The notes under the pieces are model-generated. The model worked only from the letters and a program-made list of their open reading frames with translations, was not told the origin of the DNA and ran no database searches. A DNA stretch of 64,000 nt from Desulfosarcina sp. (lineage in GTDB: Bacteria; Desulfobacterota; Desulfobacteria; Desulfobacterales; Desulfosarcinaceae): contig JABZFO010000116.1 of the NCBI GenBank assembly GCA_014237405.1, positions 936-64,935 on the forward strand, in the 5' to 3' direction. Made by a program: the position numbers and the translations under genes. Position 1 is the stretch's first letter. Each line of letters opens with the position of its first letter. This document shows, piece after piece, positions 1 to 64,000 of the stretch.

Positions 1-1154
<1,154 letters not shown>

Positions 1155-1157
1155 TAG

Positions 1158-1297
1158 AGCCCATCCGGAAATGGCATCTTGCAGCCCAGCTCTGCGTTCT
1201 CGGGTTATCGAAATCCTCAACGTAGCGCCGCTACGCCTGCGGTTTCAATCACCCTGCGGCCTTGATCTGGACTACAATCTACCACTTCCGAATCGAC
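1158..1297 (-). repeat. Copy R1 of the ~140-bp rod-shaped palindromic intergenic element family (inverted orientation)
   Basis: The reverse complement aligns along its whole length with the copies at 6878, 10856, 13259 and 27669. Shared blocks include AGATCAAGGCCGCAG, TTGAAACCGCAGGCGTAGCNNCGCTACGT, GAGGATTTC, GAGAACGCAGAG and the terminal inverted repeats. It starts 4 nt after the ettA stop. Confidence 0.85.
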
Positions 1298-1498
1298 TCT
1301 ATGTATCGATTGAAAAAACGGGGCATAGGATGGTTCTTTACGACCTGGCCCTCCTTTTCATAAGGCATAAACCATGTCATTTCCGACTGTTGAAATTGCA
1401 CTGCCGGATTGGATGGACACGGTCCTTCCCAGCGCGGAACATACCTGTCCCAAGGCAGCCATCCGGCATTCAAACACACAGAAAACGGGTTGGCCCTC

Positions 1499-2833
1499 AT
1501 GGAAAAAATAAAGACACTGCGGAACCGGTTCGTCGGTCTTTTCACCCAAACCATCTGGCATACCCGCCGCGGTGAACGGCCGGCCATCCAGTGGCTGCTG
1601 ATCCGACTGGTGCGAACCGTGATTCTCTCCGTCCAGGGCTTTGCCCGGCATCACGGTACCCTGCGGGCGTCAGCGCTAACCTTTTACACGCTGCTCTCTC
1701 TGGTACCGGTGGCCGCCATGGCTTTCGGCATCGCCAAGGGGTTCGGATTTGAGCGGCGGCTCCAGCAGGAGTTGCTTGATCAGTTTGCCGCCCAGCAGGA
1801 GGTGGTTCAGCAAGTCATCGGATTTGCTCAGAACATGCTGGACAACACCAAAGGCGGCATGATAGCCGGCATCGGCGTCGTCGTCCTGTTCTGGGCGGTA
1901 ATCAAGGTGCTGGGCAACATCGAAAAATCCTTCAACCACATCTGGGGAGTTCGCTCACGCGCCTTTATCCGCAAATTGAGCGACTACCTCACCATCATGC
2001 TCATCTGCCCGGTGGTAGTGATCATGTCCGGCAGCGTCACCGTCTTCATCACCTCCCAGGTATCGGCCATCTCCGGCCGGTTCGAACTGCTGCAAATGGT
2101 AGGCCCCGCCATTTACGTAGGCCTCAAGCTGCTGCCCTACACCCTGATCTGGGTGTTGTTCACCCTTATTTATATAATCATGCCCAACACCCGGGTGCGC
2201 TTCGACGGTGCTCTGCTGGCCGGTGTAATCGCAGGCTCCGCCTACCAGGCAGTCCAGGCCGCCTACATTCATTTTCAGATTATCGTGGTCAAGTACAACG
2301 CCATCTATGGCAGCTTTGCCGCCCTTCCCCTGTTTTTGCTGTGGCTGCAGATCAGCTGGTTTATCGTTCTCATCGGCGCGGAGATTTCCCATGCTTACCA
2401 GAATTCGGACTATGTGGATGAAACGGCCGGCGGCCGAGAGATGAGCATCTCCCAAACCATGCTCCTGGCCCTGACGATCTGCCGCCATGTGGTACGATTG
2501 TTTCACCAGGAGCGGCCGGCTCAGACGACAACGCAGATTGCCGAAGAACTGGCCCTTTCACCGGCGCTTGTGGACAACCTGTCCGATCTTCTGGTAAAGG
2601 GAAATATCCTGGTGCGGATCGACAGCGATTCAACCCATGCAAATACCCTGCAGCCAGCCCGGGACATCGGCAGCCTGACGGTCAATACCGTGGTTGCCGC
2701 CCTGGAGGATGTGGGCAAAAATAGCCGGCCGCTGCCCCATCTGCCGGATGTGCAACCGCTGTCCGAAACCCTGACGGTATTCCGGTCGGAGCTGGATCGA
2801 TCTGCTGCCAACCGGTTGATCATGGATATCTGA
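1499..2833 (+). CDS. YihY/BrkB (virulence factor BrkB / 'RNase BN') family inner-membrane protein with C-terminal soluble extension
   Basis: Contains the hallmark N-terminal block LRASALTFYTLLSLVPVAAMAFGIAKGFG and multiple hydrophobic segments. ATG 1499 (MEKIKTLRNRF) is preferred over the TTG at 1409 listed in the ORF track. Confidence 0.8.
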   Translation: MEKIKTLRNRFVGLFTQTIWHTRRGERPAIQWLLIRLVRTVILSVQGFARHHGTLRASALTFYTLLSLVPVAAMAFGIAKGFGFERRLQQELLDQFAAQQEVVQQVIGFAQNMLDNTKGGMIAGIGVVVLFWAVIKVLGNIEKSFNHIWGVRSRAFIRKLSDYLTIMLICPVVVIMSGSVTVFITSQVSAISGRFELLQMVGPAIYVGLKLLPYTLIWVLFTLIYIIMPNTRVRFDGALLAGVIAGSAYQAVQAAYIHFQIIVVKYNAIYGSFAALPLFLLWLQISWFIVLIGAEISHAYQNSDYVDETAGGREMSISQTMLLALTICRHVVRLFHQERPAQTTTQIAEELALSPALVDNLSDLLVKGNILVRIDSDSTHANTLQPARDIGSLTVNTVVAALEDVGKNSRPLPHLPDVQPLSETLTVFRSELDRSAANRLIMDI

Positions 2834-2865
2834 AAAACGGCTGGACTCTTCGGAGGTCATCGACC

Positions 2866-3495
2866 ATGGAACAAATCAACGACATTACCAATATCATCGC
2901 CCTGACCATGGGTGTGGCCTGGGCTGCCGGCATCAACCTCTACGCGGCCATCGCCACCCTGGGCATTTTGAGCGTAACCGGCAACATGACCCTGCCGCCG
3001 GACCTGCAGGTGTTGGCCAATCCGCTGGTCATCGGCGCCGCCTGCCTGATGTTTGCCGTGGAGTTCATCGCGGACAAGATGCCCGGCGTGGACACCGGCT
3101 GGGACACGATTCACACCTTTATCCGGATTCCGGCAGGTGCGCTGCTAGCCGCCGGGGCCGTGGGCGATGTGAACCCCGCGGTGAGCCTTGCCGCTGCCCT
3201 TCTAGGCGGGACCCTGGCCGCCGGAACCCACGGCATGAAAGCCGGTTCCCGGCTCCTCATCAATACGTCGCCCGAGCCCTTCACCAACTGGACCGCCTCC
3301 ATCGTGGAGGACATCATGGTGATCGGCGGCATCTGGGCGGCAGTAAACCATCCATGGGTGTTTCTCGTCCTGCTAGTCATTTTCATCCTGCTGATGATCT
3401 GGCTGCTGCCCAAAGTCTGGCGGGGCATCAAAATGCTGGCCGCCAAGATCAAGGAGCTGTTCACCCCGCGGCAGGCGTCACCGCCGTTGAGTTGA
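2866..3495 (+). CDS. DUF4126 family membrane protein
   Basis: 209-aa hydrophobic protein with GVAWAAGINLYAAIATLGIL...AVEFIADKMPGVDTGWD, which I recall as typical of DUF4126. Confidence 0.65.
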   Translation: MEQINDITNIIALTMGVAWAAGINLYAAIATLGILSVTGNMTLPPDLQVLANPLVIGAACLMFAVEFIADKMPGVDTGWDTIHTFIRIPAGALLAAGAVGDVNPAVSLAAALLGGTLAAGTHGMKAGSRLLINTSPEPFTNWTASIVEDIMVIGGIWAAVNHPWVFLVLLVIFILLMIWLLPKVWRGIKMLAAKIKELFTPRQASPPLS

Positions 3496-3532
3496 ACGCG
3501 CAACCGATCTCGTATGATTTAGGACCTGTCGA

Positions 3533-4168
3533 ATGACATTGTTTATCACCCTTTTTGTGACATCGTTCATCGTGGCCCTTTCCGGCGCCATCATGCCCGG
3601 GCCGCTGCTGACCGTCACCATCAGCGAGAGCTCCCGACGGGGGCTGATGACCGGCCCGCTGCTCATCGCTGGCCATGCCATTCTGGAACTGGCACTGGTG
3701 CTTGCCCTGCTCATGGGCCTGGCCCCACTGCTGAAAATGAAACTGGTGTTTATCGTCATCGCCCTGGCCGGTTCAGCCGTGCTGCTGTGGATGGGCATCG
3801 TCATGCTCAAATCGTTGCCGGCCATGACCCTGATCACTAATGGCAACGGCGCCAGGGGAAAGAACCTGATCCTGTCCGGCATCCTCATGAGCCTGGTCAA
3901 CCCCTACTGGAGCATCTGGTGGGCCACCATCGGACTGGGCTACCTTATTCACAGCATGAACGCCGGCACCATGGGCGTGGTGGCCTTTTTCACCGGCCAC
4001 ATACTGGGTGACCTTTTCTGGTACGCGGCCGTTTCCACCGCCATCTGGAAAGGCCGTCGACTGCTCTCCGACCGGGGCTACCGCATTTTGATCGGTACCT
4101 GTGCCGTCTGTCTCATCGTCTTCTCCTTCCTGTTCGCCTGGTCCGGTGTGCAAAAACTAATCGCCTAA
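3533..4168 (+). CDS. LysE/RhtB family amino-acid exporter
   Basis: 211 aa with six hydrophobic segments and an N-terminus (FIVALSGAIMPGPLLTVTI) typical of the LysE family. Confidence 0.8.
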   Translation: MTLFITLFVTSFIVALSGAIMPGPLLTVTISESSRRGLMTGPLLIAGHAILELALVLALLMGLAPLLKMKLVFIVIALAGSAVLLWMGIVMLKSLPAMTLITNGNGARGKNLILSGILMSLVNPYWSIWWATIGLGYLIHSMNAGTMGVVAFFTGHILGDLFWYAAVSTAIWKGRRLLSDRGYRILIGTCAVCLIVFSFLFAWSGVQKLIA

Positions 4169-4178
4169 CCATGGACCG

Positions 4179-5270
4179 TCACCCCACCTTATACCGGGGA
4201 GAACGGCCGTTCGCATCGGACGCACTGAGGCTGGACAGCTGCTCGTGGGCGGAAACGATCAGCTGCTGGGTCGTCTCCCAGTCGATGCAGGCATCGGTAA
4301 TGGAGACCCCGTATTCCATGGTTTCCAAACTACCCGTGTTCTTCTGGTTGCCCGCCTTCAGGTTGCTCTCCAGCATCATGCCGAGGATGCTGTCGTTTCC
4401 GTCCAACCGCTGATTGATCACATCCTGCCATACCGATCCCTGAAGGGTATGGTTCTTCCTGGAATTGTCGTGAGAGCAATCCACCATGATCGCTTTGGAC
4501 AACCCTTTGGCCTCCAGCATGGCCCGCGCCTCGTTGATGCTGACCGAGTCGTAGTTGGGGCGTGACCCGCCACGCAGCACAATGTGAGCATATGGGTTGC
4601 CGGTGGTTTTGACGATGCAGGTCTGACCGTTCGGATCGATGCCTAAGAAATGCTGGGGAGAAGCGGCGGCGATCATGGCGTTGATGGCGGTGGACAGGTC
4701 CCCGTCGGTGCAGTTCTTGAAACCCACGGGCATGGAAAGGCCGCTGGCCATCTCACGGTGGGTCTGGGATTCGGTGGTTCGCGCACCGACCGCCGACCAG
4801 CAAATCAGTCCGGCGATGTACTGGGGAACGATGGGGTCCAGCATCTCCGTGGCAGTGGGTATACCCATTTCGGTGATTTTTACCAGCAGGCCGCGTGCCT
4901 TTTGAAGTCCGATGTTGATGTCGTAGGTGCCGTTGAGCCAGGGATCGTTGATCAATCCCTTCCAGCCCACATTGGTGCGGGGCTTTTCAAAATAGACCCG
5001 CATCACCAGCAGCATGGTACCCGAAACCTTTTCACTGAGCGATTTGAGTTGCCGGGCATAATCCAGGGCCGCCGCCTCATCGTGGATGGAGCAGGGACCG
5101 GTGATCACCAGCAACCGGGAATCCTTTCCGTCCAGGATACTTGAGATGGCCCGGCGCCCCTCCACTACGGTGCGGTGGGAGGTTTCATTCAACGGAAGCC
5201 GGCCTTTCAACTGGGACGGTGAAATGAGCGGGTCAAATTTTTCCACGCGAATGTCATAGGTCTTTTCCAT
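4179..5270 (-). CDS. aroG: 3-deoxy-7-phosphoheptulonate (DAHP) synthase, class I (AroF/G/H type; feedback specificity unknown)
   Basis: 363 aa, with RLLVITGPCSIHDEAAALDYARQLK, GLSMPVGFKNCTDG and MVDCSHDNS typical of class I-alpha DAHP synthases. An AAGGA Shine-Dalgarno sequence lies about 9 nt upstream. Confidence 0.9.
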   Translation of the reverse strand: MEKTYDIRVEKFDPLISPSQLKGRLPLNETSHRTVVEGRRAISSILDGKDSRLLVITGPCSIHDEAAALDYARQLKSLSEKVSGTMLLVMRVYFEKPRTNVGWKGLINDPWLNGTYDINIGLQKARGLLVKITEMGIPTATEMLDPIVPQYIAGLICWSAVGARTTESQTHREMASGLSMPVGFKNCTDGDLSTAINAMIAAASPQHFLGIDPNGQTCIVKTTGNPYAHIVLRGGSRPNYDSVSINEARAMLEAKGLSKAIMVDCSHDNSRKNHTLQGSVWQDVINQRLDGNDSILGMMLESNLKAGNQKNTGSLETMEYGVSITDACIDWETTQQLIVSAHEQLSSLSASDANGRSPRYKVG

Positions 5271-5317
5271 GCTGATTTTCCTTTCCGGTCGAAGATGGGT
5301 TTTCTTTTTTTAGAACC

Positions 5318-5356
5318 CACAAAACGAAAAAAGCCGCAGGCGGTTTCGCCTGCGGC
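5318..5356 (-). terminator. Rho-independent terminator / attenuator hairpin immediately upstream of the DAHP synthase gene
   Basis: The minus strand reads GCCGCAGGCG-AAAC-CGCCTGCGGC (10-bp GC-rich stem, 4-nt loop) followed by TTTTTTCGTTTT. It ends about 50 nt before the aroG-type start codon. Confidence 0.75.
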
Positions 5357-5383
5357 TCTTGCTCTTTCCTTGATATCACGGGT

Positions 5384-5455
5384 TCAGCAGACCACAGGCG
5401 CACCTCGGCTGAAATAAAAATAAAAACCGGAATAAGTGGTGAGGATTGCGGTCAT
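5384..5455 (-). CDS. Candidate 23-codon Phe/Tyr-rich leader peptide (MTAILTTYSGFYFYFSRGAPVVC) for attenuation control of DAHP synthase
   Basis: ATG at 5455 and TGA at 5386-5384. Codons 8-15 are Y-S-G-F-Y-F-Y-F. The 3' end of the ORF (CGCCTGTGG) is complementary to the 5' arm of the downstream terminator (CCGCAGGCG). The Shine-Dalgarno sequence is weak. Confidence 0.5.
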   Translation of the reverse strand: MTAILTTYSGFYFYFSRGAPVVC

Positions 5456-5648
5456 CTGCTTAATTTGCCTTTATCTTTCCGTTTCTCAGCCACCCACGTA
5501 GCACAGGGTTTTTTAAAATGCAAACCCTAAAAAAATTGTGGCCGTTCACAGGTTCAGGGTTAGGGACAAAAAGGCATTCTGTCTATTGGTGGGCGCAGCC
5601 CACCCTACGATGGCTTGAACTCAGAACCTTTGAACCCGTTAACACTTT

Positions 5649-6833
5649 TTAGTCGCACAGTTCGAAGAGCGCCGCGGCACCCATACCGCCGCCGATGCAC
5701 ATGGATTCCACACCGTATTTTACTCCTTTGCGCTGCATGTTGGCCAGCAGGGTGGCGCACAGCTTGGCACCGGTGCAGCCCAATGGATGGCCCAGAGCGA
5801 CGGCGCCGCCGTTGATGTTGATCTTGTCCATACTGTCAACGAGGCCCAGTTCGCGGATGCAGTAAAGCGCCTGTGACGCAAAGGCTTCGTTGATTTCCCA
5901 AAGGCCGATGTCGCTGGTTTTCATTCCGGCAAGGTCCAGCAGCTTGGGAATGGCATAGCGGGGCCCCACACCCATTTCGTCCGGCTCGCAGCCGACGGTG
6001 GTGTACATCTTCAGCTTGGCGATAGGTTTAAGGCCATATTTTTTCACTGCTTCACCGCTGGCGATGATGGTTGCCGCCGCACCGTCCGTAGTCTGAGACG
6101 AGTTGCCCGCGGTGACCGACCCGTTGACCGCAAAAACCGCTCGCAGTTTCGCCAGCCCCTCCTTGGTAGTGGTGGCCCGGACGCCGTCATCAAAGTCCTG
6201 GATAAAGGTTTCCTTCTTGTAGGTGCCGTTGTCCTGGAGCACATACCTGGCTGCCGGGGTAGGCACGATTTCGGTGAACAGGCCTTCCTTCTGGGCCTTG
6301 GCTGCCTTCATCTGGGAGTGGTAGGCAAATTCATCCTGATCTTCACGGGTCACGTTGTAGCGGTTGGCCACATTCTCAGCGGTGATGCCCATGGAGGCGT
6401 ACAGGTTTGCGTGGACCCGTGAATGTTCGGGATGAGGGCGGGGCAGGTTGCCGCCCATGGGCACGTAGGTCATGGACTCGAGGCCGCCACCCATGGTGAC
6501 CTCGGACCATCCGGCCATGACCCGCAGCGATGCCAGGGCAATGGCCTCCAGCCCCGAGGAGCAGAAGCGGTTGACGGTGGCACCGGACACCGTGACGGGA
6601 AAGCCGGCAATCTGGGTGGCCAGTCGGCCGATGTTCAGGCCCTGCTCGGCTTCGGGAAAGGAGCAGCCGATCATGACATCGTCGATCTCTTTGGGTTCGA
6701 TTTTGCCGGCTTTTTCAACTGCCGCCTTCATGATGAAGGAAAGCAGGTCTTCCGGCCGGGTATCTTTCAAGGCCCCTTTGCCCCTCCGGCAGCCGGGGGT
6801 CCTGACGGATGTAGCGATATATGCATCTCTCAT
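5649..6833 (-). CDS. Acetyl-CoA C-acyltransferase (thiolase, FadA/AtoB-like)
   Basis: 394 aa, with NRFCSSGLEAIA (active-site Cys), GNSSQTTDGAAA and a C-terminal CIGGGMGAA. A GGAGGA Shine-Dalgarno sequence precedes the ATG. Confidence 0.9.
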   Translation of the reverse strand: MRDAYIATSVRTPGCRRGKGALKDTRPEDLLSFIMKAAVEKAGKIEPKEIDDVMIGCSFPEAEQGLNIGRLATQIAGFPVTVSGATVNRFCSSGLEAIALASLRVMAGWSEVTMGGGLESMTYVPMGGNLPRPHPEHSRVHANLYASMGITAENVANRYNVTREDQDEFAYHSQMKAAKAQKEGLFTEIVPTPAARYVLQDNGTYKKETFIQDFDDGVRATTTKEGLAKLRAVFAVNGSVTAGNSSQTTDGAAATIIASGEAVKKYGLKPIAKLKMYTTVGCEPDEMGVGPRYAIPKLLDLAGMKTSDIGLWEINEAFASQALYCIRELGLVDSMDKININGGAVALGHPLGCTGAKLCATLLANMQRKGVKYGVESMCIGGGMGAAALFELCD

Positions 6834-6877
6834 GGAATTTTCCTCCTTAGAGTTTGAATTACAGTTAAACTAGGTCA

Positions 6878-7021
6878 GTGTCCGTCCAGAAATGGTAGGT
6901 TGGGGTTCAGATCAAGGCCGCAGGGTTATTGAAACCGCAGTCGTAGCAGCGCTACGTCGAGGATTTCAATAACCCGAGAACACAGAGCTGAACCACAAGA
7001 TGCCATTTCTGGATTGGCACT
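6878..7021 (+). repeat. Copy R2 (reference orientation) of the ~140-bp rod-shaped palindromic element family
   Basis: Reads GTGTCCGTCCAGAAATGG...CAGATCAAGGCCGCAGGGTTATTGAAACCGCAGTCGTAGCAGCGCTACGTCGAGGATTTCAATAACCCGAGAACACAGAGCTGAACC...CCATTTCTGGATTGGCAC. It fills most of the gap between the FadB-like stop (7023) and the thiolase start (6833). Confidence 0.9.
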
Positions 7022-7022
7022 A

Positions 7023-9431
7023 TTAGTTTCTCAGGGGCTTGCCGGTGGTCAGAATGTGCTCGACCCGGGCAACTGTCTTTTCCTGTTTCCAGAAATCGAC
7101 GAAAGCCTCTCTTTCCAGGTTGAGGATAATCTCTTCGTCAACGGCGCTGTTGGTTCGCACATCGCCACCGCTGATTACGTAAGCGATCCGTTTGGCCAGG
7201 AAGGCGTCGTACTCGCTGACAAATTTGGCCGCCTGCATATTGAACAGTTCGGCGTCGATCATACCCTGGGCTGCCACACCGAAGACCTTGATGGGTCGCT
7301 TGACCGGCGGTGCGTAGCCTTCGTCCACCATCTTGAGGACCTCTTTCTTGGCTTCACCGATGAGGTAGTCCCGGTTGAACACGATCCGGTCCTGGGGGCC
7401 AAGGAAGCCGTTGGCCCGGGCTTCGGCGGCGGACATGGAAACCTTGGCCATGGCAATGGCCATAAAAGTGGGGATGAAGAATTTGGCCAGATCCACGTCG
7501 GTGACCGGTTCGGGGATGGTGCTGGTCATCTTCTTCCACAGATTCAGGCATCCGCCACCGCCAGGCAGCAGGCCTACGCCGATCTCGACCAATCCCATAT
7601 AAAGTTCGCTGTGGGCGACGATCTTGTCCGCAGCGCCCAGGCACACTTCGCAGCCCCCGCCAAGGGTCATGCCGTAAGGAGCCGCCACCACCGGAAAACT
7701 GGCATAGCGAACCTTCTGCATACCGGTCTGGGCTTTTTTCAGAAAAGCGTCGATTTCGGCGTATTTGCCCTCCTTGGCCAGCCCGGCCATGAAGGCCAGG
7801 TCGCCGCCGGCGGAAAAGGCACCGGGCATGCCGCCCGCCTGGTTTCCGATCACCAGGCCGGCACCGTTCGCGTCCACATAGTCCAGCCCTTCGGCCATGA
7901 AGTCGACGATTTCGCCGTTGATGGCGTTCATCTTGGTGTGGAATTCCAGGCAGAAGACATCGTCGCCGATATCCACCAAGGAGGCGGATTTGCATGTTTT
8001 GACGGTTTTATTGTCGGCCTTGAGGCCAACCAGGGAGATGATGTTGTCGCTGATTTTCACCGGCTGGTAGCTGCCTGTGGAAAAATCGTAAAAATACGGT
8101 TTGCCGTTTTCCAGCTTGTAAAAACTGTCGTTGCCGGCGGCCAGCATGGATTTGACAGCTTCAGAAACCGTGAGGCCGTCAGCTTCCATTTTGGCGACGG
8201 ATTCCTTCACACCGATGGCATCCCAGGTTTCAAAGGGGCCCATCTCGAAGTTGAAGCCCCACTTCATCGCATTGTCGATCTCCACGACCGTGTCGGAGAT
8301 TTCCGAAATCCGGTTGGCCGCGTAGATCAGGTTGGAGGCAACGGCTTTCCAGGCGAATTTGGCCCCCTTGTCGCCGCCGTATACAACGGCTTTCATCTTT
8401 TCCGGCAGGGATTTGGCAGCCTTGGCGGCAGCCAGGCAGGGCAGTTCCACCTTGCCATATTCCGCATGCTCCAGGGTGGCCGGATCGATGACCTTGCGGA
8501 TTTTTTTCCACTCGGGGGTAAGGTCGGTCTTGTAGAAACCGACTTTGGCTTTTTTGCCCAGCATTTTGCCCTCGATCATTTTGCCCACGAAATCGGGCAT
8601 GACAAAATCGGCACGGGCCTCGTCGTCGGGCACCAGGTCGTAGGTGTTCTTGGCCACGTGGAAAAGGGTGTCCAAGCCCACCAGGTCGGCGGTCTTGAAC
8701 ATGGCGGTTTTCGGACGGCCCATGGCCGGTCCGAACAGGGCATCCACTTCGGGGATGGTCAGGCCGTCTTCCAGCATCAGCTGCATGGTTTTTACCATGC
8801 CCTGGACGCCGATGCGGTTGCCCACGAAGTTGGGTGTGTCCTTGGCCCAGACGATGCCCTTGCCCAGTACCCGCTCTCCATAGTCGGCCATGAACGCGAG
8901 CACCTCGGGAAGGGTCTCTTCGCCGGGAATGATCTCCAGCAGTTTCATATAGCGGACCGGGTTGAAAAAGTGGGTGCCGAGGAAATGCTGCTTCAATTCG
9001 GCGCTCAACCCCTCACTCATACTTTTCAGCGGAATGCCGGAGGTGTTTGAGGAGATGATGGAACCCGGCTTTCTCACCGGCTCGATGCGCTTGAGCAGGT
9101 CCTGTTTGATCTTCAAGTTCTCGACCACCACTTCCACGATCCAGTCACACTCCGCCAGCTTGTCAAAATCGTCCTCCAGATTGCCGATGCTGATCAGGTC
9201 GGCATCTTTGGGCTGCATGAGCAAAGCGGGCCGCGACATGAGGACCGTATCCATCCCAGTCTTGGCAATTCGGTTTCTGGCAACCGGATCGCTTTTTTCC
9301 TCTTCTTTAAGGTCAAACGGAACGATGTCCAGCAGCAGCGTCTTCACACCGGCACCGGCCAGAAGCGCGGCAATACCGCCGCCCATCACGCCGCTACCGA
9401 TAACCGCTGCCTTTCTGATTTTCCTGGTCAT
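7023..9431 (-). CDS. Bifunctional 3-hydroxyacyl-CoA dehydrogenase / enoyl-CoA hydratase (FadB/FadJ-like, HAD domain N-terminal)
   Basis: Rossmann motif AAVIGSGVMGGGIAALLA near the N-terminus and a C-terminal crotonase-fold region (GGGCEVCLGAD). ATG 9431 (MTRKIRK) is preceded by GGAGGG, so it is preferred over the upstream start at 9506. Confidence 0.85.
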   Translation of the reverse strand: MTRKIRKAAVIGSGVMGGGIAALLAGAGVKTLLLDIVPFDLKEEEKSDPVARNRIAKTGMDTVLMSRPALLMQPKDADLISIGNLEDDFDKLAECDWIVEVVVENLKIKQDLLKRIEPVRKPGSIISSNTSGIPLKSMSEGLSAELKQHFLGTHFFNPVRYMKLLEIIPGEETLPEVLAFMADYGERVLGKGIVWAKDTPNFVGNRIGVQGMVKTMQLMLEDGLTIPEVDALFGPAMGRPKTAMFKTADLVGLDTLFHVAKNTYDLVPDDEARADFVMPDFVGKMIEGKMLGKKAKVGFYKTDLTPEWKKIRKVIDPATLEHAEYGKVELPCLAAAKAAKSLPEKMKAVVYGGDKGAKFAWKAVASNLIYAANRISEISDTVVEIDNAMKWGFNFEMGPFETWDAIGVKESVAKMEADGLTVSEAVKSMLAAGNDSFYKLENGKPYFYDFSTGSYQPVKISDNIISLVGLKADNKTVKTCKSASLVDIGDDVFCLEFHTKMNAINGEIVDFMAEGLDYVDANGAGLVIGNQAGGMPGAFSAGGDLAFMAGLAKEGKYAEIDAFLKKAQTGMQKVRYASFPVVAAPYGMTLGGGCEVCLGAADKIVAHSELYMGLVEIGVGLLPGGGGCLNLWKKMTSTIPEPVTDVDLAKFFIPTFMAIAMAKVSMSAAEARANGFLGPQDRIVFNRDYLIGEAKKEVLKMVDEGYAPPVKRPIKVFGVAAQGMIDAELFNMQAAKFVSEYDAFLAKRIAYVISGGDVRTNSAVDEEIILNLEREAFVDFWKQEKTVARVEHILTTGKPLRN

Positions 9432-9613
9432 AATACCCTCCTGCAGATTTGAGTTGCCCCTGTTCAGGTCATTTTTGGGATTCGCTCTTCCCTGCCCGGT
9501 CCACACAAGATCCCGGACACAATGCTGGATTCTGGATACAGTTATGGACTTTTTGTTTTAACCAAGGCCTCGATGAATCCGGACAAGGTCGAGCGAAAGT
9601 GGAACATTTTTTT

Positions 9614-9660
9614 ATGAATGAACGTTCATTCATTTATCAGAGAAAGAAACCCGCTGTCAA
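9614..9660 (-). promoter_or_regulatory. Candidate sigma70 promoter (TTGACA-N17-ATAAAT) with an overlapping perfect 20-bp palindromic operator, ATGAATGAACGTTCATTCAT
   Basis: On the minus strand the -35 is at 9660-9655 and the -10 at 9637-9632. The palindrome at 9633-9614 overlaps the -10/+1 region. The site lies about 185 nt upstream of the FadB-like start. A related half-site, ATGAATGAATATTCA, occurs at 9791-9805. Confidence 0.5.
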
Positions 9661-9807
9661 GCCCAAAACGATTTCAATTTCACCTTTCGGCGGAAAAACT
9701 TGAATTACGTTATTAAAACAAAGCGATGAAAGGTGATAGAGCGATAGCGGTCGCCGGGTCTGCAACGGGGGTCAGGCGCCGAATCAATGAAATGAATGAA
9801 TATTCAG

Positions 9808-10554
9808 TCAGGGAATCGGCTTGCCGTCGGCAAAGGCCGGTTCATGCAGCGGCAACAGAATATCGGCCATCTTTTTGACCTTGATCATGATGTCGTAGGC
9901 ATCGTAGGCGTTTACATGGGTGCCGGGAGGAATCACCTCCATTTCCATGGCCCGGATCTGCTTCGGCGGGAAGAAGTTGTCGTTGATCACACAAAAGCCG
10001 GTGATGGCCGCCGTACCGCCGGCCGTCTCCACCAGCACCGTCAGGCCGCCTTCGGTGTGGGCTGGGGTGTGCATTACCCGGATGCCATCGGCAATTTCTT
10101 TGTCGGCCTCCACGAGTCGGATCTGGCCGTTCTCCTCCACATCCTCGATATAGTCTTCCACATATCTGAAATCCAGGGGATGGGGATCATGGATGCGCGC
10201 CAATTCTTTCGGGTGGACGAAGATCTCGGCGTTGGTGCACTTGTAGTCGTTTTCGCAATGGTCGTTGTGAAGGTGGGTGTGAATCACCGTATCGATGCGC
10301 TCCGGCGTCAGGTTGTATCGGGCCAATCCCTCTTCGAAGGTATAGATCCGCCCGCCGATGGCCTGCTCTCGATCGTCGGACCGTAACGGATTCATCTCCC
10401 CGGTATCCACAATGATGTTTCGGTCCCCGCCCTCCAGGTACCAGCAGTAAATGGGGATGGTGTATGGCGTTCCGTAATCGTGCTGGTAAGTCATCATACC
10501 CTTGTCGAACTGCTTGGTTCCCATAACGATGGGATGAATGCGATACCGGGTCAC
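9808..10554 (-). CDS. MBL-fold metallo-hydrolase (N-acyl homoserine lactonase-like)
   Basis: 248 aa with the HTHLHNDHCEN motif (HxHxDH) and downstream His/Asp ligands. Confidence 0.75.
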   Translation of the reverse strand: MTRYRIHPIVMGTKQFDKGMMTYQHDYGTPYTIPIYCWYLEGGDRNIIVDTGEMNPLRSDDREQAIGGRIYTFEEGLARYNLTPERIDTVIHTHLHNDHCENDYKCTNAEIFVHPKELARIHDPHPLDFRYVEDYIEDVEENGQIRLVEADKEIADGIRVMHTPAHTEGGLTVLVETAGGTAAITGFCVINDNFFPPKQIRAMEMEVIPPGTHVNAYDAYDIMIKVKKMADILLPLHEPAFADGKPIP

Positions 10555-10625
10555 CGGTGGACCTCCTTGCTGTCGGGGATAAGGCAGTGCGATAAAACGA
10601 TTGGAGTTTTTAATTTTGACGGATT

Positions 10626-10733
10626 CGTAAAAAGTCCGATATCTGCGTTACGCTTCATCCCTCGTCACTGCGGAGTACGCTAAGTACGCCTCATTCCTCG
10701 GGATTCGCAAGCCTTGATCTCGGGCTTTTTACG
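10626..10733 (-). repeat. ~108-bp palindromic element (subfamily B), related to the 140-bp family but with different termini
   Basis: Terminal inverted repeats are CGTAAAAAGTCCGATATC and GATCTCGGGCTTTTTACG. The reverse complement carries the GAGATCAAGGC and ACGCAGATAT modules shared with the main family. Its interior arms are complementary (GCGTTACGCTTCATCCCTCG / CGAGGAATGAGGCGTAC). Confidence 0.7.
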
Positions 10734-10855
10734 ATACATGAAGCGTTATGGAAAGGATACACTTGGTAATTACACTTTAACATTTGGCAACATCGTCAAC
10801 AAATGGTTACAAATGCCGTAACTAAAAGTCTTAATGGGCATCTGCTTTCTAACTT

Positions 10856-10998
10856 GTGTTTATCCAGAAATGGTAGATTGTGGTCCAGATCAAGGCCGCA
10901 GCTTTATTGAAACCGCAGGCGTAGCAACGCTACGTCGAGAATTTCAATAAAGCGAGAACACAGAGATGGACTGCAAGATGCCGTTTCTGGATGGACAC
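10856..10998 (+). repeat. Copy R3 of the ~140-bp rod-shaped palindromic element family
   Basis: Reads GTGTTTATCCAGAAATGG...CAGATCAAGGCCGCAGCTTTATTGAAACCGCAGGCGTAGCAACGCTACGTCGAGAATTTCAATAAAGCGAGAACACAGAG...CCGTTTCTGGATGGACAC. Confidence 0.9.
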
Positions 10999-11017
10999 TA
11001 ACGATAAGGACCATTAT

Positions 11018-11359
11018 ATGGCCACAGAAAACGATATCGTGCTGATCCACTTTGAAGATCAACCCTTGAGCTTCGCCCGGATTGAACAGATTCTTCCCGA
11101 TAACAAACCGGACTGGTACCATGTAAAACTGCTTATGCTTCAAATTCCGCTGCAGGTTGTCACATGGATTCTACGGGACCGGTATATCATGGGCGACGAG
11201 TTTACCATGAACGGTAAACGGATGCGCCTGGAGCGGGTCGTCTGCCCGGAAACAGTTATGGACGAGGACGATCTTCCTGAAGACATTCCCGGTAAACAGC
11301 CCGCCCCTACCAACGGCAAGGCCACGGTAATCTCCCTGGCCGACAAGCTGAAGCGATAG
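11018..11359 (+). CDS. Hypothetical protein (113 aa, acidic C-terminal half)
   Basis: The ORF shows GC3-biased codon usage. I chose ATG 11018 because the upstream ATG at 10991 lies inside repeat R3. No family was recognised. Confidence 0.5.
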   Translation: MATENDIVLIHFEDQPLSFARIEQILPDNKPDWYHVKLLMLQIPLQVVTWILRDRYIMGDEFTMNGKRMRLERVVCPETVMDEDDLPEDIPGKQPAPTNGKATVISLADKLKR

Positions 11360-11380
11360 GCCGTCGCCGTTCTGCCGATC

Positions 11381-12265
11381 ATGAATCGCGAATTGAAACA
11401 GATTCTGTCCGTATCCAGACGAACGGACATCCCCGCCTTTTATATGCCCTGGTTCATGGATCAGGTGACCCGCGGACTCATCGAGGTGGTGAATCCTTTC
11501 AACCAGCAGGTCAGACAGGTGGTTGTATCACCGGAACGGGTTCACACCATGGTATTCTGGTCCAAAAACTTCGGGCCATTTCTGGCAGACCGCTACGGAG
11601 AGCAGTTTCAGGCCATGGGTTATCACCTGTTTTTCAACTTCACCGTCAATTCACGATCGCCGATACTGGAGCCGGAGGTGCCGGACCTGAATCAACGGCT
11701 CGACCAGCTCCGGCAGCTTTGCCACCGGTTCGGGAGCACGTCAGTCCAGTGGCGCTTCGACCCCATTTGCCACTTCACCACGAAAGCAGGCGCCATCGAA
11801 AACAATCTCGATGATTTCGAAACCATCGCCACCGCAGCGGGTAAATGCGGTATCGGTACCTGCACCACCAGTTTCATGGATCACTATCGGAAGATTGAGC
11901 GACGAACCCGGAACGCGCTGACCTTTGTTGAACCGTCACCCGCTGAGAAAACAAAGATTCTGCTGAACATGGAACAGACCCTGTCTCCACTGGGTATTCA
12001 ACTATCCCTGTGCTGTGAAAAAGAGGCGCTGGGCCAGCTTCCAGCAAGATCCACCATCAGCGCAGGAGCATGCATTTCGGGCCGGCGGATCATGGCGGTT
12101 CATGGCGGCAGGGTATCCATCCGTCAGGATCCCGGCCAGCGGAAAGCGTCGGGATGCGGGTGTACGGTTTCCGTGGATGTGGGCTCCTACAGCCTTCACC
12201 CCTGCCACCACAACTGTCTGTTCTGCTATGCCAATCCCGCCTGTGACCAGAGGCGCCATCAATGA
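11381..12265 (+). CDS. DUF1848 domain protein with C-terminal CX3CX2C (radical-SAM-type) cysteine motif
   Basis: The N-terminus SRRTDIPAFYMPWFMDQV is typical of DUF1848. The C-terminus carries ...CGCTVSVDVGSYSLHPCHHNCLFCYANP. The stop overlaps the dusB start (ATGA at 12262-12265). Confidence 0.75.
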   Translation: MNRELKQILSVSRRTDIPAFYMPWFMDQVTRGLIEVVNPFNQQVRQVVVSPERVHTMVFWSKNFGPFLADRYGEQFQAMGYHLFFNFTVNSRSPILEPEVPDLNQRLDQLRQLCHRFGSTSVQWRFDPICHFTTKAGAIENNLDDFETIATAAGKCGIGTCTTSFMDHYRKIERRTRNALTFVEPSPAEKTKILLNMEQTLSPLGIQLSLCCEKEALGQLPARSTISAGACISGRRIMAVHGGRVSIRQDPGQRKASGCGCTVSVDVGSYSLHPCHHNCLFCYANPACDQRRHQ

Positions 12266-13251
12266 GAATTGGTTCCGTCGAAACAGACAATTTTACCGTG
12301 CTGGCACCGCTGGCCGGCATCACCAATCTGCCCATGCGACTGCTGGCCAAAGGGACCGGCTGCGGATTGGTCTGCTCGGAGATGATCAGTTCCAACGGCC
12401 TGGTGTACGGCTCCGGGAAAACCGTGCAACTGTTGGACAGTACGCCAGAGGAAAAACCTCTATCGGTACAGATCTTCGGATCCGATCCGCAAATCATGGC
12501 CGACGGGGCCCGGATCGTCCAGGAGTCCGGTGCCGATATTGTGGATATCAATTTCGGCTGTTCGGTAAAAAAAATCCTGAAGAGCAATTCGGGGTCGGCC
12601 CTGATGAAAGACCCTTCCCTGGCGCGAGCCATTCTTAAAGCGGTTCGAAAAGCCATTTTCATCCCGCTGACCGTCAAAATCCGGTCCGGCTGGGAGCCGT
12701 CCGGGAAGCAGGCCATGGAGATCGCCCGACTGGCAGAGGATTGTGGAGTGGATGCCATTGCCGTTCACCCACGCACGGCCACCCAGGGGTTTCGGGGAGA
12801 AGCGAACTGGTCCATCATCACGGCAGTCAAAAAAGCCCTGACCATTCCGGTGATCGGCAACGGGGACGTGACCGCTCCGGAGGATGCATTGCGCATGTTG
12901 AATGAAACCGGCTGCGACGGGGTGATGGTGGGCAGGGCCGCCATCGGCAACCCCATGATTTTCAGTCAGATTCTGGCGGTAGCCCATGACCGGCCGGCAA
13001 TTGTGCCGAATGATGGCCAGCGAATCGACATGATGCTTCGCTATCTCCATGATTCGGTAAGCTATCTGGGGGAGCAGACAGCCTGCCACATGATGCGCAG
13101 CCGGTTGTGCTGGTTTGTGAAGGGCATGCGAAATGCCGGGCAGTTCCGCAATGCCATCCGGTTTATATCTTCAGAAAAGGAGGCCGAGGAGCTGATCCAG
13201 CAATACGCGGACTCGATTTCAGCGAAGCCGGTGACATCTATGTCCGGGTAG
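12262..13251 (+). CDS. dusB: tRNA-dihydrouridine synthase (DusB-like)
   Basis: 329 aa, with LAPLAGITNLPMRLL, DINFGCSVKK, VKIRSGW and IGNGDV blocks characteristic of the Dus family. Confidence 0.85.
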   Translation: MRIGSVETDNFTVLAPLAGITNLPMRLLAKGTGCGLVCSEMISSNGLVYGSGKTVQLLDSTPEEKPLSVQIFGSDPQIMADGARIVQESGADIVDINFGCSVKKILKSNSGSALMKDPSLARAILKAVRKAIFIPLTVKIRSGWEPSGKQAMEIARLAEDCGVDAIAVHPRTATQGFRGEANWSIITAVKKALTIPVIGNGDVTAPEDALRMLNETGCDGVMVGRAAIGNPMIFSQILAVAHDRPAIVPNDGQRIDMMLRYLHDSVSYLGEQTACHMMRSRLCWFVKGMRNAGQFRNAIRFISSEKEAEELIQQYADSISAKPVTSMSG

Positions 13252-13258
13252 GTACATA

Positions 13259-13401
13259 GTGTCCATCCAGAAATGGTGGATTTTGGTTCAGGCCAAGGCC
13301 GCAGCGCCCTTGAAACCGCAGGCGTAGCATCGCTACGTTGAGGATTTCAAGGGCGGGAGAACGCAGGCATGGGCCGAAAGATGTCATTTCTGGATGGATA
13401 C
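13259..13401 (+). repeat. Copy R4 of the ~140-bp rod-shaped palindromic element family
   Basis: Reads GTGTCCATCCAGAAATGG...CAGGCCAAGGCCGCAGCGCCCTTGAAACCGCAGGCGTAGCATCGCTACGTTGAGGATTTCAAGGGCGGGAGAACGCAGGC...TCATTTCTGGATGGATAC. It fills the convergent gap between dusB and the lipoprotein gene. Confidence 0.9.
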
Positions 13402-13404
13402 TAC

Positions 13405-14340
13405 CTAACGCCCAGGGATCAATATGCTGCCGGCCGGGGGCAGTTCCCCGGATTCGGGTGCGCCGAAAGATTGCCGGGCCGCCGCCCGGCTGATGGTGAT
13501 TTCGCCGATTTTTGGTCCGGGTACGATATAGCGCTGCCCACCCAGGCCGGTCAGAACACCACTGCCGTCCAGCACGGTGAACCGGTCACCCGCTTTGATG
13601 CCCACCTCGCTGCCGGCCGTAATGACGCAGGCCCCGTCCTCGATGGAGACCACGGCCGCCAGCCACTTGCTGTCCTTGACGGCATCTCCCATCTGCTCGC
13701 CCAGTTCCTCACCCATCTCCTCGGCCACTTCAACCAGTTCGTCCACCTGAACTTCCTGCCCGTTGCGGACGATGCCGGCTTCGTGCTCGTCGATATCGAC
13801 TTCATCGGTCAGGATTCCCAAAGCCAAACGAGCGCCCGTCGCCGCGTCATAAACCGCTGCGGCAGTCTGGATCTGGAGGCTGTAGGCCACATCCTTGAAC
13901 ACCCAGAATCCGGTATCCCGGGCTCGCACCCGGATATCCATGAGAACGGGACTCACCACGGCGTTCATGCCCTCCTGCCTGGCCAGCCCTGACAGGGTAA
14001 ATACATCCATGTTGCCGTTAGCGATCCGCGGCGGGTTCCACAAAAATGGCGGGGCTTCGGCTTTACCCGGCACCACCAGCACCGCATTGGAAACAGCCGA
14101 TTCCATGCTGGATAGAAAGGCTGTCATAAAGGGTGATGTCAACTGTGCACTGGTAAAAATGGTAGTATTGGAAAGGGCCAGGACGCCAACCGCTTTCCGG
14201 TAATCGCTGCTGCCGGAAAAGTCGCGAATGGTCTTTTTGCCCGCAGGTCGGTAAGACGAGGCAATGCCGCATCCGGAAACCAACAGCGCCACCAGCAGCA
14301 ACGGCAGTGCGTTTTTTTTCAGGAGAGTGATAGCCGTCAT
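13405..14340 (-). CDS. Hypothetical lipoprotein
   Basis: Signal peptide with a lipobox ([10 protein letters not shown]), then a 311-aa soluble body. The start overlaps the queF stop by 4 nt. No family was recognised. Confidence 0.6.
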
Positions 14341-14741
14341 GACGACGCCTCATACCGGGCACAAACGTTGGTGGTCAAGCCGCCCCGCGATGTGAATTCC
14401 CCGGTTACCTCCATCCACTTGGGTTTGAGCACCTGCACCAGATCGTCGAGGATCCGGTTGGACACATGTTCGTAAAACATGCCCACATTGCGAAACTGGA
14501 GCAGGTAGTATTTCAGGGACTTCAGTTCGACGATAAAATTGTCCGGAGTATACCGGATGTTGAGGGTGCCGAAATCCGGCAGCCCGGTCATGGGACAGAC
14601 CGAGGTAAACTCCGGCTGAGAAATGGTGATGACAATATCCCGCCTTCCTTTGTAATGGTATTCGATGGGGTCAAGCACATCGGTGGTGACGATGTCCGGC
14701 TTGTCCACGGTGTAGCGGATGGTGTGATCATAGGATTTCAT
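14337..14741 (-). CDS. queF: NADPH-dependent 7-cyano-7-deazaguanine reductase QueF (type I)
   Basis: Contains [21 protein letters not shown] and [11 protein letters not shown], which are QueF motifs. ATG 14741 is preceded by GGAG at 7-nt spacing. The ORF-track start at 14753 is a TTG. Confidence 0.85.
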
Positions 14742-14848
14742 GGGATGCTCCAATCGGTTTCTGTTGGGGCTTCTTATTAGAGGATGGCGGAAACCGTGTC
14801 AAACGTTCTATTTATATTTAACAATATGATCCGAAAAGGCGGGCATTG

Positions 14849-15043
14849 ATGAGAAAGGCGAACCAAGACGAGCAGATTTTACGGGCCACCAAGGAGATCG
14901 TGGTCAAGTTCATTGAAACGGGACGGATATCACCCACGGGGTTTCCGGTGGCCTTCAAGGCCATCTACCGCGCGGTGGATGAGACCGTGAGGCAATCAGT
15001 AGACGCGGAAGCCGTGGATGACAGCACCGGGGAGGCCCCATGA
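14849..15043 (+). CDS. Small hypothetical protein (64 aa)
   Basis: Intergenic ORF with genome-like codon bias (MRKANQDEQILRATKEIVVKFIETGR...). No recognisable family, and the Shine-Dalgarno sequence is weak. Confidence 0.35.
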   Translation: MRKANQDEQILRATKEIVVKFIETGRISPTGFPVAFKAIYRAVDETVRQSVDAEAVDDSTGEAP

Positions 15044-15286
15044 GCGATTGCCTTCCTGGGATAATAGATGAACCAAAGAATTCAGAAGCCAGGAGTCAGG
15101 AGCCAGAAGAACTCGGATGTTGCTTCGCTCCGGCAAATTTGATATTCTTTTGACTGAGCCGAAGGCGAATACCTTATTCTGAATTCTGTATTCTGACTCC
15201 TGGATTCCTTTTGTGACTGATTCCGGCAAAGCCTACTGCCTCTGACCTGGCCCAAAGGACCAGCTTTTCTAAGGATAAATAAAGAA

Positions 15287-16276
15287 TCAGGGTGAACCCA
15301 ACGCCTGGGGCCAAAGGTAGTAGAAGCCGGCATCAAGGGACAGCAAATCGCCGATGGGCCCCATGTCCACCAGCGGCGCCGGCCCGGCAAGGGTGCCGCT
15401 GGTGAGGGTGTTGTAAAGGTTATCGTTGGGATAATGGGTTCGCCGGTAGGTGACCACCCGGGCGTCGGCATCGAGTTCGGCAATTTGTTTGGCCTCGTCG
15501 ATGGCGTCCTGAAGATATCCGATCTTGTCCACCAGGCCCGCAGCAACCGCGGCATCGGCCAGAAAAATTCGGGCGTTGGCAACGGTGGCCAGGCGTTCGC
15601 CGTCAAGTTCCCGATGCTGCTTCACCAGACCAACGAACCGCCGGCCCAATACATCGGCCAGTTCCTGCAGTATGTTCTCCTCCCCCGGCGTGATGGGGCG
15701 AAACGGCGATCCAATGTCCTTGTTCTCGCCGGATTTGTTCACCTGCACATCCACACCGATTTTTTCCATGAGCCCCGACAACTGGGGTCGTATAAGGATC
15801 ACCCCTATAGAACCGGTTATGGTGGTGGGATGGGCCACGATCACATCGGCCGGCAGAGATACGTAGTAGCCCCCGGAAGTGGCCAGGTTCATCATACATA
15901 CCACCACCCTCTTGCCGGTGCGCTGTTTAAAGGAAGCAATTTCATGGTAGAGAATGTCGCTGGCCGTAGTGGTGCCGCCGGGGGTGTCGATCTTGAACAG
16001 CACGGCCTTGACGCGGTCGTCTTTTTCAGCCAGCCGAAGATGTGAAACCACCTCCTGCACTACGCCGGGCTGGGTCCGCATGACCCGGCTTTTAGGAGAA
16101 TCGGTAATGACGCCGGTAATGGGAATCACCAGGATCTTATCATCAGCCGTACCGTCCAGCGTCACCTCCTGCAGCGGATCGGAGGCATCAGAGAACAGGG
16201 TGATGCGGGGGGTGGCACAGCCGAATAAGAACATGGCGATCAACATCGCTGAAATAATTCCTTTCGATATTCTCAT
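15287..16276 (-). CDS. sppA: Signal peptide peptidase SppA (36K type)
   Basis: N-terminal anchor MRISKGIISAMLIAMFLFGCA, with ClpP/crotonase-like S49 peptidase blocks (ATSGGYY, GSIGVI). ATG 16276 is preceded by GGAGGG. Confidence 0.8.
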   Translation of the reverse strand: MRISKGIISAMLIAMFLFGCATPRITLFSDASDPLQEVTLDGTADDKILVIPITGVITDSPKSRVMRTQPGVVQEVVSHLRLAEKDDRVKAVLFKIDTPGGTTTASDILYHEIASFKQRTGKRVVVCMMNLATSGGYYVSLPADVIVAHPTTITGSIGVILIRPQLSGLMEKIGVDVQVNKSGENKDIGSPFRPITPGEENILQELADVLGRRFVGLVKQHRELDGERLATVANARIFLADAAVAAGLVDKIGYLQDAIDEAKQIAELDADARVVTYRRTHYPNDNLYNTLTSGTLAGPAPLVDMGPIGDLLSLDAGFYYLWPQALGSP

Positions 16277-16293
16277 GGAAACCCTCCAATGGA

Positions 16294-18999
16294 TTAATGT
16301 GCCTCGGCCCAGTTCTGTCCACAGGCCATGTTGACCTTCAAGGGAACGGCCAGGTCCCACACGGTCTCCATCTCCTCCCGGACCAATGCTTTTGCATCGT
16401 CAAGCTCATCGGGCGGCACCTCGAAGATCATTTCATCATGTACGGAAAGCAGCATGGCAGTTTTCATCCGCTTTTTGCCAAGGGTCTGGTCCACGTTGAT
16501 CATGGCCAGCTTGATCAAATCCGCTGCGGTGCCCTGAATGGGGGTGTTGATGGCGGTGCGCTCGGCAAACTGGCGCACGTTGCGGTTGGTGCTGGCGATG
16601 TCCGGCAGCTGCCGGATACGACCCAGCAGCGTGCTGGTCTGACGGGTGTCGTGGGCCGTCTTGATGGTTTTGTCGATAAACGCCTTGACGCCCTGGTAGC
16701 GGGCAAAATAGTGGTCGATATAAGTCCGGGCCATCTTGTTGCTGATCTCCAGCTCCCGCGCCAGGCCATATGCACTCATGCCGTAGATGATGCCGAAGTT
16801 GATGGCCTTGGCCTGCCGCCGCAGGTCGTCGTTGATCATCTGGGGAAAAACCTGAAAGACCTCGGTGGCCGTTCGGGTATGAATGTCCTCGTCATCTCTA
16901 AATGCCTGGATGAGAATCGAATCCTCGGAGCAGTGGGCCAGGATGCGCAGCTCGATCTGGGAGTAATCGGCCGAGAGGAACTGCCAGCCATCCCGGGGCA
17001 CGAAGGCCTTTCGAATCTCCCGTCCCTCTTCGGTACGGATGGGGATGTTCTGCAGGTTGGGGTTACTGCTGCTCAGCCGGCCGGTGGCTGCCACGGTCTG
17101 GTTGAAAGAGGTGTGGATGCGCCCGGTCTCCGGGTGGACCAGCTCCAGCAGAGCATCGGCATAGGTGGACTTGAGCTTGGCCAGGGTCCGGTGGCGCAGC
17201 ACCAGGGCCGGCAGCTCGTGGCTGCGGGCCAGGGTGGTAAGCACCTCCACGTCGGTAGAGTAGCCGGTCTTTTTCTTGGTTTTTTTCTGGACCGGCAGCT
17301 TCAGCTTTTCAAACAGGATACGTCCCAGCTGCTGAGATGAATTGATGTTGAACGTCTCGCCGGCCAGGTCGTGAATCTCCTGTTCGAGGATGTCCAGCTG
17401 GCCGGCAAAGGATTTGGACAGATCACGCAGCCGGTCCTGGTCCACACAGACGCCGGTCATCTCCATCTCCAGCAGCACCGGCAGCAGGGGCATCTCCACC
17501 TGTTTCATCAGATCTGTCAGTCCGTTCTCTTTCAGCAGGGGAACAAACACATCATAGGCGGAAAGGGTGATGTCCGCATCCTCGCAGGCATAAGGGATGG
17601 CCTTTTCAAGGATCACCTGGTCGAAGGTGACGGCATTTTTCCCCTTTCCCGCCACCTCGGCGTAGCTGATGTTCTTGTGGCCCAGGTAGTCCAGGGCGAT
17701 CTGGTCCAGACCGTGGGCCCGCTTGCCCGGGTTGACGAGGTAAGAGGACACCATGGTGTCGAAATTGACACCGGCCAGATCCGCGCCGTGGCGGCGCAGC
17801 ACCATCCAGTCGTATTTGATGTTCTGGCCGATCTTTTCGATATCCGGATTGGTCAGCACCGGCCGCAGGCGGTCCAGGACCACGTTCAGGGGAAGCTGTT
17901 CAGGAGCGCCCAGGTAGTTATGCCCGACCGGTATATACCAGGCCTCGCCGGGTGTGACGGAAAAGGAGAGCCCCACCAGTTGCGCCCGCATGGGATCCTT
18001 GGAAGTGGTTTCCGTATCCAGGGCAAACCGCTTGGATCCTTCCAGACGGCGCACCAGTTCATCCAGGCCATCCGCATCCATGATGCCCCCGTAGTGCCGC
18101 TCGACCGATTGGCCTTGGGTGGCATATTCCTGCTGCAGCTGCCTGAACTCCAGCTCCGCAAAGAGCCGGGTCAGCGCTTCGTCGTCGGGCCCCCGGGTTT
18201 TCAAACGGTTCGGGTCGAATTCGACGGGCACACGCCGGTCGATGGTCACCAGTTCGCGGCTCAACAGGGCCTGTTCCTTGTACTGGATCAGGTTTTCCTT
18301 CTGCTTTTTCTTGGTGATCGTGTCGATGCCGGCGTAAACCCCATCCATGCTGCCGAAGGTATTGATCAGGTCAACGGCCGTCTTCTGGCCGATGCCGGGA
18401 ACGCCGGGAATGTTGTCCGCCGTGTCACCGGAAAGGCCCATCACGTCAATCATCTGCCGGGGCTCCAGGTCGAAGGCCTCGCGGATGGCGGCAGGATCAA
18501 GGATCTTGTCTTTCATGGGGTCCCAGATGATGCAACGCTCGGTGACCAGTTGCATAAAGTCCTTATCTCCCGTGACCATGACCACGCGAAACCCGTTTTT
18601 TTCTGCAAGTTGGGCCAGCGTGCCGATGAGGTCGTCGGCCTCGTACCCCGGCATCTCGAACACGGGGATGTTGAAAGCCTCGGTGACATTTCGAATCCAG
18701 GGCAGCTGCTGAACCAGGTCATCGGGCATGGGCGGCCGGTTGGCCTTGTATGCCGCGTATCGTTCATGGCGGAAGGTGGGGCCTTTGGCGTCGAAAAACA
18801 TGGCCACGTACCCGGGGGACCGGTCCTGCATCAGCTTGATCAGCATGCGGGTAAACCCGAAGGTGGCATTGGTGGGAAGGCCGCTGCTGTTGGACAGGCC
18901 CCGCACCGCATGGTAGGCTCGGTAAATGTATGCGCTGCCGTCGATCAGGTACAGCGCCGGGGTCTCCTTTTCCTGGTTCAGCCCAATTTGCGTTGACAC
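16294..18999 (-). CDS. polA: DNA polymerase I
   Basis: 901 aa. It has a 5'-nuclease N-terminus (LYLIDGSAYIYRAYHA), a 3'-5' exonuclease region (ALDTETTS) and polymerase motifs (DYSQIELRILAH, RRQAKAINFGIIYG, SVHDE). The GTG start has GGGAG upstream. Confidence 0.95.
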   Translation of the reverse strand: MSTQIGLNQEKETPALYLIDGSAYIYRAYHAVRGLSNSSGLPTNATFGFTRMLIKLMQDRSPGYVAMFFDAKGPTFRHERYAAYKANRPPMPDDLVQQLPWIRNVTEAFNIPVFEMPGYEADDLIGTLAQLAEKNGFRVVMVTGDKDFMQLVTERCIIWDPMKDKILDPAAIREAFDLEPRQMIDVMGLSGDTADNIPGVPGIGQKTAVDLINTFGSMDGVYAGIDTITKKKQKENLIQYKEQALLSRELVTIDRRVPVEFDPNRLKTRGPDDEALTRLFAELEFRQLQQEYATQGQSVERHYGGIMDADGLDELVRRLEGSKRFALDTETTSKDPMRAQLVGLSFSVTPGEAWYIPVGHNYLGAPEQLPLNVVLDRLRPVLTNPDIEKIGQNIKYDWMVLRRHGADLAGVNFDTMVSSYLVNPGKRAHGLDQIALDYLGHKNISYAEVAGKGKNAVTFDQVILEKAIPYACEDADITLSAYDVFVPLLKENGLTDLMKQVEMPLLPVLLEMEMTGVCVDQDRLRDLSKSFAGQLDILEQEIHDLAGETFNINSSQQLGRILFEKLKLPVQKKTKKKTGYSTDVEVLTTLARSHELPALVLRHRTLAKLKSTYADALLELVHPETGRIHTSFNQTVAATGRLSSSNPNLQNIPIRTEEGREIRKAFVPRDGWQFLSADYSQIELRILAHCSEDSILIQAFRDDEDIHTRTATEVFQVFPQMINDDLRRQAKAINFGIIYGMSAYGLARELEISNKMARTYIDHYFARYQGVKAFIDKTIKTAHDTRQTSTLLGRIRQLPDIASTNRNVRQFAERTAINTPIQGTAADLIKLAMINVDQTLGKKRMKTAMLLSVHDEMIFEVPPDELDDAKALVREEMETVWDLAVPLKVNMACGQNWAEAH

Positions 19000-19021
19000 G
19001 AAGTTGCTCCCGAATTAGTTA

Positions 19022-19163
19022 GAGCCTGTTTCAAAATGTTGCAGTTCAGTCAAGATCAAGGCGGGCGATCATTTCAACCGGAGGCATACATTGAGTATGT
19101 CGAGGATTGAAATGTGAGCCCAACGCCGATATTGGCCGAAATGGGGCGTTTTGAAATTGGCTC
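19022..19163 (+). repeat. Copy R5, a divergent member of the palindromic element family
   Basis: The termini differ from the main family (GAGCCTGTTTCAAAATG / CGTTTTGAAATTGGCTC). The core is shared: CAAGATCAAGGC ... CCGGAGGCATACATTGAGTATGTCGAGGA, flanked by complementary ATTTCAA/TTGAAAT. It lies directly upstream of the polA start. Confidence 0.7.
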
Positions 19164-19231
19164 GGTATATTGGGCGCATAGTACCATCAACCACCTTAAA
19201 CAACAAGACTTCAGCCTGTTACCGATAAGCG

Positions 19232-19456
19232 ATGAACGACTCCGCAACCCGGCCCGCCCGCCGGTCCCGTCGACGGCAGAAAGGCCCGAAAATCTGCCAC
19301 TGCTGCTCGAAAGAAGTTCCCTTTTGCTGGAGCTGCCGCTGCGGTTTCCTGATCTGCCAGGAGTGCATGTATGAAAATGTGTGGGGTATGTCCTGCAACC
19401 ACATCACCTGGCAGTGCCCGGACTGCGGCGGCCAGAACGGGTTCGGGAACCAGTAG
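19232..19456 (+). CDS. Small Cys-rich (11 Cys) zinc-finger-like protein, 74 aa
   Basis: Reads MNDSATRPARRSRRRQKGPKICHCCSKEVPFCWSCRCGFLICQECMYENVWGMSCNHITWQCPDCGGQNGFGNQ. It has CxxC pairs and a basic N-terminus. Third codon positions are GC-rich, like neighbouring genes. Its TAG stop abuts the ATG of the next gene (TAGATG). Confidence 0.55.
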   Translation: MNDSATRPARRSRRRQKGPKICHCCSKEVPFCWSCRCGFLICQECMYENVWGMSCNHITWQCPDCGGQNGFGNQ

Positions 19457-20374
19457 ATGCAGACTCGACACCTGAAATCCGACCTGCTGTTCCTGCTCAG
19501 CGCCACCATCTGGGGCTTTGCCTTCGTGGCCCAACGCATGGGCATGGATCACGTGGGGCCGTTTACCTTCAACGGCATCCGCTTTTTCCTCGGAGCCATG
19601 GTGCTGGTTCCATTTATTTACAGCAACCGAAAAAATCAGCCCCGAAAACATGACGGCAGCAGCCAGATCCATACCAAAAGATTGATTCTTTACGGCAGCC
19701 TGGCAGGGCTGACCATCTTCGGCGGCGCCTCCCTCCAGCAGGTAGGGCTGGTCTACACCACAGCCGGAAAAGCGGGATTCATCACCTGCCTGTATGTGGT
19801 GATCGTCCCCATCATGGGGCTGTTGTGGGGCCAGCGCACCAACGCGGGCACCTGGGCCGGCGCATTGATGGCGGCCACCGGCATGTACCTGCTCAGTGTC
19901 AACGAAGACTTCACCATCTCCTTTGGGGATCTGTTGGAATTGATGGGGGCGGTGCTCTGGGCCTGCCACATCCATCTGATCGGCTGGCTCTCTCCCAAAA
20001 CCGATTCCCTGCAACTGGCTTTCGTCCAGTTCATGGTGTGCGCCGCGGCCAGTCTGGTGACGGCTGTGGTTATCGAAACCGCCGGCGTAGCCGATATTGC
20101 CGCCGCCGCCCTGCCGATCATCTACGGTGGTGCCCTTTCCGTGGGGGTGGCCTATACCCTCCAGGTGGTAGCCCAACGCCATGCCCACCCGGCCCATGCC
20201 GCCATCCTGCTTAGCCTGGAGGCGGTGTTCGCCGCCGTGGGCGGATGGCTGATCCTGGGAGAAGTGATGTCAGACAGGGGAATGGTGGGATGTTTCCTGA
20301 TGTTTACGGGGATGCTGGTGTCCCAGCTTTACGGATTGGTGTCAAAAAGTGGGCGGGAAGCCGGTCTTCCTTAG
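19457..20374 (+). CDS. DMT superfamily (EamA-like) transporter
   Basis: 305 aa with ten hydrophobic segments in two EamA-type halves (LLFLLSATIWGFAFVAQR...). Confidence 0.8.
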   Translation: MQTRHLKSDLLFLLSATIWGFAFVAQRMGMDHVGPFTFNGIRFFLGAMVLVPFIYSNRKNQPRKHDGSSQIHTKRLILYGSLAGLTIFGGASLQQVGLVYTTAGKAGFITCLYVVIVPIMGLLWGQRTNAGTWAGALMAATGMYLLSVNEDFTISFGDLLELMGAVLWACHIHLIGWLSPKTDSLQLAFVQFMVCAAASLVTAVVIETAGVADIAAAALPIIYGGALSVGVAYTLQVVAQRHAHPAHAAILLSLEAVFAAVGGWLILGEVMSDRGMVGCFLMFTGMLVSQLYGLVSKSGREAGLP

Positions 20375-20447
20375 GGCGATATTCAGCGATCGCCCCACCG
20401 CTTCGGCGCTGCAGGGCCGCCCGCTTTTTTCGCTTTACTTGCGTCGA

Positions 20448-21101
20448 TCAGTCGATCGCGCTGCATATCGCTGCTGCAGCCGATTCAACGGAGAGTGTCC
20501 CCGTATTCAAAATCATATCATAATTCGCCGGATCGCGGATGTCACTATGAAAGTACTTCCTCACAAAGGCCTGGCGGTCGGATTCGGTGCGCAGCACCCG
20601 AAGTTTGGCTTCCTTTTTAGGAACGCCATGGGTTTCCGCCACGCGATTCACCCGCAGTTTCAACGGGGCGATGATCCGCACCCGGAACCGGTTTTCCGGC
20701 GGAAGAACAAAATTGGCACCCCTCCCAACGATAATGGCCTTTCCGTGCCGACCGATGGTGCCAATGACCTGCATCAGCGACCGGGAAACCATATCCGGCC
20801 AAAGATGCCGCTCGCTGATGGCGGCCGACACCCAGTCTTCTATCATGGACACACCTATTTCATCCAGCGTCCGAATGACTCTGGTACTGGTATCGGCATT
20901 CTCGGCCATGGCATTAATGATCTCCTGGTGAAAGAGTTCCAGGTCAAGCCGGTCGGCCACGGCCTTTGCCACCAGCTTGCCCCCACTGCCGGGTTCCCTG
21001 GACAGGGTGATCACCGGCAGGGTCTTCTCCTCACGTTTTTCCTTCCTGAGGATCTCCCAGCGCCGCACCTGTTCTTCGATGAGTTGATTAATGGATTTCA
21101 T
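20448..21101 (-). CDS. Cytidylate kinase-like family protein (AAA/P-loop)
   Basis: Contains ITLSREPGSGGKLVAKAVADRLDLELF, typical of the cytidylate-kinase-like family. ATG 21101 is preceded by AAAGGAGG. Confidence 0.7.
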   Translation of the reverse strand: MKSINQLIEEQVRRWEILRKEKREEKTLPVITLSREPGSGGKLVAKAVADRLDLELFHQEIINAMAENADTSTRVIRTLDEIGVSMIEDWVSAAISERHLWPDMVSRSLMQVIGTIGRHGKAIIVGRGANFVLPPENRFRVRIIAPLKLRVNRVAETHGVPKKEAKLRVLRTESDRQAFVRKYFHSDIRDPANYDMILNTGTLSVESAAAAICSAID

Positions 21102-21392
21102 GGCGCCTCCTTTTGGTTGTGGGTTAACGCCGGTCTTCATTTTGCCCGATGGCAGCGATTCACGATGAGCAGCGATGGGATCACTGAAACCGCTACGGGG
21201 TGCGCGAAAGAGGTCGAAGGATCATTCGTCAAACAAGAAGATGCCACGTGGAACGTCGGGTAGAATGAGACAGGGGAAAAAAACTATTGCCGTAAATTCA
21301 CCGGGCAAATTGCCTGTCACTGAAAAAAGTGTATTCAACAATGAGTTTCATGTCAAGTATGCGGTCGTTCAATGATGTTTATGCCGGGCCGG

Positions 21393-22001
21393 CTATTGGA
21401 TACGTTGAACCAGTCTCCGGCTCACTTCGTCCAGGAAGCCGAAGAAAAAGTGGTCGGCACCTTCGATGATGTCAATACGGGCATCGGGATTCCAGTGGCC
21501 CATCAACGGGCGGATCAGGTCCGGTGGGGCAAATTCATCACGGCTACCCGCCACCACCGCCGAAAGCATCGGCAGGCGAATCCCGTCATTGAAATCGATG
21601 AATGCAACCGGTGGCGCCACCATGGTCAACCCCTGCACCGACAGTGCTCCCTGCAGCGCCATGGCGTTGACCCAGGCGCCGAAGGAGTATCCGGAAAGGT
21701 GGATCTCCTGAAGGCCCTCACCTTTCAGAAAATCTACAGCGCCAGCCACATCTGCCTGTTCTCCAATTCCCTGGTCGTAACTGCCGGTGCTTCTTCCCGT
21801 TCCCCTGAAGTTAAACCGAAGCGTGGCAAACCCGCTTTTCTGATAAGCGGCGACGATGGCCTCCACCACCGGGTTGAACATATCGCCGCCGTAAAGCGGG
21901 TGTGGATGGGTGATAACCGCACCCTTTATGGGTTTGTCACAGTGGTATAAGCCTTCCATTCCCCATTCACCGGATTGGAAGCGGATTTTGTCTTCTCTCA
22001 C
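21393..22001 (-). CDS. Alpha/beta hydrolase (short, single-domain)
   Basis: 202 aa with HPHPLYGGDM and the nucleophile elbow GYSFGAW. It uses a GTG start. Confidence 0.65.
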   Translation of the reverse strand: MREDKIRFQSGEWGMEGLYHCDKPIKGAVITHPHPLYGGDMFNPVVEAIVAAYQKSGFATLRFNFRGTGRSTGSYDQGIGEQADVAGAVDFLKGEGLQEIHLSGYSFGAWVNAMALQGALSVQGLTMVAPPVAFIDFNDGIRLPMLSAVVAGSRDEFAPPDLIRPLMGHWNPDARIDIIEGADHFFFGFLDEVSRRLVQRIQ

Positions 22002-22031
22002 GGATCGCCTCTATAAGGGCCTCGGCAAAAA

Positions 22032-24320
22032 TCACGGCTTGGTGAACTTCCTGGCGAGGTCATTGTCGATGACGTAAATGCAAACCGCCTTGGCACCGTG
22101 TTCGGTATACCGGTAGCGTTTCATGAGGTTGTCCAAGAGAAACGTGACATCATTTCGGATCTTTTTGTCATATGTCTTGAAACCTTCTTTGGCGTAGTTC
22201 TTGATTGCCCGTCTGAAATTTACATTTTCCAGGAAGGGATCCAGCACCTTTTCCTTCAGGTTATAGACGTAGCGGTCCTTCAGCGATTGAAACAGGCGGG
22301 TTTCCGTGGGAGGTGTGCCGGCCACCATGATCTCCTGGGTGAGAGTTCTGGAGGTGTACTCCTTCTGGGCATCCTTCCTGAAATTCAAAAGTTTGCTCTT
22401 TTCCACCTTTTCACCCAGCATGCGCCGCTCAAATCCGTCCAGCAACTCTTCGGTGATGTGGACTTTCTCGCCGGTGAACTTGCAGGCTTCAACGGTTCCC
22501 GGTTCGAAATTGACTGCGAACATGTAATGCAGGATTTCCCGGTGAATCTGATCCTCGTTGTAATAGTATAAGGACTCTTTCACCTCCTGGAGAATGGTGA
22601 AATCGTACAGCAGCAGCAGTGAATTTAAAAAACCCTCCGGGATGGAGGCTTTCAGGTCTTTCTGACCATGGAAGAATTTGCAGAGCATGGACATGTCGAT
22701 CAATGCATCGGATTTGGCATAGATCGCGTAAAAAGTGTTGAAGATCTTGAGGGAATCTCGCCCCGATATTCCCTGACGGCCCTCACTCTCCGACTCACCG
22801 ATGATCCGCCGCCGCCGTTTGGCGGTGAGGGCCTTGCGGTCCTCTTCCGACAGCCACTCGGGAATATAGCCGGTATAGATTTCCATCTTGAGCAGTTGGA
22901 GATTCTTGTCGCAGTAACGGCTGTATTTTTCCGGCTCTGGGATCCACTCGAGCATGGCTTCGGAGCGCAGGCTCAACCGGGAAGAGATGATGACCCGGGC
23001 AAAGTTGTGCAACACCCGGGGCAGAAAACTGTCGTCGATGTATGATCCGAAGATGTTGCGATAGATCTCCACCTCGGTGTTCAGGTCCAGGACGTAGGGG
23101 ATGTTGATGTAAACGATACGGTCGGAAAATGACTGGAAGTCCTTGATGTTCTTCTTGTCTTCCGGATTCATCAGAGCCAGGAACAGGGAACTGACATTCT
23201 CCTCGATGTCCTCGACTTTGTGCACGCCTTCGCTGATGATGTTGTGAAGCTCGATAAGGCGTTCGATATTGTGGGACTTGATGTCCATCAGGGCATAGAC
23301 GCCGTTGTTGGTCTTGGCGTACCTGGAATAGATGTAGCGGACCTGGTTACTGTCGGAAAAAAGCCGGTTGATCTGCCGCTGAAGGTACTCGTTGGACAGG
23401 ATGATTTCCTTGATGGGGCGATCCCCGGGCGTAAACACGCTGATGCCCCTTCCCAGCCGGCGGTTGAACGTGTAAGGAACGGCGTGGACCATTTCGAATA
23501 CTTTTGCCGGGCTCTTCAGCCGAGTCAGCAGGGCCTCGTACAGGGAGCCGCAGATGGTGCAGGGGACATCGTAAAAAATCCACTCGAACGCCTTGTCGGT
23601 AAAAAGGGTGTATTTAAATTCGTTGTTATCGAACAGGTTGTCGAGAAATTGCCGCCGCTGGGCCTTGGGAATCAACAGCAGCGGATTGTCATGGCAGGGG
23701 CAGGGAACCTCCACAAAATAGCTATCCGTGTCGGGCCGGGCCATGGCCTGAACGGTCTCAAACTGCTTCTGGTCCGGATTTTGCTGCCTCTGGAAAAGGC
23801 TCTCTATAATGGAAGTGGTATCGTTGCCACCTTCGTGGGCCAGTTGCCTTCGATCCAGACGCCACACCGTCTCGTAACGGGTTCCCGCTTCTGTATTGGC
23901 GTACTCTTCGAAACACTTCAACAAATTGTTCAAAAAGGTGCTCTTACCGCAGCCGTGGGGACCGTCGAAGATATAAATCTTGTTCTGTTGGGCGCCGCTT
24001 CGCAGGGCCTCCACATGGTTGACCAGCCGATTGGCAAAAAGACGGTCCGCAAAAAAGGGGTGGTCCGCCCCTTCCACAAGCAGCTTACTGCAATCATAGC
24101 TCACATACTGAATGGACTCCGGATCGTTGGGATATTCATCCACCCCTTCACCCACGTGTGTTTTGAATAGATCGTGAAACAGCTGAAACACGTTCCGAAT
24201 GGTGCCGGTGGGGTTGTCGAGGACCACTTTGAGAAATTCCTCGAAGGGGATGGGTTTGCGATGGCCCGATCCATCGGCGCCAATATCGATATGCCGCATG
24301 GCTTTTTTAATGTGGTCCAT
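22032..24320 (-). CDS. PrkA-like P-loop protein (second, divergent PrkA/YeaG-family paralog, 762 aa)
   Basis: Walker A FDGPHGCGKSTFLNNLL and a large C-terminal domain. It is the last gene in the same strand block as prkA, yeaH and spoVR. Confidence 0.6.
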   Translation of the reverse strand: MDHIKKAMRHIDIGADGSGHRKPIPFEEFLKVVLDNPTGTIRNVFQLFHDLFKTHVGEGVDEYPNDPESIQYVSYDCSKLLVEGADHPFFADRLFANRLVNHVEALRSGAQQNKIYIFDGPHGCGKSTFLNNLLKCFEEYANTEAGTRYETVWRLDRRQLAHEGGNDTTSIIESLFQRQQNPDQKQFETVQAMARPDTDSYFVEVPCPCHDNPLLLIPKAQRRQFLDNLFDNNEFKYTLFTDKAFEWIFYDVPCTICGSLYEALLTRLKSPAKVFEMVHAVPYTFNRRLGRGISVFTPGDRPIKEIILSNEYLQRQINRLFSDSNQVRYIYSRYAKTNNGVYALMDIKSHNIERLIELHNIISEGVHKVEDIEENVSSLFLALMNPEDKKNIKDFQSFSDRIVYINIPYVLDLNTEVEIYRNIFGSYIDDSFLPRVLHNFARVIISSRLSLRSEAMLEWIPEPEKYSRYCDKNLQLLKMEIYTGYIPEWLSEEDRKALTAKRRRRIIGESESEGRQGISGRDSLKIFNTFYAIYAKSDALIDMSMLCKFFHGQKDLKASIPEGFLNSLLLLYDFTILQEVKESLYYYNEDQIHREILHYMFAVNFEPGTVEACKFTGEKVHITEELLDGFERRMLGEKVEKSKLLNFRKDAQKEYTSRTLTQEIMVAGTPPTETRLFQSLKDRYVYNLKEKVLDPFLENVNFRRAIKNYAKEGFKTYDKKIRNDVTFLLDNLMKRYRYTEHGAKAVCIYVIDNDLARKFTKP

Positions 24321-24368
24321 ATGCTGCCTTATCCGACCGATGGATTGTTCGGTACCGGTCCGTGACCT

Positions 24369-26021
24369 TTAAAGGATATTCTTGCTCAGCTTTCGGTCTT
24401 TCATGGTGTATAGCACCCGCTGCCATTTCAGATCCCGCAATTTGGGTGCATCGGTCTGCGGTGTTGGAAGCCCGGGTATGGCGGGCATTATTGGCGCCTG
24501 TGGCGTCGCTGCCACCTCCATGGTTTCCAACTGCACCGGACCGCCCCACAGGTATTCAATGCCCAGCATGGTGTTGGGAATGTATTCGGCCAGCAGCGGT
24601 TTGCCCTCGAACCGATGGATCAGGTAAAGGGATTTTTCTTTGGTTTTTTCCAGATCGACCTCGATGTGCGGCGGATGGTACAGGGATGCCATGAGCATTT
24701 CCCGGTAATCTTCAGCGCTTCGGCTTTTGACGTAATACTCCCAGACCATTTTTTTTTCATTGAGCCGCCTACCGGCCACGAAGAGCTTGTTGGCAGTCAC
24801 GAAGTCCTGATCCACGTAGTTGTGGATGAAGGTGAAGTCCGAAAAATTTTCACGCACCTTGAAGATGAAATCCTGACCCTGCCCGGTTCTGACATCGTAT
24901 TCTTTTCGCCTGCTGGCGTCAGCCTCATGCTGATAATCCCAGGAAATCCGTCCCCTTTCGGCCATCTCCTCTATGAAGTAAAACAGGCGCATCCCCAAGG
25001 CATAGGGGTTGAGTCCCACCCGGGGCATTGTTGTGACCCCGGCGTTGACCCGGGCAAAGTCCACCTCGTGCCCCTTGATGCGATCATCTTTCATGTACAG
25101 GTTTTCATGCCAGTAGGAAGCCCACCCTTCGTTCATGATCTTGGTGCGGATCTGGGGCTGAAAAAAAAGCGCCGTTTTTCGAACGACCTGGATCACCATC
25201 AGCATCCACTGGTTCTCTTCCCGGCGAAGCATCTTGGAGTTTTCCATGATGAATTCCAGCAGGTCCTGGGGCTTTTGCTTTTTCGCTTCCTTGTGCTTTT
25301 TAAACAGGCTTCCCAGCTCCGGATGACGTTTTTCGATCCGTGAGAAAAAGCGCTGCTCGCCCATAACCGGATCTTCCTTTATAGCCGCGTTGTATCGTTC
25401 CAGTTCTTTGATGTATTTACTGATGTTGGCTTTGGCGATATCCTGCAGGTAGACGTCGAAATAATAATCCACCTTATCCGAGATACCTGGATCCGGCGCT
25501 GAAAAGATCTTTGACAATAGCCCGTGATATCCCACCAGATTGTCGATGCCACGGGCGAACTCGATCACATAGTCCACCCAGCGTCCCTGTTCGGCACGAA
25601 GCCTGGCGATGGCGCGCTTGTCCGACAGCGCCTCACCGTTGAAGTCGTAATCCCAGGTATGGCGGAAATAGAGGTTGTTCTGGAAAAAATCGATGTGGCC
25701 AATGACATGATAGAAGATCATCACGTTCAGCCAATCCGGGTTGTTATCGTTGTAAAATGAGATGGCCGGTCGGGTGTTGATGACTGTCTCGTATGGATTC
25801 CCCGGGTACAGTTCATATTTGCCCTTTTCCTTGAGCACCTCCACATCGTGCACCCAGTAATCGTAGAGGGTGGGAATCATGACCTTGGGAGAGAGTTCGA
25901 TGAGATCCCGGTTGGTGACAATATACTCCAGGCTTTCGTCTTGGAAACTCAGACCGGCGTCACGGGCCCGCAGCTTGCATCCTTCCATGATCGTTTTGGT
26001 ATGCTGGTCGATCAGTTCCAT
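24369..26021 (-). CDS. SpoVR/YcgB family protein
   Basis: 550 aa, with WLNVMIFYHVIGHIDFFQNN and NEGWASYWH blocks characteristic of SpoVR/YcgB. Confidence 0.85.
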   Translation of the reverse strand: MELIDQHTKTIMEGCKLRARDAGLSFQDESLEYIVTNRDLIELSPKVMIPTLYDYWVHDVEVLKEKGKYELYPGNPYETVINTRPAISFYNDNNPDWLNVMIFYHVIGHIDFFQNNLYFRHTWDYDFNGEALSDKRAIARLRAEQGRWVDYVIEFARGIDNLVGYHGLLSKIFSAPDPGISDKVDYYFDVYLQDIAKANISKYIKELERYNAAIKEDPVMGEQRFFSRIEKRHPELGSLFKKHKEAKKQKPQDLLEFIMENSKMLRREENQWMLMVIQVVRKTALFFQPQIRTKIMNEGWASYWHENLYMKDDRIKGHEVDFARVNAGVTTMPRVGLNPYALGMRLFYFIEEMAERGRISWDYQHEADASRRKEYDVRTGQGQDFIFKVRENFSDFTFIHNYVDQDFVTANKLFVAGRRLNEKKMVWEYYVKSRSAEDYREMLMASLYHPPHIEVDLEKTKEKSLYLIHRFEGKPLLAEYIPNTMLGIEYLWGGPVQLETMEVAATPQAPIMPAIPGLPTPQTDAPKLRDLKWQRVLYTMKDRKLSKNIL

Positions 26022-26035
26022 TGGTTTCTGCCCTT

Positions 26036-27430
26036 TTAAGAGATCAACCGCTTGATCCCCTCTATCAGCCGGGGCTCGTCAGTGCTTTCGTTGATTACGT
26101 CCATACGGACGAGCTTGGGAAATTTTTCAAGCAGACCTGATTTTTTCAGGTACCGTTCCACTTCCGTGTTGTTCTGGGAACCACCGGCATGCTCGGCAAT
26201 GGTCACCCCCACACGACTGGCATATCCCAGCATCTCTTTCAGGGCCGGGATGGCCTTTTTCCCCTCCGTGTCCCAGTCGTCGCCGTCTGTGCCGTGGAAA
26301 ACGTAGATGTTGTAATCCGCGGCCAGGTTCTCCTCTTTCACAATCCGGTTCACCATTTCGTAGGCGGAAAAGACCTGGGTGCCGCCGGCCACTTTTGAGT
26401 TGTAGTATGTATAAAAATCCTTAACCTCCTTGGCTTCCGTGTCGTGGAGGATAAACCGGGACTCCACCTGATTGGCGTACTGGTAGAGCAGCCAGCTGTA
26501 GATGAGCACATGCTGGGTGACCACCAGCTCCGTGGCCTTGCCGGCCATGGATCCGGAATAATCGCGGAGAAAGAAAACCACCGCCTGGGATTCGAAATCC
26601 TTTTCCTTGGAAAGGATCCGATAGATTTTATCTTTAGGCGAAATGATGAGGCGGGACGGGTCGATGTCATCCACATCGGGGATGTTGCCCAGGTGGATGT
26701 TGGTTTCGATGACCTCTCTCAAGGTGGCCTTTTTGTCCAGCACCTGGCCGAAACCGCGATTCCGGTCGGTCATGTCGTAGGTGTAGCGGGTCAGGGAGCG
26801 CTTCTTTCCCTTGTCCTGCAGGTTGGGCAGTTCAAACTGTTCGGTAAGAATCTTTCCCAAGTCGTAGGCAGAGGACTCCATTTCGTGCTGGCCGCCCTCC
26901 CCTTCACCGGGCCCCCCGGCACCGGCCTCATCTGGATCCCGCACCGGCTGCTCGCCGATGACTTCGCCCTCTTCGCCATCACCGCTGCCGCCCTGTCCTT
27001 GACCCTCCTGCTGTTCGGCAAAGTTGGGGTCATGGATAAACTTCTCTTCCACGGTGGTGGGCACCACCACCACCTTGCCCTTGCCGGCCTTGCCGGGTTT
27101 GATCATTTTGCCCACCCGGATTTTCCGGGGGAAGCCGTCCTTTTCCCGCTGGCGGTCCTTTTCCAGCAGTTCGTCGATGGAACGGATGTGGCTGACGTAG
27201 GAGCCCTTGGGTTGGGGCATGGCCTGTAGCGTCATCAGATCGTGGTAATCATACAGGTTGAGAAGACGGATATCACCTTCATCGGTGGTGACCACCCCTA
27301 TGTTCCCGCCGATGACCGGCATTCCATGGGTCCGGTCGTCGTTGATCTCCAGGAGGATTTTTTCCTCCTGCACTGGGGTCAGACCAGCCCTTTTTAGATT
27401 ATGATAGATTTTACTTAGCTTGGAGTGCAT
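26036..27430 (-). CDS. YeaH/YhbH family protein (DUF444, vWA-like C-terminus)
   Basis: Acidic/Gly-rich linker (GEGGQHE, GDGEEGE) and the C-terminal DYSGSMAG...VFHGTDGDDWD typical of DUF444. The start is uncertain: ATG 27430 or TTG 27460. Confidence 0.8.
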   Translation of the reverse strand: MHSKLSKIYHNLKRAGLTPVQEEKILLEINDDRTHGMPVIGGNIGVVTTDEGDIRLLNLYDYHDLMTLQAMPQPKGSYVSHIRSIDELLEKDRQREKDGFPRKIRVGKMIKPGKAGKGKVVVVPTTVEEKFIHDPNFAEQQEGQGQGGSGDGEEGEVIGEQPVRDPDEAGAGGPGEGEGGQHEMESSAYDLGKILTEQFELPNLQDKGKKRSLTRYTYDMTDRNRGFGQVLDKKATLREVIETNIHLGNIPDVDDIDPSRLIISPKDKIYRILSKEKDFESQAVVFFLRDYSGSMAGKATELVVTQHVLIYSWLLYQYANQVESRFILHDTEAKEVKDFYTYYNSKVAGGTQVFSAYEMVNRIVKEENLAADYNIYVFHGTDGDDWDTEGKKAIPALKEMLGYASRVGVTIAEHAGGSQNNTEVERYLKKSGLLEKFPKLVRMDVINESTDEPRLIEGIKRLIS

Positions 27431-27452
27431 ATATTTTTTCCATGTTTTGTTA

Positions 27453-27617
27453 CTACCCAAACTGTACGTATTGTCCTAAGAAAACACCCGTTAAAATAAA
27501 AAAAGCCATGTCCACTTTTTCATAGGCGTACCAGTCCCCAGTAACAGTACCCCATACAAATGCGAAAATAGATAGTAAACAAATGGTTCCAACAATGAAT
27601 TTTATCCCGACTTTCAA
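27453..27617 (-). CDS. Candidate small membrane protein, 54 codons, TTG start (below the ORF-track cutoff)
   Basis: Reads (M)KVGIKFIVGTICLLSIFAFVWGTVTGDWYAYEKVDMAFFILTGVFLGQYVQFG, with two hydrophobic helices. GAGAGGG lies 7 nt upstream of the TTG, and an in-frame TGA lies just upstream. The stop overlaps the possible TTG start of yeaH. The ORF sits in a conspicuously AT-rich patch. Confidence 0.4.
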   Translation of the reverse strand: MKVGIKFIVGTICLLSIFAFVWGTVTGDWYAYEKVDMAFFILTGVFLGQYVQFG

Positions 27618-27668
27618 TTCGTTGCCCTCTCACACTTTCAAATTCTTTACTAATTAATCGTATTAACA

Positions 27669-27812
27669 GTTGTCCGTCCACAAATAGTAGATTTTGGTTC
27701 AGGCCAAGGCCGCAACGATTTTGAAACCGCAGGCGTAGCAGCGCTACGTCGAGGATTTCGAAATTGTGAGAACACCGGCCTGGGCCGAAAGATGCTGTTT
27801 GTGGATGGACAC
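27669..27812 (+). repeat. Copy R6 of the ~140-bp rod-shaped palindromic element family
   Basis: Reads GTTGTCCGTCCACAAATAG...CAGGCCAAGGCCGCAACGATTTTGAAACCGCAGGCGTAGCAGCGCTACGTCGAGGATTTCGAAATTGTGAGAACACCGGCC...CTGTTTGTGGATGGACAC. It starts 4 nt after the prkA stop, inside the prkA operon. Confidence 0.9.
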
Positions 27813-27815
27813 CGA

Positions 27816-29876
27816 CTAATTCTCATCCTCCTGGGTGCAAAAATATTCAATGGTTTTCTGCGCACAGGTCTTGCAATATCCCAGTTTGTTGAGCATGGTG
27901 TCTACCATGCGGTCGTACAGCTTCTGATTCTCCTCGTTGGTCCGGTTGGCCAGGGCGCCGATGAGGCTGCCGGCACCGGCGATATCCGATTTCAACCGCA
28001 CATCGGTGACCGCCTTAACCAGTTCCAGATTGTCCATGAAGTCGTAGTCCGGATCCACTGAAATCTTTTGGCCGTATATTTTGCGAATGGCGGTCCGGAA
28101 AGCCTCCCCCTGCTCGGTGGTTTTGAGTCCCAGCCGCTCCTCCACGCTCTTGATGTAACGCTCGTCGATCTTCAATGCTCGGAGTTCGCCGGTTTGGGGA
28201 TCCTTGTACTTCCACATCTTGTCCGGTCCCAGATTTTCGGCGTCAATACCGATGATCATGTTCACGTAGTTCATGACATCCTTGCGGATGGCCAGGGGTT
28301 CATCCATGTAAGCGTTAAACATCTCCGTCATGATTCGCTCCCGGTAAAACCCCTTGGCGGTCTTCAGGTCCTCCAGGTACTTGGCCCGGTCATTGGCGTC
28401 GGTCACATAGTCCAGAACAATGCGCTCCAGCGCTTTGAAGATATCGTATGCGAACATGCACTTACCTTCATTGGTCTCCGAACTTTCGATGAGCAGTTGG
28501 ATGGCCCGGCCCAGGTTTCGCTGTCCAAGCCCCTTCTGGCCGAACCGTTTGGTGATGTCCGGATCCTGGTTGAGGGTGTCGATGACCTCTGCCAGGGCCT
28601 TTATGCTTTTTTCTCCGGCCACCTCGCCGGCGGCCAGCTTCATGGTCTCGATGGGCGTGAGCTTCTCCGACCGGGCCAGTCGGGTGAGCACCACGGCCAC
28701 GGAGGCGGCATGATTCAGGTTGGGATCCTGGTGCAGGTACTCGCGGTTGAGGGTCGTTCGGGTATCGCTGCCGATGGCGTAAATGGTCAAATCCTTTTGC
28801 AACTTGTAGTTGGTGTTGTGGGAGACGTAGCAAATGCGGCAGCGGTCCACGATGGGAGCTTCTTCCTTTTCCGCCAGAAAGCGGTTGAATTCTGAGCTGT
28901 TACTGGTGGCGATGATCAGCGTGTCGATGGGCCACTTGTACCCGTCAATCTCGATGCTCCGGTTCTGGATGACCCCCAGGTATACCTGGACCAGGTCTTT
29001 TTTGTTCTTGAAAATTTCATCGGAGAAGTGAACCCCGCCGCCGGCAACCCGTGCCAGCGCCCCACGCCGCAGGTCGAAGCGGTAGGGATTGTTGGTCTCC
29101 GTGATGTGCAGCAGTCGCTGGATGGACTCTTCACCTAAAAGGTCCACCGCCGATGAGGTGATTTTATCCTTTGCCGGATACTTACCGGTGACGGTCCCCA
29201 GGCTCTCGGTCATGGGAACAGGGATAATTTGTACAAATTCGAGCATCTGTGCAAGATCACCGTCGGTGTAGTTCCGGATGTTGTTCCATATGAATGCGCT
29301 GCAGGCGCCCAGTGGGCGGTAATCCATCCAGAGGGTTTCGATCTCGTTGTCCGAGAATCCAATCTCCTGGGACAAAAACGCTCTTTTTTTTCCCGGATTA
29401 TCGTAGATGTTCATCCCCAAAATCATGGGGTCCTCATAGGTCTGTGATTCGATGGTCGTGATTTTTCCGTACCCGCCGATCTTGTCCAGGCCGGTAAATC
29501 GGAAGGAGTATTTCCGGTTGGCGTCGATGGATAAAAATTCCCTGTATTTATTACAGACAAAATCAACCAGAAAGGTCTTGCCGTTTCCCGGCTCACCCAC
29601 CAGGACAAATGCCATTTCCTTGGAGGATCCATTTTCCGCTGCGTCCTTGACATAGGAGACAAAACTGTTGATTTCATCGTACATGCCGATGATATGCTTT
29701 TTACCGGTTCTGAATATACTGAAATCATAGGTGGTCTTTCCGTTGACCACCACCTTTTCAATGTCGCTCTCCAGAATCATTCTGGAAACGCCCTGAAAAG
29801 CGTTTTCGAAACAGCGTTTTCCTTCCTTGACCTCGGCCAGATGCTGGTGAAGCGCCGATGTGTTCTTTTCTACCAT
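27816..29876 (-). CDS. prkA: PrkA/YeaG family serine protein kinase (AAA-type N-domain)
   Basis: 686 aa, with Walker A GEPGNGKTFLV and conserved PrkA C-terminal blocks. It is first in the prkA / yeaH / spoVR order. Confidence 0.9.
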   Translation of the reverse strand: MVEKNTSALHQHLAEVKEGKRCFENAFQGVSRMILESDIEKVVVNGKTTYDFSIFRTGKKHIIGMYDEINSFVSYVKDAAENGSSKEMAFVLVGEPGNGKTFLVDFVCNKYREFLSIDANRKYSFRFTGLDKIGGYGKITTIESQTYEDPMILGMNIYDNPGKKRAFLSQEIGFSDNEIETLWMDYRPLGACSAFIWNNIRNYTDGDLAQMLEFVQIIPVPMTESLGTVTGKYPAKDKITSSAVDLLGEESIQRLLHITETNNPYRFDLRRGALARVAGGGVHFSDEIFKNKKDLVQVYLGVIQNRSIEIDGYKWPIDTLIIATSNSSEFNRFLAEKEEAPIVDRCRICYVSHNTNYKLQKDLTIYAIGSDTRTTLNREYLHQDPNLNHAASVAVVLTRLARSEKLTPIETMKLAAGEVAGEKSIKALAEVIDTLNQDPDITKRFGQKGLGQRNLGRAIQLLIESSETNEGKCMFAYDIFKALERIVLDYVTDANDRAKYLEDLKTAKGFYRERIMTEMFNAYMDEPLAIRKDVMNYVNMIIGIDAENLGPDKMWKYKDPQTGELRALKIDERYIKSVEERLGLKTTEQGEAFRTAIRKIYGQKISVDPDYDFMDNLELVKAVTDVRLKSDIAGAGSLIGALANRTNEENQKLYDRMVDTMLNKLGYCKTCAQKTIEYFCTQEDEN

Positions 29877-30141
29877 GGTGTCCCCCTAGGTTTTAAATGA
29901 TCGGTGCAGGAGATGTTGGAACTGGTTAAGGGCCGCCATCAGAAAGGAGAGGTACGTGAAAAGCGTTTCTGACGGCACTCGGCATGACCCGGGAACCGGG
30001 TGCTTCGCCTGTAAGGGCCGGCTGTCGCGCTGGTTCATCAGGATGAGAATTCCATTGCGATAGCCTGAGTATAGCACCTCATTGCCAAACTTCAACCTGA
30101 AAAAAACCAACCAAAAGGGTCCCAATGGCCGGCGGGCAGAG

Positions 30142-30182
30142 TTGACAATACCCAGACGAACTGGTATGACCTCTTACCAGTT
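30142..30182 (+). promoter_or_regulatory. Candidate promoter (TTGACA-N17-TATGAC) overlapped by a FadR-box-like palindrome, AACTGGTATGACCTCTTACCAGTT
   Basis: -35 at 30142-30147 and -10 at 30165-30170. The palindrome arms are AACTGGTA (30159-30166) and TACCAGTT (30175-30182). The first 17 nt resemble the E. coli FadR operator consensus ANCTGGTCCGAYNTGTT, which I am quoting from memory. Confidence 0.5.
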
Positions 30183-30200
30183 AATCTAAGGAGTCCTCCC

Positions 30201-30902
30201 ATGAAAGTGAAATCATCGGCAATTCCTCCCGCCCGACCTGCCCAGCTGGTTGAGCACTGCGTCATCACCGGCATTCTGGACGGCACTTATCCGCCAGGTA
30301 CGCCGCTTCCAAGCGAACGGCAGCTGGCAGAAACCATTGGTGTAGCCAGGCCCCCCCTTCGTGAAACCCTCCACCGGCTGGCCACCGAAGGATGGCTGAC
30401 CATTGCCCACGGCAAACCCACACAGGTAAACGACTATTGGGAAAAAGGCGGTATGGGACTGCTCAGCACCATGGCCAAATATATCGACACCCTTCCGGCA
30501 GGGTTCGTCACCCATCTGATGGAGGTCAGAAGCCGTCTGTTGCCCATTATTGCCGGGCTGGCTGTGAACCAGGCACCTGATGACGTGCTCACGTTTTTGA
30601 AGGATGCCGAACAGCTCAATGATGATGTTAATGCGTTTGTAGATTTTGACTGGCAGTTTCAGCTTTTTATGGCCACCAAAACGGGCAATTCCATATATAA
30701 GTTGATCCTCAACGATTTTTCCACCATGTTCGAAACCCTTGCGACAACCTACTTTTCGCTTCCCGAAGCTCGGGCAGCATCCCGACAATATTACCGGGAT
30801 CTTTCCGCTGCCATTCAATCCGGCGGCCGACGGGTGGGAACGGTTGTGATGGACGCCATGGATCAGAGCGTCGTCCTGTGGGAAAGCCTTAAGGGGGCCT
30901 GA
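30201..30902 (+). CDS. fadR: FadR-type GntR-family transcriptional regulator (fatty-acid/acyl-CoA-responsive type)
   Basis: PGTPLPSERQLAETIGVARPPLRETLHRLATEGWLTIAHGKPTQVNDYWEKGGMGLL is collinear with E. coli FadR as I remember it ([57 protein letters not shown]). Confidence 0.75.
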   Translation: MKVKSSAIPPARPAQLVEHCVITGILDGTYPPGTPLPSERQLAETIGVARPPLRETLHRLATEGWLTIAHGKPTQVNDYWEKGGMGLLSTMAKYIDTLPAGFVTHLMEVRSRLLPIIAGLAVNQAPDDVLTFLKDAEQLNDDVNAFVDFDWQFQLFMATKTGNSIYKLILNDFSTMFETLATTYFSLPEARAASRQYYRDLSAAIQSGGRRVGTVVMDAMDQSVVLWESLKGA

Positions 30903-30904
30903 CC

Positions 30905-32527
30905 ATGATGAATCTGGACAGCAACTGGGATATAATCGTTATCGGCGGCGGCATCACCGGTGCCGGCATCTTCCGCGAATCGGTCCGCATGGGGTTAAAG
31001 GCGCTGCTGCTGGAACAGCAGGATTTTGCCTGGGGAACCTCCAGCCGGTCATCCAAGCTGGTTCACGGGGGCCTGCGCTACCTGAAGGAAGGTCGATTTT
31101 TCCTGACCCGGGATGCGGTCCGCGAACGGGAACGATTGCTTACCGAGGCCAGGGGATTGGTAACACCCATGGAATTTTTGGTTCCTATCTATAAAGACCG
31201 AGGGCCGGGGAGGTGGGTTCTGGAAGCCGGTCTGTCCATCTACGACCTGATCGCCAAACAGCGCCAGCACCACTATCTGGATGCAGATGCCTTTGTAAAG
31301 CAGGTGCCAAACATCGACCAGAAGGGGCTGGTCGGGGGATTCCAGTTTTTAGACGCACAAGTGGACGATGCCCGGCTGGTGCTCCGCCTGATCTTTGAGA
31401 GCATGGTCAATGGCGGCACCGCCTTGAATTACACCCGGGCGGCTGCCGTTGGACGGGATAAGGATGGCCAGGTAAACGGGGTGACCGTCGAAGATGTTCA
31501 CTCCCACCAGACACTGTCCCTGTCCACGAAAGCGGTGATCAACGCCACCGGCTGCTGGGCAGAGCGCCTTCACCCATCCCCACAGAAAAACCTTCACCTG
31601 CGTCCCTTGCGGGGAAGCCACCTGGTTTTTCCGGCCCATGTGCTTCCGGTGGATCAGGCCATCAGCACCATTCATCCGGCCGACGGCCGGGCCGTCTTCA
31701 TCGTTCCCTGGGAGGGCGCTGTGATTGCGGGCACCACAGACCTGGACCATCAGGACAGCCTGTCGTTCGAGCCCCGGATAACAGAAGGGGAGGTGACATA
31801 TCTGCTGGACGGCCTCCATGCCCTGTTTCCTGCTCTGGATGTGTCGGCAAGGGACTGCATCGCCACCATCGCCGGAGTTCGCCCGGTGCTCAGCGAGGGA
31901 AAATGCGATCCGTCGGAAGAATCCCGGGAGCATGTGGTGTGGGTGAACAACGGCCTGGTGACCATCACCGGAGGCAAGCTGACCACCTTTCGCAAACTGG
32001 CATTTGATGTGTTGAAGGCGGCCAAACCGTTTTTGCCGGCCGACACCACTGCCGATGAAGAATCGCCGGTATTTCTGCCATTTGAAAACCGGCCTGTATC
32101 ACCACCTCCCATTTCCGATTCGCATTGGGAGACGCTTTATGGTCGATACGGCAACGCCGCGGAAACCATTATTAAGAAAACCTTGCCATCGGACCTTGCC
32201 GTCATTTCAGGCACGCGAACCCTGTGGGCAGAGATCCCCCACGCCGCCACCCACGAAAAGATTCATCATCTATCCGATCTTCTCCTCCGGCGCGTCCGGG
32301 TGGGTTTATTGACAGCAAAAGGGGGACGGGAGCACATGGACCGGATCCGCCATCTGTGTGCTCCGGTACTGGATTGGGACTCAAACCGCTGGAAAAAAGA
32401 GATCCGGGACTACAGTGAAAAGTGGCGATTCGCCCATGGCATGCCCGGGCGCCATGCCGAATCCCGGGGAGCGGTGAAGTCCTTTTTTTTCAATATGGGC
32501 AAACGCCTGCGTAAACACGTTGCCTGA
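30905..32527 (+). CDS. glpD: FAD-dependent glycerol-3-phosphate dehydrogenase (GlpD/GlpA-like)
   Basis: FAD fold IVIGGGITGAG and SSRSSKLVHGGLRYL, typical of GlpD. Length is 540 aa. Confidence 0.8.
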   Translation: MMNLDSNWDIIVIGGGITGAGIFRESVRMGLKALLLEQQDFAWGTSSRSSKLVHGGLRYLKEGRFFLTRDAVRERERLLTEARGLVTPMEFLVPIYKDRGPGRWVLEAGLSIYDLIAKQRQHHYLDADAFVKQVPNIDQKGLVGGFQFLDAQVDDARLVLRLIFESMVNGGTALNYTRAAAVGRDKDGQVNGVTVEDVHSHQTLSLSTKAVINATGCWAERLHPSPQKNLHLRPLRGSHLVFPAHVLPVDQAISTIHPADGRAVFIVPWEGAVIAGTTDLDHQDSLSFEPRITEGEVTYLLDGLHALFPALDVSARDCIATIAGVRPVLSEGKCDPSEESREHVVWVNNGLVTITGGKLTTFRKLAFDVLKAAKPFLPADTTADEESPVFLPFENRPVSPPPISDSHWETLYGRYGNAAETIIKKTLPSDLAVISGTRTLWAEIPHAATHEKIHHLSDLLLRRVRVGLLTAKGGREHMDRIRHLCAPVLDWDSNRWKKEIRDYSEKWRFAHGMPGRHAESRGAVKSFFFNMGKRLRKHVA

Positions 32528-32538
32528 AATCGTGAAAA

Positions 32539-34098
32539 ATGGCTGAAAAAGATCTGCTGCTCTCCATCGACAACGGTACCCAGAGTCTCAAAGCCCTGGT
32601 CTTTGACGCCGGCGGGAATCTGATTGCCCGGGAACAGGTGCTGTTCACCCCTTATTTTTCAGACCAGCCCGGATGGGCCGAGCAGGATCCCCAAGTATTC
32701 TGGAACGCTCTTTGCCAGGCGTGCCAGAAAATTTTCACCACACATGGGATCGACAAGTCACGCATTGCCGGCGTTTCCCTGACCACCCAACGGGGCACGG
32801 TGGTCAATGTGGATAAAAATGGTAGCCCTTTGCGGCCTGCCATCCTCTGGCTGGATCAGCGAAAGTGTTACGACCTGCCACCGCTGGGGGGGCTGTGGGG
32901 ACTGTTGTTCAGGGTCACCGGGCTTGCCGGCACCCTGGCTTATTTTCAATCCGAAACCGAAGCCAACTGGATCTCCAAAAACCAGCCGGAAATCTGGGCT
33001 CAAACCCACAAATTTCTTTTGCTGTCCGGTTATCTAAACTTCCGCCTGACCGGCGAGTATAAGGATTCCGTCGGCAGTCAGGTGGGCTATCTGCCCTTTG
33101 ACTACAAACGGCTGCGGTGGGCCCGGGCCTGGAACTGGAAATGGCGCTGCGTACCGGTGGATCCGGATCAGCTTCCGCAGCTGGTAACGCCGGGTCAGAT
33201 TATCGGAACCGTGAGCCGGCAAGCCTCCCGGGAAACGGGGATTCCGGCCTGCCTGCCGGTATTTGCCGCGGCGGCGGACAAGGCCTGCGAAGTCATCGGT
33301 TCCGGCAGTCTCGACCCGTCGGTGGGATGCCTGAGCTACGGCACCACGGCCACCATCAACGTCACCCACCGCCGGTATATCGAGCCCATCCCTCTGCTGC
33401 CCGCCTATCCCAGCGCCGTGCCCGGAAGCCACACCATGGAGGTCCAGGTGTTTCGCGGGTTCTGGATGGTAAACTGGTTCAAGGAAGAGTTCGGTTTCCC
33501 GGAACAGCAGGCTGCCGAAAAAACAGGTGTGGCCGCTGAGGATTTATTTGAACACCTGATTAAAGATATTCCCCCTGGATCCATGGGGCTCATGCTTCAG
33601 CCCTTCTGGACACCGGGCATCCGGACGCCGGGTCCCGAGGCCAAAGGCGCCATCATCGGCTTCGGGGATGTCCACACCCGCGCCCACTTGTATCGTTCCA
33701 TCCTGGAGGGGCTGGCCTATGCCCTGCGGGAGGGCAAGGAGCGCATCGAACGGCGCAGCCGCACGCCCATTACCAGCCTGCGGGTTTCCGGGGGCGGAAG
33801 CCAGAGTGACCTGGCCTTGCAGTTGACGGCCGACATATTCGGCCTGCCCACGGCCCGGCCCCACCTGTACGAAACCTCGGGTCTGGGTGCGGCCATTGAC
33901 ACGGCCGTTGGGCTGGGAATCCACTCAGACTTTGAAACTGCGGTGGGTGCCATGACCCGCTCCGGCGAGCGTTTCGAACCGGACCCGTCAAACCACCGGC
34001 TTTACGACGAACTCTACCAAAAGGTGTACAAGCGGATGTATCGCCGACTCAGACCGCTTTACAAAAAAATACGTGAAATTACTGGATATCCTGAATAA
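32539..34098 (+). CDS. FGGY-family carbohydrate kinase (glycerol/xylulose-kinase-like)
   Basis: N-terminus [17 protein letters not shown], with GWAEQDP and the C-terminal FGGY block [22 protein letters not shown]. Confidence 0.8.
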
Positions 34099-34256
34099 CC
34101 CGCCGACGCCAACCTCCGCCCCTGCTGTCGCATCACCCTTTACCCTGAATTGAGCGCTAAGGTTTACAATAATGCTTGATTCCCCCCGTTGCCTTTTTTA
34201 TGATGAGGGCGATCCGTCGAACTGTCACCGACTGAGGGTCTGCAGAGGCGTGCACC

Positions 34257-35954
34257 ATGCTCAGAGAGCTGTTAATAAAGAATTTCGCCATTATCGACGA
34301 CCTGAATATCCGCTTCGAAGATGGGTTGACCATTTTGAGCGGCGAAACCGGCGCCGGTAAATCCATCATCATCAACGCAATGAACCTGCTGCTGGGATCC
34401 CGCGCCAGTGCCAAGATGATCCGCGATGGTTATGACACCGCAGAACTGTCTGCCTTTTTCGATGTCCCCGAAGCGTCCACTGCCGCAGCAATCATGGCTG
34501 AAAACGGCTATGAGCCCAAAGATGGCCTCCTGGTGCGCAGGGTCATCACCTGCAACGACCGCCATCGCATCTATATCAATGACCGCATGGCCACCATGCA
34601 GATGCTGGCATCCATCACCGCGGATCTGGCCAGTATCTCCGGCCAACATGCCCACCAGAGCCTGCTCAAGGAAGAGTCCCATCTGGCCATTCTAGACCGT
34701 TTCGGCGGTCTTTTGCCACTTGTCCGACAGGTGGTGGACCTATATGGAAAATTGGCTCCGCTGTCCCAGAAACTTCAGGCCCTCAAAGAGAAAAAAAACA
34801 ACCAGGAGAAGGAGATGGACCTGCTCCGGTACCAGACAGCAGAGATTGCCGATGCCGGCATCATGCCGGGCGAGGACGAATCCCTGGAAAAAGAACGGCT
34901 GCGGCTCAAGCACGCCGAATTCCTCCATCGGACCGTTTTTTCTGCCATCGAATCTCTTCACGGGGCCGATGGCTCCATTCTGGAGCAGTTGGGTGAATTG
35001 CGCAAAAACCTGGAGAAGGCAGCGGATCTGGACGATGGGCTGATGGCCGGGGTGCAGGGGCTTTCCGACAGTCTCTTCGGCTTGGAAGATGTAACGGAAA
35101 CATTGCGGTCTTATCTGGGAACACTGGACACCGAAGCGGGCCGGCTTGAATCGGTGGAAACCCGATTCGATCTGATCAACAAGTTGAAACGAAAATACGG
35201 GGGATCCCTGTCGGCGCTTTTCCAAAAGCGTGATGCCATCGAAGCGGCGCTTTCCGCCATTGATAATCTGGATGATGATATTCAACACAGCGCGGCGCAG
35301 TTGAGCGACTATTACGATCAGGTGGCGGACCTGGCCCGACACCTGTCTGAAGAACGAAAACGGGTGGCCACGGATTTTTCCGAATCCGTTGAAAGGGAAC
35401 TGGCAGGTCTGAAGATGGCCGGCACCCGATTCAGCGTCAGCCTTTCCCCGCCCCCCTGCGGCAAGCATGCATCCCCGTGGCTTTGTGTGGACGGAAACCT
35501 GCTGTCGGCCACGGGTATCGACCAGGCTGTGTTCATGATCTCTCCCAATGTGGGGGAGTCGTTGAAGCCCCTTTCGGCCATCGCCTCAGGCGGGGAACTC
35601 TCCCGTCTGGTGCTGGCGCTAAAGGCCATCCTGGCGGAAACCGATGCAGTTAGCACGGTGATTTTCGACGAGGTGGATGCCGGAATCGGAGGTGTCGTGG
35701 CCGACGTGGTGGGGAAAAAACTGGACGCGCTCTCTAAAAAGCACCAGCTTATCTGTATCACCCATCTTCCCCAGATTGCCCGTTTCGGCAGCCATCATTA
35801 TTATATAGAAAAACAGGTAACGGATGGACGAACCACCACCGCCATCAGGCCGATGGACCAGGAAGAACGGATCAACGAGATCGCCCGCATGCTTGGCGGT
35901 GAAACGATTACTCGTACCGCCCTGGAACATGCCCGGACACTGATGACATCATGA
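34257..35954 (+). CDS. recN: DNA repair protein RecN
   Basis: N-terminus MLRELLIKNFAIIDDLNIRFEDGLTILSGETGAGKSII, a long coiled-coil middle and the C-terminal SGGELSRLVLALK...VIFDEVDAGIGG. Confidence 0.95.
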   Translation: MLRELLIKNFAIIDDLNIRFEDGLTILSGETGAGKSIIINAMNLLLGSRASAKMIRDGYDTAELSAFFDVPEASTAAAIMAENGYEPKDGLLVRRVITCNDRHRIYINDRMATMQMLASITADLASISGQHAHQSLLKEESHLAILDRFGGLLPLVRQVVDLYGKLAPLSQKLQALKEKKNNQEKEMDLLRYQTAEIADAGIMPGEDESLEKERLRLKHAEFLHRTVFSAIESLHGADGSILEQLGELRKNLEKAADLDDGLMAGVQGLSDSLFGLEDVTETLRSYLGTLDTEAGRLESVETRFDLINKLKRKYGGSLSALFQKRDAIEAALSAIDNLDDDIQHSAAQLSDYYDQVADLARHLSEERKRVATDFSESVERELAGLKMAGTRFSVSLSPPPCGKHASPWLCVDGNLLSATGIDQAVFMISPNVGESLKPLSAIASGGELSRLVLALKAILAETDAVSTVIFDEVDAGIGGVVADVVGKKLDALSKKHQLICITHLPQIARFGSHHYYIEKQVTDGRTTTAIRPMDQEERINEIARMLGGETITRTALEHARTLMTS

Positions 35955-36029
35955 TTAACTGGATACATCGCTTGACAATTTTGAGATGATGGCCAGTTTT
36001 TTAAAAAAATTTTCCAAAAGGAGACCGAG

Positions 36030-36281
36030 ATGCCTATATTCGAATTCAAATGCCTGGACTGTGACGAATACCTGGAAATCCTGGTGATGAACAAGAAGGA
36101 TGAGGTGGAATTGGCCTGTCCCCATTGCGGTTCCTGCAACCTGGAGCGAATCCTTTCCACCACCAGCCACACGGTCACTGGCGGAGGTCCCGGCCGACCG
36201 GCCAGTTCCGGCGCCAGCACCCAGACGCGGAACTGTAGTTCGGGCTCGTGTACCACCTATACCATTCCCGGGCCGGCATGA
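36030..36281 (+). CDS. FmdB-family zinc-ribbon protein
   Basis: Reads MPIFEFKCLDCDEYLEILV...LACPHCGSCNLERILS. The CxxC...CxxC pattern and the N-terminus MPIYEY/FEFKC are typical of the family. Confidence 0.75.
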   Translation: MPIFEFKCLDCDEYLEILVMNKKDEVELACPHCGSCNLERILSTTSHTVTGGGPGRPASSGASTQTRNCSSGSCTTYTIPGPA

Positions 36282-36339
36282 GGGCATCAACCTCTCTTCG
36301 GTTTTGATATTTTTTCCATCGCCTCAACAAGGCCAGCCC

Positions 36340-37029
36340 ATGTCACAAACACTGCACAAGCAGGAAAAGGAACAGTTCTGCAAGCTGTTCAAACAGGATC
36401 AGGTTTCGGACTTTGAAGATCGGTTTGCGGTCATGGAAGCCTTCATGCAGACCGACGGTCATGTGACCTCGTCTCAGATGATCGAACGGCTCAACGACCT
36501 GGGCCACCGGTTGGATCCTGAATTTGTCCGTGACACACTAAAACTGATGTGTCAGTATGGGTTCGCCAGCAAACGGCAGTTCGACAACGGCGAGATTCTA
36601 TATGAGCACATGCATCTGGATCAGCACCATGACCACATGGTCTGCACCAAATGCCGAAAGATCATGGAATTTGAAGACCCCCAGTTGGAGGCGCTTCAGG
36701 TTCAGGCTGCAGAGCGCCACGGTTTCCACCTACTCCAGCACAAAATGGAGATGTACGGTATCTGCGCGCAATGCATGTCCCGGCGCCGGGAACTGCTTCC
36801 CCTTTCCGAAGCACCAAGTGGGGAGCGCCTGGTGATCGCCCGCCTGGACGGCGGCCCCATGGCGCGGGCACGGTTGATGGCCATGGGCCTTCGAATGGGT
36901 GATGAAGTGGACGTTATCACCAATTCAGGGCGGGGACAGCTGGTCATTGCCGTTGACTATAAACGAATCGTGCTCGGGCGGGGCCTGGCTCAGAAACTGC
37001 TGGTTCAAGTTAAACCCAACAATGAATAA
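36340..37029 (+). CDS. Fur-family metalloregulator fused to a C-terminal FeoA (SH3-like) domain
   Basis: Fur core HHDHMVCTKCRKIMEFEDP...MYGICAQC is followed by a FeoA-like segment, LSEAPSGERLVIARLDGGPMARARLMAMGLRMGDEVDVITNSGRGQLVIAVDYKRIVLGRGLAQKLLV. ATG 36340 was chosen because the longer ORF-track start overlaps the zinc-ribbon gene. Confidence 0.75.
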   Translation: MSQTLHKQEKEQFCKLFKQDQVSDFEDRFAVMEAFMQTDGHVTSSQMIERLNDLGHRLDPEFVRDTLKLMCQYGFASKRQFDNGEILYEHMHLDQHHDHMVCTKCRKIMEFEDPQLEALQVQAAERHGFHLLQHKMEMYGICAQCMSRRRELLPLSEAPSGERLVIARLDGGPMARARLMAMGLRMGDEVDVITNSGRGQLVIAVDYKRIVLGRGLAQKLLVQVKPNNE

Positions 37030-37459
37030 ATTAATCCCCATTGTTTTGGCAATCATCGTGGCCTTGGCCGGAGCGGATTACGCTCAGGCGGAGCGGTTGA
37101 GCGTGAAAGCCGATATCGCCAATATTCGCTCCGGGCCGAATACCAGCGATTCGGTCATCTGGCAGGTGGAGAAATATCATCCTCTGAAGGTGGTCCAGAA
37201 GCAAGGCCGCTGGTACCTGTTCGAAGATTTCGAAGGCGATCGCGGGTGGATTCACAACTCCCTTCTCTCCGACATTAACGCCGTGATTGTTAAAAACAAC
37301 AACTGCAACGTCCGTTCAGGACCGGGAACCGATAACGATATCCAGTTTACCGTGAACAAGGGGGTGCCCTTTAAAGTGCTGAAAAAAAAGGGGGACTGGC
37401 TCCATGTGGTCCACGCGGATGGCGATCAGGGATGGATTCATCGATCTCTGGTCTGGTAG
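37022..37459 (+). CDS. Secreted protein with two bacterial SH3 domains
   Basis: Signal peptide MNKLIPIVLAIIVALAGADYAQA, then two repeats of the form ANIRSGPNT...W / CNVRSGPGT...GWIH. The start overlaps the upstream stop (ATGAATAA). Confidence 0.75.
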   Translation: MNKLIPIVLAIIVALAGADYAQAERLSVKADIANIRSGPNTSDSVIWQVEKYHPLKVVQKQGRWYLFEDFEGDRGWIHNSLLSDINAVIVKNNNCNVRSGPGTDNDIQFTVNKGVPFKVLKKKGDWLHVVHADGDQGWIHRSLVW

Positions 37460-37481
37460 GTGTACCGGTTAGGGAGTTGAT

Positions 37482-38471
37482 TTGAAACTGCAACGTGGAA
37501 AAACGCGGATCGTGGGCCTCGGTTCAGCCCTTGTAGATATATTGGTTCACGAAAGCGATGGCTTTGTCCGGCGCATCGGTGTTAAAAAAGGCGGCATGAC
37601 CCTTGTGGATATGCCGGCTCTGGAAAAGATTCTGACTCAGGTGTCTACAAAACCCATCATGGTACCGGGCGGATCGGCATGCAACACGGCCGTGGGCATC
37701 GGACGGTTGGGCGGCCGTGCCCGCTTCGTAGGAAAGCGGGGAAACGACGACACCGGGCAATTTTTTCAAAATACCCTTGTTGAACGGGGGGTGGAGCCTT
37801 TTTTGATGACATCGGTACTCCCCACCGGCCGGGTGCTTTCAATCATCACCCCCGATGCCCAACGCACCATGATCACCTACCTGGGTGCATCGGCAGACAC
37901 CCAGCCTGAAGAGATCACGCCGGAATGTTTCACGGACAGTGCAGTGGTCCACATGGAGGGCTATCTGCTGTTCAATCCCGATTTAATGACGGCCTCGTTA
38001 AAAGCCGCAAAAAATGCCGGGGCGTTGATTTCTCTGGATCTGGCCAGCTTCACCGTGGTCGAGCAATCCAAAACCATTCTCCATGACATCATCGAACAGC
38101 ATGTGGATATCCTCATCGCCAATGAAGACGAAGCCCTGGCCTATACCGGCTTTAAGGACGAAGCACAGGCGCTTGCCAGATTGGCCCTTCATGTGGATAT
38201 TGCCGTTCTGAAAGTCGGTGCAAGGGGAAGTTTCATCCAACGCGCAGACCGCGTTTCCCGCATCCCGGCCCAAGGTTCAGGAACAGCCATTGACACCACC
38301 GGCGCCGGAGATCTCTGGGCATCCGGATTTTTATATGGACTGGTAAACGGATATGCCCACGGAAAAAGCGGCGAGCTTGCTTCGGCATGCGGTTATGAGG
38401 TATGTCAGGTGGTTGGCGCCGATATCCCCGCCGATGGATGGATTCGAATCAAAAAGAAACTGGAGGAATAA
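37482..38471 (+). CDS. PfkB-family carbohydrate/nucleoside kinase (adenosine-kinase-like)
   Basis: Contains GLGSALVDIL, GGSACNTAVG and the C-terminal DTTGAGDLWASGFLYG signature of the PfkB family. It uses a TTG start. Confidence 0.8.
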   Translation: MKLQRGKTRIVGLGSALVDILVHESDGFVRRIGVKKGGMTLVDMPALEKILTQVSTKPIMVPGGSACNTAVGIGRLGGRARFVGKRGNDDTGQFFQNTLVERGVEPFLMTSVLPTGRVLSIITPDAQRTMITYLGASADTQPEEITPECFTDSAVVHMEGYLLFNPDLMTASLKAAKNAGALISLDLASFTVVEQSKTILHDIIEQHVDILIANEDEALAYTGFKDEAQALARLALHVDIAVLKVGARGSFIQRADRVSRIPAQGSGTAIDTTGAGDLWASGFLYGLVNGYAHGKSGELASACGYEVCQVVGADIPADGWIRIKKKLEE

Positions 38472-39157
38472 TGGCCAAAGGGGCTAAGACACGCAAACAA
38501 ATTCTGAAAGACCCCGATCAGTTCATTACCTTTTCAGGGAAACTGATCGCCTTCGGACGGTCCAATTTAAAAACGATTCTGATCAGTGCGGGGGTCATTG
38601 TTGCCCTGCTGCTGGCCGTTGCAACGGTACGCCAGGTTTCCGACCGGAATGAAAACCGGGCCTCTGAACTGGTTGAAAAAGCCATGGCCAAGTATTCGGC
38701 AGCCCTTCAGGACACCAATCCAAAGACGGCCTATGACCGGGTGAAAACCGACTTTGCCGAGATCTTTGGTGAATACGGCTCGAAAAACGCGGTGAACATT
38801 GCCCGGATTATTTACGGAGACATCAGCTACAGTGCCGGGGACGCCGATACTGCCATTGCCATGTACACGCGATCGCTGGATGATTTTAGCCAGTCTCCGG
38901 CATTGAAAAACATCGTACTGAGTGGGCTGGGGCATGCATTCGTTCTTAAAAAGGATTACCCCCAATCCATTCGCTATTTTGAGATGATTTCGGCAGATAA
39001 GGAAAACACCATGAAAAGCGGTGCGCTTTTCAACCTGGCATGGATTTATGAAGCTACCGGCGAGAAGGAGAAAAGCACCGCCCTGTATAAACAGCTTTTA
39101 GCCGATTTCCCGGACACCATGTATGGCGACCTGGTGAGGGAAAAGTTCAGCGGTTGA
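38471..39157 (+). CDS. Membrane-anchored tetratricopeptide-repeat protein (YfgM-like architecture)
   Basis: N-terminal TM segment (LKTILISAGVIVALLLAVA) followed by TPR-like helices. The ATG overlaps the upstream stop (TAATG). Confidence 0.65.
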   Translation: MAKGAKTRKQILKDPDQFITFSGKLIAFGRSNLKTILISAGVIVALLLAVATVRQVSDRNENRASELVEKAMAKYSAALQDTNPKTAYDRVKTDFAEIFGEYGSKNAVNIARIIYGDISYSAGDADTAIAMYTRSLDDFSQSPALKNIVLSGLGHAFVLKKDYPQSIRYFEMISADKENTMKSGALFNLAWIYEATGEKEKSTALYKQLLADFPDTMYGDLVREKFSG

Positions 39158-39165
39158 CTTTCGAC

Positions 39166-40548
39166 TTAGGGTTTATCTTTTTCGAACAACTTGTATTTCT
39201 TAATTTTTTGATTCAATCCGCTTTTTCCAATGCCCAACAGGTCTGCCGCGTGGGCCTGTACATAGTTGGTTTTTTTCAGTGCCCGGATGATCATGTTTTT
39301 TTCAACAAGCGCCAAGGTGTCATATAAATTGGCATCTACAGGGATGCCGTCCATATGCAGGGTGCTGTGGGCATTGTCGATAAAATCCTTTGGAAGATCA
39401 GACACCTGAATGATCTCCTCCGGACTCATCACCACCGCCCGTTCGATGACATTTTCCAGCTCCCGCACATTTCCCGGCCAGTCGTATTCGTAAAACAGCC
39501 GCTCCACTTCCCGGTCAATCCCGGTCACTGGCAAACCCATGTTACGCTCGCCGCTGTATTTGGCAATAAAATGTCCCACCAGGGGCCGGATGTCCTCCAG
39601 CCGTTCACGCAGCGGTGGCAGCGTGAGGGGAACCACGTTGAGCCGATAGAACAAGTCTTCCCGAAAATTGCCCTTGGCCACCTCCGCCTTCAGGGATTTG
39701 TTGGTCGCTGCAATAAGACGGATATTGACGGGAAACGGCTTGACCCCACCCACCCGTTCAATCACCCGCTCCTGCAGAACACGAAGCAGTTTTACCTGCA
39801 GGCCCGGCGAAAGCTCCCCAATTTCATCCAGAAACAGCGTCCCGCCGTCAGCGATTTCGAAACGCCCTTTTTTCATGGAAACCGCACCGGTGAAAGCCCC
39901 TTTTTCATGGCCAAACAACTCACTCTCTAAAAGCGTTTCGACCAAGGCGGAACAATTGACCGCCACAAAGGGTTTTCCCTTTCTGGGGCTGTTAAAATGC
40001 AAGGCAGTGGCCACCAGTTCCTTTCCCGTACCGCTGGCCCCTTCGATGAGAACTGTTGCCGCGGCCGGGGCGACTTTCCGGATGACTTGAAAGACATCCT
40101 GCATGGCTTTGCTTTTGCCGATGATATTATGGAAGCTGTAACGGCTCTCGACAGCACTTCTGAGCTGGCGGTTCTCCTTGACCACACGATACATGGAAAC
40201 CGCCTTGTTTACATAAAGAACAAGCCGCTCATTGTCGAAAGGCTTGAGAATATAGTTATAGGCCCCTTTCTGCATGGCTTCCACAGCCTTTTCGACGGTG
40301 CCGTGGGCGGTCATCATGATTACCGGAAGGTCCGCATCTTCTTTCTTGATACGTTCAAGAAGATCGATGCCGTCCATGGCTGGCATTTTCATATCCGTCA
40401 GAACCAGATCCACGTCGGATTCGGAAAGAATATCCAACGCTTCTGGACCACTGTTAGCTGTAAGCGTCTCAAATCCCTCATCTTCCAGAATGGCCGCAAG
40501 GATGAGCGTGTAATTTTTCTCATCGTCAACGATAAGCATGGTTTCCAT
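39166..40548 (-). CDS. Sigma-54-dependent response regulator (NtrC family; PilR-like by context)
   Basis: Receiver domain (LIVDDE...DLVLTDMKMP), AAA+ domain with GASGTGKE and GAFTGA, and a C-terminal Fis-type HTH. It overlaps the upstream kinase gene by 1 nt (TAATG). Confidence 0.9.
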   Translation of the reverse strand: METMLIVDDEKNYTLILAAILEDEGFETLTANSGPEALDILSESDVDLVLTDMKMPAMDGIDLLERIKKEDADLPVIMMTAHGTVEKAVEAMQKGAYNYILKPFDNERLVLYVNKAVSMYRVVKENRQLRSAVESRYSFHNIIGKSKAMQDVFQVIRKVAPAAATVLIEGASGTGKELVATALHFNSPRKGKPFVAVNCSALVETLLESELFGHEKGAFTGAVSMKKGRFEIADGGTLFLDEIGELSPGLQVKLLRVLQERVIERVGGVKPFPVNIRLIAATNKSLKAEVAKGNFREDLFYRLNVVPLTLPPLRERLEDIRPLVGHFIAKYSGERNMGLPVTGIDREVERLFYEYDWPGNVRELENVIERAVVMSPEEIIQVSDLPKDFIDNAHSTLHMDGIPVDANLYDTLALVEKNMIIRALKKTNYVQAHAADLLGIGKSGLNQKIKKYKLFEKDKP

Positions 40549-41972
40549 TACTTCGTCTCCTGACTTAACGGGAATTTTACAGAAACCCGGGCCCCTTTTT
40601 CACGTCTGTTGTCAATCCGAATCATTCCATCATGGGCTTCGATGATGTTTCTTACGATCCCCAGCCCCAACCCAGTCCCCTTTTCCTTCGTGGTAAAAAA
40701 TGGATTCCAGATCTTTTCCATGACCGGTGCGGAGACACCTTCTCCCTCATCTTCGATATACACCCATAGCGAACCATCACCCGTCTCCATGATCACATCA
40801 ATGACACCGCCGCTGGGCATGGCCTGCATTCCATTGATAAGCAGGTTGAGAAACGCCTGGTAAAGCATGTCCTCATCGGCCATGATAACGGGTATGTCGC
40901 CATTAAAAAAAGTCCTGATAACGAAACCGTTTTCGTTTATCTGATGTTCGAGGAAATGGATATTCTTCTTGATCACCTCATCAATTCGACAAGGACTTCG
41001 GTTGGGATTTTTGGGACGTGCGTAGTTTAAAAAGTCAGTAATAATATTGTTCAGGCGCCGCGCCTCCGTCACGATGATATCTGCAATGGCGTTTAGGTTA
41101 TTGTGGGGATCCATTTTCTTGATCAGCAGTTCAGCTGAACTGCTGATAATTCCCAGCGGGTTTCTGATCTCGTGGGAGACACCGGCAACCATCGCTCCCA
41201 GTGATGACAGATGCTTGGCTTTGGCCAGCTGGTCCTTGAGCCGTATCCGCTCGAAAGCCCGCTTTTCGATGATGCCCTCACCCCGTTTCACGACATAAAT
41301 CAAGGTGAGCAGCAAAATCCCCATGACAATACTGATGGTACAAATCACCAGCACCTGATACTTGAAAATTTTCCGGTAATCACTGGTCAGATCCTGTCTG
41401 ATTTCGACGACGCCCAATACCGGACCGGATATGGGAGACAAGGGCTTTTCTGCCCTTAAGGGGGCAAATGTGACGATTTTAATCTCTTTTGGAATCCCCA
41501 GAAGAATTTCCCAGAACGCGCCGTTCTGAACCAGTTTGGAGGATGGTTTTCCGCCCAGCGCACTTTTATAGAAGGTTCCCCCAACATTTTCCATTCCCAC
41601 CAGCTCAGATGAAAAACTGTATGCAATGATATCATTATTGCTGTAGATGTTGACCATTTCAACCTTGAAGCTGTGCAATGTGCTGCGGACGACCCTGTCC
41701 ATTCTTTCGAACTGGTCCCGGTTTCTCAGTTCAATTTTTCCATACTTTAACCCCACAGGAAGAATAAACTGCAAAAAAACCTGATGGTTCAGGTTTTCGA
41801 TAAGTAGGAGCGCATAATCTTCGCTTTTCTGGTATTGCATTGAGCGGACCCAGTGGGTGTTGAGCACGGACAGGATAATGGTTCCAAGAAAAATGACGAT
41901 AAGGCTGGTAAAGGTAAAATATTTTACCAGCCGAAAGGGTTTGGCCCGCTCTGCAATATTGGATGGTTTCAT
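40548..41972 (-). CDS. Sensor histidine kinase (PilS-like by context)
   Basis: Two TM segments flank a periplasmic region. It has an H-box (SHEIRNPL), an N-box (LLINGMQAM) and G-boxes (DEGEGV, GTGLGLGI). ATG 41972 is used. Confidence 0.85.
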   Translation of the reverse strand: MKPSNIAERAKPFRLVKYFTFTSLIVIFLGTIILSVLNTHWVRSMQYQKSEDYALLLIENLNHQVFLQFILPVGLKYGKIELRNRDQFERMDRVVRSTLHSFKVEMVNIYSNNDIIAYSFSSELVGMENVGGTFYKSALGGKPSSKLVQNGAFWEILLGIPKEIKIVTFAPLRAEKPLSPISGPVLGVVEIRQDLTSDYRKIFKYQVLVICTISIVMGILLLTLIYVVKRGEGIIEKRAFERIRLKDQLAKAKHLSSLGAMVAGVSHEIRNPLGIISSSAELLIKKMDPHNNLNAIADIIVTEARRLNNIITDFLNYARPKNPNRSPCRIDEVIKKNIHFLEHQINENGFVIRTFFNGDIPVIMADEDMLYQAFLNLLINGMQAMPSGGVIDVIMETGDGSLWVYIEDEGEGVSAPVMEKIWNPFFTTKEKGTGLGLGIVRNIIEAHDGMIRIDNRREKGARVSVKFPLSQETK

Positions 41973-42675
41973 AGCTTTTTCGTGCTGCAACAAATGACAG
42001 GTCGATCTTTATGTCTAACCTGAATCAACCACTTGGGATTGATCAATAAATTGGAATGCGTCTATGTCGATTGGACCGACTGTTGTCACATCAATCCCCA
42101 GAAACTGAACATGTTGCATCTCAATTATTTTTTTTAGGGAAACAAATGATACTAAAGTTTTCGTTTTTAGTGCCGAATTGAATGGTGAAACCGTCGGCTA
42201 CAGTCGTATTGCCATATAAATAAACCTGAGTATCATGTCAACGTGCTGTGAATTAAATGCCCAGACCCTTAAACTATTTTAATCTACATCGATTCATGGC
42301 ACCATGCCAACGAATTTTACGGAAGAATATGATTTATCCCTCTTCAATCGGTCGATTTTATTCAATAGTCAATTCAGCCATTGAAAAAACGACCCCTAAG
42401 TATCGAATTAAAAGGTGCTCACTTTAAAAAAGAAAAATTCGAATCCGTCGCTACACAAAATAAGGGCAATTATTAATATGGACCCACAATATAGTTTAAA
42501 TAAACAAAATTATGCATAAAAGTCATATAATTTTACTTGACAACAATTTTTTTTTGGTCTTGAATCGGAATCAAGAGTTGGCATTTTCGTCCAGATTGAT
42601 GAAAAGCAAACCCGTATTTTCTTTGACAAGCGAACACTGTGATGACTTTTTGATTGCCATAAGACGATGGTTTAA

Positions 42676-42873
42676 ATGGTTAAGAATTCATTAAAACAAA
42701 TTAGGGAGTCCCTTTTGATGAGCAAATCGGAACTGGCGAGAGAAGCGAATGTCTCTCCTATTACGATTACGCGGATTGAAGAGGGGAAACCGTGTCGGCT
42801 GGAAACCAAAAGAAAAATCTTGCTGGCTCTGGGGTACAGCCTTTCGGACAGTAAAAAAATCTTTGGTGAATAA
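42676..42873 (+). CDS. XRE-family helix-turn-helix transcriptional regulator (65 aa)
   Basis: LKQIRESLLMSKSELAREANVSPITITRIEEGK is a classic XRE HTH. The gene ends 12 nt upstream of pilM. Confidence 0.7.
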   Translation: MVKNSLKQIRESLLMSKSELAREANVSPITITRIEEGKPCRLETKRKILLALGYSLSDSKKIFGE

Positions 42874-42884
42874 AAGAGCTAACC

Positions 42885-43943
42885 ATGTTTTTTGGAAAAA
42901 AAGACCGACTAATTGGCCTTGACATCGGATCCAGATCCATTAAAGCGGCGGAGATATCCGAGACGAAGAAGGGACGCACCCTTGAACGATTCGGTATCAT
43001 CGATATCGCTCCGGGCCTTATCGAAGATGGTGCAATAAAAGATGCGGAACAAGTTACAGACACCATCCGCCAACTGTTTAAGAACTACGGCATAAAAGGT
43101 CATAACGTTGCCCTCTCCGTTGGCGGCTACTCGGTCATCGTAAAAAAGATCAACGTTCAGACCATGGCGGAAGAGCAACTTCAGGACACCATCAGTTTTG
43201 AGGCAGAACAATACATACCGTTTGATATATCTGATGTAAATCTGGATTTCCAAATTCTAGGTGAAAATGAAAGCAACCCCAACCAGATGAATGTACTGCT
43301 GGTTGCGGCAAAAAAAGAGATGGTCAATGACTACGTGAATCTTGCCCAGATGGCAGGACTAAATCCATGCATCATTGACGTAGATGCATTTGCCCTTCAA
43401 AATATATACGAGTTCAACGATTCCCCTGCTGAAGATGAAAACATCGCGCTCATCGATATCGGAGCAAGCAAAACTTCATTAAACATTTTAAAAGGCAAAT
43501 CCTCTGTCTTCATGAGAGACGTTTCACTCGGGTGTGGCCAGATCAACCAGAAAATCGCATCGCTCATCGACTGTTCCATCGAAGAAGCCGAGCAGATCAA
43601 GTTTGGCGACCAATCAGAGAAAATAACTACCGGAGATCTTTCCGACATCGTTTCATCAGTAGTTTCAGACTGGTGCACCGAAATCAGGCGGGCTCTGGAT
43701 TTCTTTTATTCAACCTATCCCGATGATCAGATCAAAAAGATAATTCTCAGTGGCGGAGGTGGTAATATAAAAGAATTCAGGCAGTTGTTATCCGTCGAGA
43801 CATCTGCGGAAGTGGCTACCATTAATCCTTTTGAAGGGCTTCACATAGATGAGAACCGGTTTGATGTGGAATTTCTAAAACGCATAGCCCCCCAAGCGTC
43901 CATCAGCATGGGGCTGGCTACGAGAAAAGTTGATGATAAATGA
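42885..43943 (+). CDS. pilM: Type IV pilus assembly protein PilM (actin-like ATPase)
   Basis: N-terminus LIGLDIGSRSIKAAEI, length 352 aa, first gene in the pilMNOPQ order. Confidence 0.9.
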   Translation: MFFGKKDRLIGLDIGSRSIKAAEISETKKGRTLERFGIIDIAPGLIEDGAIKDAEQVTDTIRQLFKNYGIKGHNVALSVGGYSVIVKKINVQTMAEEQLQDTISFEAEQYIPFDISDVNLDFQILGENESNPNQMNVLLVAAKKEMVNDYVNLAQMAGLNPCIIDVDAFALQNIYEFNDSPAEDENIALIDIGASKTSLNILKGKSSVFMRDVSLGCGQINQKIASLIDCSIEEAEQIKFGDQSEKITTGDLSDIVSSVVSDWCTEIRRALDFFYSTYPDDQIKKIILSGGGGNIKEFRQLLSVETSAEVATINPFEGLHIDENRFDVEFLKRIAPQASISMGLATRKVDDK

Positions 43944-44503
43944 TACGCATTAATTTACTCCCATTTCGAGCCGCACGAAAAAAAGAGAACATTAGGCGAC
44001 AAGTGTCCGTGTTTCTGTTGTCACTTGTCTTGGTGGTGATTGTCGCCGCCTGGTTCAACTATTTATTGTCCGGAAAAATAACATCTCTGGACAAGCAGAT
44101 TGCAGATACCAAGGCGCAGGTTGACAAGTACAACAAAATCAACAAAGAGATCGCTGACATAAAGAAAAAACTGGCTCTTCTTACTAAAAAAATTGAAGTC
44201 ATCAAATCATTGGATCTGACCAGAAAAGCGCCGGTTAAACTACTTGATGACATGTCGAAAATAGTAGTAGAAAAGCGGATGTGGCTTACGCATTTAGAAG
44301 AAAAATTTGGAAACGTTAAGGTCGTCGGAATCGCTCTAGACAACCCGACGATTGCAGAATATATGACTCGAATTGAATCCTCCCCAAGATATGTTGATGT
44401 CAAGCTTTTGTCTATCAATCAAGACTCTTCTGTCAAGGGATTAGAACTTAAGAAGTTTAATATCAAATTTCGGAAAGCACCTGAAAAAAAACAACCTAAA
44501 TAG
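43940..44503 (+). CDS. pilN: Type IV pilus assembly protein PilN
   Basis: Starts MIRINLLPFRAARKKE, then one TM segment and a coiled coil. It overlaps the pilM stop by 4 nt. Confidence 0.85.
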   Translation: MIRINLLPFRAARKKENIRRQVSVFLLSLVLVVIVAAWFNYLLSGKITSLDKQIADTKAQVDKYNKINKEIADIKKKLALLTKKIEVIKSLDLTRKAPVKLLDDMSKIVVEKRMWLTHLEEKFGNVKVVGIALDNPTIAEYMTRIESSPRYVDVKLLSINQDSSVKGLELKKFNIKFRKAPEKKQPK

Positions 44504-44514
44504 GTATTGAGGAA

Positions 44515-45165
44515 ATGAAGAAAGGCAAAGCCGTTTCCATTGAAAAAGCCAACCCGATTTTTGATAAGCTTGAGCAGCTTTCAAAAATCCAACGGATCGC
44601 TATTTGGGTAGGCCTGTTGATATTGCTTATCGGTGCTTTCGTCTATTTTTCATATCTTCCAAAATTTAAAAAAATAAATAGCCTCAAAGCCAGTCTGTCA
44701 AAAATTGAAAAACAGTTGGAAGTTGCCAAAATAAATGCAAGTCAGTTGAATGCATTTAGGAAAAAAATGCAGGACGCTGAAGAACAATTCAAAGTCGTGA
44801 TGCGGGCGTTGCCTGAAAACGAAGAAATTCCAACGCTCCTTACCGGCATTTCTAATGCCGGTAAGGATTCAGGCCTGACTTTTCTCCTGTTTCAGCCCGA
44901 GACTGAGGTGAAAAAGGATTTCTACGCTGAAATTCCTGTAGCGATAAAAGTGACAGGGGATTATCATGGTGTTGCAACTTTTTTTGAGAGTGTCGCCGGG
45001 CTCAACCGGGTCGTAAATATTAAAAATATAGATATGACGCCAGAAAAGGAAAGAGGGGGCAAAACCCTAACGACAACCTGTACAGCTGTGACGTATAAAT
45101 TTATAGAAGATTCCAATGCGACAGAGAAGCGGTCTGAAAAGTCGAAAAAGAAAAAGAAGCGGTAA
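44515..45165 (+). CDS. pilO: Type IV pilus assembly protein PilO
   Basis: Single TM segment, coiled coil and C-terminal ferredoxin-like region (IPVAIKVTGDYHGVATFFESVAGLNRVVNI), in the position expected for pilO. Confidence 0.8.
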   Translation: MKKGKAVSIEKANPIFDKLEQLSKIQRIAIWVGLLILLIGAFVYFSYLPKFKKINSLKASLSKIEKQLEVAKINASQLNAFRKKMQDAEEQFKVVMRALPENEEIPTLLTGISNAGKDSGLTFLLFQPETEVKKDFYAEIPVAIKVTGDYHGVATFFESVAGLNRVVNIKNIDMTPEKERGGKTLTTTCTAVTYKFIEDSNATEKRSEKSKKKKKR

Positions 45166-45169
45166 AACC

Positions 45170-45784
45170 ATGCGAATGCAATTTAAACACTTTTATAAAA
45201 TTGTAACTCTGTTTCTGCTGATTTCATGTTTCCTTTGGAGCTGTGGAGAGCAAAAAGAGGAGGCTAACGCTCCGGTGGTCAGCAAGAAAATCTCTATCGT
45301 AAACAAGGCAAAACCCGCCAAAACAAGCGATGCAAAACAAATAGATGCTTCCGCGGAAAAGTCTGATGAAAATGCTGCAGACAAACAAAAAGCAACGGTG
45401 GCAAAGCGAATTTACGACCCAAAGGAACGATTAAACCCGTTCATATCATTGTTTAGCGCAGAAAAGAAAGAAGCCGTAACTGATAAGCAGGACAAAAAGA
45501 AAAGAAAGAAACGAATACCGCGCACACCTTTAGAAAGAATCAGCCTTAACCAGCTTCAATTAGTGGCAATCATCCGAGCCCCATCTGGAAACAAAGCGCT
45601 TGTAGAAGAGAATAGCGGCAAAGGCTTCATTATTAAAAAAGGGACCTATATTGGTTTAAATTCAGGGATTGTAACACAGATCAACCCAAATAGTGTGACT
45701 GTCGAAGAAGAACTAGAGAACCTTATGGGAGAACTGATTCTTCAAAATACCGAAATAAAACTTCAGAAACCAGCTGGAGAGTAA
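45170..45784 (+). CDS. pilP: Type IV pilus assembly lipoprotein PilP
   Basis: Lipobox (FLLISC), a Lys-rich linker and the C-terminal beta-domain LQLVAIIRAPSGNKALVEENSGKGFIIKKGTYIG. ATG 45170 was chosen within the longer ORF. Confidence 0.75.
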   Translation: MRMQFKHFYKIVTLFLLISCFLWSCGEQKEEANAPVVSKKISIVNKAKPAKTSDAKQIDASAEKSDENAADKQKATVAKRIYDPKERLNPFISLFSAEKKEAVTDKQDKKKRKKRIPRTPLERISLNQLQLVAIIRAPSGNKALVEENSGKGFIIKKGTYIGLNSGIVTQINPNSVTVEEELENLMGELILQNTEIKLQKPAGE

Positions 45785-45785
45785 T

Positions 45786-48164
45786 ATGCGTAATACCAGG
45801 ATCAAATTTTCAGAAAGATTGACGCTTGTTTTTTGCCTTGGGTTGGTTGTTGTCTTTTTCCTTGCAGCCTGTGCAACCCAAAATTCTGGTAGCAAAACAG
45901 GTGTGACCGATGTTGATCCTTCCCAATCCATGAGAATCACAGCTATCGGAATATCCGAAGAATCGGACTCGATAAATGTTGTGATTAATGGAACCGAACC
46001 GTTGACATACACGTCAGTCAAACAACCGCTTCCACTTGGTGTGGTTCTCTATTTTCCAAACACACGTTTGGATGTTGCCAACACCAGTGTACAGTCCACA
46101 GGCAACCCTGTCACTTCGATTCATGCAGGCCAAATCGAGGCTAAAAACAATACCGCTCGCATCGAAATTCTTCTGGCCTCGGATGTTCCCTACAACGTGG
46201 TTCAAGATGGTACCTCCCTTAGAATCCAGTTTGAAAAACCCACCTCCGGTTCAAACGGCGGCAGCAAAGACTCGAACACGCAATCAGACGCGACACCGCA
46301 ACTGACAGCTGCCGAAGAAACGCAACCCGTTCAACCTGCCCCCGTTCAATCCGTTAAACCGTCCGGAACTTTTCAAGGCACGGGCATCAAGATTGAAAAA
46401 GATAATCAGATATGGGTAAATCGTATCGATTTTCTTGGAGAAACAGATGGAAGATCGACACTCTCTATCGAAACGACGGCCACGGTCGATTTCAATATTC
46501 AAAAAGTGTCTGACAAGCTTCTTGAATTACGCCTGATGAATGCGAATATCGCGGAGTTCAGACAGCGGCCGATGGTAACAACACGTTTTGAAAGCGCCGT
46601 TAACCGTATTATGCCCATCCAGTTACCATCGATGAAGGATTTCTCACTATTCTCCATTGAACTCCGTGAACCAGTCCCCTATTACACGGAGCAGACCGGG
46701 GGACTGCTGTTGGTTCACTTTGAGGCATCCTCTGTCCCGCCTGCGCCAGCGGACGAGACCAACCTTCCTGCATGGAAGAAGGCTCTCGAAGAAACCATTG
46801 GACCGGCTGATATTGTTTCAGCATACCCTAAAGTAAAGCAACCATCAGGCGAAAGCCAAGCCACAGTGGCAAAACCGTCTGAGATGACAGTTGATGCCGA
46901 CCAGGCCATGGTTGTAAGGAAAAATGTCAAACGATACACCGGCGAAAAAATTGCGCTGGATTTCTTTCAGACCGATATCAAAAACGTCTTCCGGATTCTT
47001 CGGGAAGTCAGTGGCAAAAACTTTGCCATTGATCAAGATGTAACTGGAAAAGTCACGCTGACACTAGACAAGCCGGTCCCATGGGATCAAGTGATGGACC
47101 TGGTGCTGAGAATGAACCAGCTTGGCATGATTGTGGAGGGAGACATCGTTCGGATTGCCACACTGACCACCCTTAAAAAGGAAAACGATCTTCGCAAAGC
47201 GCAAAGCGCCGCTCTGCATAAGGAAAAAGAACAGATCAAAGCATTGGAACCCTTGGAAACACGATACCTTCCGATCAGCTACTCTGATGCAAACAAAGAG
47301 ATCCTTCCCCACATCCAGAATATTATAACCAAAGAACGCGGGTCTGTTTCCGTCGATAGTAAAAACAATCAGATCATCATCACTGACACCGCTGACAAAA
47401 TTGCAAGGGCGCAGGAAATCACCAAACAGATCGACAAGGTAACATCTCAGGTGATTATTGAAGCCCGGGTTGTCGAAGTCAGCGAAAGCTTTTCCAAAGA
47501 GTTGGGTTTTTCCTGGTCAGGAAGTGTGGGTCCGATCGGCATGAACGACGGCAAGGTCAATGCCCTCGGAGCAGTGGCCATGAATTATCCCACCGCCTCG
47601 TCAAACGGTATCGGCTTTAATCTTACGCGACTCTTAAACACACCGTTTTCATTGGATGCCCAACTCACCGCCCTCGAAACCAATGGTAACGGAAAAATTC
47701 TATCATCGCCCAAAATTGTTACGCTGAACAATCAAAAAGCAAAAATAAAACAGGGTCAGGAAATTGGATATCTGGAAAGGGATTCAGCCGGCGGGTCTTC
47801 GGTAAAGTTTAAGGACGTGGACTTGCTGCTTGAGGTTACCCCCCATGTGACGCCGGACAATCGAATTTCCTTGGATATTTTAATTGAAAAGAATGACGTC
47901 ACCGGGTTCGTTGACGGTGTTCCAATCATCTCCACCAATGAGGCACAAACCCAGCTCTTGGTTAACGATGGCGATACCATCGTGATCGGCGGCATCATTA
48001 AAGCGACAGCAACGAAAGGGAAAACCGCGTTTCCCGGCCTTCACAAAATACCGGTTCTTGGATGGATGTTTCAAAGCAACAAAGAAGAGGTCGACAACAA
48101 TGAACTGCTGATTTTCATGAATCCGAAAATCGTTCAATTGGAACAGCGTACAACAGCGTTTTGA
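45786..48164 (+). CDS. pilQ: Type IV pilus secretin PilQ (with N-terminal AMIN domains)
   Basis: 792 aa. Lipobox-like FFLAAC, AMIN-like repeats and a C-terminal secretin domain (GDTIVIGGI...IPVLGWMFQS...ELLIFMNPKIV). Confidence 0.9.
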   Translation: MRNTRIKFSERLTLVFCLGLVVVFFLAACATQNSGSKTGVTDVDPSQSMRITAIGISEESDSINVVINGTEPLTYTSVKQPLPLGVVLYFPNTRLDVANTSVQSTGNPVTSIHAGQIEAKNNTARIEILLASDVPYNVVQDGTSLRIQFEKPTSGSNGGSKDSNTQSDATPQLTAAEETQPVQPAPVQSVKPSGTFQGTGIKIEKDNQIWVNRIDFLGETDGRSTLSIETTATVDFNIQKVSDKLLELRLMNANIAEFRQRPMVTTRFESAVNRIMPIQLPSMKDFSLFSIELREPVPYYTEQTGGLLLVHFEASSVPPAPADETNLPAWKKALEETIGPADIVSAYPKVKQPSGESQATVAKPSEMTVDADQAMVVRKNVKRYTGEKIALDFFQTDIKNVFRILREVSGKNFAIDQDVTGKVTLTLDKPVPWDQVMDLVLRMNQLGMIVEGDIVRIATLTTLKKENDLRKAQSAALHKEKEQIKALEPLETRYLPISYSDANKEILPHIQNIITKERGSVSVDSKNNQIIITDTADKIARAQEITKQIDKVTSQVIIEARVVEVSESFSKELGFSWSGSVGPIGMNDGKVNALGAVAMNYPTASSNGIGFNLTRLLNTPFSLDAQLTALETNGNGKILSSPKIVTLNNQKAKIKQGQEIGYLERDSAGGSSVKFKDVDLLLEVTPHVTPDNRISLDILIEKNDVTGFVDGVPIISTNEAQTQLLVNDGDTIVIGGIIKATATKGKTAFPGLHKIPVLGWMFQSNKEEVDNNELLIFMNPKIVQLEQRTTAF

Positions 48165-48200
48165 CCCAAACTTGAAATCCCTGACCAGATAGATAATTCA

Positions 48201-48258
48201 GGCGATCTTTCCACCGTGCCATAATCTACTGACGCGTGGAGAGATCGCCCTTTTTTTT
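48201..48258 (+). terminator. Rho-independent terminator downstream of pilQ
   Basis: GGCGATCTTTCCAC pairs with GTGGAGAGATCGCC (14-bp stem with one mismatch, 21-nt loop), followed by CTTTTTTTT. Confidence 0.6.
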
Positions 48259-48272
48259 GCGTGTCGATATGG

Positions 48273-48833
48273 CTATCCGCTGTACAGCACCGCCAGAATG
48301 GTGGCTTTGCCCCTGGCAGCAGCAATCAGGTGCGGCGTGGTGGACAGGTAATAGGCGCTGTCCCCGGGGTCCAGGTCGAAATGATCCTCGCCGATGTCCA
48401 GAGAGACCGCCCCGTTCAGCACGTAGATAAACTCTTCGCCATCGTGAATGGAGCGTTCCCTGTCCGGCGCCTCTTCCAGTTCAACAATGAGGGACTCCAT
48501 GTGCCGGCCCCTCACTTCCGGAGCCAGGCTCTGGTAGGTGTATGCCTGCTTTGTGCCTTTCTGGGAAGTGGATCGGGAAACGATCTTTCGCTCCCCTTTG
48601 CGGGTAATGGAATAGAGCTTTTCACCCACGCCGGACACCAGCCGGCCAAAGGCACTGTCCAACGCCTTTGACAGTTTGATGGCCGTTCCCAGCTGGGGCT
48701 GAACCTCGCAGCTTTCGATGCGTGAAAGCAGCTCCACCTCAAAACCGGTTTCTTCCGCCGGCGCGTCAATTTGTCCAGTCAGATCTTCGAAGTAGTCCAC
48801 GTTGATGTGGGGTTTCTTGTCGCCTTTTTCCAT
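48273..48833 (-). CDS. XRE-HTH / cupin-domain transcriptional regulator
   Basis: N-terminal HTH region (LGTAIKLSKALDSAFGRLV) and a C-terminal cupin (GEEFIYVLNGAVSLDIGEDHFDLDPGDSAYY). Confidence 0.7.
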   Translation of the reverse strand: MEKGDKKPHINVDYFEDLTGQIDAPAEETGFEVELLSRIESCEVQPQLGTAIKLSKALDSAFGRLVSGVGEKLYSITRKGERKIVSRSTSQKGTKQAYTYQSLAPEVRGRHMESLIVELEEAPDRERSIHDGEEFIYVLNGAVSLDIGEDHFDLDPGDSAYYLSTTPHLIAAARGKATILAVLYSG

Positions 48834-48876
48834 GGCAATACTCCTGAATTTATGAATCTATTTATTTCCGAGGCCC

Positions 48877-50052
48877 TTAAGCCTTCTGTGGGCGATATTG
48901 TTCCGGCAAATTCGCCTTTTCCGACCATCCGGCCGGGAGCTTCTGATAAGGGGTCTCGCCCAGTTTTTCTTTGCGTTTAGCCAGACCAGGACGTGCATAC
49001 TGCATATGCCCCTCCTTCAATGTCCGCCCATTGATCACCGCCTCGGACCGCAGCCGCCGGCCGATGGTTTTCTCCAGCTGCTTGCCCAGCCACAGCACAC
49101 GGTCAACATTCCAGCCGTGGGCAATGCCCATCTCGTCAATCTGAACCAGGGTGTCCTCCAGGGTCACCAGACCCACATAACGGGGATCGTCGTAGTAATA
49201 GTCGCCGGTGCCTTTTACCGGGCAATCGTCTAAGAAGTTGGCCGGCTGCCCGCCGAGACCGCCCAGGGTCGCTTCGAAATTGATTATGCCTGCCTGCAGG
49301 GCCGCCAGCACCGAGGCCGCCGCGACTCGTTTGGTTTCATGGAAATGGGCGATATGCAGGCGCGGATCCGGAATCTCATCCAGCACCATGGAGAAATAGC
49401 GGTAGACATCCGCCGCTGAAGCGCTGCCGTCGTGGTCCGCATGCTCGATATCATGGGCACCGATCTCCAGCCATCGTTTGGCAAATTCCACGGCGTCCTT
49501 CATGTCTGTGGCACCGCCGATGGGGCTTCCCCAGATGGTGCTCACCGTTCCACACATGACCATGCCCGCATCGTTGCACTTTTTGATGGCCCGCTCGCAC
49601 TCCTGCCAGTAGTCGGGAAGGGTCGTGCCTGAGTTGGCGAAGTGGTGCTCCTCTTCCGTGGAAACCATCATCAGAAGCCGATCCGGTCCGATGCCTCGCT
49701 TCCTCAGCTCTACGGCCCGGTCCACGGCCGATTCCCGAATGGTGATGGCGGTGAGCACGATGCTGCCATAGTCGATCCCCTTCCTCTCGCATTTCTTTTT
49801 AAACCGGTCACTGCGCAGGTGTGTCAACAGCTCCTCGGCGTCCCTGAACTGGGGCATAAGATAGGGGCTTCCCAGGTTGGTCACCTCGATATGCCGGCAA
49901 CCGGCGAAAATCAGCTCCTCCAGGTAAAACTTCTTGGCTGCCGTGGAGATGAATTTCTCTTCGTGCTGGAATCCGTCACGGATGGTAATGTCGCCAATGG
50001 TCACTTTCTTTGGCATTCTTGGAAAAATCTTCCAATAATCGTATTCGGTCAT
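48877..50052 (-). CDS. HMGL-like (pyruvate carboxyltransferase fold) lyase, HMG-CoA-lyase-related, with C-terminal extension
   Basis: Contains VTIGDITIRDGFQHE, typical of the HMGL-like family, and HFHETKRVAAASVLAAL (metal-binding His). At 391 aa it is longer than my recollection of canonical HMG-CoA lyases. Confidence 0.65.
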   Translation of the reverse strand: MTEYDYWKIFPRMPKKVTIGDITIRDGFQHEEKFISTAAKKFYLEELIFAGCRHIEVTNLGSPYLMPQFRDAEELLTHLRSDRFKKKCERKGIDYGSIVLTAITIRESAVDRAVELRKRGIGPDRLLMMVSTEEEHHFANSGTTLPDYWQECERAIKKCNDAGMVMCGTVSTIWGSPIGGATDMKDAVEFAKRWLEIGAHDIEHADHDGSASAADVYRYFSMVLDEIPDPRLHIAHFHETKRVAAASVLAALQAGIINFEATLGGLGGQPANFLDDCPVKGTGDYYYDDPRYVGLVTLEDTLVQIDEMGIAHGWNVDRVLWLGKQLEKTIGRRLRSEAVINGRTLKEGHMQYARPGLAKRKEKLGETPYQKLPAGWSEKANLPEQYRPQKA

Positions 50053-50162
50053 GGTGCCTCCTTTTTAAAATTGCTGACGGACGGCCGATTGTCCGACCCC
50101 GTACATAGCTGTTTACTATAAAATATTAACGTTCAAACCGCATGATACTCTGTTTTTTCCTT

Positions 50163-50945
50163 TTAGCAGCCTTTGTACACCGGCTTTCGCTTTTCCCGGA
50201 AAGCGGCCAGGCCCTCCAGCCGGTCTTCAGTGGGAATGCAGACCCAGTAGGCATTGGACTCGATGGCCAGGCCCGTGGACAGGTCCGTCTCCATACCATA
50301 GTTGATGGCGTACTTGGCCTGCTCGATGGCCACGGGACCGGTTTCGCAGATCTCGGCAGCCATCGCCCGGCATGTGTCGATAAGGGCGTCCGGTGCACAA
50401 ACCTTGTTCACCAGACCGATTTCTAAGGCTTCAGCTGCACCGATACGCTTGCCGGTGAAGATCAGCTCCTTGGCCTTGCCCTTGCCCACCAGGCGTGGCA
50501 GCCGCTGGGTGCCGCCGGCTCCGGGGATGATGGCCAGTCGGGTTTCGGTGAGCCCCATGGTGGCGGCTTCCGATGCAATGCGGATATCCGATGCCAGGGC
50601 CAGTTCGGTGCCACCGCCCAGGGCCACGCCATTGACCGCCGCGATCACCGGCTTGTTGAGCTGTTCGATCTCTGTAAACAGGTTGCGGATAGTGAAAATG
50701 TACTCCTGGACCTGGATGGGTTCAAGGGTGGCCCGCTCCTTCAGGTCTGCCCCGGAGCAGAAGGCCCGCTCCCCGGATCCGGTGATGATGATGACGCGGA
50801 CGCCGGCGTCGAAGCGGATTTCGGAAATTTTGGCCTTCAACGCGTGAAGCAGGGCGAAGTTGAAGGAGTTCATCACCGCCGGCCGGTTCAGGGTGATCAC
50901 TGCCACCCCGTCTTGCTGCTCGGTGAGCAGTATATTTTCTTTCAT
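50163..50945 (-). CDS. Enoyl-CoA hydratase/isomerase family protein (methylglutaconyl-CoA-hydratase-like by context)
   Basis: 260 aa, with crotonase blocks ITGSGERAFCSGADLKE and AAVNGVALGGGTELALASD. Confidence 0.85.
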   Translation of the reverse strand: MKENILLTEQQDGVAVITLNRPAVMNSFNFALLHALKAKISEIRFDAGVRVIIITGSGERAFCSGADLKERATLEPIQVQEYIFTIRNLFTEIEQLNKPVIAAVNGVALGGGTELALASDIRIASEAATMGLTETRLAIIPGAGGTQRLPRLVGKGKAKELIFTGKRIGAAEALEIGLVNKVCAPDALIDTCRAMAAEICETGPVAIEQAKYAINYGMETDLSTGLAIESNAYWVCIPTEDRLEGLAAFREKRKPVYKGC

Positions 50946-51164
50946 ACAATCCTCCGGTAAAAGGTACGCTGGTTGAATTTTTCGACCTGTGCGATTAGCT
51001 TTTAGCCATTAGCGGTTAGCTTTTGGATAAAACGGTTCTATCGACCTGTTGTGTAAAATAATAAGCTTTCTCCCATACTTTAAGTTTTCTAAAATCTCTC
51101 ATTTCCACCCCTTTTTAATGCTAACGGCTAAACGCTAATGGCTAACTGCACAGCTCGGAATTTT

Positions 51165-52313
51165 TCAGCAGCCGATGTGGCGGGAAATGACGATGCGCTG
51201 GACTTCCGAGGTGCCTTCACCGATGTCCAGCAGCTTCTGGTCGCGGTAGAACCGCTCCACGTCGTACTCTTTCATCAGTCCGTAACCGCCGTGAATCTGC
51301 ACGGCATGGTTGGCCACCCGGCCCATAAGTTCCGAGCAGTAAAGCTTGGCCATGGCTGCCTCCTTTTCAAAGGGACGCTTGTGGTCACGAAGCCAGCAGG
51401 CCTTGTACAGCAGGTTGCGGCCGCACTCGATCTCCATGGCGCTGTCCGCCAGCTTGAAGGCCACCGCCTGGAACTTGGAGATGGGTTGGCCGAACTGCTC
51501 CCGCTTCTGGGCGTATTTCAAGGCCGCATCATAGGCGCCCTGGGCACCGCCCAGCCCCATGGCAGCGATGGAGAGCCGGCCGCCGTCCAGGGTCTTGAGC
51601 ATCTGGTGAAACCCGTCGCCCTGCTGGCCCAGGATGTTTTCCGCCGGCACCCGAACGTCGTCGAAATACAGCTCCGCCGTGTTTGACGAGCGCCACATCA
51701 TCTTCTTTTTCATGGTCACGGCCTTGAACCCCTTGGTGCCGCTCTCCACGATAAAGCAGGTGTACTCCGGTTTGCCGTTGGCACGGGTGCCGGTAATGGC
51801 CTGGACCGTCACCCCCAGGGTCATATCACTTGCCGCGTTGGTGATGAAGATCTTGGAGCCGTTTATCACCCATTCGTTGCCGTCGTGCACCGCGGTGGTC
51901 TTGGAGCCGCCGGCATCGGAGCCGGCCGTGGGTTCGGTGAGCCCGAATCCCCACAAGGCTTCCCCGTTGCATAGCTTGGGCAGGTATTTTTGTTTTTGTT
52001 CCTCGTTGCCGAAATAGTACAGGGGGCCGATGCCCAGGGAGTTGCCGGCAGCGATGGTGGCTGCCTGGGAGCCGTCCACCCGGGCGATCTCCTCCACGGC
52101 AATGATGTATGAGATGTAGTCCATGGCCTGCCCGTCGTACGCTTCGGAAACAAACATGCCGAACAGCCCGATTTCCCCCATTTTTCGCGTGAGGTCTGAA
52201 GAAAATTCCTCTGCTTCATCCAGTTCCACGGCCACCGGTGCGATCTCGCTCTGGGCAAACTTCCGGACCTCCTTGCGAATCATTTCCTGTTCCTTGGTCA
52301 AGTCAAAATCCAC
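51165..52313 (-). CDS. Acyl-CoA dehydrogenase (isovaleryl/short-branched-chain type by context)
   Basis: The N-terminus (M)DFDLTKEQEMIRKEVRKFAQ is followed by conserved ACAD blocks through IGEGTSEVQR. The GTG at 52313 is preceded by GGAAAGGAGG at 5-nt spacing. Confidence 0.85.
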   Translation of the reverse strand: MDFDLTKEQEMIRKEVRKFAQSEIAPVAVELDEAEEFSSDLTRKMGEIGLFGMFVSEAYDGQAMDYISYIIAVEEIARVDGSQAATIAAGNSLGIGPLYYFGNEEQKQKYLPKLCNGEALWGFGLTEPTAGSDAGGSKTTAVHDGNEWVINGSKIFITNAASDMTLGVTVQAITGTRANGKPEYTCFIVESGTKGFKAVTMKKKMMWRSSNTAELYFDDVRVPAENILGQQGDGFHQMLKTLDGGRLSIAAMGLGGAQGAYDAALKYAQKREQFGQPISKFQAVAFKLADSAMEIECGRNLLYKACWLRDHKRPFEKEAAMAKLYCSELMGRVANHAVQIHGGYGLMKEYDVERFYRDQKLLDIGEGTSEVQRIVISRHIGC

Positions 52314-52401
52314 GACGACCTCCTTTCCGCCACAGCGGGGCCAGCTGAACCGCACACGATGCGCGAGGCGCCGGCCTTTTATCAATACCGTTTAACACTA
52401 G

Positions 52402-52980
52402 TTAGCTTAAGCTGCCCTGCTTCAACCCGCTGATGATAAAATTTTCATAGATGTCGGCAATCTGAGCCACCGTCAGGCGCCCGTTGGATTTGTACCACGT
52501 GGCACCGGCCGTGCACAGGGTAAGAATGGCATAGGATAAAATTTTTACATCCACATCGGCAAAAATCCCCTCTTCAGCGCCCACCCGTATGAGGTCCTGA
52601 AAGATCACTTCGTACGCGTCCCGTTTTTTCACAATCGTTCGGTAGTGCTCGGCGGTGATGCCCCGAAGCTCGCTGTTGGCAATGAAGTTTTCCTTCTGCC
52701 GCTCCAGGTGAAACCGCACGTGGCTCTGCACCGCCGCCCGCATGCGCTGCTCTATGCCTTCCACCGCCTCAAGGCTCTTTTTTAGGCAGGTGGTGAGATC
52801 GTCCATGGTGGACTTTAAGATGTGAAACAACAGGTCTTCTTTACTGGCATAGTGATAGTAGATGCTGGCCTTCTGGATGCCGCTGCCCTTGGCGATATCG
52901 CTGATGCTGGTGGCAAAGTACCCTTTTTTAAAAAAGAGATCGATGGATACGGATTTGATGGTCTCTTTCATATCGGCCAT
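52402..52980 (-). CDS. TetR/AcrR-family transcriptional regulator
   Basis: N-terminal HTH FFKKGYFATSISDIAKGSGIQKASIYYHYASKEDLL. Length is 192 aa. Confidence 0.85.
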   Translation of the reverse strand: MADMKETIKSVSIDLFFKKGYFATSISDIAKGSGIQKASIYYHYASKEDLLFHILKSTMDDLTTCLKKSLEAVEGIEQRMRAAVQSHVRFHLERQKENFIANSELRGITAEHYRTIVKKRDAYEVIFQDLIRVGAEEGIFADVDVKILSYAILTLCTAGATWYKSNGRLTVAQIADIYENFIISGLKQGSLS

Positions 52981-53046
52981 AGGACTACGGCTCCTGATGC
53001 AATGGACAGTGACCGGCGGGCAATGCGCAGGAAAGAAACAAGAAAA

Positions 53047-53103
53047 TTTACCGACCGGTCGTTAGGTAAAGACCTTTTAATCCAGTTGCCGGCGTGTTGT
53101 CAA
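53047..53103 (-). promoter_or_regulatory. Candidate promoter (TTGACA-N17-TTAAAA) with an adjacent imperfect palindromic operator centred on CGACCGGTCG
   Basis: On the minus strand the -35 is at 53103-53098 and the -10 at 53080-53075. The sequence TTTACCTAACGACCGGTCGGTAAA at 53070-53047 lies immediately downstream of the -10, about 70 nt upstream of the tetR start. Confidence 0.45.
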
Positions 53104-53250
53104 GGTTAAAAAGATTAGCGTTGACAGCGCTTTCTCAGGGGATCTGGTTCAGGTGATCGGGTCCGGTGTCGTTAGGATCCGCTGGACGGTGGTCAGGGCC
53201 AGCCCCGCAAAGGTTTGAACTGAACCGATAAGATGGAGTCAAGAAAAGGG

Positions 53251-54705
53251 TTACGGTTGATGGCGGGTGCCGTATGTGGTCAGAATATTGCCGGTTCGTG
53301 TTTCCAGTTCTACCCAGGCCTGTCGCAGGCCCACCAAGGCCAAGGCCAGGTTGCTCTGGACGGTGGTTAGATCCTTCTGGGCTTCGTTGAGGCGGACCAG
53401 GGACCCCTGGCCGGCGTTATATTCCTTTTCCACCAGATCCCGGGTGCGCTGCACCAGGTCCACATTTTCCCGCTGAAGGGTCACCTGAGTTTGGGCCGTG
53501 GCCACCAGCGCCACGGAACTGCGGATATCCGAAGTAGCAAAGAGAATCAGCTCCTCCAAACGCTTTTCCAATTCCACTTCACGATGCCGGACCTCTCGGA
53601 CTTTTGCCCGGGTGAGTCCGCCGGCAAACAGGTTGTAGGATAGGCCCACCCGGATTTGGTTGCCAAAATCGTCCCGCCCAAATCCCGGATTATCGGTTCG
53701 CTCTCCGTCTATACTGCCGGCCAGAGCCACGGTGGGGTAGTAGTCGGCCTGAGCAACCTTGATCTGTGCCTTTGTCTGCTTGATACCCCACTGGGCCTGC
53801 TGAATATCCGGGCGATTGTCCATCGCATCATCGATCAAATCGTCCACCGGCGGAGTGGAAAGTTCCGATGTCGTCTCCTGGGAGAGTCGTGCCAGCTGCA
53901 CGTGCGACGGCATCCGGGACTCGGGCAAACCCAGCAGCGCGGCCAGGCCGTAAAGGGCGATTTCGAAACGATACTCCTGGTTGATTCGGGTGGTTTTTGC
54001 CTGGTTTTTACGCACCTGAAAGTTGAGTACATCACTCAACGAACCGGTTCCCACCCGGTGGCGAGCTTCGGCATCCGATAGCTGGCCTTGGTTGAATTCC
54101 TCGTCGGCCTTGGCAATGGCAATGTTCTCCAGGGCCAGCTGGGCCGAAAAATAGGACAGGGCCACGGCGGAAATCAGCAGGCGCCGGGCGTCATTTAAGG
54201 CCGCAGTGCTGGACTGTTTACCGTATCGGGCGGATGCATTTGAAAATTTTCGCTCGAACCCGTCAAACAGGGTCCAGGAAGCCGTCAAGTCCGCATTGAA
54301 GTATTCCTCAGGGTCTTCGATGGTAGCCGTGGGATTCACGATCCGGGCGGTGGTCAGGTTCCGCTGATACGTGTTTTCGGAGAGTTCAACCCGGGCTCCT
54401 GACGCATTGGCATCCAGCCGGGGCCAGTAGGTGGAGCGTGCCTGATCCACCTGTGCCTTGGCCTGGCGAACGCGGGCCGCTGCCGCTTCGAGGCCGGGGT
54501 TGCCCGCCAGGGCGATCTCCACGGCGGCTTCAAGGTCCAGGGTCGATATGGCGGCCCAGTCTACCGTTATTGCATTACCGGGATGTTCTTTTAAGGAAGA
54601 CCCCGTGGCGGCGGTTTCCTGGGCAATACCCGCCAGCGGCAGGGCGACCATCCAGTAGAGCATGGGTATGGCGAACCAAATGGCGCATCTTTTCATCTTT
54701 TCCAC
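53251..54705 (-). CDS. TolC-family outer-membrane efflux protein
   Basis: Signal peptide and two internally repeated OEP halves with the expected coiled-coil heptads. It is the last gene of the MFP / RND / OMP operon. Confidence 0.85.
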   Translation of the reverse strand: MEKMKRCAIWFAIPMLYWMVALPLAGIAQETAATGSSLKEHPGNAITVDWAAISTLDLEAAVEIALAGNPGLEAAAARVRQAKAQVDQARSTYWPRLDANASGARVELSENTYQRNLTTARIVNPTATIEDPEEYFNADLTASWTLFDGFERKFSNASARYGKQSSTAALNDARRLLISAVALSYFSAQLALENIAIAKADEEFNQGQLSDAEARHRVGTGSLSDVLNFQVRKNQAKTTRINQEYRFEIALYGLAALLGLPESRMPSHVQLARLSQETTSELSTPPVDDLIDDAMDNRPDIQQAQWGIKQTKAQIKVAQADYYPTVALAGSIDGERTDNPGFGRDDFGNQIRVGLSYNLFAGGLTRAKVREVRHREVELEKRLEELILFATSDIRSSVALVATAQTQVTLQRENVDLVQRTRDLVEKEYNAGQGSLVRLNEAQKDLTTVQSNLALALVGLRQAWVELETRTGNILTTYGTRHQP

Positions 54706-54729
54706 TCTTTCCTGACTTAGTTTTAGGCA

Positions 54730-57700
54730 TCAACTACAGACATCCACGGACGGCGAGCGCACTTGCCCATGATCGTCGGCCAGCGGATCTTCATGCCGAT
54801 TTCTGGCCGGCTCCACTTCCAATCGCCTGGGCCATTGGCCGTGCTTGAACCTATGTATCAACAGCCTGAAATCATTCAATATAGCAAGCAGACTGGGGAT
54901 GAGCACCAGCGTAAGGATGGTGGCAAAAGCCACACCGGCGGCAATGGAAAGCGCCATTGGGATGAGAAATTTTGCCTGGAAATCGGTCTCCAGAATCAAC
55001 GGGGACAATCCACCCACCGTACTCAATGTGGTGAGGAAAACCGCCCTGAAGCGTCGCGCACCGCCTTTTAAAATCGCATCAAAGAACGGCATTCCGCAGG
55101 CAATGTTTTCATTGATGCGCTCGATGAGCACGATGGCGTCGTTGACCACCACCCCGGTGAGGGCCACCATGCCGAAGATGCTCATGATGGACAGGTCGTA
55201 GCCCAGCAGCAGGTGGCCGAACACCGCCCCGATAATGCCGAAGGGCACGGTAAACATGATCACGAAGGGCTGGACGTAAGAGCGAAACATGGTGGCGATG
55301 ACGATGAAGATTCCCAGCACCGCCAACGGAAACCCGATGAAGAGGCTGCCGAAGGATTCGCGCATCTTCTTCTGCTCCCCCTGAAGATCCACGAACAGTC
55401 CGGGATGGCGCTTCTTCAACTGGGGGAAATAGTTGGCCGACAGCTCCGCGAAGATTTCGTTGGCGTTGGCCTTGTTGGTATCCACGCCGGCGCTCACGGC
55501 CACCCGGCGCATGCCGTCGGTGCGGGTGAGGGTGGAGTAGCCGGGAGTAAAGGTGACGTCGGCCACGGACATGAGCGGCACCTCGAACCCGCCGGCGGTG
55601 CGGATGCGCACCTGGTCCAGGTCGGACAGGCGGCTGCGTTCATCAGCGGTGTAGCGCACCTTCACCCGGATGTCATCCCGGCCCCGTTGAAGCCTCAGGG
55701 CTTCGTTACCGTAGTATCCGGCGTAGATCTGCCGGGCCAGGTCCTCCACGGTGAGCCCCAGCGCCCGGGCTTCTGGCTTGAGGCTCAACCGCATCTCGTT
55801 CTTGCCGGGGGAAAAGTCGGTACGGACCTGGTAAACACCGTCGAATTTTCTCAGTCGCGCCATCAGTTCATCGGCAGCGGCCAGGATATCATCCATGTCG
55901 TGTCCCCGGAGCCATACCTCGATGGGATCACCGGGCGGCCCGGCCTCCATGCCAGCAAAGGTCAGGGACTTTATACCGGGCAGGATGCCGATCTCCTTTT
56001 CCCACAAAACCATCAGTTCCTCGGCATGAATACCCCGCTTTTCGGAATCCAGGAGAATCGCCTGGACGGAGCCGTAGTGGGGACCCACCTTGGGCATGTC
56101 GCTCAGAGTCTGGCCCACCAGGGTCAGCCGGTCTTCCACCAGGGGTTCGCCGGACCGGGTCTGGGTCTTTTCTTCCAGCCGCATCAACGCGGCCTCGATC
56201 TCTTCGATGGCCCGCCGGGTTACCTCCGGCGGAGTGCCGCTGGGAAACTCTGCTGTGGCGGTCATCACAAAGCCGTCCAGTTTCGGGAACACCTCAAATT
56301 TGATGATCCCGCTGCGCACCAGGCCGATGGTAAGCATCAGCACGGTAATGGCCGTGGCCAAGGAGATGTAGCGCCAGTTCAGGGCCTTGCTGAGAAACGG
56401 CATGTAAACACGGGCGACAAAGAGCTCCATCCACCGGGAGGTGGTCTGCTGGACCCGGGAGAGCCGTCGAACCAGCGGATGTTCCTGATCGTTCGGTCGG
56501 TTGGGGTCAGGCAGGTGGCTCAGATGGGCCGGCAGCAAAAAGAGACACTCCACCAGCGACACCACCAGGCAGGCGATCACTACAACAGGCAGGATGGAGA
56601 TGAATTTTCCCATGATGCCGCCCACGTAAAACAGCGGCAGAAAAGCAACGATGGTGGTAAGTATGGCGGCGATCACCGGCATGCCTACTTCCAAAACGCC
56701 GTCCACCGCTGCCTTCAGGGCGCTCTTGCCCTGCTTGCGGTGAACGTAGATGGCCTCGCCCACCACTATGGCGTCGTCTACCACGATGCCCAGCACCATG
56801 ATGAGGCCGAACAGGGAGATCATGTTGATGGTTCCGCCAATGGCCCAGAGGATAGCCAGGGCGCCGGCAATGGAGATGGGAATGCCCATGCCTGCCCAGA
56901 AAGAGAGCCGGGCATTGAGGAAACTCCACAGCAACAGAAAAACAATGCACAGGCCGATGATGCCGTTTTTCAACAGCAGGTCGATGCGCGCCCGAAGCAT
57001 ATCGGTGTTGTCGTAAAGCACCTGGATGTTGGCGCCATCGGGGAGTTGCTGGTGCTTCTCATGGATGTACCGGTCGATGGTTTTCGAAATCACCAGGGCA
57101 TCTTCTTCCGGCGTTTTGTAAACGATCAACAGGACGGCCGGTTCCCCGTTGATGGTGGCGGCAATGGGGTCCTCGGTAAACCCGTCGTCGATGTGGGCCA
57201 GCCGGTCCAGGGTGACCACGTCTCCTTCCGGCCGGGCCAACACCACCACCGAGGCCAGATCCTGGCCGGTGTATTTTCGCCCCATGGTGCGCACCCGGAT
57301 CTCCTCTTCCCGTGTCCGGATGGTGCCGCCGGCCAGATTAAGGCTGCTGCGGCGGATGGCATTGGCCACGTCGGATAAAGAAAGGTCGTACTGGCGGAGC
57401 CGTTCCTCGGAAACCTCGATGGCAATTTCATAATCCCGTGCGCCGAAGGTTTCCACCTGTGAGATGTTGGGCAGTTGCTGGATTTCGTCCTTGATCTGCT
57501 CGGACCACTCCTTGATCCGCCGTTCGGACATGTCGCCGGACAGGTAGAGCAACGTCACCACATCCTTGAGCAGCAACTCGCTGATCACCGGCTTTTCCGC
57601 ATCCACCGGAAAGGTGGAAATGGCATTGACCTTGGTGCGCACCCGGTCGAGCACCTCATCCACATCGTAGTCCTCCCGGACTTCGATATTGGCTGAGCCC

Positions 57701-57966
57701 AGCCCCTCAGACGACTGGGTGGTATACTGCTTGATGCCTTCCAACCCCTCGATGACCTCTTCGATCTTTCGGCTGATGCCCTCTTCCACCTCTTCCGGAT
57801 CGGCGCCGGGATACGGCACCGAGATGGTGATCATATCCAGGGAAAATTCCGGAAAGGTTTCACGGATCATGTTGGCCGTGGCGATGTATCCGGCAATGAA
57901 TATCATCACCAGGATGATGTTGGCGAACACCGTGTTCCTGGCAAACGCGGCAAGTACCCGTTTCAT
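54730..57966 (-). CDS. RND efflux pump permease (AcrB/AcrD/AcrF family)
   Basis: 1078 aa with a 12-TM architecture and two large periplasmic loops. Conserved TM4 region GLIMVLGIVVDDAIVV. Confidence 0.9.
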   Translation of the reverse strand: MKRVLAAFARNTVFANIILVMIFIAGYIATANMIRETFPEFSLDMITISVPYPGADPEEVEEGISRKIEEVIEGLEGIKQYTTQSSEGLGSANIEVREDYDVDEVLDRVRTKVNAISTFPVDAEKPVISELLLKDVVTLLYLSGDMSERRIKEWSEQIKDEIQQLPNISQVETFGARDYEIAIEVSEERLRQYDLSLSDVANAIRRSSLNLAGGTIRTREEEIRVRTMGRKYTGQDLASVVVLARPEGDVVTLDRLAHIDDGFTEDPIAATINGEPAVLLIVYKTPEEDALVISKTIDRYIHEKHQQLPDGANIQVLYDNTDMLRARIDLLLKNGIIGLCIVFLLLWSFLNARLSFWAGMGIPISIAGALAILWAIGGTINMISLFGLIMVLGIVVDDAIVVGEAIYVHRKQGKSALKAAVDGVLEVGMPVIAAILTTIVAFLPLFYVGGIMGKFISILPVVVIACLVVSLVECLFLLPAHLSHLPDPNRPNDQEHPLVRRLSRVQQTTSRWMELFVARVYMPFLSKALNWRYISLATAITVLMLTIGLVRSGIIKFEVFPKLDGFVMTATAEFPSGTPPEVTRRAIEEIEAALMRLEEKTQTRSGEPLVEDRLTLVGQTLSDMPKVGPHYGSVQAILLDSEKRGIHAEELMVLWEKEIGILPGIKSLTFAGMEAGPPGDPIEVWLRGHDMDDILAAADELMARLRKFDGVYQVRTDFSPGKNEMRLSLKPEARALGLTVEDLARQIYAGYYGNEALRLQRGRDDIRVKVRYTADERSRLSDLDQVRIRTAGGFEVPLMSVADVTFTPGYSTLTRTDGMRRVAVSAGVDTNKANANEIFAELSANYFPQLKKRHPGLFVDLQGEQKKMRESFGSLFIGFPLAVLGIFIVIATMFRSYVQPFVIMFTVPFGIIGAVFGHLLLGYDLSIMSIFGMVALTGVVVNDAIVLIERINENIACGMPFFDAILKGGARRFRAVFLTTLSTVGGLSPLILETDFQAKFLIPMALSIAAGVAFATILTLVLIPSLLAILNDFRLLIHRFKHGQWPRRLEVEPARNRHEDPLADDHGQVRSPSVDVCS

Positions 57967-59321
57967 GATGCGGACTCCTTGGCGGCCGTGGTGTCCGCGA
58001 TTTCCAGCAATGCCTTTTCAAGAGGGTCAATGAGCCGGGTGAGAATCACCGTGTCACCCGGGTTGAGCCCCCGGCCCACATAAACATACTCTCCCTCGAT
58101 CCGCTCGACGGTCACGTCCACCGTTTTGAGCCGGCCGTCGGCATTGGCCAGGTAGACCTTATTTTCAAAGCTCACCGCCTGCCGGGGCAGTCGGTAGACA
58201 TTGTGCATGGTCCGGCCAGGAATTTCAATCGTGCAAAACATCCCTTCCACCAGCGGCAGCGCCCGGTTGCCGTTGCCCATGGCCGATTCGGCGGTGACCC
58301 GCACGGCCACGGTGAGGGTTCGCGTCTGCTGGTCGAACTTCACCACCCGGTTCAGAATGCCGGTCCAAACCGATCCGGTCTTGTCTTCGGTCCAGCGGAT
58401 CGTGCATTCAACCGGCTTGAGGTTGGCGAACCAGGCGGTGGGCAGTCGGTCGCTGGCCGGTGTTTCAAATTGCAGCCAATTACGGGCATCCCGGCTGTCC
58501 AGGGGCACCTGAATCTCCAGGAGCGTATCATCGGCCAGGGTTAGGATGTTCTGCCCCGGCGAGACAAATTGGCCGGCTTCCACTGAAACAGATTTGATCC
58601 GGGCATCGAAAGGTGCTTTGACCGTGCAGCGGGACAGTTTCGTTTCTGCCAGCGAAAGGCGGGCCTTTGCCGAGGTCAGGCTGCTTTCTGCTTCCCGAAT
58701 CTGCAACGGGTAAAGGGTCACGGCCTGGGCCATCTGATCCGCCTGATCCGAGGTACTGTTATAGGCGCGCTCCGCCTGATCCACCCCGGATCGGGTCCCC
58801 ACACTGTCCACCTCGAACAGCCGCTTGACCCGTTCGAACTCGGTCTTGGCCAGCTGGGCGTTTCGCTCCAGGGTTTTCAGCCGCTGGGCGTCAATGGCAA
58901 ACTGCTTTTTCAGGCGGGCCACCGAATTCTGCCACTGGGTCACCCCGGCCCCGGCCTCCTGGAGGCCGGCCTCGTAATCGGCCGGGTCGATCCGAAACAT
59001 CACGTCGCCAACGGGAATGATCTGACCGGCCTTGAGCGTTGGGTGCGTGTAGACCACCCGGCCGGACACTTCCGGCGCAACGGTCACCACGGTCAGGGCC
59101 ATGGCCCCGCCGTACCCGGTGATGGCCACCGGATAGTCCCGGGGCTGGGCCTCCATGGTCTGCACCTTGATGGCTCGTTCTTCGGTTTTCACCTCGGCGG
59201 GGGGCTGCTTCAAACTGGCCAGCCCGTTCATCCCCGCCCAGCCTACCAAAAGAATCAGGGCGCAGATGACGATTCGAATCATCACATGTTTTTTCTGCCG
59301 GCTATTTTTCTTGCTATCCAT
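57963..59321 (-). CDS. RND efflux periplasmic adaptor (membrane fusion protein, HlyD family)
   Basis: N-terminal anchor, lipoyl/barrel-sandwich and coiled-coil hairpin regions. ATG 59321 (MDSKKNS) overlaps the marR stop by 8 nt. The stop overlaps the RND gene start by 4 nt. Confidence 0.85.
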   Translation of the reverse strand: MDSKKNSRQKKHVMIRIVICALILLVGWAGMNGLASLKQPPAEVKTEERAIKVQTMEAQPRDYPVAITGYGGAMALTVVTVAPEVSGRVVYTHPTLKAGQIIPVGDVMFRIDPADYEAGLQEAGAGVTQWQNSVARLKKQFAIDAQRLKTLERNAQLAKTEFERVKRLFEVDSVGTRSGVDQAERAYNSTSDQADQMAQAVTLYPLQIREAESSLTSAKARLSLAETKLSRCTVKAPFDARIKSVSVEAGQFVSPGQNILTLADDTLLEIQVPLDSRDARNWLQFETPASDRLPTAWFANLKPVECTIRWTEDKTGSVWTGILNRVVKFDQQTRTLTVAVRVTAESAMGNGNRALPLVEGMFCTIEIPGRTMHNVYRLPRQAVSFENKVYLANADGRLKTVDVTVERIEGEYVYVGRGLNPGDTVILTRLIDPLEKALLEIADTTAAKESAS

Positions 59322-59805
59322 TTTGCAACCTTGAATTAAGTTGATTCTTTTCCAGAACCTGCTTGATCTGTTGGAGCACCTCGCACCACTTTTGCGTGGT
59401 TTCGGGCCCCACCGCCTCCACCAGCTCCACAAAAGAGCCCAGGATCATCTCTTCCACATTGGCAATGTCCTTGAGCGCCTCGGGGGAGACCCGGATCACC
59501 ACCTTGCGCCGATCCTGATCACTGGGGGTTCGGGTCAGCAGTCCCCGCTCTACAAGACGGTCCACCATGGTGGACACCGACGGGGGGGACACACCCAACA
59601 GCGTTGCCAATTCAGTAACGGACACCGCTTCGCGAACCCGGATCATAATAATCATATTCATCTGCGGTGCGGACAACTCCCCGAAGCGGTCATCCTTTCC
59701 GGTGCTCATGCATGCGCCGGTGGATATCCGCATGATCCGATCATGGATCACTCTGCCCGTTGTAAAAATGAAGCGGGCACTGGTCAGTGCATCTTGATCT
59801 GTCAT
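59314..59805 (-). CDS. MarR-family transcriptional regulator
   Basis: Winged HTH VSVTELATLLGVSPPSVSTMVDRLVERGLLTRTPSDQDRR. ATG 59805 is preceded by GGAGG at 5-nt spacing. Confidence 0.85.
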   Translation of the reverse strand: MTDQDALTSARFIFTTGRVIHDRIMRISTGACMSTGKDDRFGELSAPQMNMIIMIRVREAVSVTELATLLGVSPPSVSTMVDRLVERGLLTRTPSDQDRRKVVIRVSPEALKDIANVEEMILGSFVELVEAVGPETTQKWCEVLQQIKQVLEKNQLNSRLQNG

Positions 59806-59831
59806 GAACGCCTCCAAGCCTTATGAAGGCT

Positions 59832-59860
59832 AAATATAAACGAAACTAACTGTTTGTCAA
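59832..59860 (-). promoter_or_regulatory. Candidate sigma70 promoter of the marR-efflux operon (TTGACA-N17-ATATTT)
   Basis: On the minus strand the -35 is at 59860-59855 and the -10 at 59837-59832. This gives a leader of about 20 nt to the marR Shine-Dalgarno sequence and ATG. Confidence 0.4.
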
Positions 59861-60171
59861 TATAATATTTAGTATATTCTAATTAGTTGATTTTCAAACC
59901 ATTGCCGGGGTATGCCGTTCACGATCCTAACCCGGATAAACCGGTGCTGTTGGAAAGGCGTACGCCGCAAACAACAAATTGCAAACACTAAATTTCAGAA
60001 TTAAGAGACTAAACGCCTTTCAGGAGAAGTGCTCGGCAGAGGATACATGCGCTTGGCCTCTCAGCGCTTTTCAAAAGGGTAACAATGTGTAACAAATCGT
60101 AACGTTTCGCCTTCAATCCCGGCCTGGGATAAAGTCTGATGATGCATCGATTAAACTGCTTATATGAGGTA

Positions 60172-60312
60172 GTGTCCGTCCAGAAACGAGGATTTTCGTT
60201 CAAGATCAAGGCCTGCGAAAAATTTTACCACAGGCATATGGTTGATATTCCGAGGATAAAATTTTGAGCATAACGCAGAGATTGGGCGAAAAGACCGTTT
60301 CTGGATGGGCAC
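60172..60312 (+). repeat. Copy R7, a divergent-core member of the palindromic element family, flanked by direct GAGGTA repeats
   Basis: The termini match the main family (GTGTCCGTCCAGAAACG / CCGTTTCTGGATGGGCAC). The core reads CAAGATCAAGGCCTGCG-AAAAATTTTA-CCACAGGCATATGGTTGATATTCCGAGGA-TAAAATTTT-GAGCATAACGCAGAGAT. GAGGTA occurs at 60166-60171 and again at 60313-60318. Confidence 0.8.
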
Positions 60313-60466
60313 GAGGTAGGTATGCTGTAAATCCGGCAGGCTGTCGCAGCAACGATCTGATCGACCATGATTTTTATCTTAAACGCAGGTTAAAGAAAGT
60401 TCATCGGGGGCCGATATTGTGGGAAACAGTTCAATTAATCTTTGGTATGCCCCGGATGGAAACAAT

Positions 60467-61225
60467 ATGGCCCTGAGCAAGAAAACGCCGCGAATCCTTT
60501 GTGTAACCAGCGGCAAAGGGGGGGTGGGGAAAACCAGTTTCACGGTGAATTTCGCCATCGCTCTGACCCGAAACGACAGCCGCGTCCTAGTGGTGGACGG
60601 CGATATGGGGCTGGCCAACGTGGATGTGCTGTTACGGCTGTCGGTAAAAAACAATATCCGGGACATCCTGGAAAGCGGTGCCGACCCCCGGCAGGCGCTG
60701 ATTTTTGCCCGCCCCAACCTGGCCGTGCTGCCGGGCAGTTCCGGTGTGCCGGAGATGGTCTCGTTGGGAGACAAACAGCAGTCAAAGCTGGCCGGTTTTA
60801 TCAAAAATATCTCATCGAGTTTCGACTACGTAATCATCGATACGGCGGCGGGGATCGGATCGTCGGTGTTGTGGTACAACCGGTTTTCCGACCATAACAT
60901 TTTCATCCTGAGCCCGGACCCCACATCCATGACCGATGCATACGCCCTGATCAAACTGCTTTCCCGGGATCACGGGATCAACCGGTTCAACCTGGTGCTC
61001 AATTTCGTTCGCGGGGTTCGCGAGGGCAACCATACTGTGGATACCATCAAACGGGTTACCCAGCGGTTTCTCAACTTGGAGCTGGCCCATCTGGGCAGCA
61101 TTCCAGAAGACAACGCGGTCCGCAAAGCGGTTCTCGACCAGGTGCCCTTTATCGAACAGACACCTGGCAGCAAAGCAGCCCGGGCCGTCCATGACCTGGC
61201 AGAACGGGTTCATACGCTGATCTGA
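60467..61225 (+). CDS. MinD/ParA/FlhG-family P-loop ATPase
   Basis: Deviant Walker A CVTSGKGGVGKTSFTVNFAIAL, with VVDGDMGLANVDVLL. ATG 60467 was chosen within the longer ORF. Confidence 0.8.
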   Translation: MALSKKTPRILCVTSGKGGVGKTSFTVNFAIALTRNDSRVLVVDGDMGLANVDVLLRLSVKNNIRDILESGADPRQALIFARPNLAVLPGSSGVPEMVSLGDKQQSKLAGFIKNISSSFDYVIIDTAAGIGSSVLWYNRFSDHNIFILSPDPTSMTDAYALIKLLSRDHGINRFNLVLNFVRGVREGNHTVDTIKRVTQRFLNLELAHLGSIPEDNAVRKAVLDQVPFIEQTPGSKAARAVHDLAERVHTLI

Positions 61226-61338
61226 TGATTTCCAGAAACGCCATCCATACCCGCACCATTACCTGCGGCTGCTGCCGTTATGGGGTCTCGGCCGCGTTTC
61301 TGAAGCGCTCCGGCTTTTGCAACGTTAGGGGTAAATCA

Positions 61339-62154
61339 ATGCATGGAAGCTTTTTTTTTGTGGTTCTATGGATCGTCGTGCTGCTGGTGGCCATTGTTCT
61401 CGGCTACCTGCAGCAAAACCGGATGGTAAAACGCAAAACCGCCGAATTGAGACGGGAGCTTTTCGAGCGGCAGATGGCGGAAAAGGAGCTGCTGGCCTCG
61501 GATCAAAAATTGCGGCAGTCCCTGGCTGAAAAAGAATCGCTGCTCAAGGAGATCCACCATCGGGTGAAAAACAACCTGCAGATCGTCTCCAGCCTGCTCT
61601 ACCTGCAAGAGGACTATATGACCGATCCCAAAGGAGTGGATATCCTGCGGGAGAGCCAGAACCGGGTCAAGTCCATGGCCCTGATCCACGAACAGCTCTA
61701 CGGCACGGCGGATCTGGCAAAAATTGACTTCGGCCGCTACATTGAGGGGCTGACAGCCAACCTGTTTGACGCCTACGGCATCGATCCGGACCGCATCCGG
61801 CTCAATGTCCGGACCGGCGACATTGCCCTGGGCGTGGACATGGCCGTACCCTGTGGCCTGATCATCAACGAGCTGGTATCCAACGCCCTCAAGCATGCAT
61901 TTTTGCCTGACGCCAGCGGGACTATTGACATCGCTATTCAAACCCCGGACACTGGCCGGATAGAAATGGTGGTGGCCGACGACGGCATCGGTCTTACCGA
62001 GCCGCCTGCGGATGCTGAAAAAAAATCTTTGGGCCTTCGGCTCATCGACACCCTCACCGCTCAGCTGGATGGCACCCTTGTCATCAATACGGAAAAGGGG
62101 ACCCGGTTCAGCATCACCCTGAACGCCCCTGAACAACCTGAAAAGGAGTCCTGA
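61339..62154 (+). CDS. Membrane-anchored sensor histidine kinase, HisKA_2/HWE-like type
   Basis: One TM segment (FFFVVLWIVVLLVAIVLGYL), a coiled coil, an H-box (EIHHRVKNNLQIVSSLLYLQ) and an ATPase domain (ELVSNALKHAF...DDGIGL...GLRLI). Confidence 0.8.
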   Translation: MHGSFFFVVLWIVVLLVAIVLGYLQQNRMVKRKTAELRRELFERQMAEKELLASDQKLRQSLAEKESLLKEIHHRVKNNLQIVSSLLYLQEDYMTDPKGVDILRESQNRVKSMALIHEQLYGTADLAKIDFGRYIEGLTANLFDAYGIDPDRIRLNVRTGDIALGVDMAVPCGLIINELVSNALKHAFLPDASGTIDIAIQTPDTGRIEMVVADDGIGLTEPPADAEKKSLGLRLIDTLTAQLDGTLVINTEKGTRFSITLNAPEQPEKES

Positions 62155-62155
62155 C

Positions 62156-62824
62156 ATGACACAGGCGACGATTCTGGTGGTGGAAGACGAAGGCATTGTG
62201 GCACAGGAAATTAAAAGCCGCCTGGAAAAAACCGGTTACAAGGTGTGTGCCGTGGCTCACGACGGCGAAACGGCTGTGGCCCATGTCGGGGAGATGGGGC
62301 CGGACCTGGTGCTAATGGACATCCGGCTCAAAGGCGAGATGGACGGTATCGAAGCCGCCGGCCTGATCCGTGACCGGTTCAACATTCCCGTCGTTTACCT
62401 CACCGCCTACACCGACCCGGCCACCCTGGAGCGGGCCAAGGTCATGGAGCCCTTCGGATACGTGGTCAAACCCTTCGAGACCCGCAGTCTTATGGTTTCC
62501 ATCGAGATTGCCCTGCACCGCCACCGCAGTGAGTCCGAGCGTATCTACCGGGAAAAGCTTCAGGCGGTATTGGAGACCGCCGGCGCCATCTGTCACGAGT
62601 TGAACCAGCCCATGATGGCCATCTCCGGCCACACGGAACTGCTCATGGAAACCCTTGACCAGAATGATCCCCTTTACCCGAAAATTGCCAGGATAAAATC
62701 ACAGGTGGAACGTATGGGCGCCATTACCCAAAAGCTCATGGGTATCACCCGCTACGAGACCAAGAATTATGTGCAGGGGGAGCGCATCGTGGACATAGAG
62801 AAGTCTTCTCTGACCTTTGATTAG
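62156..62824 (+). CDS. Response regulator receiver fused to a DHp-like (HisKA-type H-box) domain without an ATPase domain
   Basis: Receiver domain (ILVVEDEGIVA...DLVLMDIRLKGEMDG...VKPF), followed by ICHELNQPMMAISGHTELL and about 60 further residues. Confidence 0.8.
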   Translation: MTQATILVVEDEGIVAQEIKSRLEKTGYKVCAVAHDGETAVAHVGEMGPDLVLMDIRLKGEMDGIEAAGLIRDRFNIPVVYLTAYTDPATLERAKVMEPFGYVVKPFETRSLMVSIEIALHRHRSESERIYREKLQAVLETAGAICHELNQPMMAISGHTELLMETLDQNDPLYPKIARIKSQVERMGAITQKLMGITRYETKNYVQGERIVDIEKSSLTFD

Positions 62825-63273
62825 CGCCGACGGACAGCGGTCCGCACCAACCGAGCCAAGTGCCGATAGTAGTGAAAACTGCCCAGAAAGAGGGCACCGC
62901 CGATGGCTGTGTAAACGACGGCCAGGAAGGTTTTCGGGATCGGCAAGTGCCGCAGGGCGATTCCCAGGGCAATCATGATCATGATGATCAGATAGCTCTT
63001 CCAGGCCTGAAAGGCAAAAAAACACCCCCGATCCGGCAACTGCCGTAGGCGCCGAATGTTTTTTTTGGCAATGCTGCCAAACCCCCAGCGAACAGCCATA
63101 ACGGCCAGAACCAGTCCCGCCAGTTCAAACCCTGCGCCCCGAACGATTCCTTCGCGCGCCAGCCAGCCAACCCCGGTGGCGCACATCATGAAGCCCACGG
63201 CGCTCCACATCACCCCGGACGCGGCAAAAAGCCAACACTTGGGCACAGCTGGTTTGAGACGGGAAAGGGGCAT
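62821..63273 (-). CDS. Hypothetical integral membrane protein (150 aa, about 4 TM segments)
   Basis: Hydrophobic ORF with genome-like codon bias. It is convergent with the upstream response regulator gene and overlaps it by 4 nt. No family was recognised. Confidence 0.5.
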   Translation of the reverse strand: MPLSRLKPAVPKCWLFAASGVMWSAVGFMMCATGVGWLAREGIVRGAGFELAGLVLAVMAVRWGFGSIAKKNIRRLRQLPDRGCFFAFQAWKSYLIIMIMIALGIALRHLPIPKTFLAVVYTAIGGALFLGSFHYYRHLARLVRTAVRRR

Positions 63274-63408
63274 GGTCGCTTCTCATGTCGTAGGGTCTGG
63301 GCCACCACTCGCTGGTCGTCGCAGCGCCGTCCAACAGCATATCAGAGCCAGTATAGCCCAACCCGGGTCCATTGGCCACCGGTTTGTCCGCAGCTCCCGT
63401 TGCATCGA

Positions 63409-64000
63409 TCAGGGTCCGGCCAAGCGATAGTACAGGATGCCGATGTATTCGTGAAGGGCATCGGCGGATGCGCACAGGGCGCCGGCCCGGGGCAAAAAGT
63501 GTCTCCCGGTGTAAGGGGCGTCCCCGGCCGATAGAAAATAGGCGGGAAAGGGTGTAACAGGCATCCCGGCAGCATCGAATGCCATCCTGGCCCGTTTCAG
63601 GTGATAGGCGGAAGTAAGGAGGATGGGTTTCGTAAAGCCAAGCTGCCGGCAGATGGCGGTGGTGAGACGGGCATTCTGCGCCGTGTCCCGGGCCCGGTCT
63701 TCCACTATGACTAGATTATCCGGCACGCCCAAGTCCATCAGAAATCGTTTGGCTACTGTCGCTACGGCAGCATCCGCATCATCGTATACTCGGCCGCCGG
63801 TGACGATGATGGGAAGCCGCAACTGCTGGTAGAGCCTTACACCGCTGACGATCCGGCCCATCGTCAGCGGTGATGGCGCTGCGGTGCCAGTAAGATCCGG
63901 TACCCTGTCGATCATGCCACCGCCTAACAGGATGATCACGTCTCCCGAAGGATTTACCGGGATCGAAAAGTCCGATTCCAGCCCCTGCATCAGGAAATTG
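63409..64000 (-). CDS. YdcF/ElyC/SanA (DUF218) family protein, N-terminus beyond window end
   Basis: Contains VIILLGGG, IIVTGGRVYDD, EDRARDTAQNA and ILLTSAYHLKRA, typical of DUF218. The frame stays open to the window edge. Confidence 0.75.
   Translation of the reverse strand, partial: NFLMQGLESDFSIPVNPSGDVIILLGGGMIDRVPDLTGTAAPSPLTMGRIVSGVRLYQQLRLPIIVTGGRVYDDADAAVATVAKRFLMDLGVPDNLVIVEDRARDTAQNARLTTAICRQLGFTKPILLTSAYHLKRARMAFDAAGMPVTPFPAYFLSAGDAPYTGRHFLPRAGALCASADALHEYIGILYYRLAGP

Follow-up and report, generated by a model that had tools for sequence, protein, structure and literature searches.

Bacterial MITEs are usually seen as short-lived junk, in which the ends matter and the middle does not. 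The IS5-derived bacterial MITEs, whose plant counterparts are the Tourist MITEs of the PIF/Harbinger-IS5 superfamily, resemble the repeats described here in being non-coding, 145-185 bp long and bounded by terminal inverted repeats, with many dispersed intergenic copies, T(N)A/TTAA-type duplications of 2-4 bp, GGGCC.GT...AAATAA-type ends and presence or absence at an orthologous site. They differ in that one module is found here across three duplication lengths and unrelated ends, that its centre is the best conserved part while the termini drift yet stay complementary, and that a parent IS was not found in the loci, metagenomes and neighbouring proteins searched. ERIC sequences of enterobacteria are imperfect palindromes of ~127 bp, intergenic, transcribed and highly conserved across genera, and are thought to form RNA hairpins with orientation-dependent effects. 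They have been classed as MITEs (PMC3184786). Unlike ERIC, to which they have no sequence similarity, the present repeats occur in other hosts, and the mRNA strand is usually not the one that folds strongly.

The Correia/NEMIS elements of Neisseria lie near genes at TA targets, have TA|(T)AGTG... repeats and form long hairpins; they carry IHF sites and outward promoters and, as mRNA, are RNase III substrates. The present repeats share with them a probable TA target, TA|(T)AGTG... at the start of the terminal repeats, gene-proximal insertion and long hairpins (PMC3184786), but the sequences are unrelated and outward promoters were not found near the copies studied here. The bcr1 element of the Bacillus cereus group is a mobile repeat of ~155 bp with flanking direct repeats, transcribed and showing compensatory changes that keep its structure (PMC3184786); it has a cruciform-like two-hairpin shape, is confined to one genus and makes a 5-bp duplication, whereas family A, defined below, forms a single rod. 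REPINs, in which two REPs of 20-40 nt form a doublet marked by GTAG/CGTC as a 5' tag, make no duplication and are linked to a RAYT gene present in one copy. Like the present repeats, they are hairpin-forming and non-autonomous, persist vertically for a long time and keep their pairing; unlike in the REPIN/RAYT system, duplications are present in the sister families described below, GTAG lies inside the apical stem and no RAYT or Y1 protein occurs among 140 neighbours. Finally, integron attC sites conserve structure over sequence, act as strand-specific folded single-stranded DNA and conserve their unpaired bases. Here, in contrast, there is no cassette array, no integrase among the neighbours and no R''/L''/L'/R' boxes (RYYYAAC...GTTRRRY), and duplications are present.

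The window, that is the whole stretch of 64,000 nucleotides that was analysed, contains seven copies of the repeat (R1 to R7), here called family A. All seven, at the places given in the preliminary description, were recovered by nhmmer with a family profile, with E-values of 1e-41 to 1e-44 for 27670-27812, 13258-13403, 10856-11000, 6877-7022 and 1155-1299 (minus strand) and weaker ones for the divergent copies (1.5e-8 for 60171-60312 and 2e-6 for 19024-19153). The copies are 141-147 bp long and lie singly between housekeeping genes, at spacings of 2-33 kb and a density of 7 per 64 kb. In total, 61 family A copies were found among the loci collected, all small, dispersed and without an ORF running through them. 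Examination of the flanking genes with Pfam agreed with the claim that the window copies are all intergenic; the ORF at 10991, which overlaps R3, has no Pfam match and is probably a mis-called start.

In the orientation of the preliminary description, hereafter the + strand of the element, each window copy folds into one long rod of ~145 nt, as had been proposed: rod z-scores range from -8.2 to -12.5 and 0 of 200 shuffles folded as well. R1 (1156-1299, minus strand of the window) lies 2 nt past the stop of an ABC-F ATPase gene (plus strand, ending at 1154), and its strong-folding strand is antisense to that gene (-79.3 kcal/mol on the minus strand versus -41.2 on the plus strand). The feature under study, R2 (6878-7021, plus strand; -74.5 kcal/mol versus -63.2 on the minus strand), has a minus-strand 3-hydroxyacyl-CoA dehydrogenase/enoyl-CoA hydratase gene on one side, with its stop at 7023-7025, and a minus-strand thiolase gene on the other, with its start at 6833. 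R3 (10856-10998, plus strand; -74.4 versus -51.0 kcal/mol) occupies a divergent intergenic region, and a plus-strand gene probably starts ~19 nt downstream of it (AAGGA/ATG at about 11018); the corresponding ORF (11018-11359) has no Pfam match and matches a 113-aa gene called in another locus (L113). R4 (13259-13401, plus strand; -79.5 versus -62.4 kcal/mol) lies between convergent genes, a Dus gene ending at 13251 and a gene of 311 aa on the minus strand ending at 13405. The divergent R5 (19022-19163, plus strand; -67.8 versus -49.1 kcal/mol) has two minus-strand genes as neighbours, that of DNA polymerase I, which starts at 18999, and one of 328 aa, whose stop is at 19211. R6 (27669-27812, plus strand; -84.3 versus -52.7 kcal/mol) is found 3 nt past the prkA stop (27816, minus strand), within a prkA-DUF444-spoVR gene row, and R7 (60172-60312, plus strand; -62.5 versus -43.0 kcal/mol), also divergent, between a MarR-type gene (minus strand) and a ParA/MinD-type gene (plus strand).

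The alignment of the copies contains the parts of the rod that had been listed beforehand, namely the terminal inverted repeats (TAGTGTCCATCCAGAAATGG / CCRTTTCTGGATGGACACTA), the variable but complementary stem P3 and the CCGCAGG/CGAGGA internal loop, together with a large internal loop, ATCAAGGCCGCA opposite GAGAAC..CAG, which is predicted to be unpaired. In R2, the left strand of this large loop, ATCAAGGCCGCA, spans 6911-6922 and its right strand, GAGAACACAGAG, spans 6976-6987 (both plus strand); CAAGGCC on the left and GAGAA on the right are invariant in 45 copies. Between them, the apical core AAACCGCAG.CGTAGC.NNC.GCTACGTCGAGGATTT (6932-6966, plus strand) has three parts: a 3x2 GCA/GA internal loop, a stem of 8 bp in which one G·U pair is conserved, and a triloop that varies. 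The CGTAGC-NNC-GCTACG apex is present as described, and the apices of R5 and R7 are substituted yet self-complementary. The motif CAAGGCCGCAG, with at most one mismatch, was observed 10 times against 1.8 expected.

Pairing is kept despite sequence divergence, as the preliminary description had maintained. Across 45 family A copies, 26 of the 52 pairs show double (compensatory) changes, against 15.9±2.0 in shuffles, and standard pairs fill 95.2% of the cells, against 86.1% after shuffling; the observed pairing values were reached in 0 of 500 shuffles, and slide controls were likewise beaten. The outer stem of family A also covaries, and in family B, a sister family, double changes affect 32 of the 54 pairs. 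The hairpin is preserved through compensatory and G·U-type changes, and this includes orthologous copies.

The sequence at 10626-10733 (strand not assigned), formerly taken as a relative, belongs to a rod-shaped repeat family of its own, family R, with at least 15 copies in other genomes (Desulfosarcina-type, Syntrophales and Nitrospirota loci). Both families contain GATCAAGGC, CCGCAG, CGAGGA and AACGCAGA, with CCGCAG and CGAGGA on swapped sides of the apex in family R. In one locus (L115), the apex of a family B copy is interrupted by a nested family R copy.

Considering the apical core beyond the window, the exact 34-nt string occurs at more than 110 genome loci, in at least 6 phyla and on at least 4 outer frames, and is identical in Desulfosarcina, Negativicutes, Nitrospirota and a genome of the candidate phyla radiation (CPR); this apparent invariance is partly ascertainment, because the core was gathered by exact-match scans, and the divergent R5 and R7 leave only ACC..AGGC / CGAGGAT as the strictly kept part. 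Looser variants are present in metagenomes. The elements also occur in Desulfosarcina widdelii and D. alkanivorans, whose genomes are complete. Families A, B and C have the same 34-nt core with a flanking AGATTT..AAAGAT tandem-G·A motif, the core is also found in family D, and the inner module of family B occurs without terminal repeats in Geobacteraceae. The ends of family B (GGGCCTGTTCACAAATAAC) and family C (GGAACCGCTGATTAAATG) have an IS5/PIF-like look. Identical flanks of 4 bp (TTAA-like) surround 20 of 31 family C copies and identical flanks of 3 bp (TAA, TTA or TGA) 14 of 36 family B copies, the shifted-offset median being 0 in both cases; in family A, the window type, TA/TA flanks reach 17% against a background of 7%, a difference that is statistically weak and fits old age. 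Families B and C look younger than A, since their duplications are better preserved. An empty site was found for family A in a single case, where the gene ends ...ACC TAG|TGTCC... with the element (L023) and orthologues in three related genomes (L042, L091, L092) stop at that codon without it, the other two loci compared being filled in all 5 genomes. In a gammaproteobacterial MAG, many near-identical family B copies break contigs.

Insertion takes place at T(N)A sites, very often at a stop codon, which is rebuilt by the first base of the element. The contrast with MITEs implied in the preliminary description is not supported, given the sister families with IS5-like ends and true duplications and the family A empty site, and family A would be a MITE family not described before. 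It is plausible, although our confidence stays somewhat below even, that the seven elements are old, fixed family A copies of a non-autonomous DNA transposon within a cross-phylum superfamily. They are not ordinary MITEs: they fold far better on one strand than on the other, show an excess of G·U, change slowly between orthologues and are biased towards the antisense orientation at stops. The mobiliser may be of the IS5 family, judging by ISfinder features (2-4-bp T(N)A/YTAR duplications and GG(G/A)-initial repeats). The duplications and end sequences are compatible with this family; blastn gave no match to plasmids or E. coli, which carry IS5.

The + strand is the more stable one in 128 of 129 copies (61/61 in family A, 35/36 in B and 32/32 in C), with an advantage of ~23-26 kcal/mol over its complement in sense- and antisense-placed copies alike. 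In family A, the mean fold energy is -79 kcal/mol for the + strand versus -56 for the weak strand, whose z-score in R1 is only -1.8. The ratio of G·U to A·C on the + strand is 329:33 in family A and 179:22 in family B, and still 127:29 and 92:22, respectively, when only mostly Watson-Crick pairs are counted. The strong hairpin of this one strand is intrinsic to all members of the superfamily. A weakening of the mRNA hairpin was rejected as sole cause of the asymmetry, because its sign is unflipped in sense-placed copies of families B and C, and mutational bias was rejected by reasoning as the source of the G·U excess, since deamination acting on the sense (lagging-template) strand would push the ratio the other way. 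The preliminary description was right about the paired fold and missed the strand asymmetry, the stop-codon and orientation bias and the cross-phylum apex.

At stop codons, the strong-folding strand of family A is antisense to the gene in 41 copies versus sense in 7; the corresponding figures are 10 versus 8 in family B and 4 versus 10 in family C. An orientation set by replication is disfavoured, because orientation flips with the local gene, as seen between R1 and R2-R7 and between two copies in a single locus (L022). The R6 site is filled in the window genome and in four others (5/5 related genomes), as is a second locus (also 5/5). The R6 orthologues are 0.83-0.94 identical pairwise and 0.86-0.93 identical to the window copy, against 0.65-0.74 for the third codon positions of prkA, and this slower evolution (86-93% versus 65-74%) speaks for the constraint on the copies that had been suspected. 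Changes between orthologues comprise 18 double changes, 21 to G·U(+) and 6 to A·C(+), and among orthologous pairs of recent origin 6 changes lead to G·U(+) and none to A·C(+). The P3 signatures are locus-specific, being common to orthologues and absent from paralogues, and the left flanks are not conserved between orthologues. At one orthologous site, the elements of two clades differ by 5 double changes within about 20 bp.

No named family had been recognised at the outset, and searches of Rfam, plasmids, phages, E. coli and the literature were all without a match. Rfam covariance models gave 0 hits in the window at gathering thresholds, chance matches only (E>1) at permissive thresholds on the copy tested and no family matches on ten loci with other chassis types (B, C, D, E); hairpin ribozyme, 6S, SRP, Y RNA and HEARO are among the families without a match. 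Searches by blastn (word size 11) against 5,426 E. coli genomes (20,395 records) revealed no similarity, ERIC, REP and IS ends included, nor did plasmids, phages and viral contigs. Full-text literature searches with core sequence strings returned chance matches only, and no match was found in the literature on MITEs in Desulfosarcina and on Geobacter repeats or in the supplementary repeat tables of G. bemidjiensis; the Thiomargarita MITE was discarded as the same element, the paper describing a different one. An autonomous IS with identical termini, which the preliminary description had proposed to look for, was not found: a terminal-repeat scan of the window and of loci L001-L114 detected none, the loci collected have no orphan terminal repeats flanking an ORF, and the 140 proteins neighbouring copies include no transposase, no recurrent protein family and no member of the integrase, Y1 or RAYT families. 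A transposase carried in the apical loop, in an IStron-like layout, was also discarded, as a split-core metagenome scan (left half-core without the right half following) gave no transposase; its matches were truncated copies, chance matches in coding sequence and family B elements whose apex contains a nested family R element of ~175 nt. A sigma-70 scan found no promoter consensus in or near copies, neither strand is followed by the T run of an intrinsic terminator, and terminator-like sites lie downstream of 4 of 53 copies versus 5 of 54 in the control direction.

Our best guess is that the rod is a strand-specific cis structure of the element, combined with a host filter on orientation. One rod-shaped internal hairpin module would be common to all members of the superfamily, which would differ in their outer IS5-type repeats and in their duplications of 2 bp (TA), 3 bp (TNA) or 4 bp (TTAA-like), and an IS5-family DDE enzyme would be supplied in trans. 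The + strand rod would belong to the element itself rather than to a host regulatory RNA gene; its conserved purine-rich G·A loops and its invariant apex may be what is recognised in it, either in a cruciform arm or in single-stranded DNA that has folded. The orientation bias of family A would then reflect the host filter, copies persisting where it is the weakly folding complement, and not the -80 kcal/mol rod, that forms part of the mRNA of the upstream gene or operon. We know of no DDE mechanism that needs a strand-specific internal hairpin. Moreover, a role limited to the element leaves the conservation of orthologues and the changes favouring G·U(+) unexplained, so that a host-level function or frequent gene conversion would be needed. 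A wider and more tentative reading, which we find somewhat doubtful, is that the rod is an unrecognised functional module (protein-binding RNA or folded ssDNA), spread through at least 6 phyla on unrelated IS5-type MITE frames and kept by strand- and orientation-specific host selection at gene ends.

Exaptation as a cis-acting mRNA element, in the manner of ERIC, REP or Correia, would make the rod a 3'-end or intercistronic hairpin that sets 3' ends, blocks exonucleases or serves as an RNase III/E site. Several observations suit this: copies lie 0-3 nt from stops and inside operon-like rows (fadB-thiolase, prkA-DUF444-spoVR), copies at orthologous sites are retained and change more slowly than third codon positions do, family A is followed by no canonical terminator, so that the hairpin could mark the 3' end, the module stands between a stop codon and an intrinsic terminator in a Geobacter-type locus (L109), and bcr1 offers a precedent for compensatory change in transcribed bacterial repeats (PMC3184786). 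However, the mRNA at family A copies holds the weak strand (-56 versus -79 kcal/mol; z of -1.8 in R1), substitutions tend to keep the opposite strand paired (G·U:A·C of 10:1 family-wide and 21:6 between orthologues) and the asymmetry of families B and C does not flip with the orientation of the host gene, and we consider this explanation doubtful enough to be called unlikely. Transcription of the + strand itself as antisense or stand-alone RNA, from the extended -10-like TGGTAGATT in the left arm of family A or from a divergent downstream promoter, with the rod RNA as product or as insulator against antisense transcription, would account for features typical of RNA (many G·U pairs, tandem G·A motifs, several GGA words), for the near invariance of TGGTAGATT in family A and for an antisense bias restricted to that family. 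It seems improbable, as the sigma-70 scan found no promoter in or near copies, a start in the left arm could not yield the outer stem, which covaries, the left flanks are unconserved between orthologues, and the tandem G·A motif, shared with families B and C, where the -10 resemblance is missing, explains the conserved TGGTAGATT just as well.

The rod might also have no function, its arms being kept complementary neutrally by arm-to-arm repair, template switching or gene conversion between copies that would number in the hundreds per genome, its asymmetry being inherited from the founder and its orientation bias arising from the purging of harmful insertions. The high copy density (7 per 64 kb) and an asymmetry of equal sign in all families and contexts are in line with this; P3 and terminal subtypes common to non-orthologous copies across genomes imply that much of the apparent covariation is subfamily history, and the 5 clustered double changes between clades resemble replacement and not stepwise change. 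Neutral correction of the arms should, however, erase the asymmetric loops and the G·U and G·A mismatches, which are the best conserved parts; the sharing of locus-specific P3 by orthologues and not by paralogues argues against frequent conversion; and the 6 to 0 excess of G·U(+) over A·C(+) in recent orthologues is opposite to what known mutational biases lead one to expect. Absence of function is, in our judgement, rather unlikely. Even less credit is due to a site for recombination or transposition that a tyrosine or HUH enzyme would handle as a folded single strand, comparable to attC, REPIN/RAYT or IS200/IS605, which we regard as very improbable: the strand-specific hairpin, the conserved unpaired bases, the variable complementary stems and the GTAG and CGTC words in the core, which tag many REPs according to PMC3733652, recall such sites, but true 3- and 4-bp duplications indicate staggered cuts by a DDE enzyme, copies are dispersed singly among ordinary genes and not in cassette arrays, no integrase, Y1 or RAYT is encoded among the 140 neighbours, GTAG lies within a stem and is not a 5' tag, and the R''/R' boxes of attC are absent by inspection.

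In these repeats the middle, and not the ends, is the conserved part, on frames with three insertion signatures, and copies at fixed sites stay conserved while third codon positions diverge by about 30%. If the rod is functional, a widespread structured element is missing from Rfam, and it would provide a clean system for studying the domestication of hairpins at gene ends. If it belongs to the mechanics of transposition, it would represent a strand-specific folded intermediate or a cofactor site of IS5-type elements, not described before. In either case, many of the contig breaks and intergenic "hairpins" seen in metagenomes of sediment and rumen are accounted for by the family, which searches for RNA motifs should mask or model. 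The parts to which a functional module would point are the invariant apex, the GCA/GA loop and the repeated AGAUUU/AAAGAU tandem-G·A motifs. In exact-protein look-ups for strain-level empty sites, contigs break inside the elements.

The seven copies placed in the window by the preliminary description (R1 at 1158-1297 on the minus strand, R2 at 6878-7021, R3 at 10856-10998, R4 at 13259-13401, R5 at 19022-19163, R6 at 27669-27812 and R7 at 60172-60312) were recovered there by a repeat finder. Searching with a profile of related copies gave five strong matches, with E-values of 1e-41 to 1e-44, and also the divergent copies R7 (60171-60312) at 1.5e-8 and R5 (19024-19153) at 2e-6. All seven fold as proposed into one single rod in the orientation first described, hereafter the + strand (-62.5 to -84.3 kcal/mol, z -8.2 to -12.5), and each of the stems and internal loops listed for them is visible in the alignment. 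All copies are indeed intergenic, and their neighbours, confirmed with Pfam, encode an ABC-F ATPase, BrkB, thiolase, 3-hydroxyacyl-CoA dehydrogenase/enoyl-CoA hydratase, Dus, PrkA, DUF444, DNA polymerase I, MarR and a ParA-like protein. On the left arm of R2 (6894-6902), and at the corresponding site in the rest of family A, lies a sequence with hardly any variation, TGGTAGATT, that looks like an extended -10 promoter element pointing inward on the + strand. The likeness, which the complementary arm CGGCATCTT lacks, may be due to nothing more than the tandem G·A motif.

The claim that pairing is kept while the sequence diverges was borne out in 45 copies of the window type (family A), where standard pairs fill 95.2% of cells versus 86.1±0.4% after shuffling. 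Double-sided changes affect 26 pairs versus 15.9±2.0, and the covariation score is 0.338 versus 0.164, covariation being partly subfamily history because identical types of the variable distal stem (P3) turn up in different species in copies that are not orthologous. Every observed value lay beyond all 500 shuffles, and pairing fell to 33-41% when the partner was displaced by 1-3 columns. Family B, a sister form, behaves alike (double changes in 32 of 54 pairs). Even the outermost "terminal repeat" varies among copies of one genome and stays complementary (AATGAGTGTTC/GAACGCTCATT, CTTCCATTCAC/GTGAGTGGAAG), which would be unexpected for a fixed transposase binding site and fits old copies under a pairing constraint.

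An exact-match scan of the species-representative genome set with a 34-nt apex pattern (AACCGCAGNCGTAGCNNCGCTACGTYGAGRATTT) returned at least 110 loci, whose invariant core is partly a matter of ascertainment because loci were gathered by exact match; in R5 and R7, where no match was imposed, ACC..AGGC and CGAGGAT are kept and the apical stem is swapped for other complementary sequences. Among the matches listed, hosts include Desulfosarcina and other Desulfobacteraceae, Desulfobulbaceae, Desulfopila, Desulforhopalus, Syntrophales, Geobacteraceae, Desulfuromonadaceae, Myxococcota, Nitrospira and other Nitrospirota, gammaproteobacterial MAGs, Veillonellaceae, Selenomonas and one Candidatus Peribacteria genome. 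The same core is embedded in differing outer frames. Briefly, family A (~145 bp) occupies Desulfosarcina-like genomes; family B (~181 bp) has ends such as GGGCCTGTTCACAAATAAC; family C (~160 bp, ends GGAACCGCTGATTAAATG) is plentiful in metagenome contigs, from series that we take to be rumen samples, and occurs in one Veillonellaceae and one Selenomonas genome; family D is a Nitrospira form, with tandem copies; and Geobacteraceae copies consist of inner modules without terminal repeats. Beyond the core, A, B and C have in common a stem containing a symmetric tandem G·A mismatch (AGAU/AGAU), and B and C a second such motif (GGAUUU/GAAGAC). On one Nitrospira MAG contig (L060:2400-2700; L numbers denote loci fetched from other genomes or metagenome contigs) two copies of a fourth frame of this core are arranged head to tail and separated by 138 nt, and more copies lie elsewhere on it. 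Short-read contigs stop within elements, as a rule at a distance of 30-55 nt from the core (L111, L112 and L114, and many loci in gammaproteobacterial MAGs, e.g. L006, L035 and L049); the family is therefore a systematic source of assembly breaks in these metagenomes. Some family B copies (L098:4893-5082, L065:4398-4541) carry in one arm an extra ~25-nt G+C-rich mini-hairpin, GGTACCCCCTT..GGGGTGTG, which may be a REP-like micro-element.

The preliminary description had set these elements apart from MITEs, a contrast that was not supported, since target duplications in B and C and an empty-site comparison place them in a MITE superfamily. Flanks of 4 bp (TTAA and relatives) are identical in 20 of 31 family C copies and flanks of 3 bp (TAA, TTA, TGA) in 14 of 36 family B copies, against a median background of 0 over shifted offsets; in family B the variable middle base agrees between the two flanks of each copy, which marks these flanks as genuine duplications lying outside the inverted repeat. 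Family A gives a weaker signal than B and C (TA/TA in 17% of copies versus 7% background), as expected if its copies are old. At a filled site (L023) the gene end reads ...ACC TAG|TGTCC...(element)...GCGC|TA, and orthologues in three related genomes stop at this same codon (TAA, TAG, TGA) without the element; an insertion is seen directly in this comparison, in which the TA of the stop codon served as target and the first G of the element restores TAG. No autonomous partner was found in the fetched loci, and neither it nor a transposase among 140 neighbouring proteins, which belong to ordinary housekeeping genes; a metagenome scan built to find a transposase gene inside the apical loop gave none, returning truncated copies and small elements nested in the apex.

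Retention at orthologous sites was followed in the window at 21.6-34.6 kb, which is syntenic with four loci of related genomes (~84-89% identity). R6, 3 nt past the prkA stop, occupies the same position in all five genomes; its orthologues share an identity of 0.86-0.93 with the window copy (0.83-0.94 over all pairs), prkA third codon positions are 0.65-0.74 identical, and intergenic DNA on the far side of R6 from prkA is unalignable between clades. The minus-strand row at 22032-29876 comprises prkA, DUF444 (yeaH-like), spoVR and a second prkA-like gene; R6 and a 355-nt spacer separate the first two, and row and element are conserved in the compared relatives as far as their contigs reach (two of the four loci span the row). 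P3 signatures are locus-specific and common to orthologues rather than paralogues, which argues for vertical descent. Six orthologous sets yielded 18 double compensatory differences, 21 changes from Watson-Crick to G·U on the + strand and 6 to A·C; for the three closest pairs these last two counts were 6 and 0. A second locus is also filled in five genomes, where two clades stand five double changes apart within 20 bp, a difference more suggestive of one copy having been replaced with another.

The fold is strand-specific. Window copies reach -62 to -84 kcal/mol on the + strand and -41 to -63 kcal/mol on the complement, that of R1 (z -1.8) folding hardly better than shuffled sequence. The + strand is the more stable in 61/61, 35/36 and 32/32 fetched copies of A, B and C (mean gain 23-26 kcal/mol), equally in copies sense or antisense to the neighbouring gene. 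G·U outnumbers A·C by 329:33 (A) and 179:22 (B), and by 127:29 and 92:22 on mainly Watson-Crick pairs, a restriction that avoids the bias of + strand structure prediction. This excess is opposite in sign to that expected from known mutational asymmetries: deamination of C to T in the sense strand (also the lagging-strand template) would yield G·T on the minus strand. Position is also biased in family A, where 41 of 61 copies have the stop codon of an opposite-strand gene at -3 to +12 nt from the right end of the + form, so that the upstream gene's mRNA bears the weakly folding complement just after or overlapping its stop codon; a same-strand gene ends at the left end in seven, five of which lie between convergent genes. 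Orientation tracks the local gene, not the replichore, since R1 is flipped relative to R2-R7 along with its genes, and the two copies in L022 behave likewise. The same counts (antisense versus sense) show no such bias in B (10 vs 8) and C (4 vs 10), which look younger because their duplications are better preserved; the bias in A is consistent with copies having been filtered by survival rather than inserted preferentially.

MITE superfamily membership, the shared internal rod, the strand-specific fold, maintained pairing, slow evolution at fixed sites and stop-codon placement are firmly established. As the asymmetry is constant over families and genomic contexts, it seems to belong to the element itself and not to host mRNA. 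We tentatively prefer, at somewhat less than even probability, a putative cis-acting role of the folded DNA combined with a host filter on orientation: a strand-specific hairpin or cruciform arm would be recognised by way of its apex and G·A loops, and the host would purge copies that put a -80 kcal/mol rod into an mRNA or operon. An element-level role alone does not account for the conserved fixed orthologues, for which exaptation or concerted evolution is needed. An ERIC/REP-like mRNA element, possible but rather unlikely, would suit the position of the copies but not their strand. Neutral maintenance of palindromes, which we regard as unlikely, agrees with the subfamily structure and fails on the conserved mismatches and loops. 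The folded-DNA role is favoured because no promoter is in evidence (no promoter or terminator consensus was found in or beside the copies). An antisense or stand-alone + strand RNA seems improbable. An attC/REPIN-like single-strand site is contradicted by the target duplications and has very little probability.

As previously suspected, the elements match no named family: at Rfam gathering thresholds there was no match, those on the element being chance matches (E>1), nor was there any for ten loci carrying other variants. Similarity searches against plasmids, phages, viral contigs and 5,426 E. coli genomes gave no match, and no earlier description was found in the full-text literature using core sequence strings and MITE accounts for these taxa. 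The family is undescribed in the databases and literature searched; being a bacterial MITE by type, it is not categorically new. It differs from described MITEs in that conservation runs centre-out across phyla, the fold is strand-specific and retention at stop codons is orientation-specific.

The "relative" noted at 10626-10733 is a rod-shaped repeat sharing words with family A (GATCAAGGC, CCGCAG, CGAGGA, AACGCAGA), but belongs to a second family, R (~108 nt, ends CGTAAAAAG.CCGA...TCGGGCTTTTTACG, apex GGCGTAC-NNNN-GTACGCC), in which the apical internal loop has its two strands exchanged between the 5' and 3' sides. Other copies lie at L021:3521-3636, L001:755-874, L003:7572-7689 and L054:894-1002, and one is nested at L115:11745-11915; hosts are Desulfosarcina-type, Syntrophales and Nitrospirota loci. 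In the nested case (also L134, L159, L185 and L187), a ~175-nt insert lies exactly in a family B apical loop between TAGCTGG direct repeats, starts with a short palindrome like family A ends (GTGCCCATCCGGAAAC TCCGGATGGAACAC) and includes an apex resembling that of family R; small elements thus insert into each other's apices. Directly after the window's family R copy, at 10734, 115 nt present in L113:1358-1472 (GCA_014237215.1, JAAXOI010000064.1) are missing, with 100% identity on both sides. The gap stems from a difference between strains or assemblies, or else from an indel at a repeat, CTTTTTACGA being present at both edges. Elsewhere, a low G+C stretch at 40000-48200 (0.44 versus about 0.56) is no mobile island and holds the type IV pilus genes pilM-pilN-pilO-pilP-pilQ; a sigma-54 response regulator and histidine kinase pair (39166-41993) lies mostly just upstream of them.
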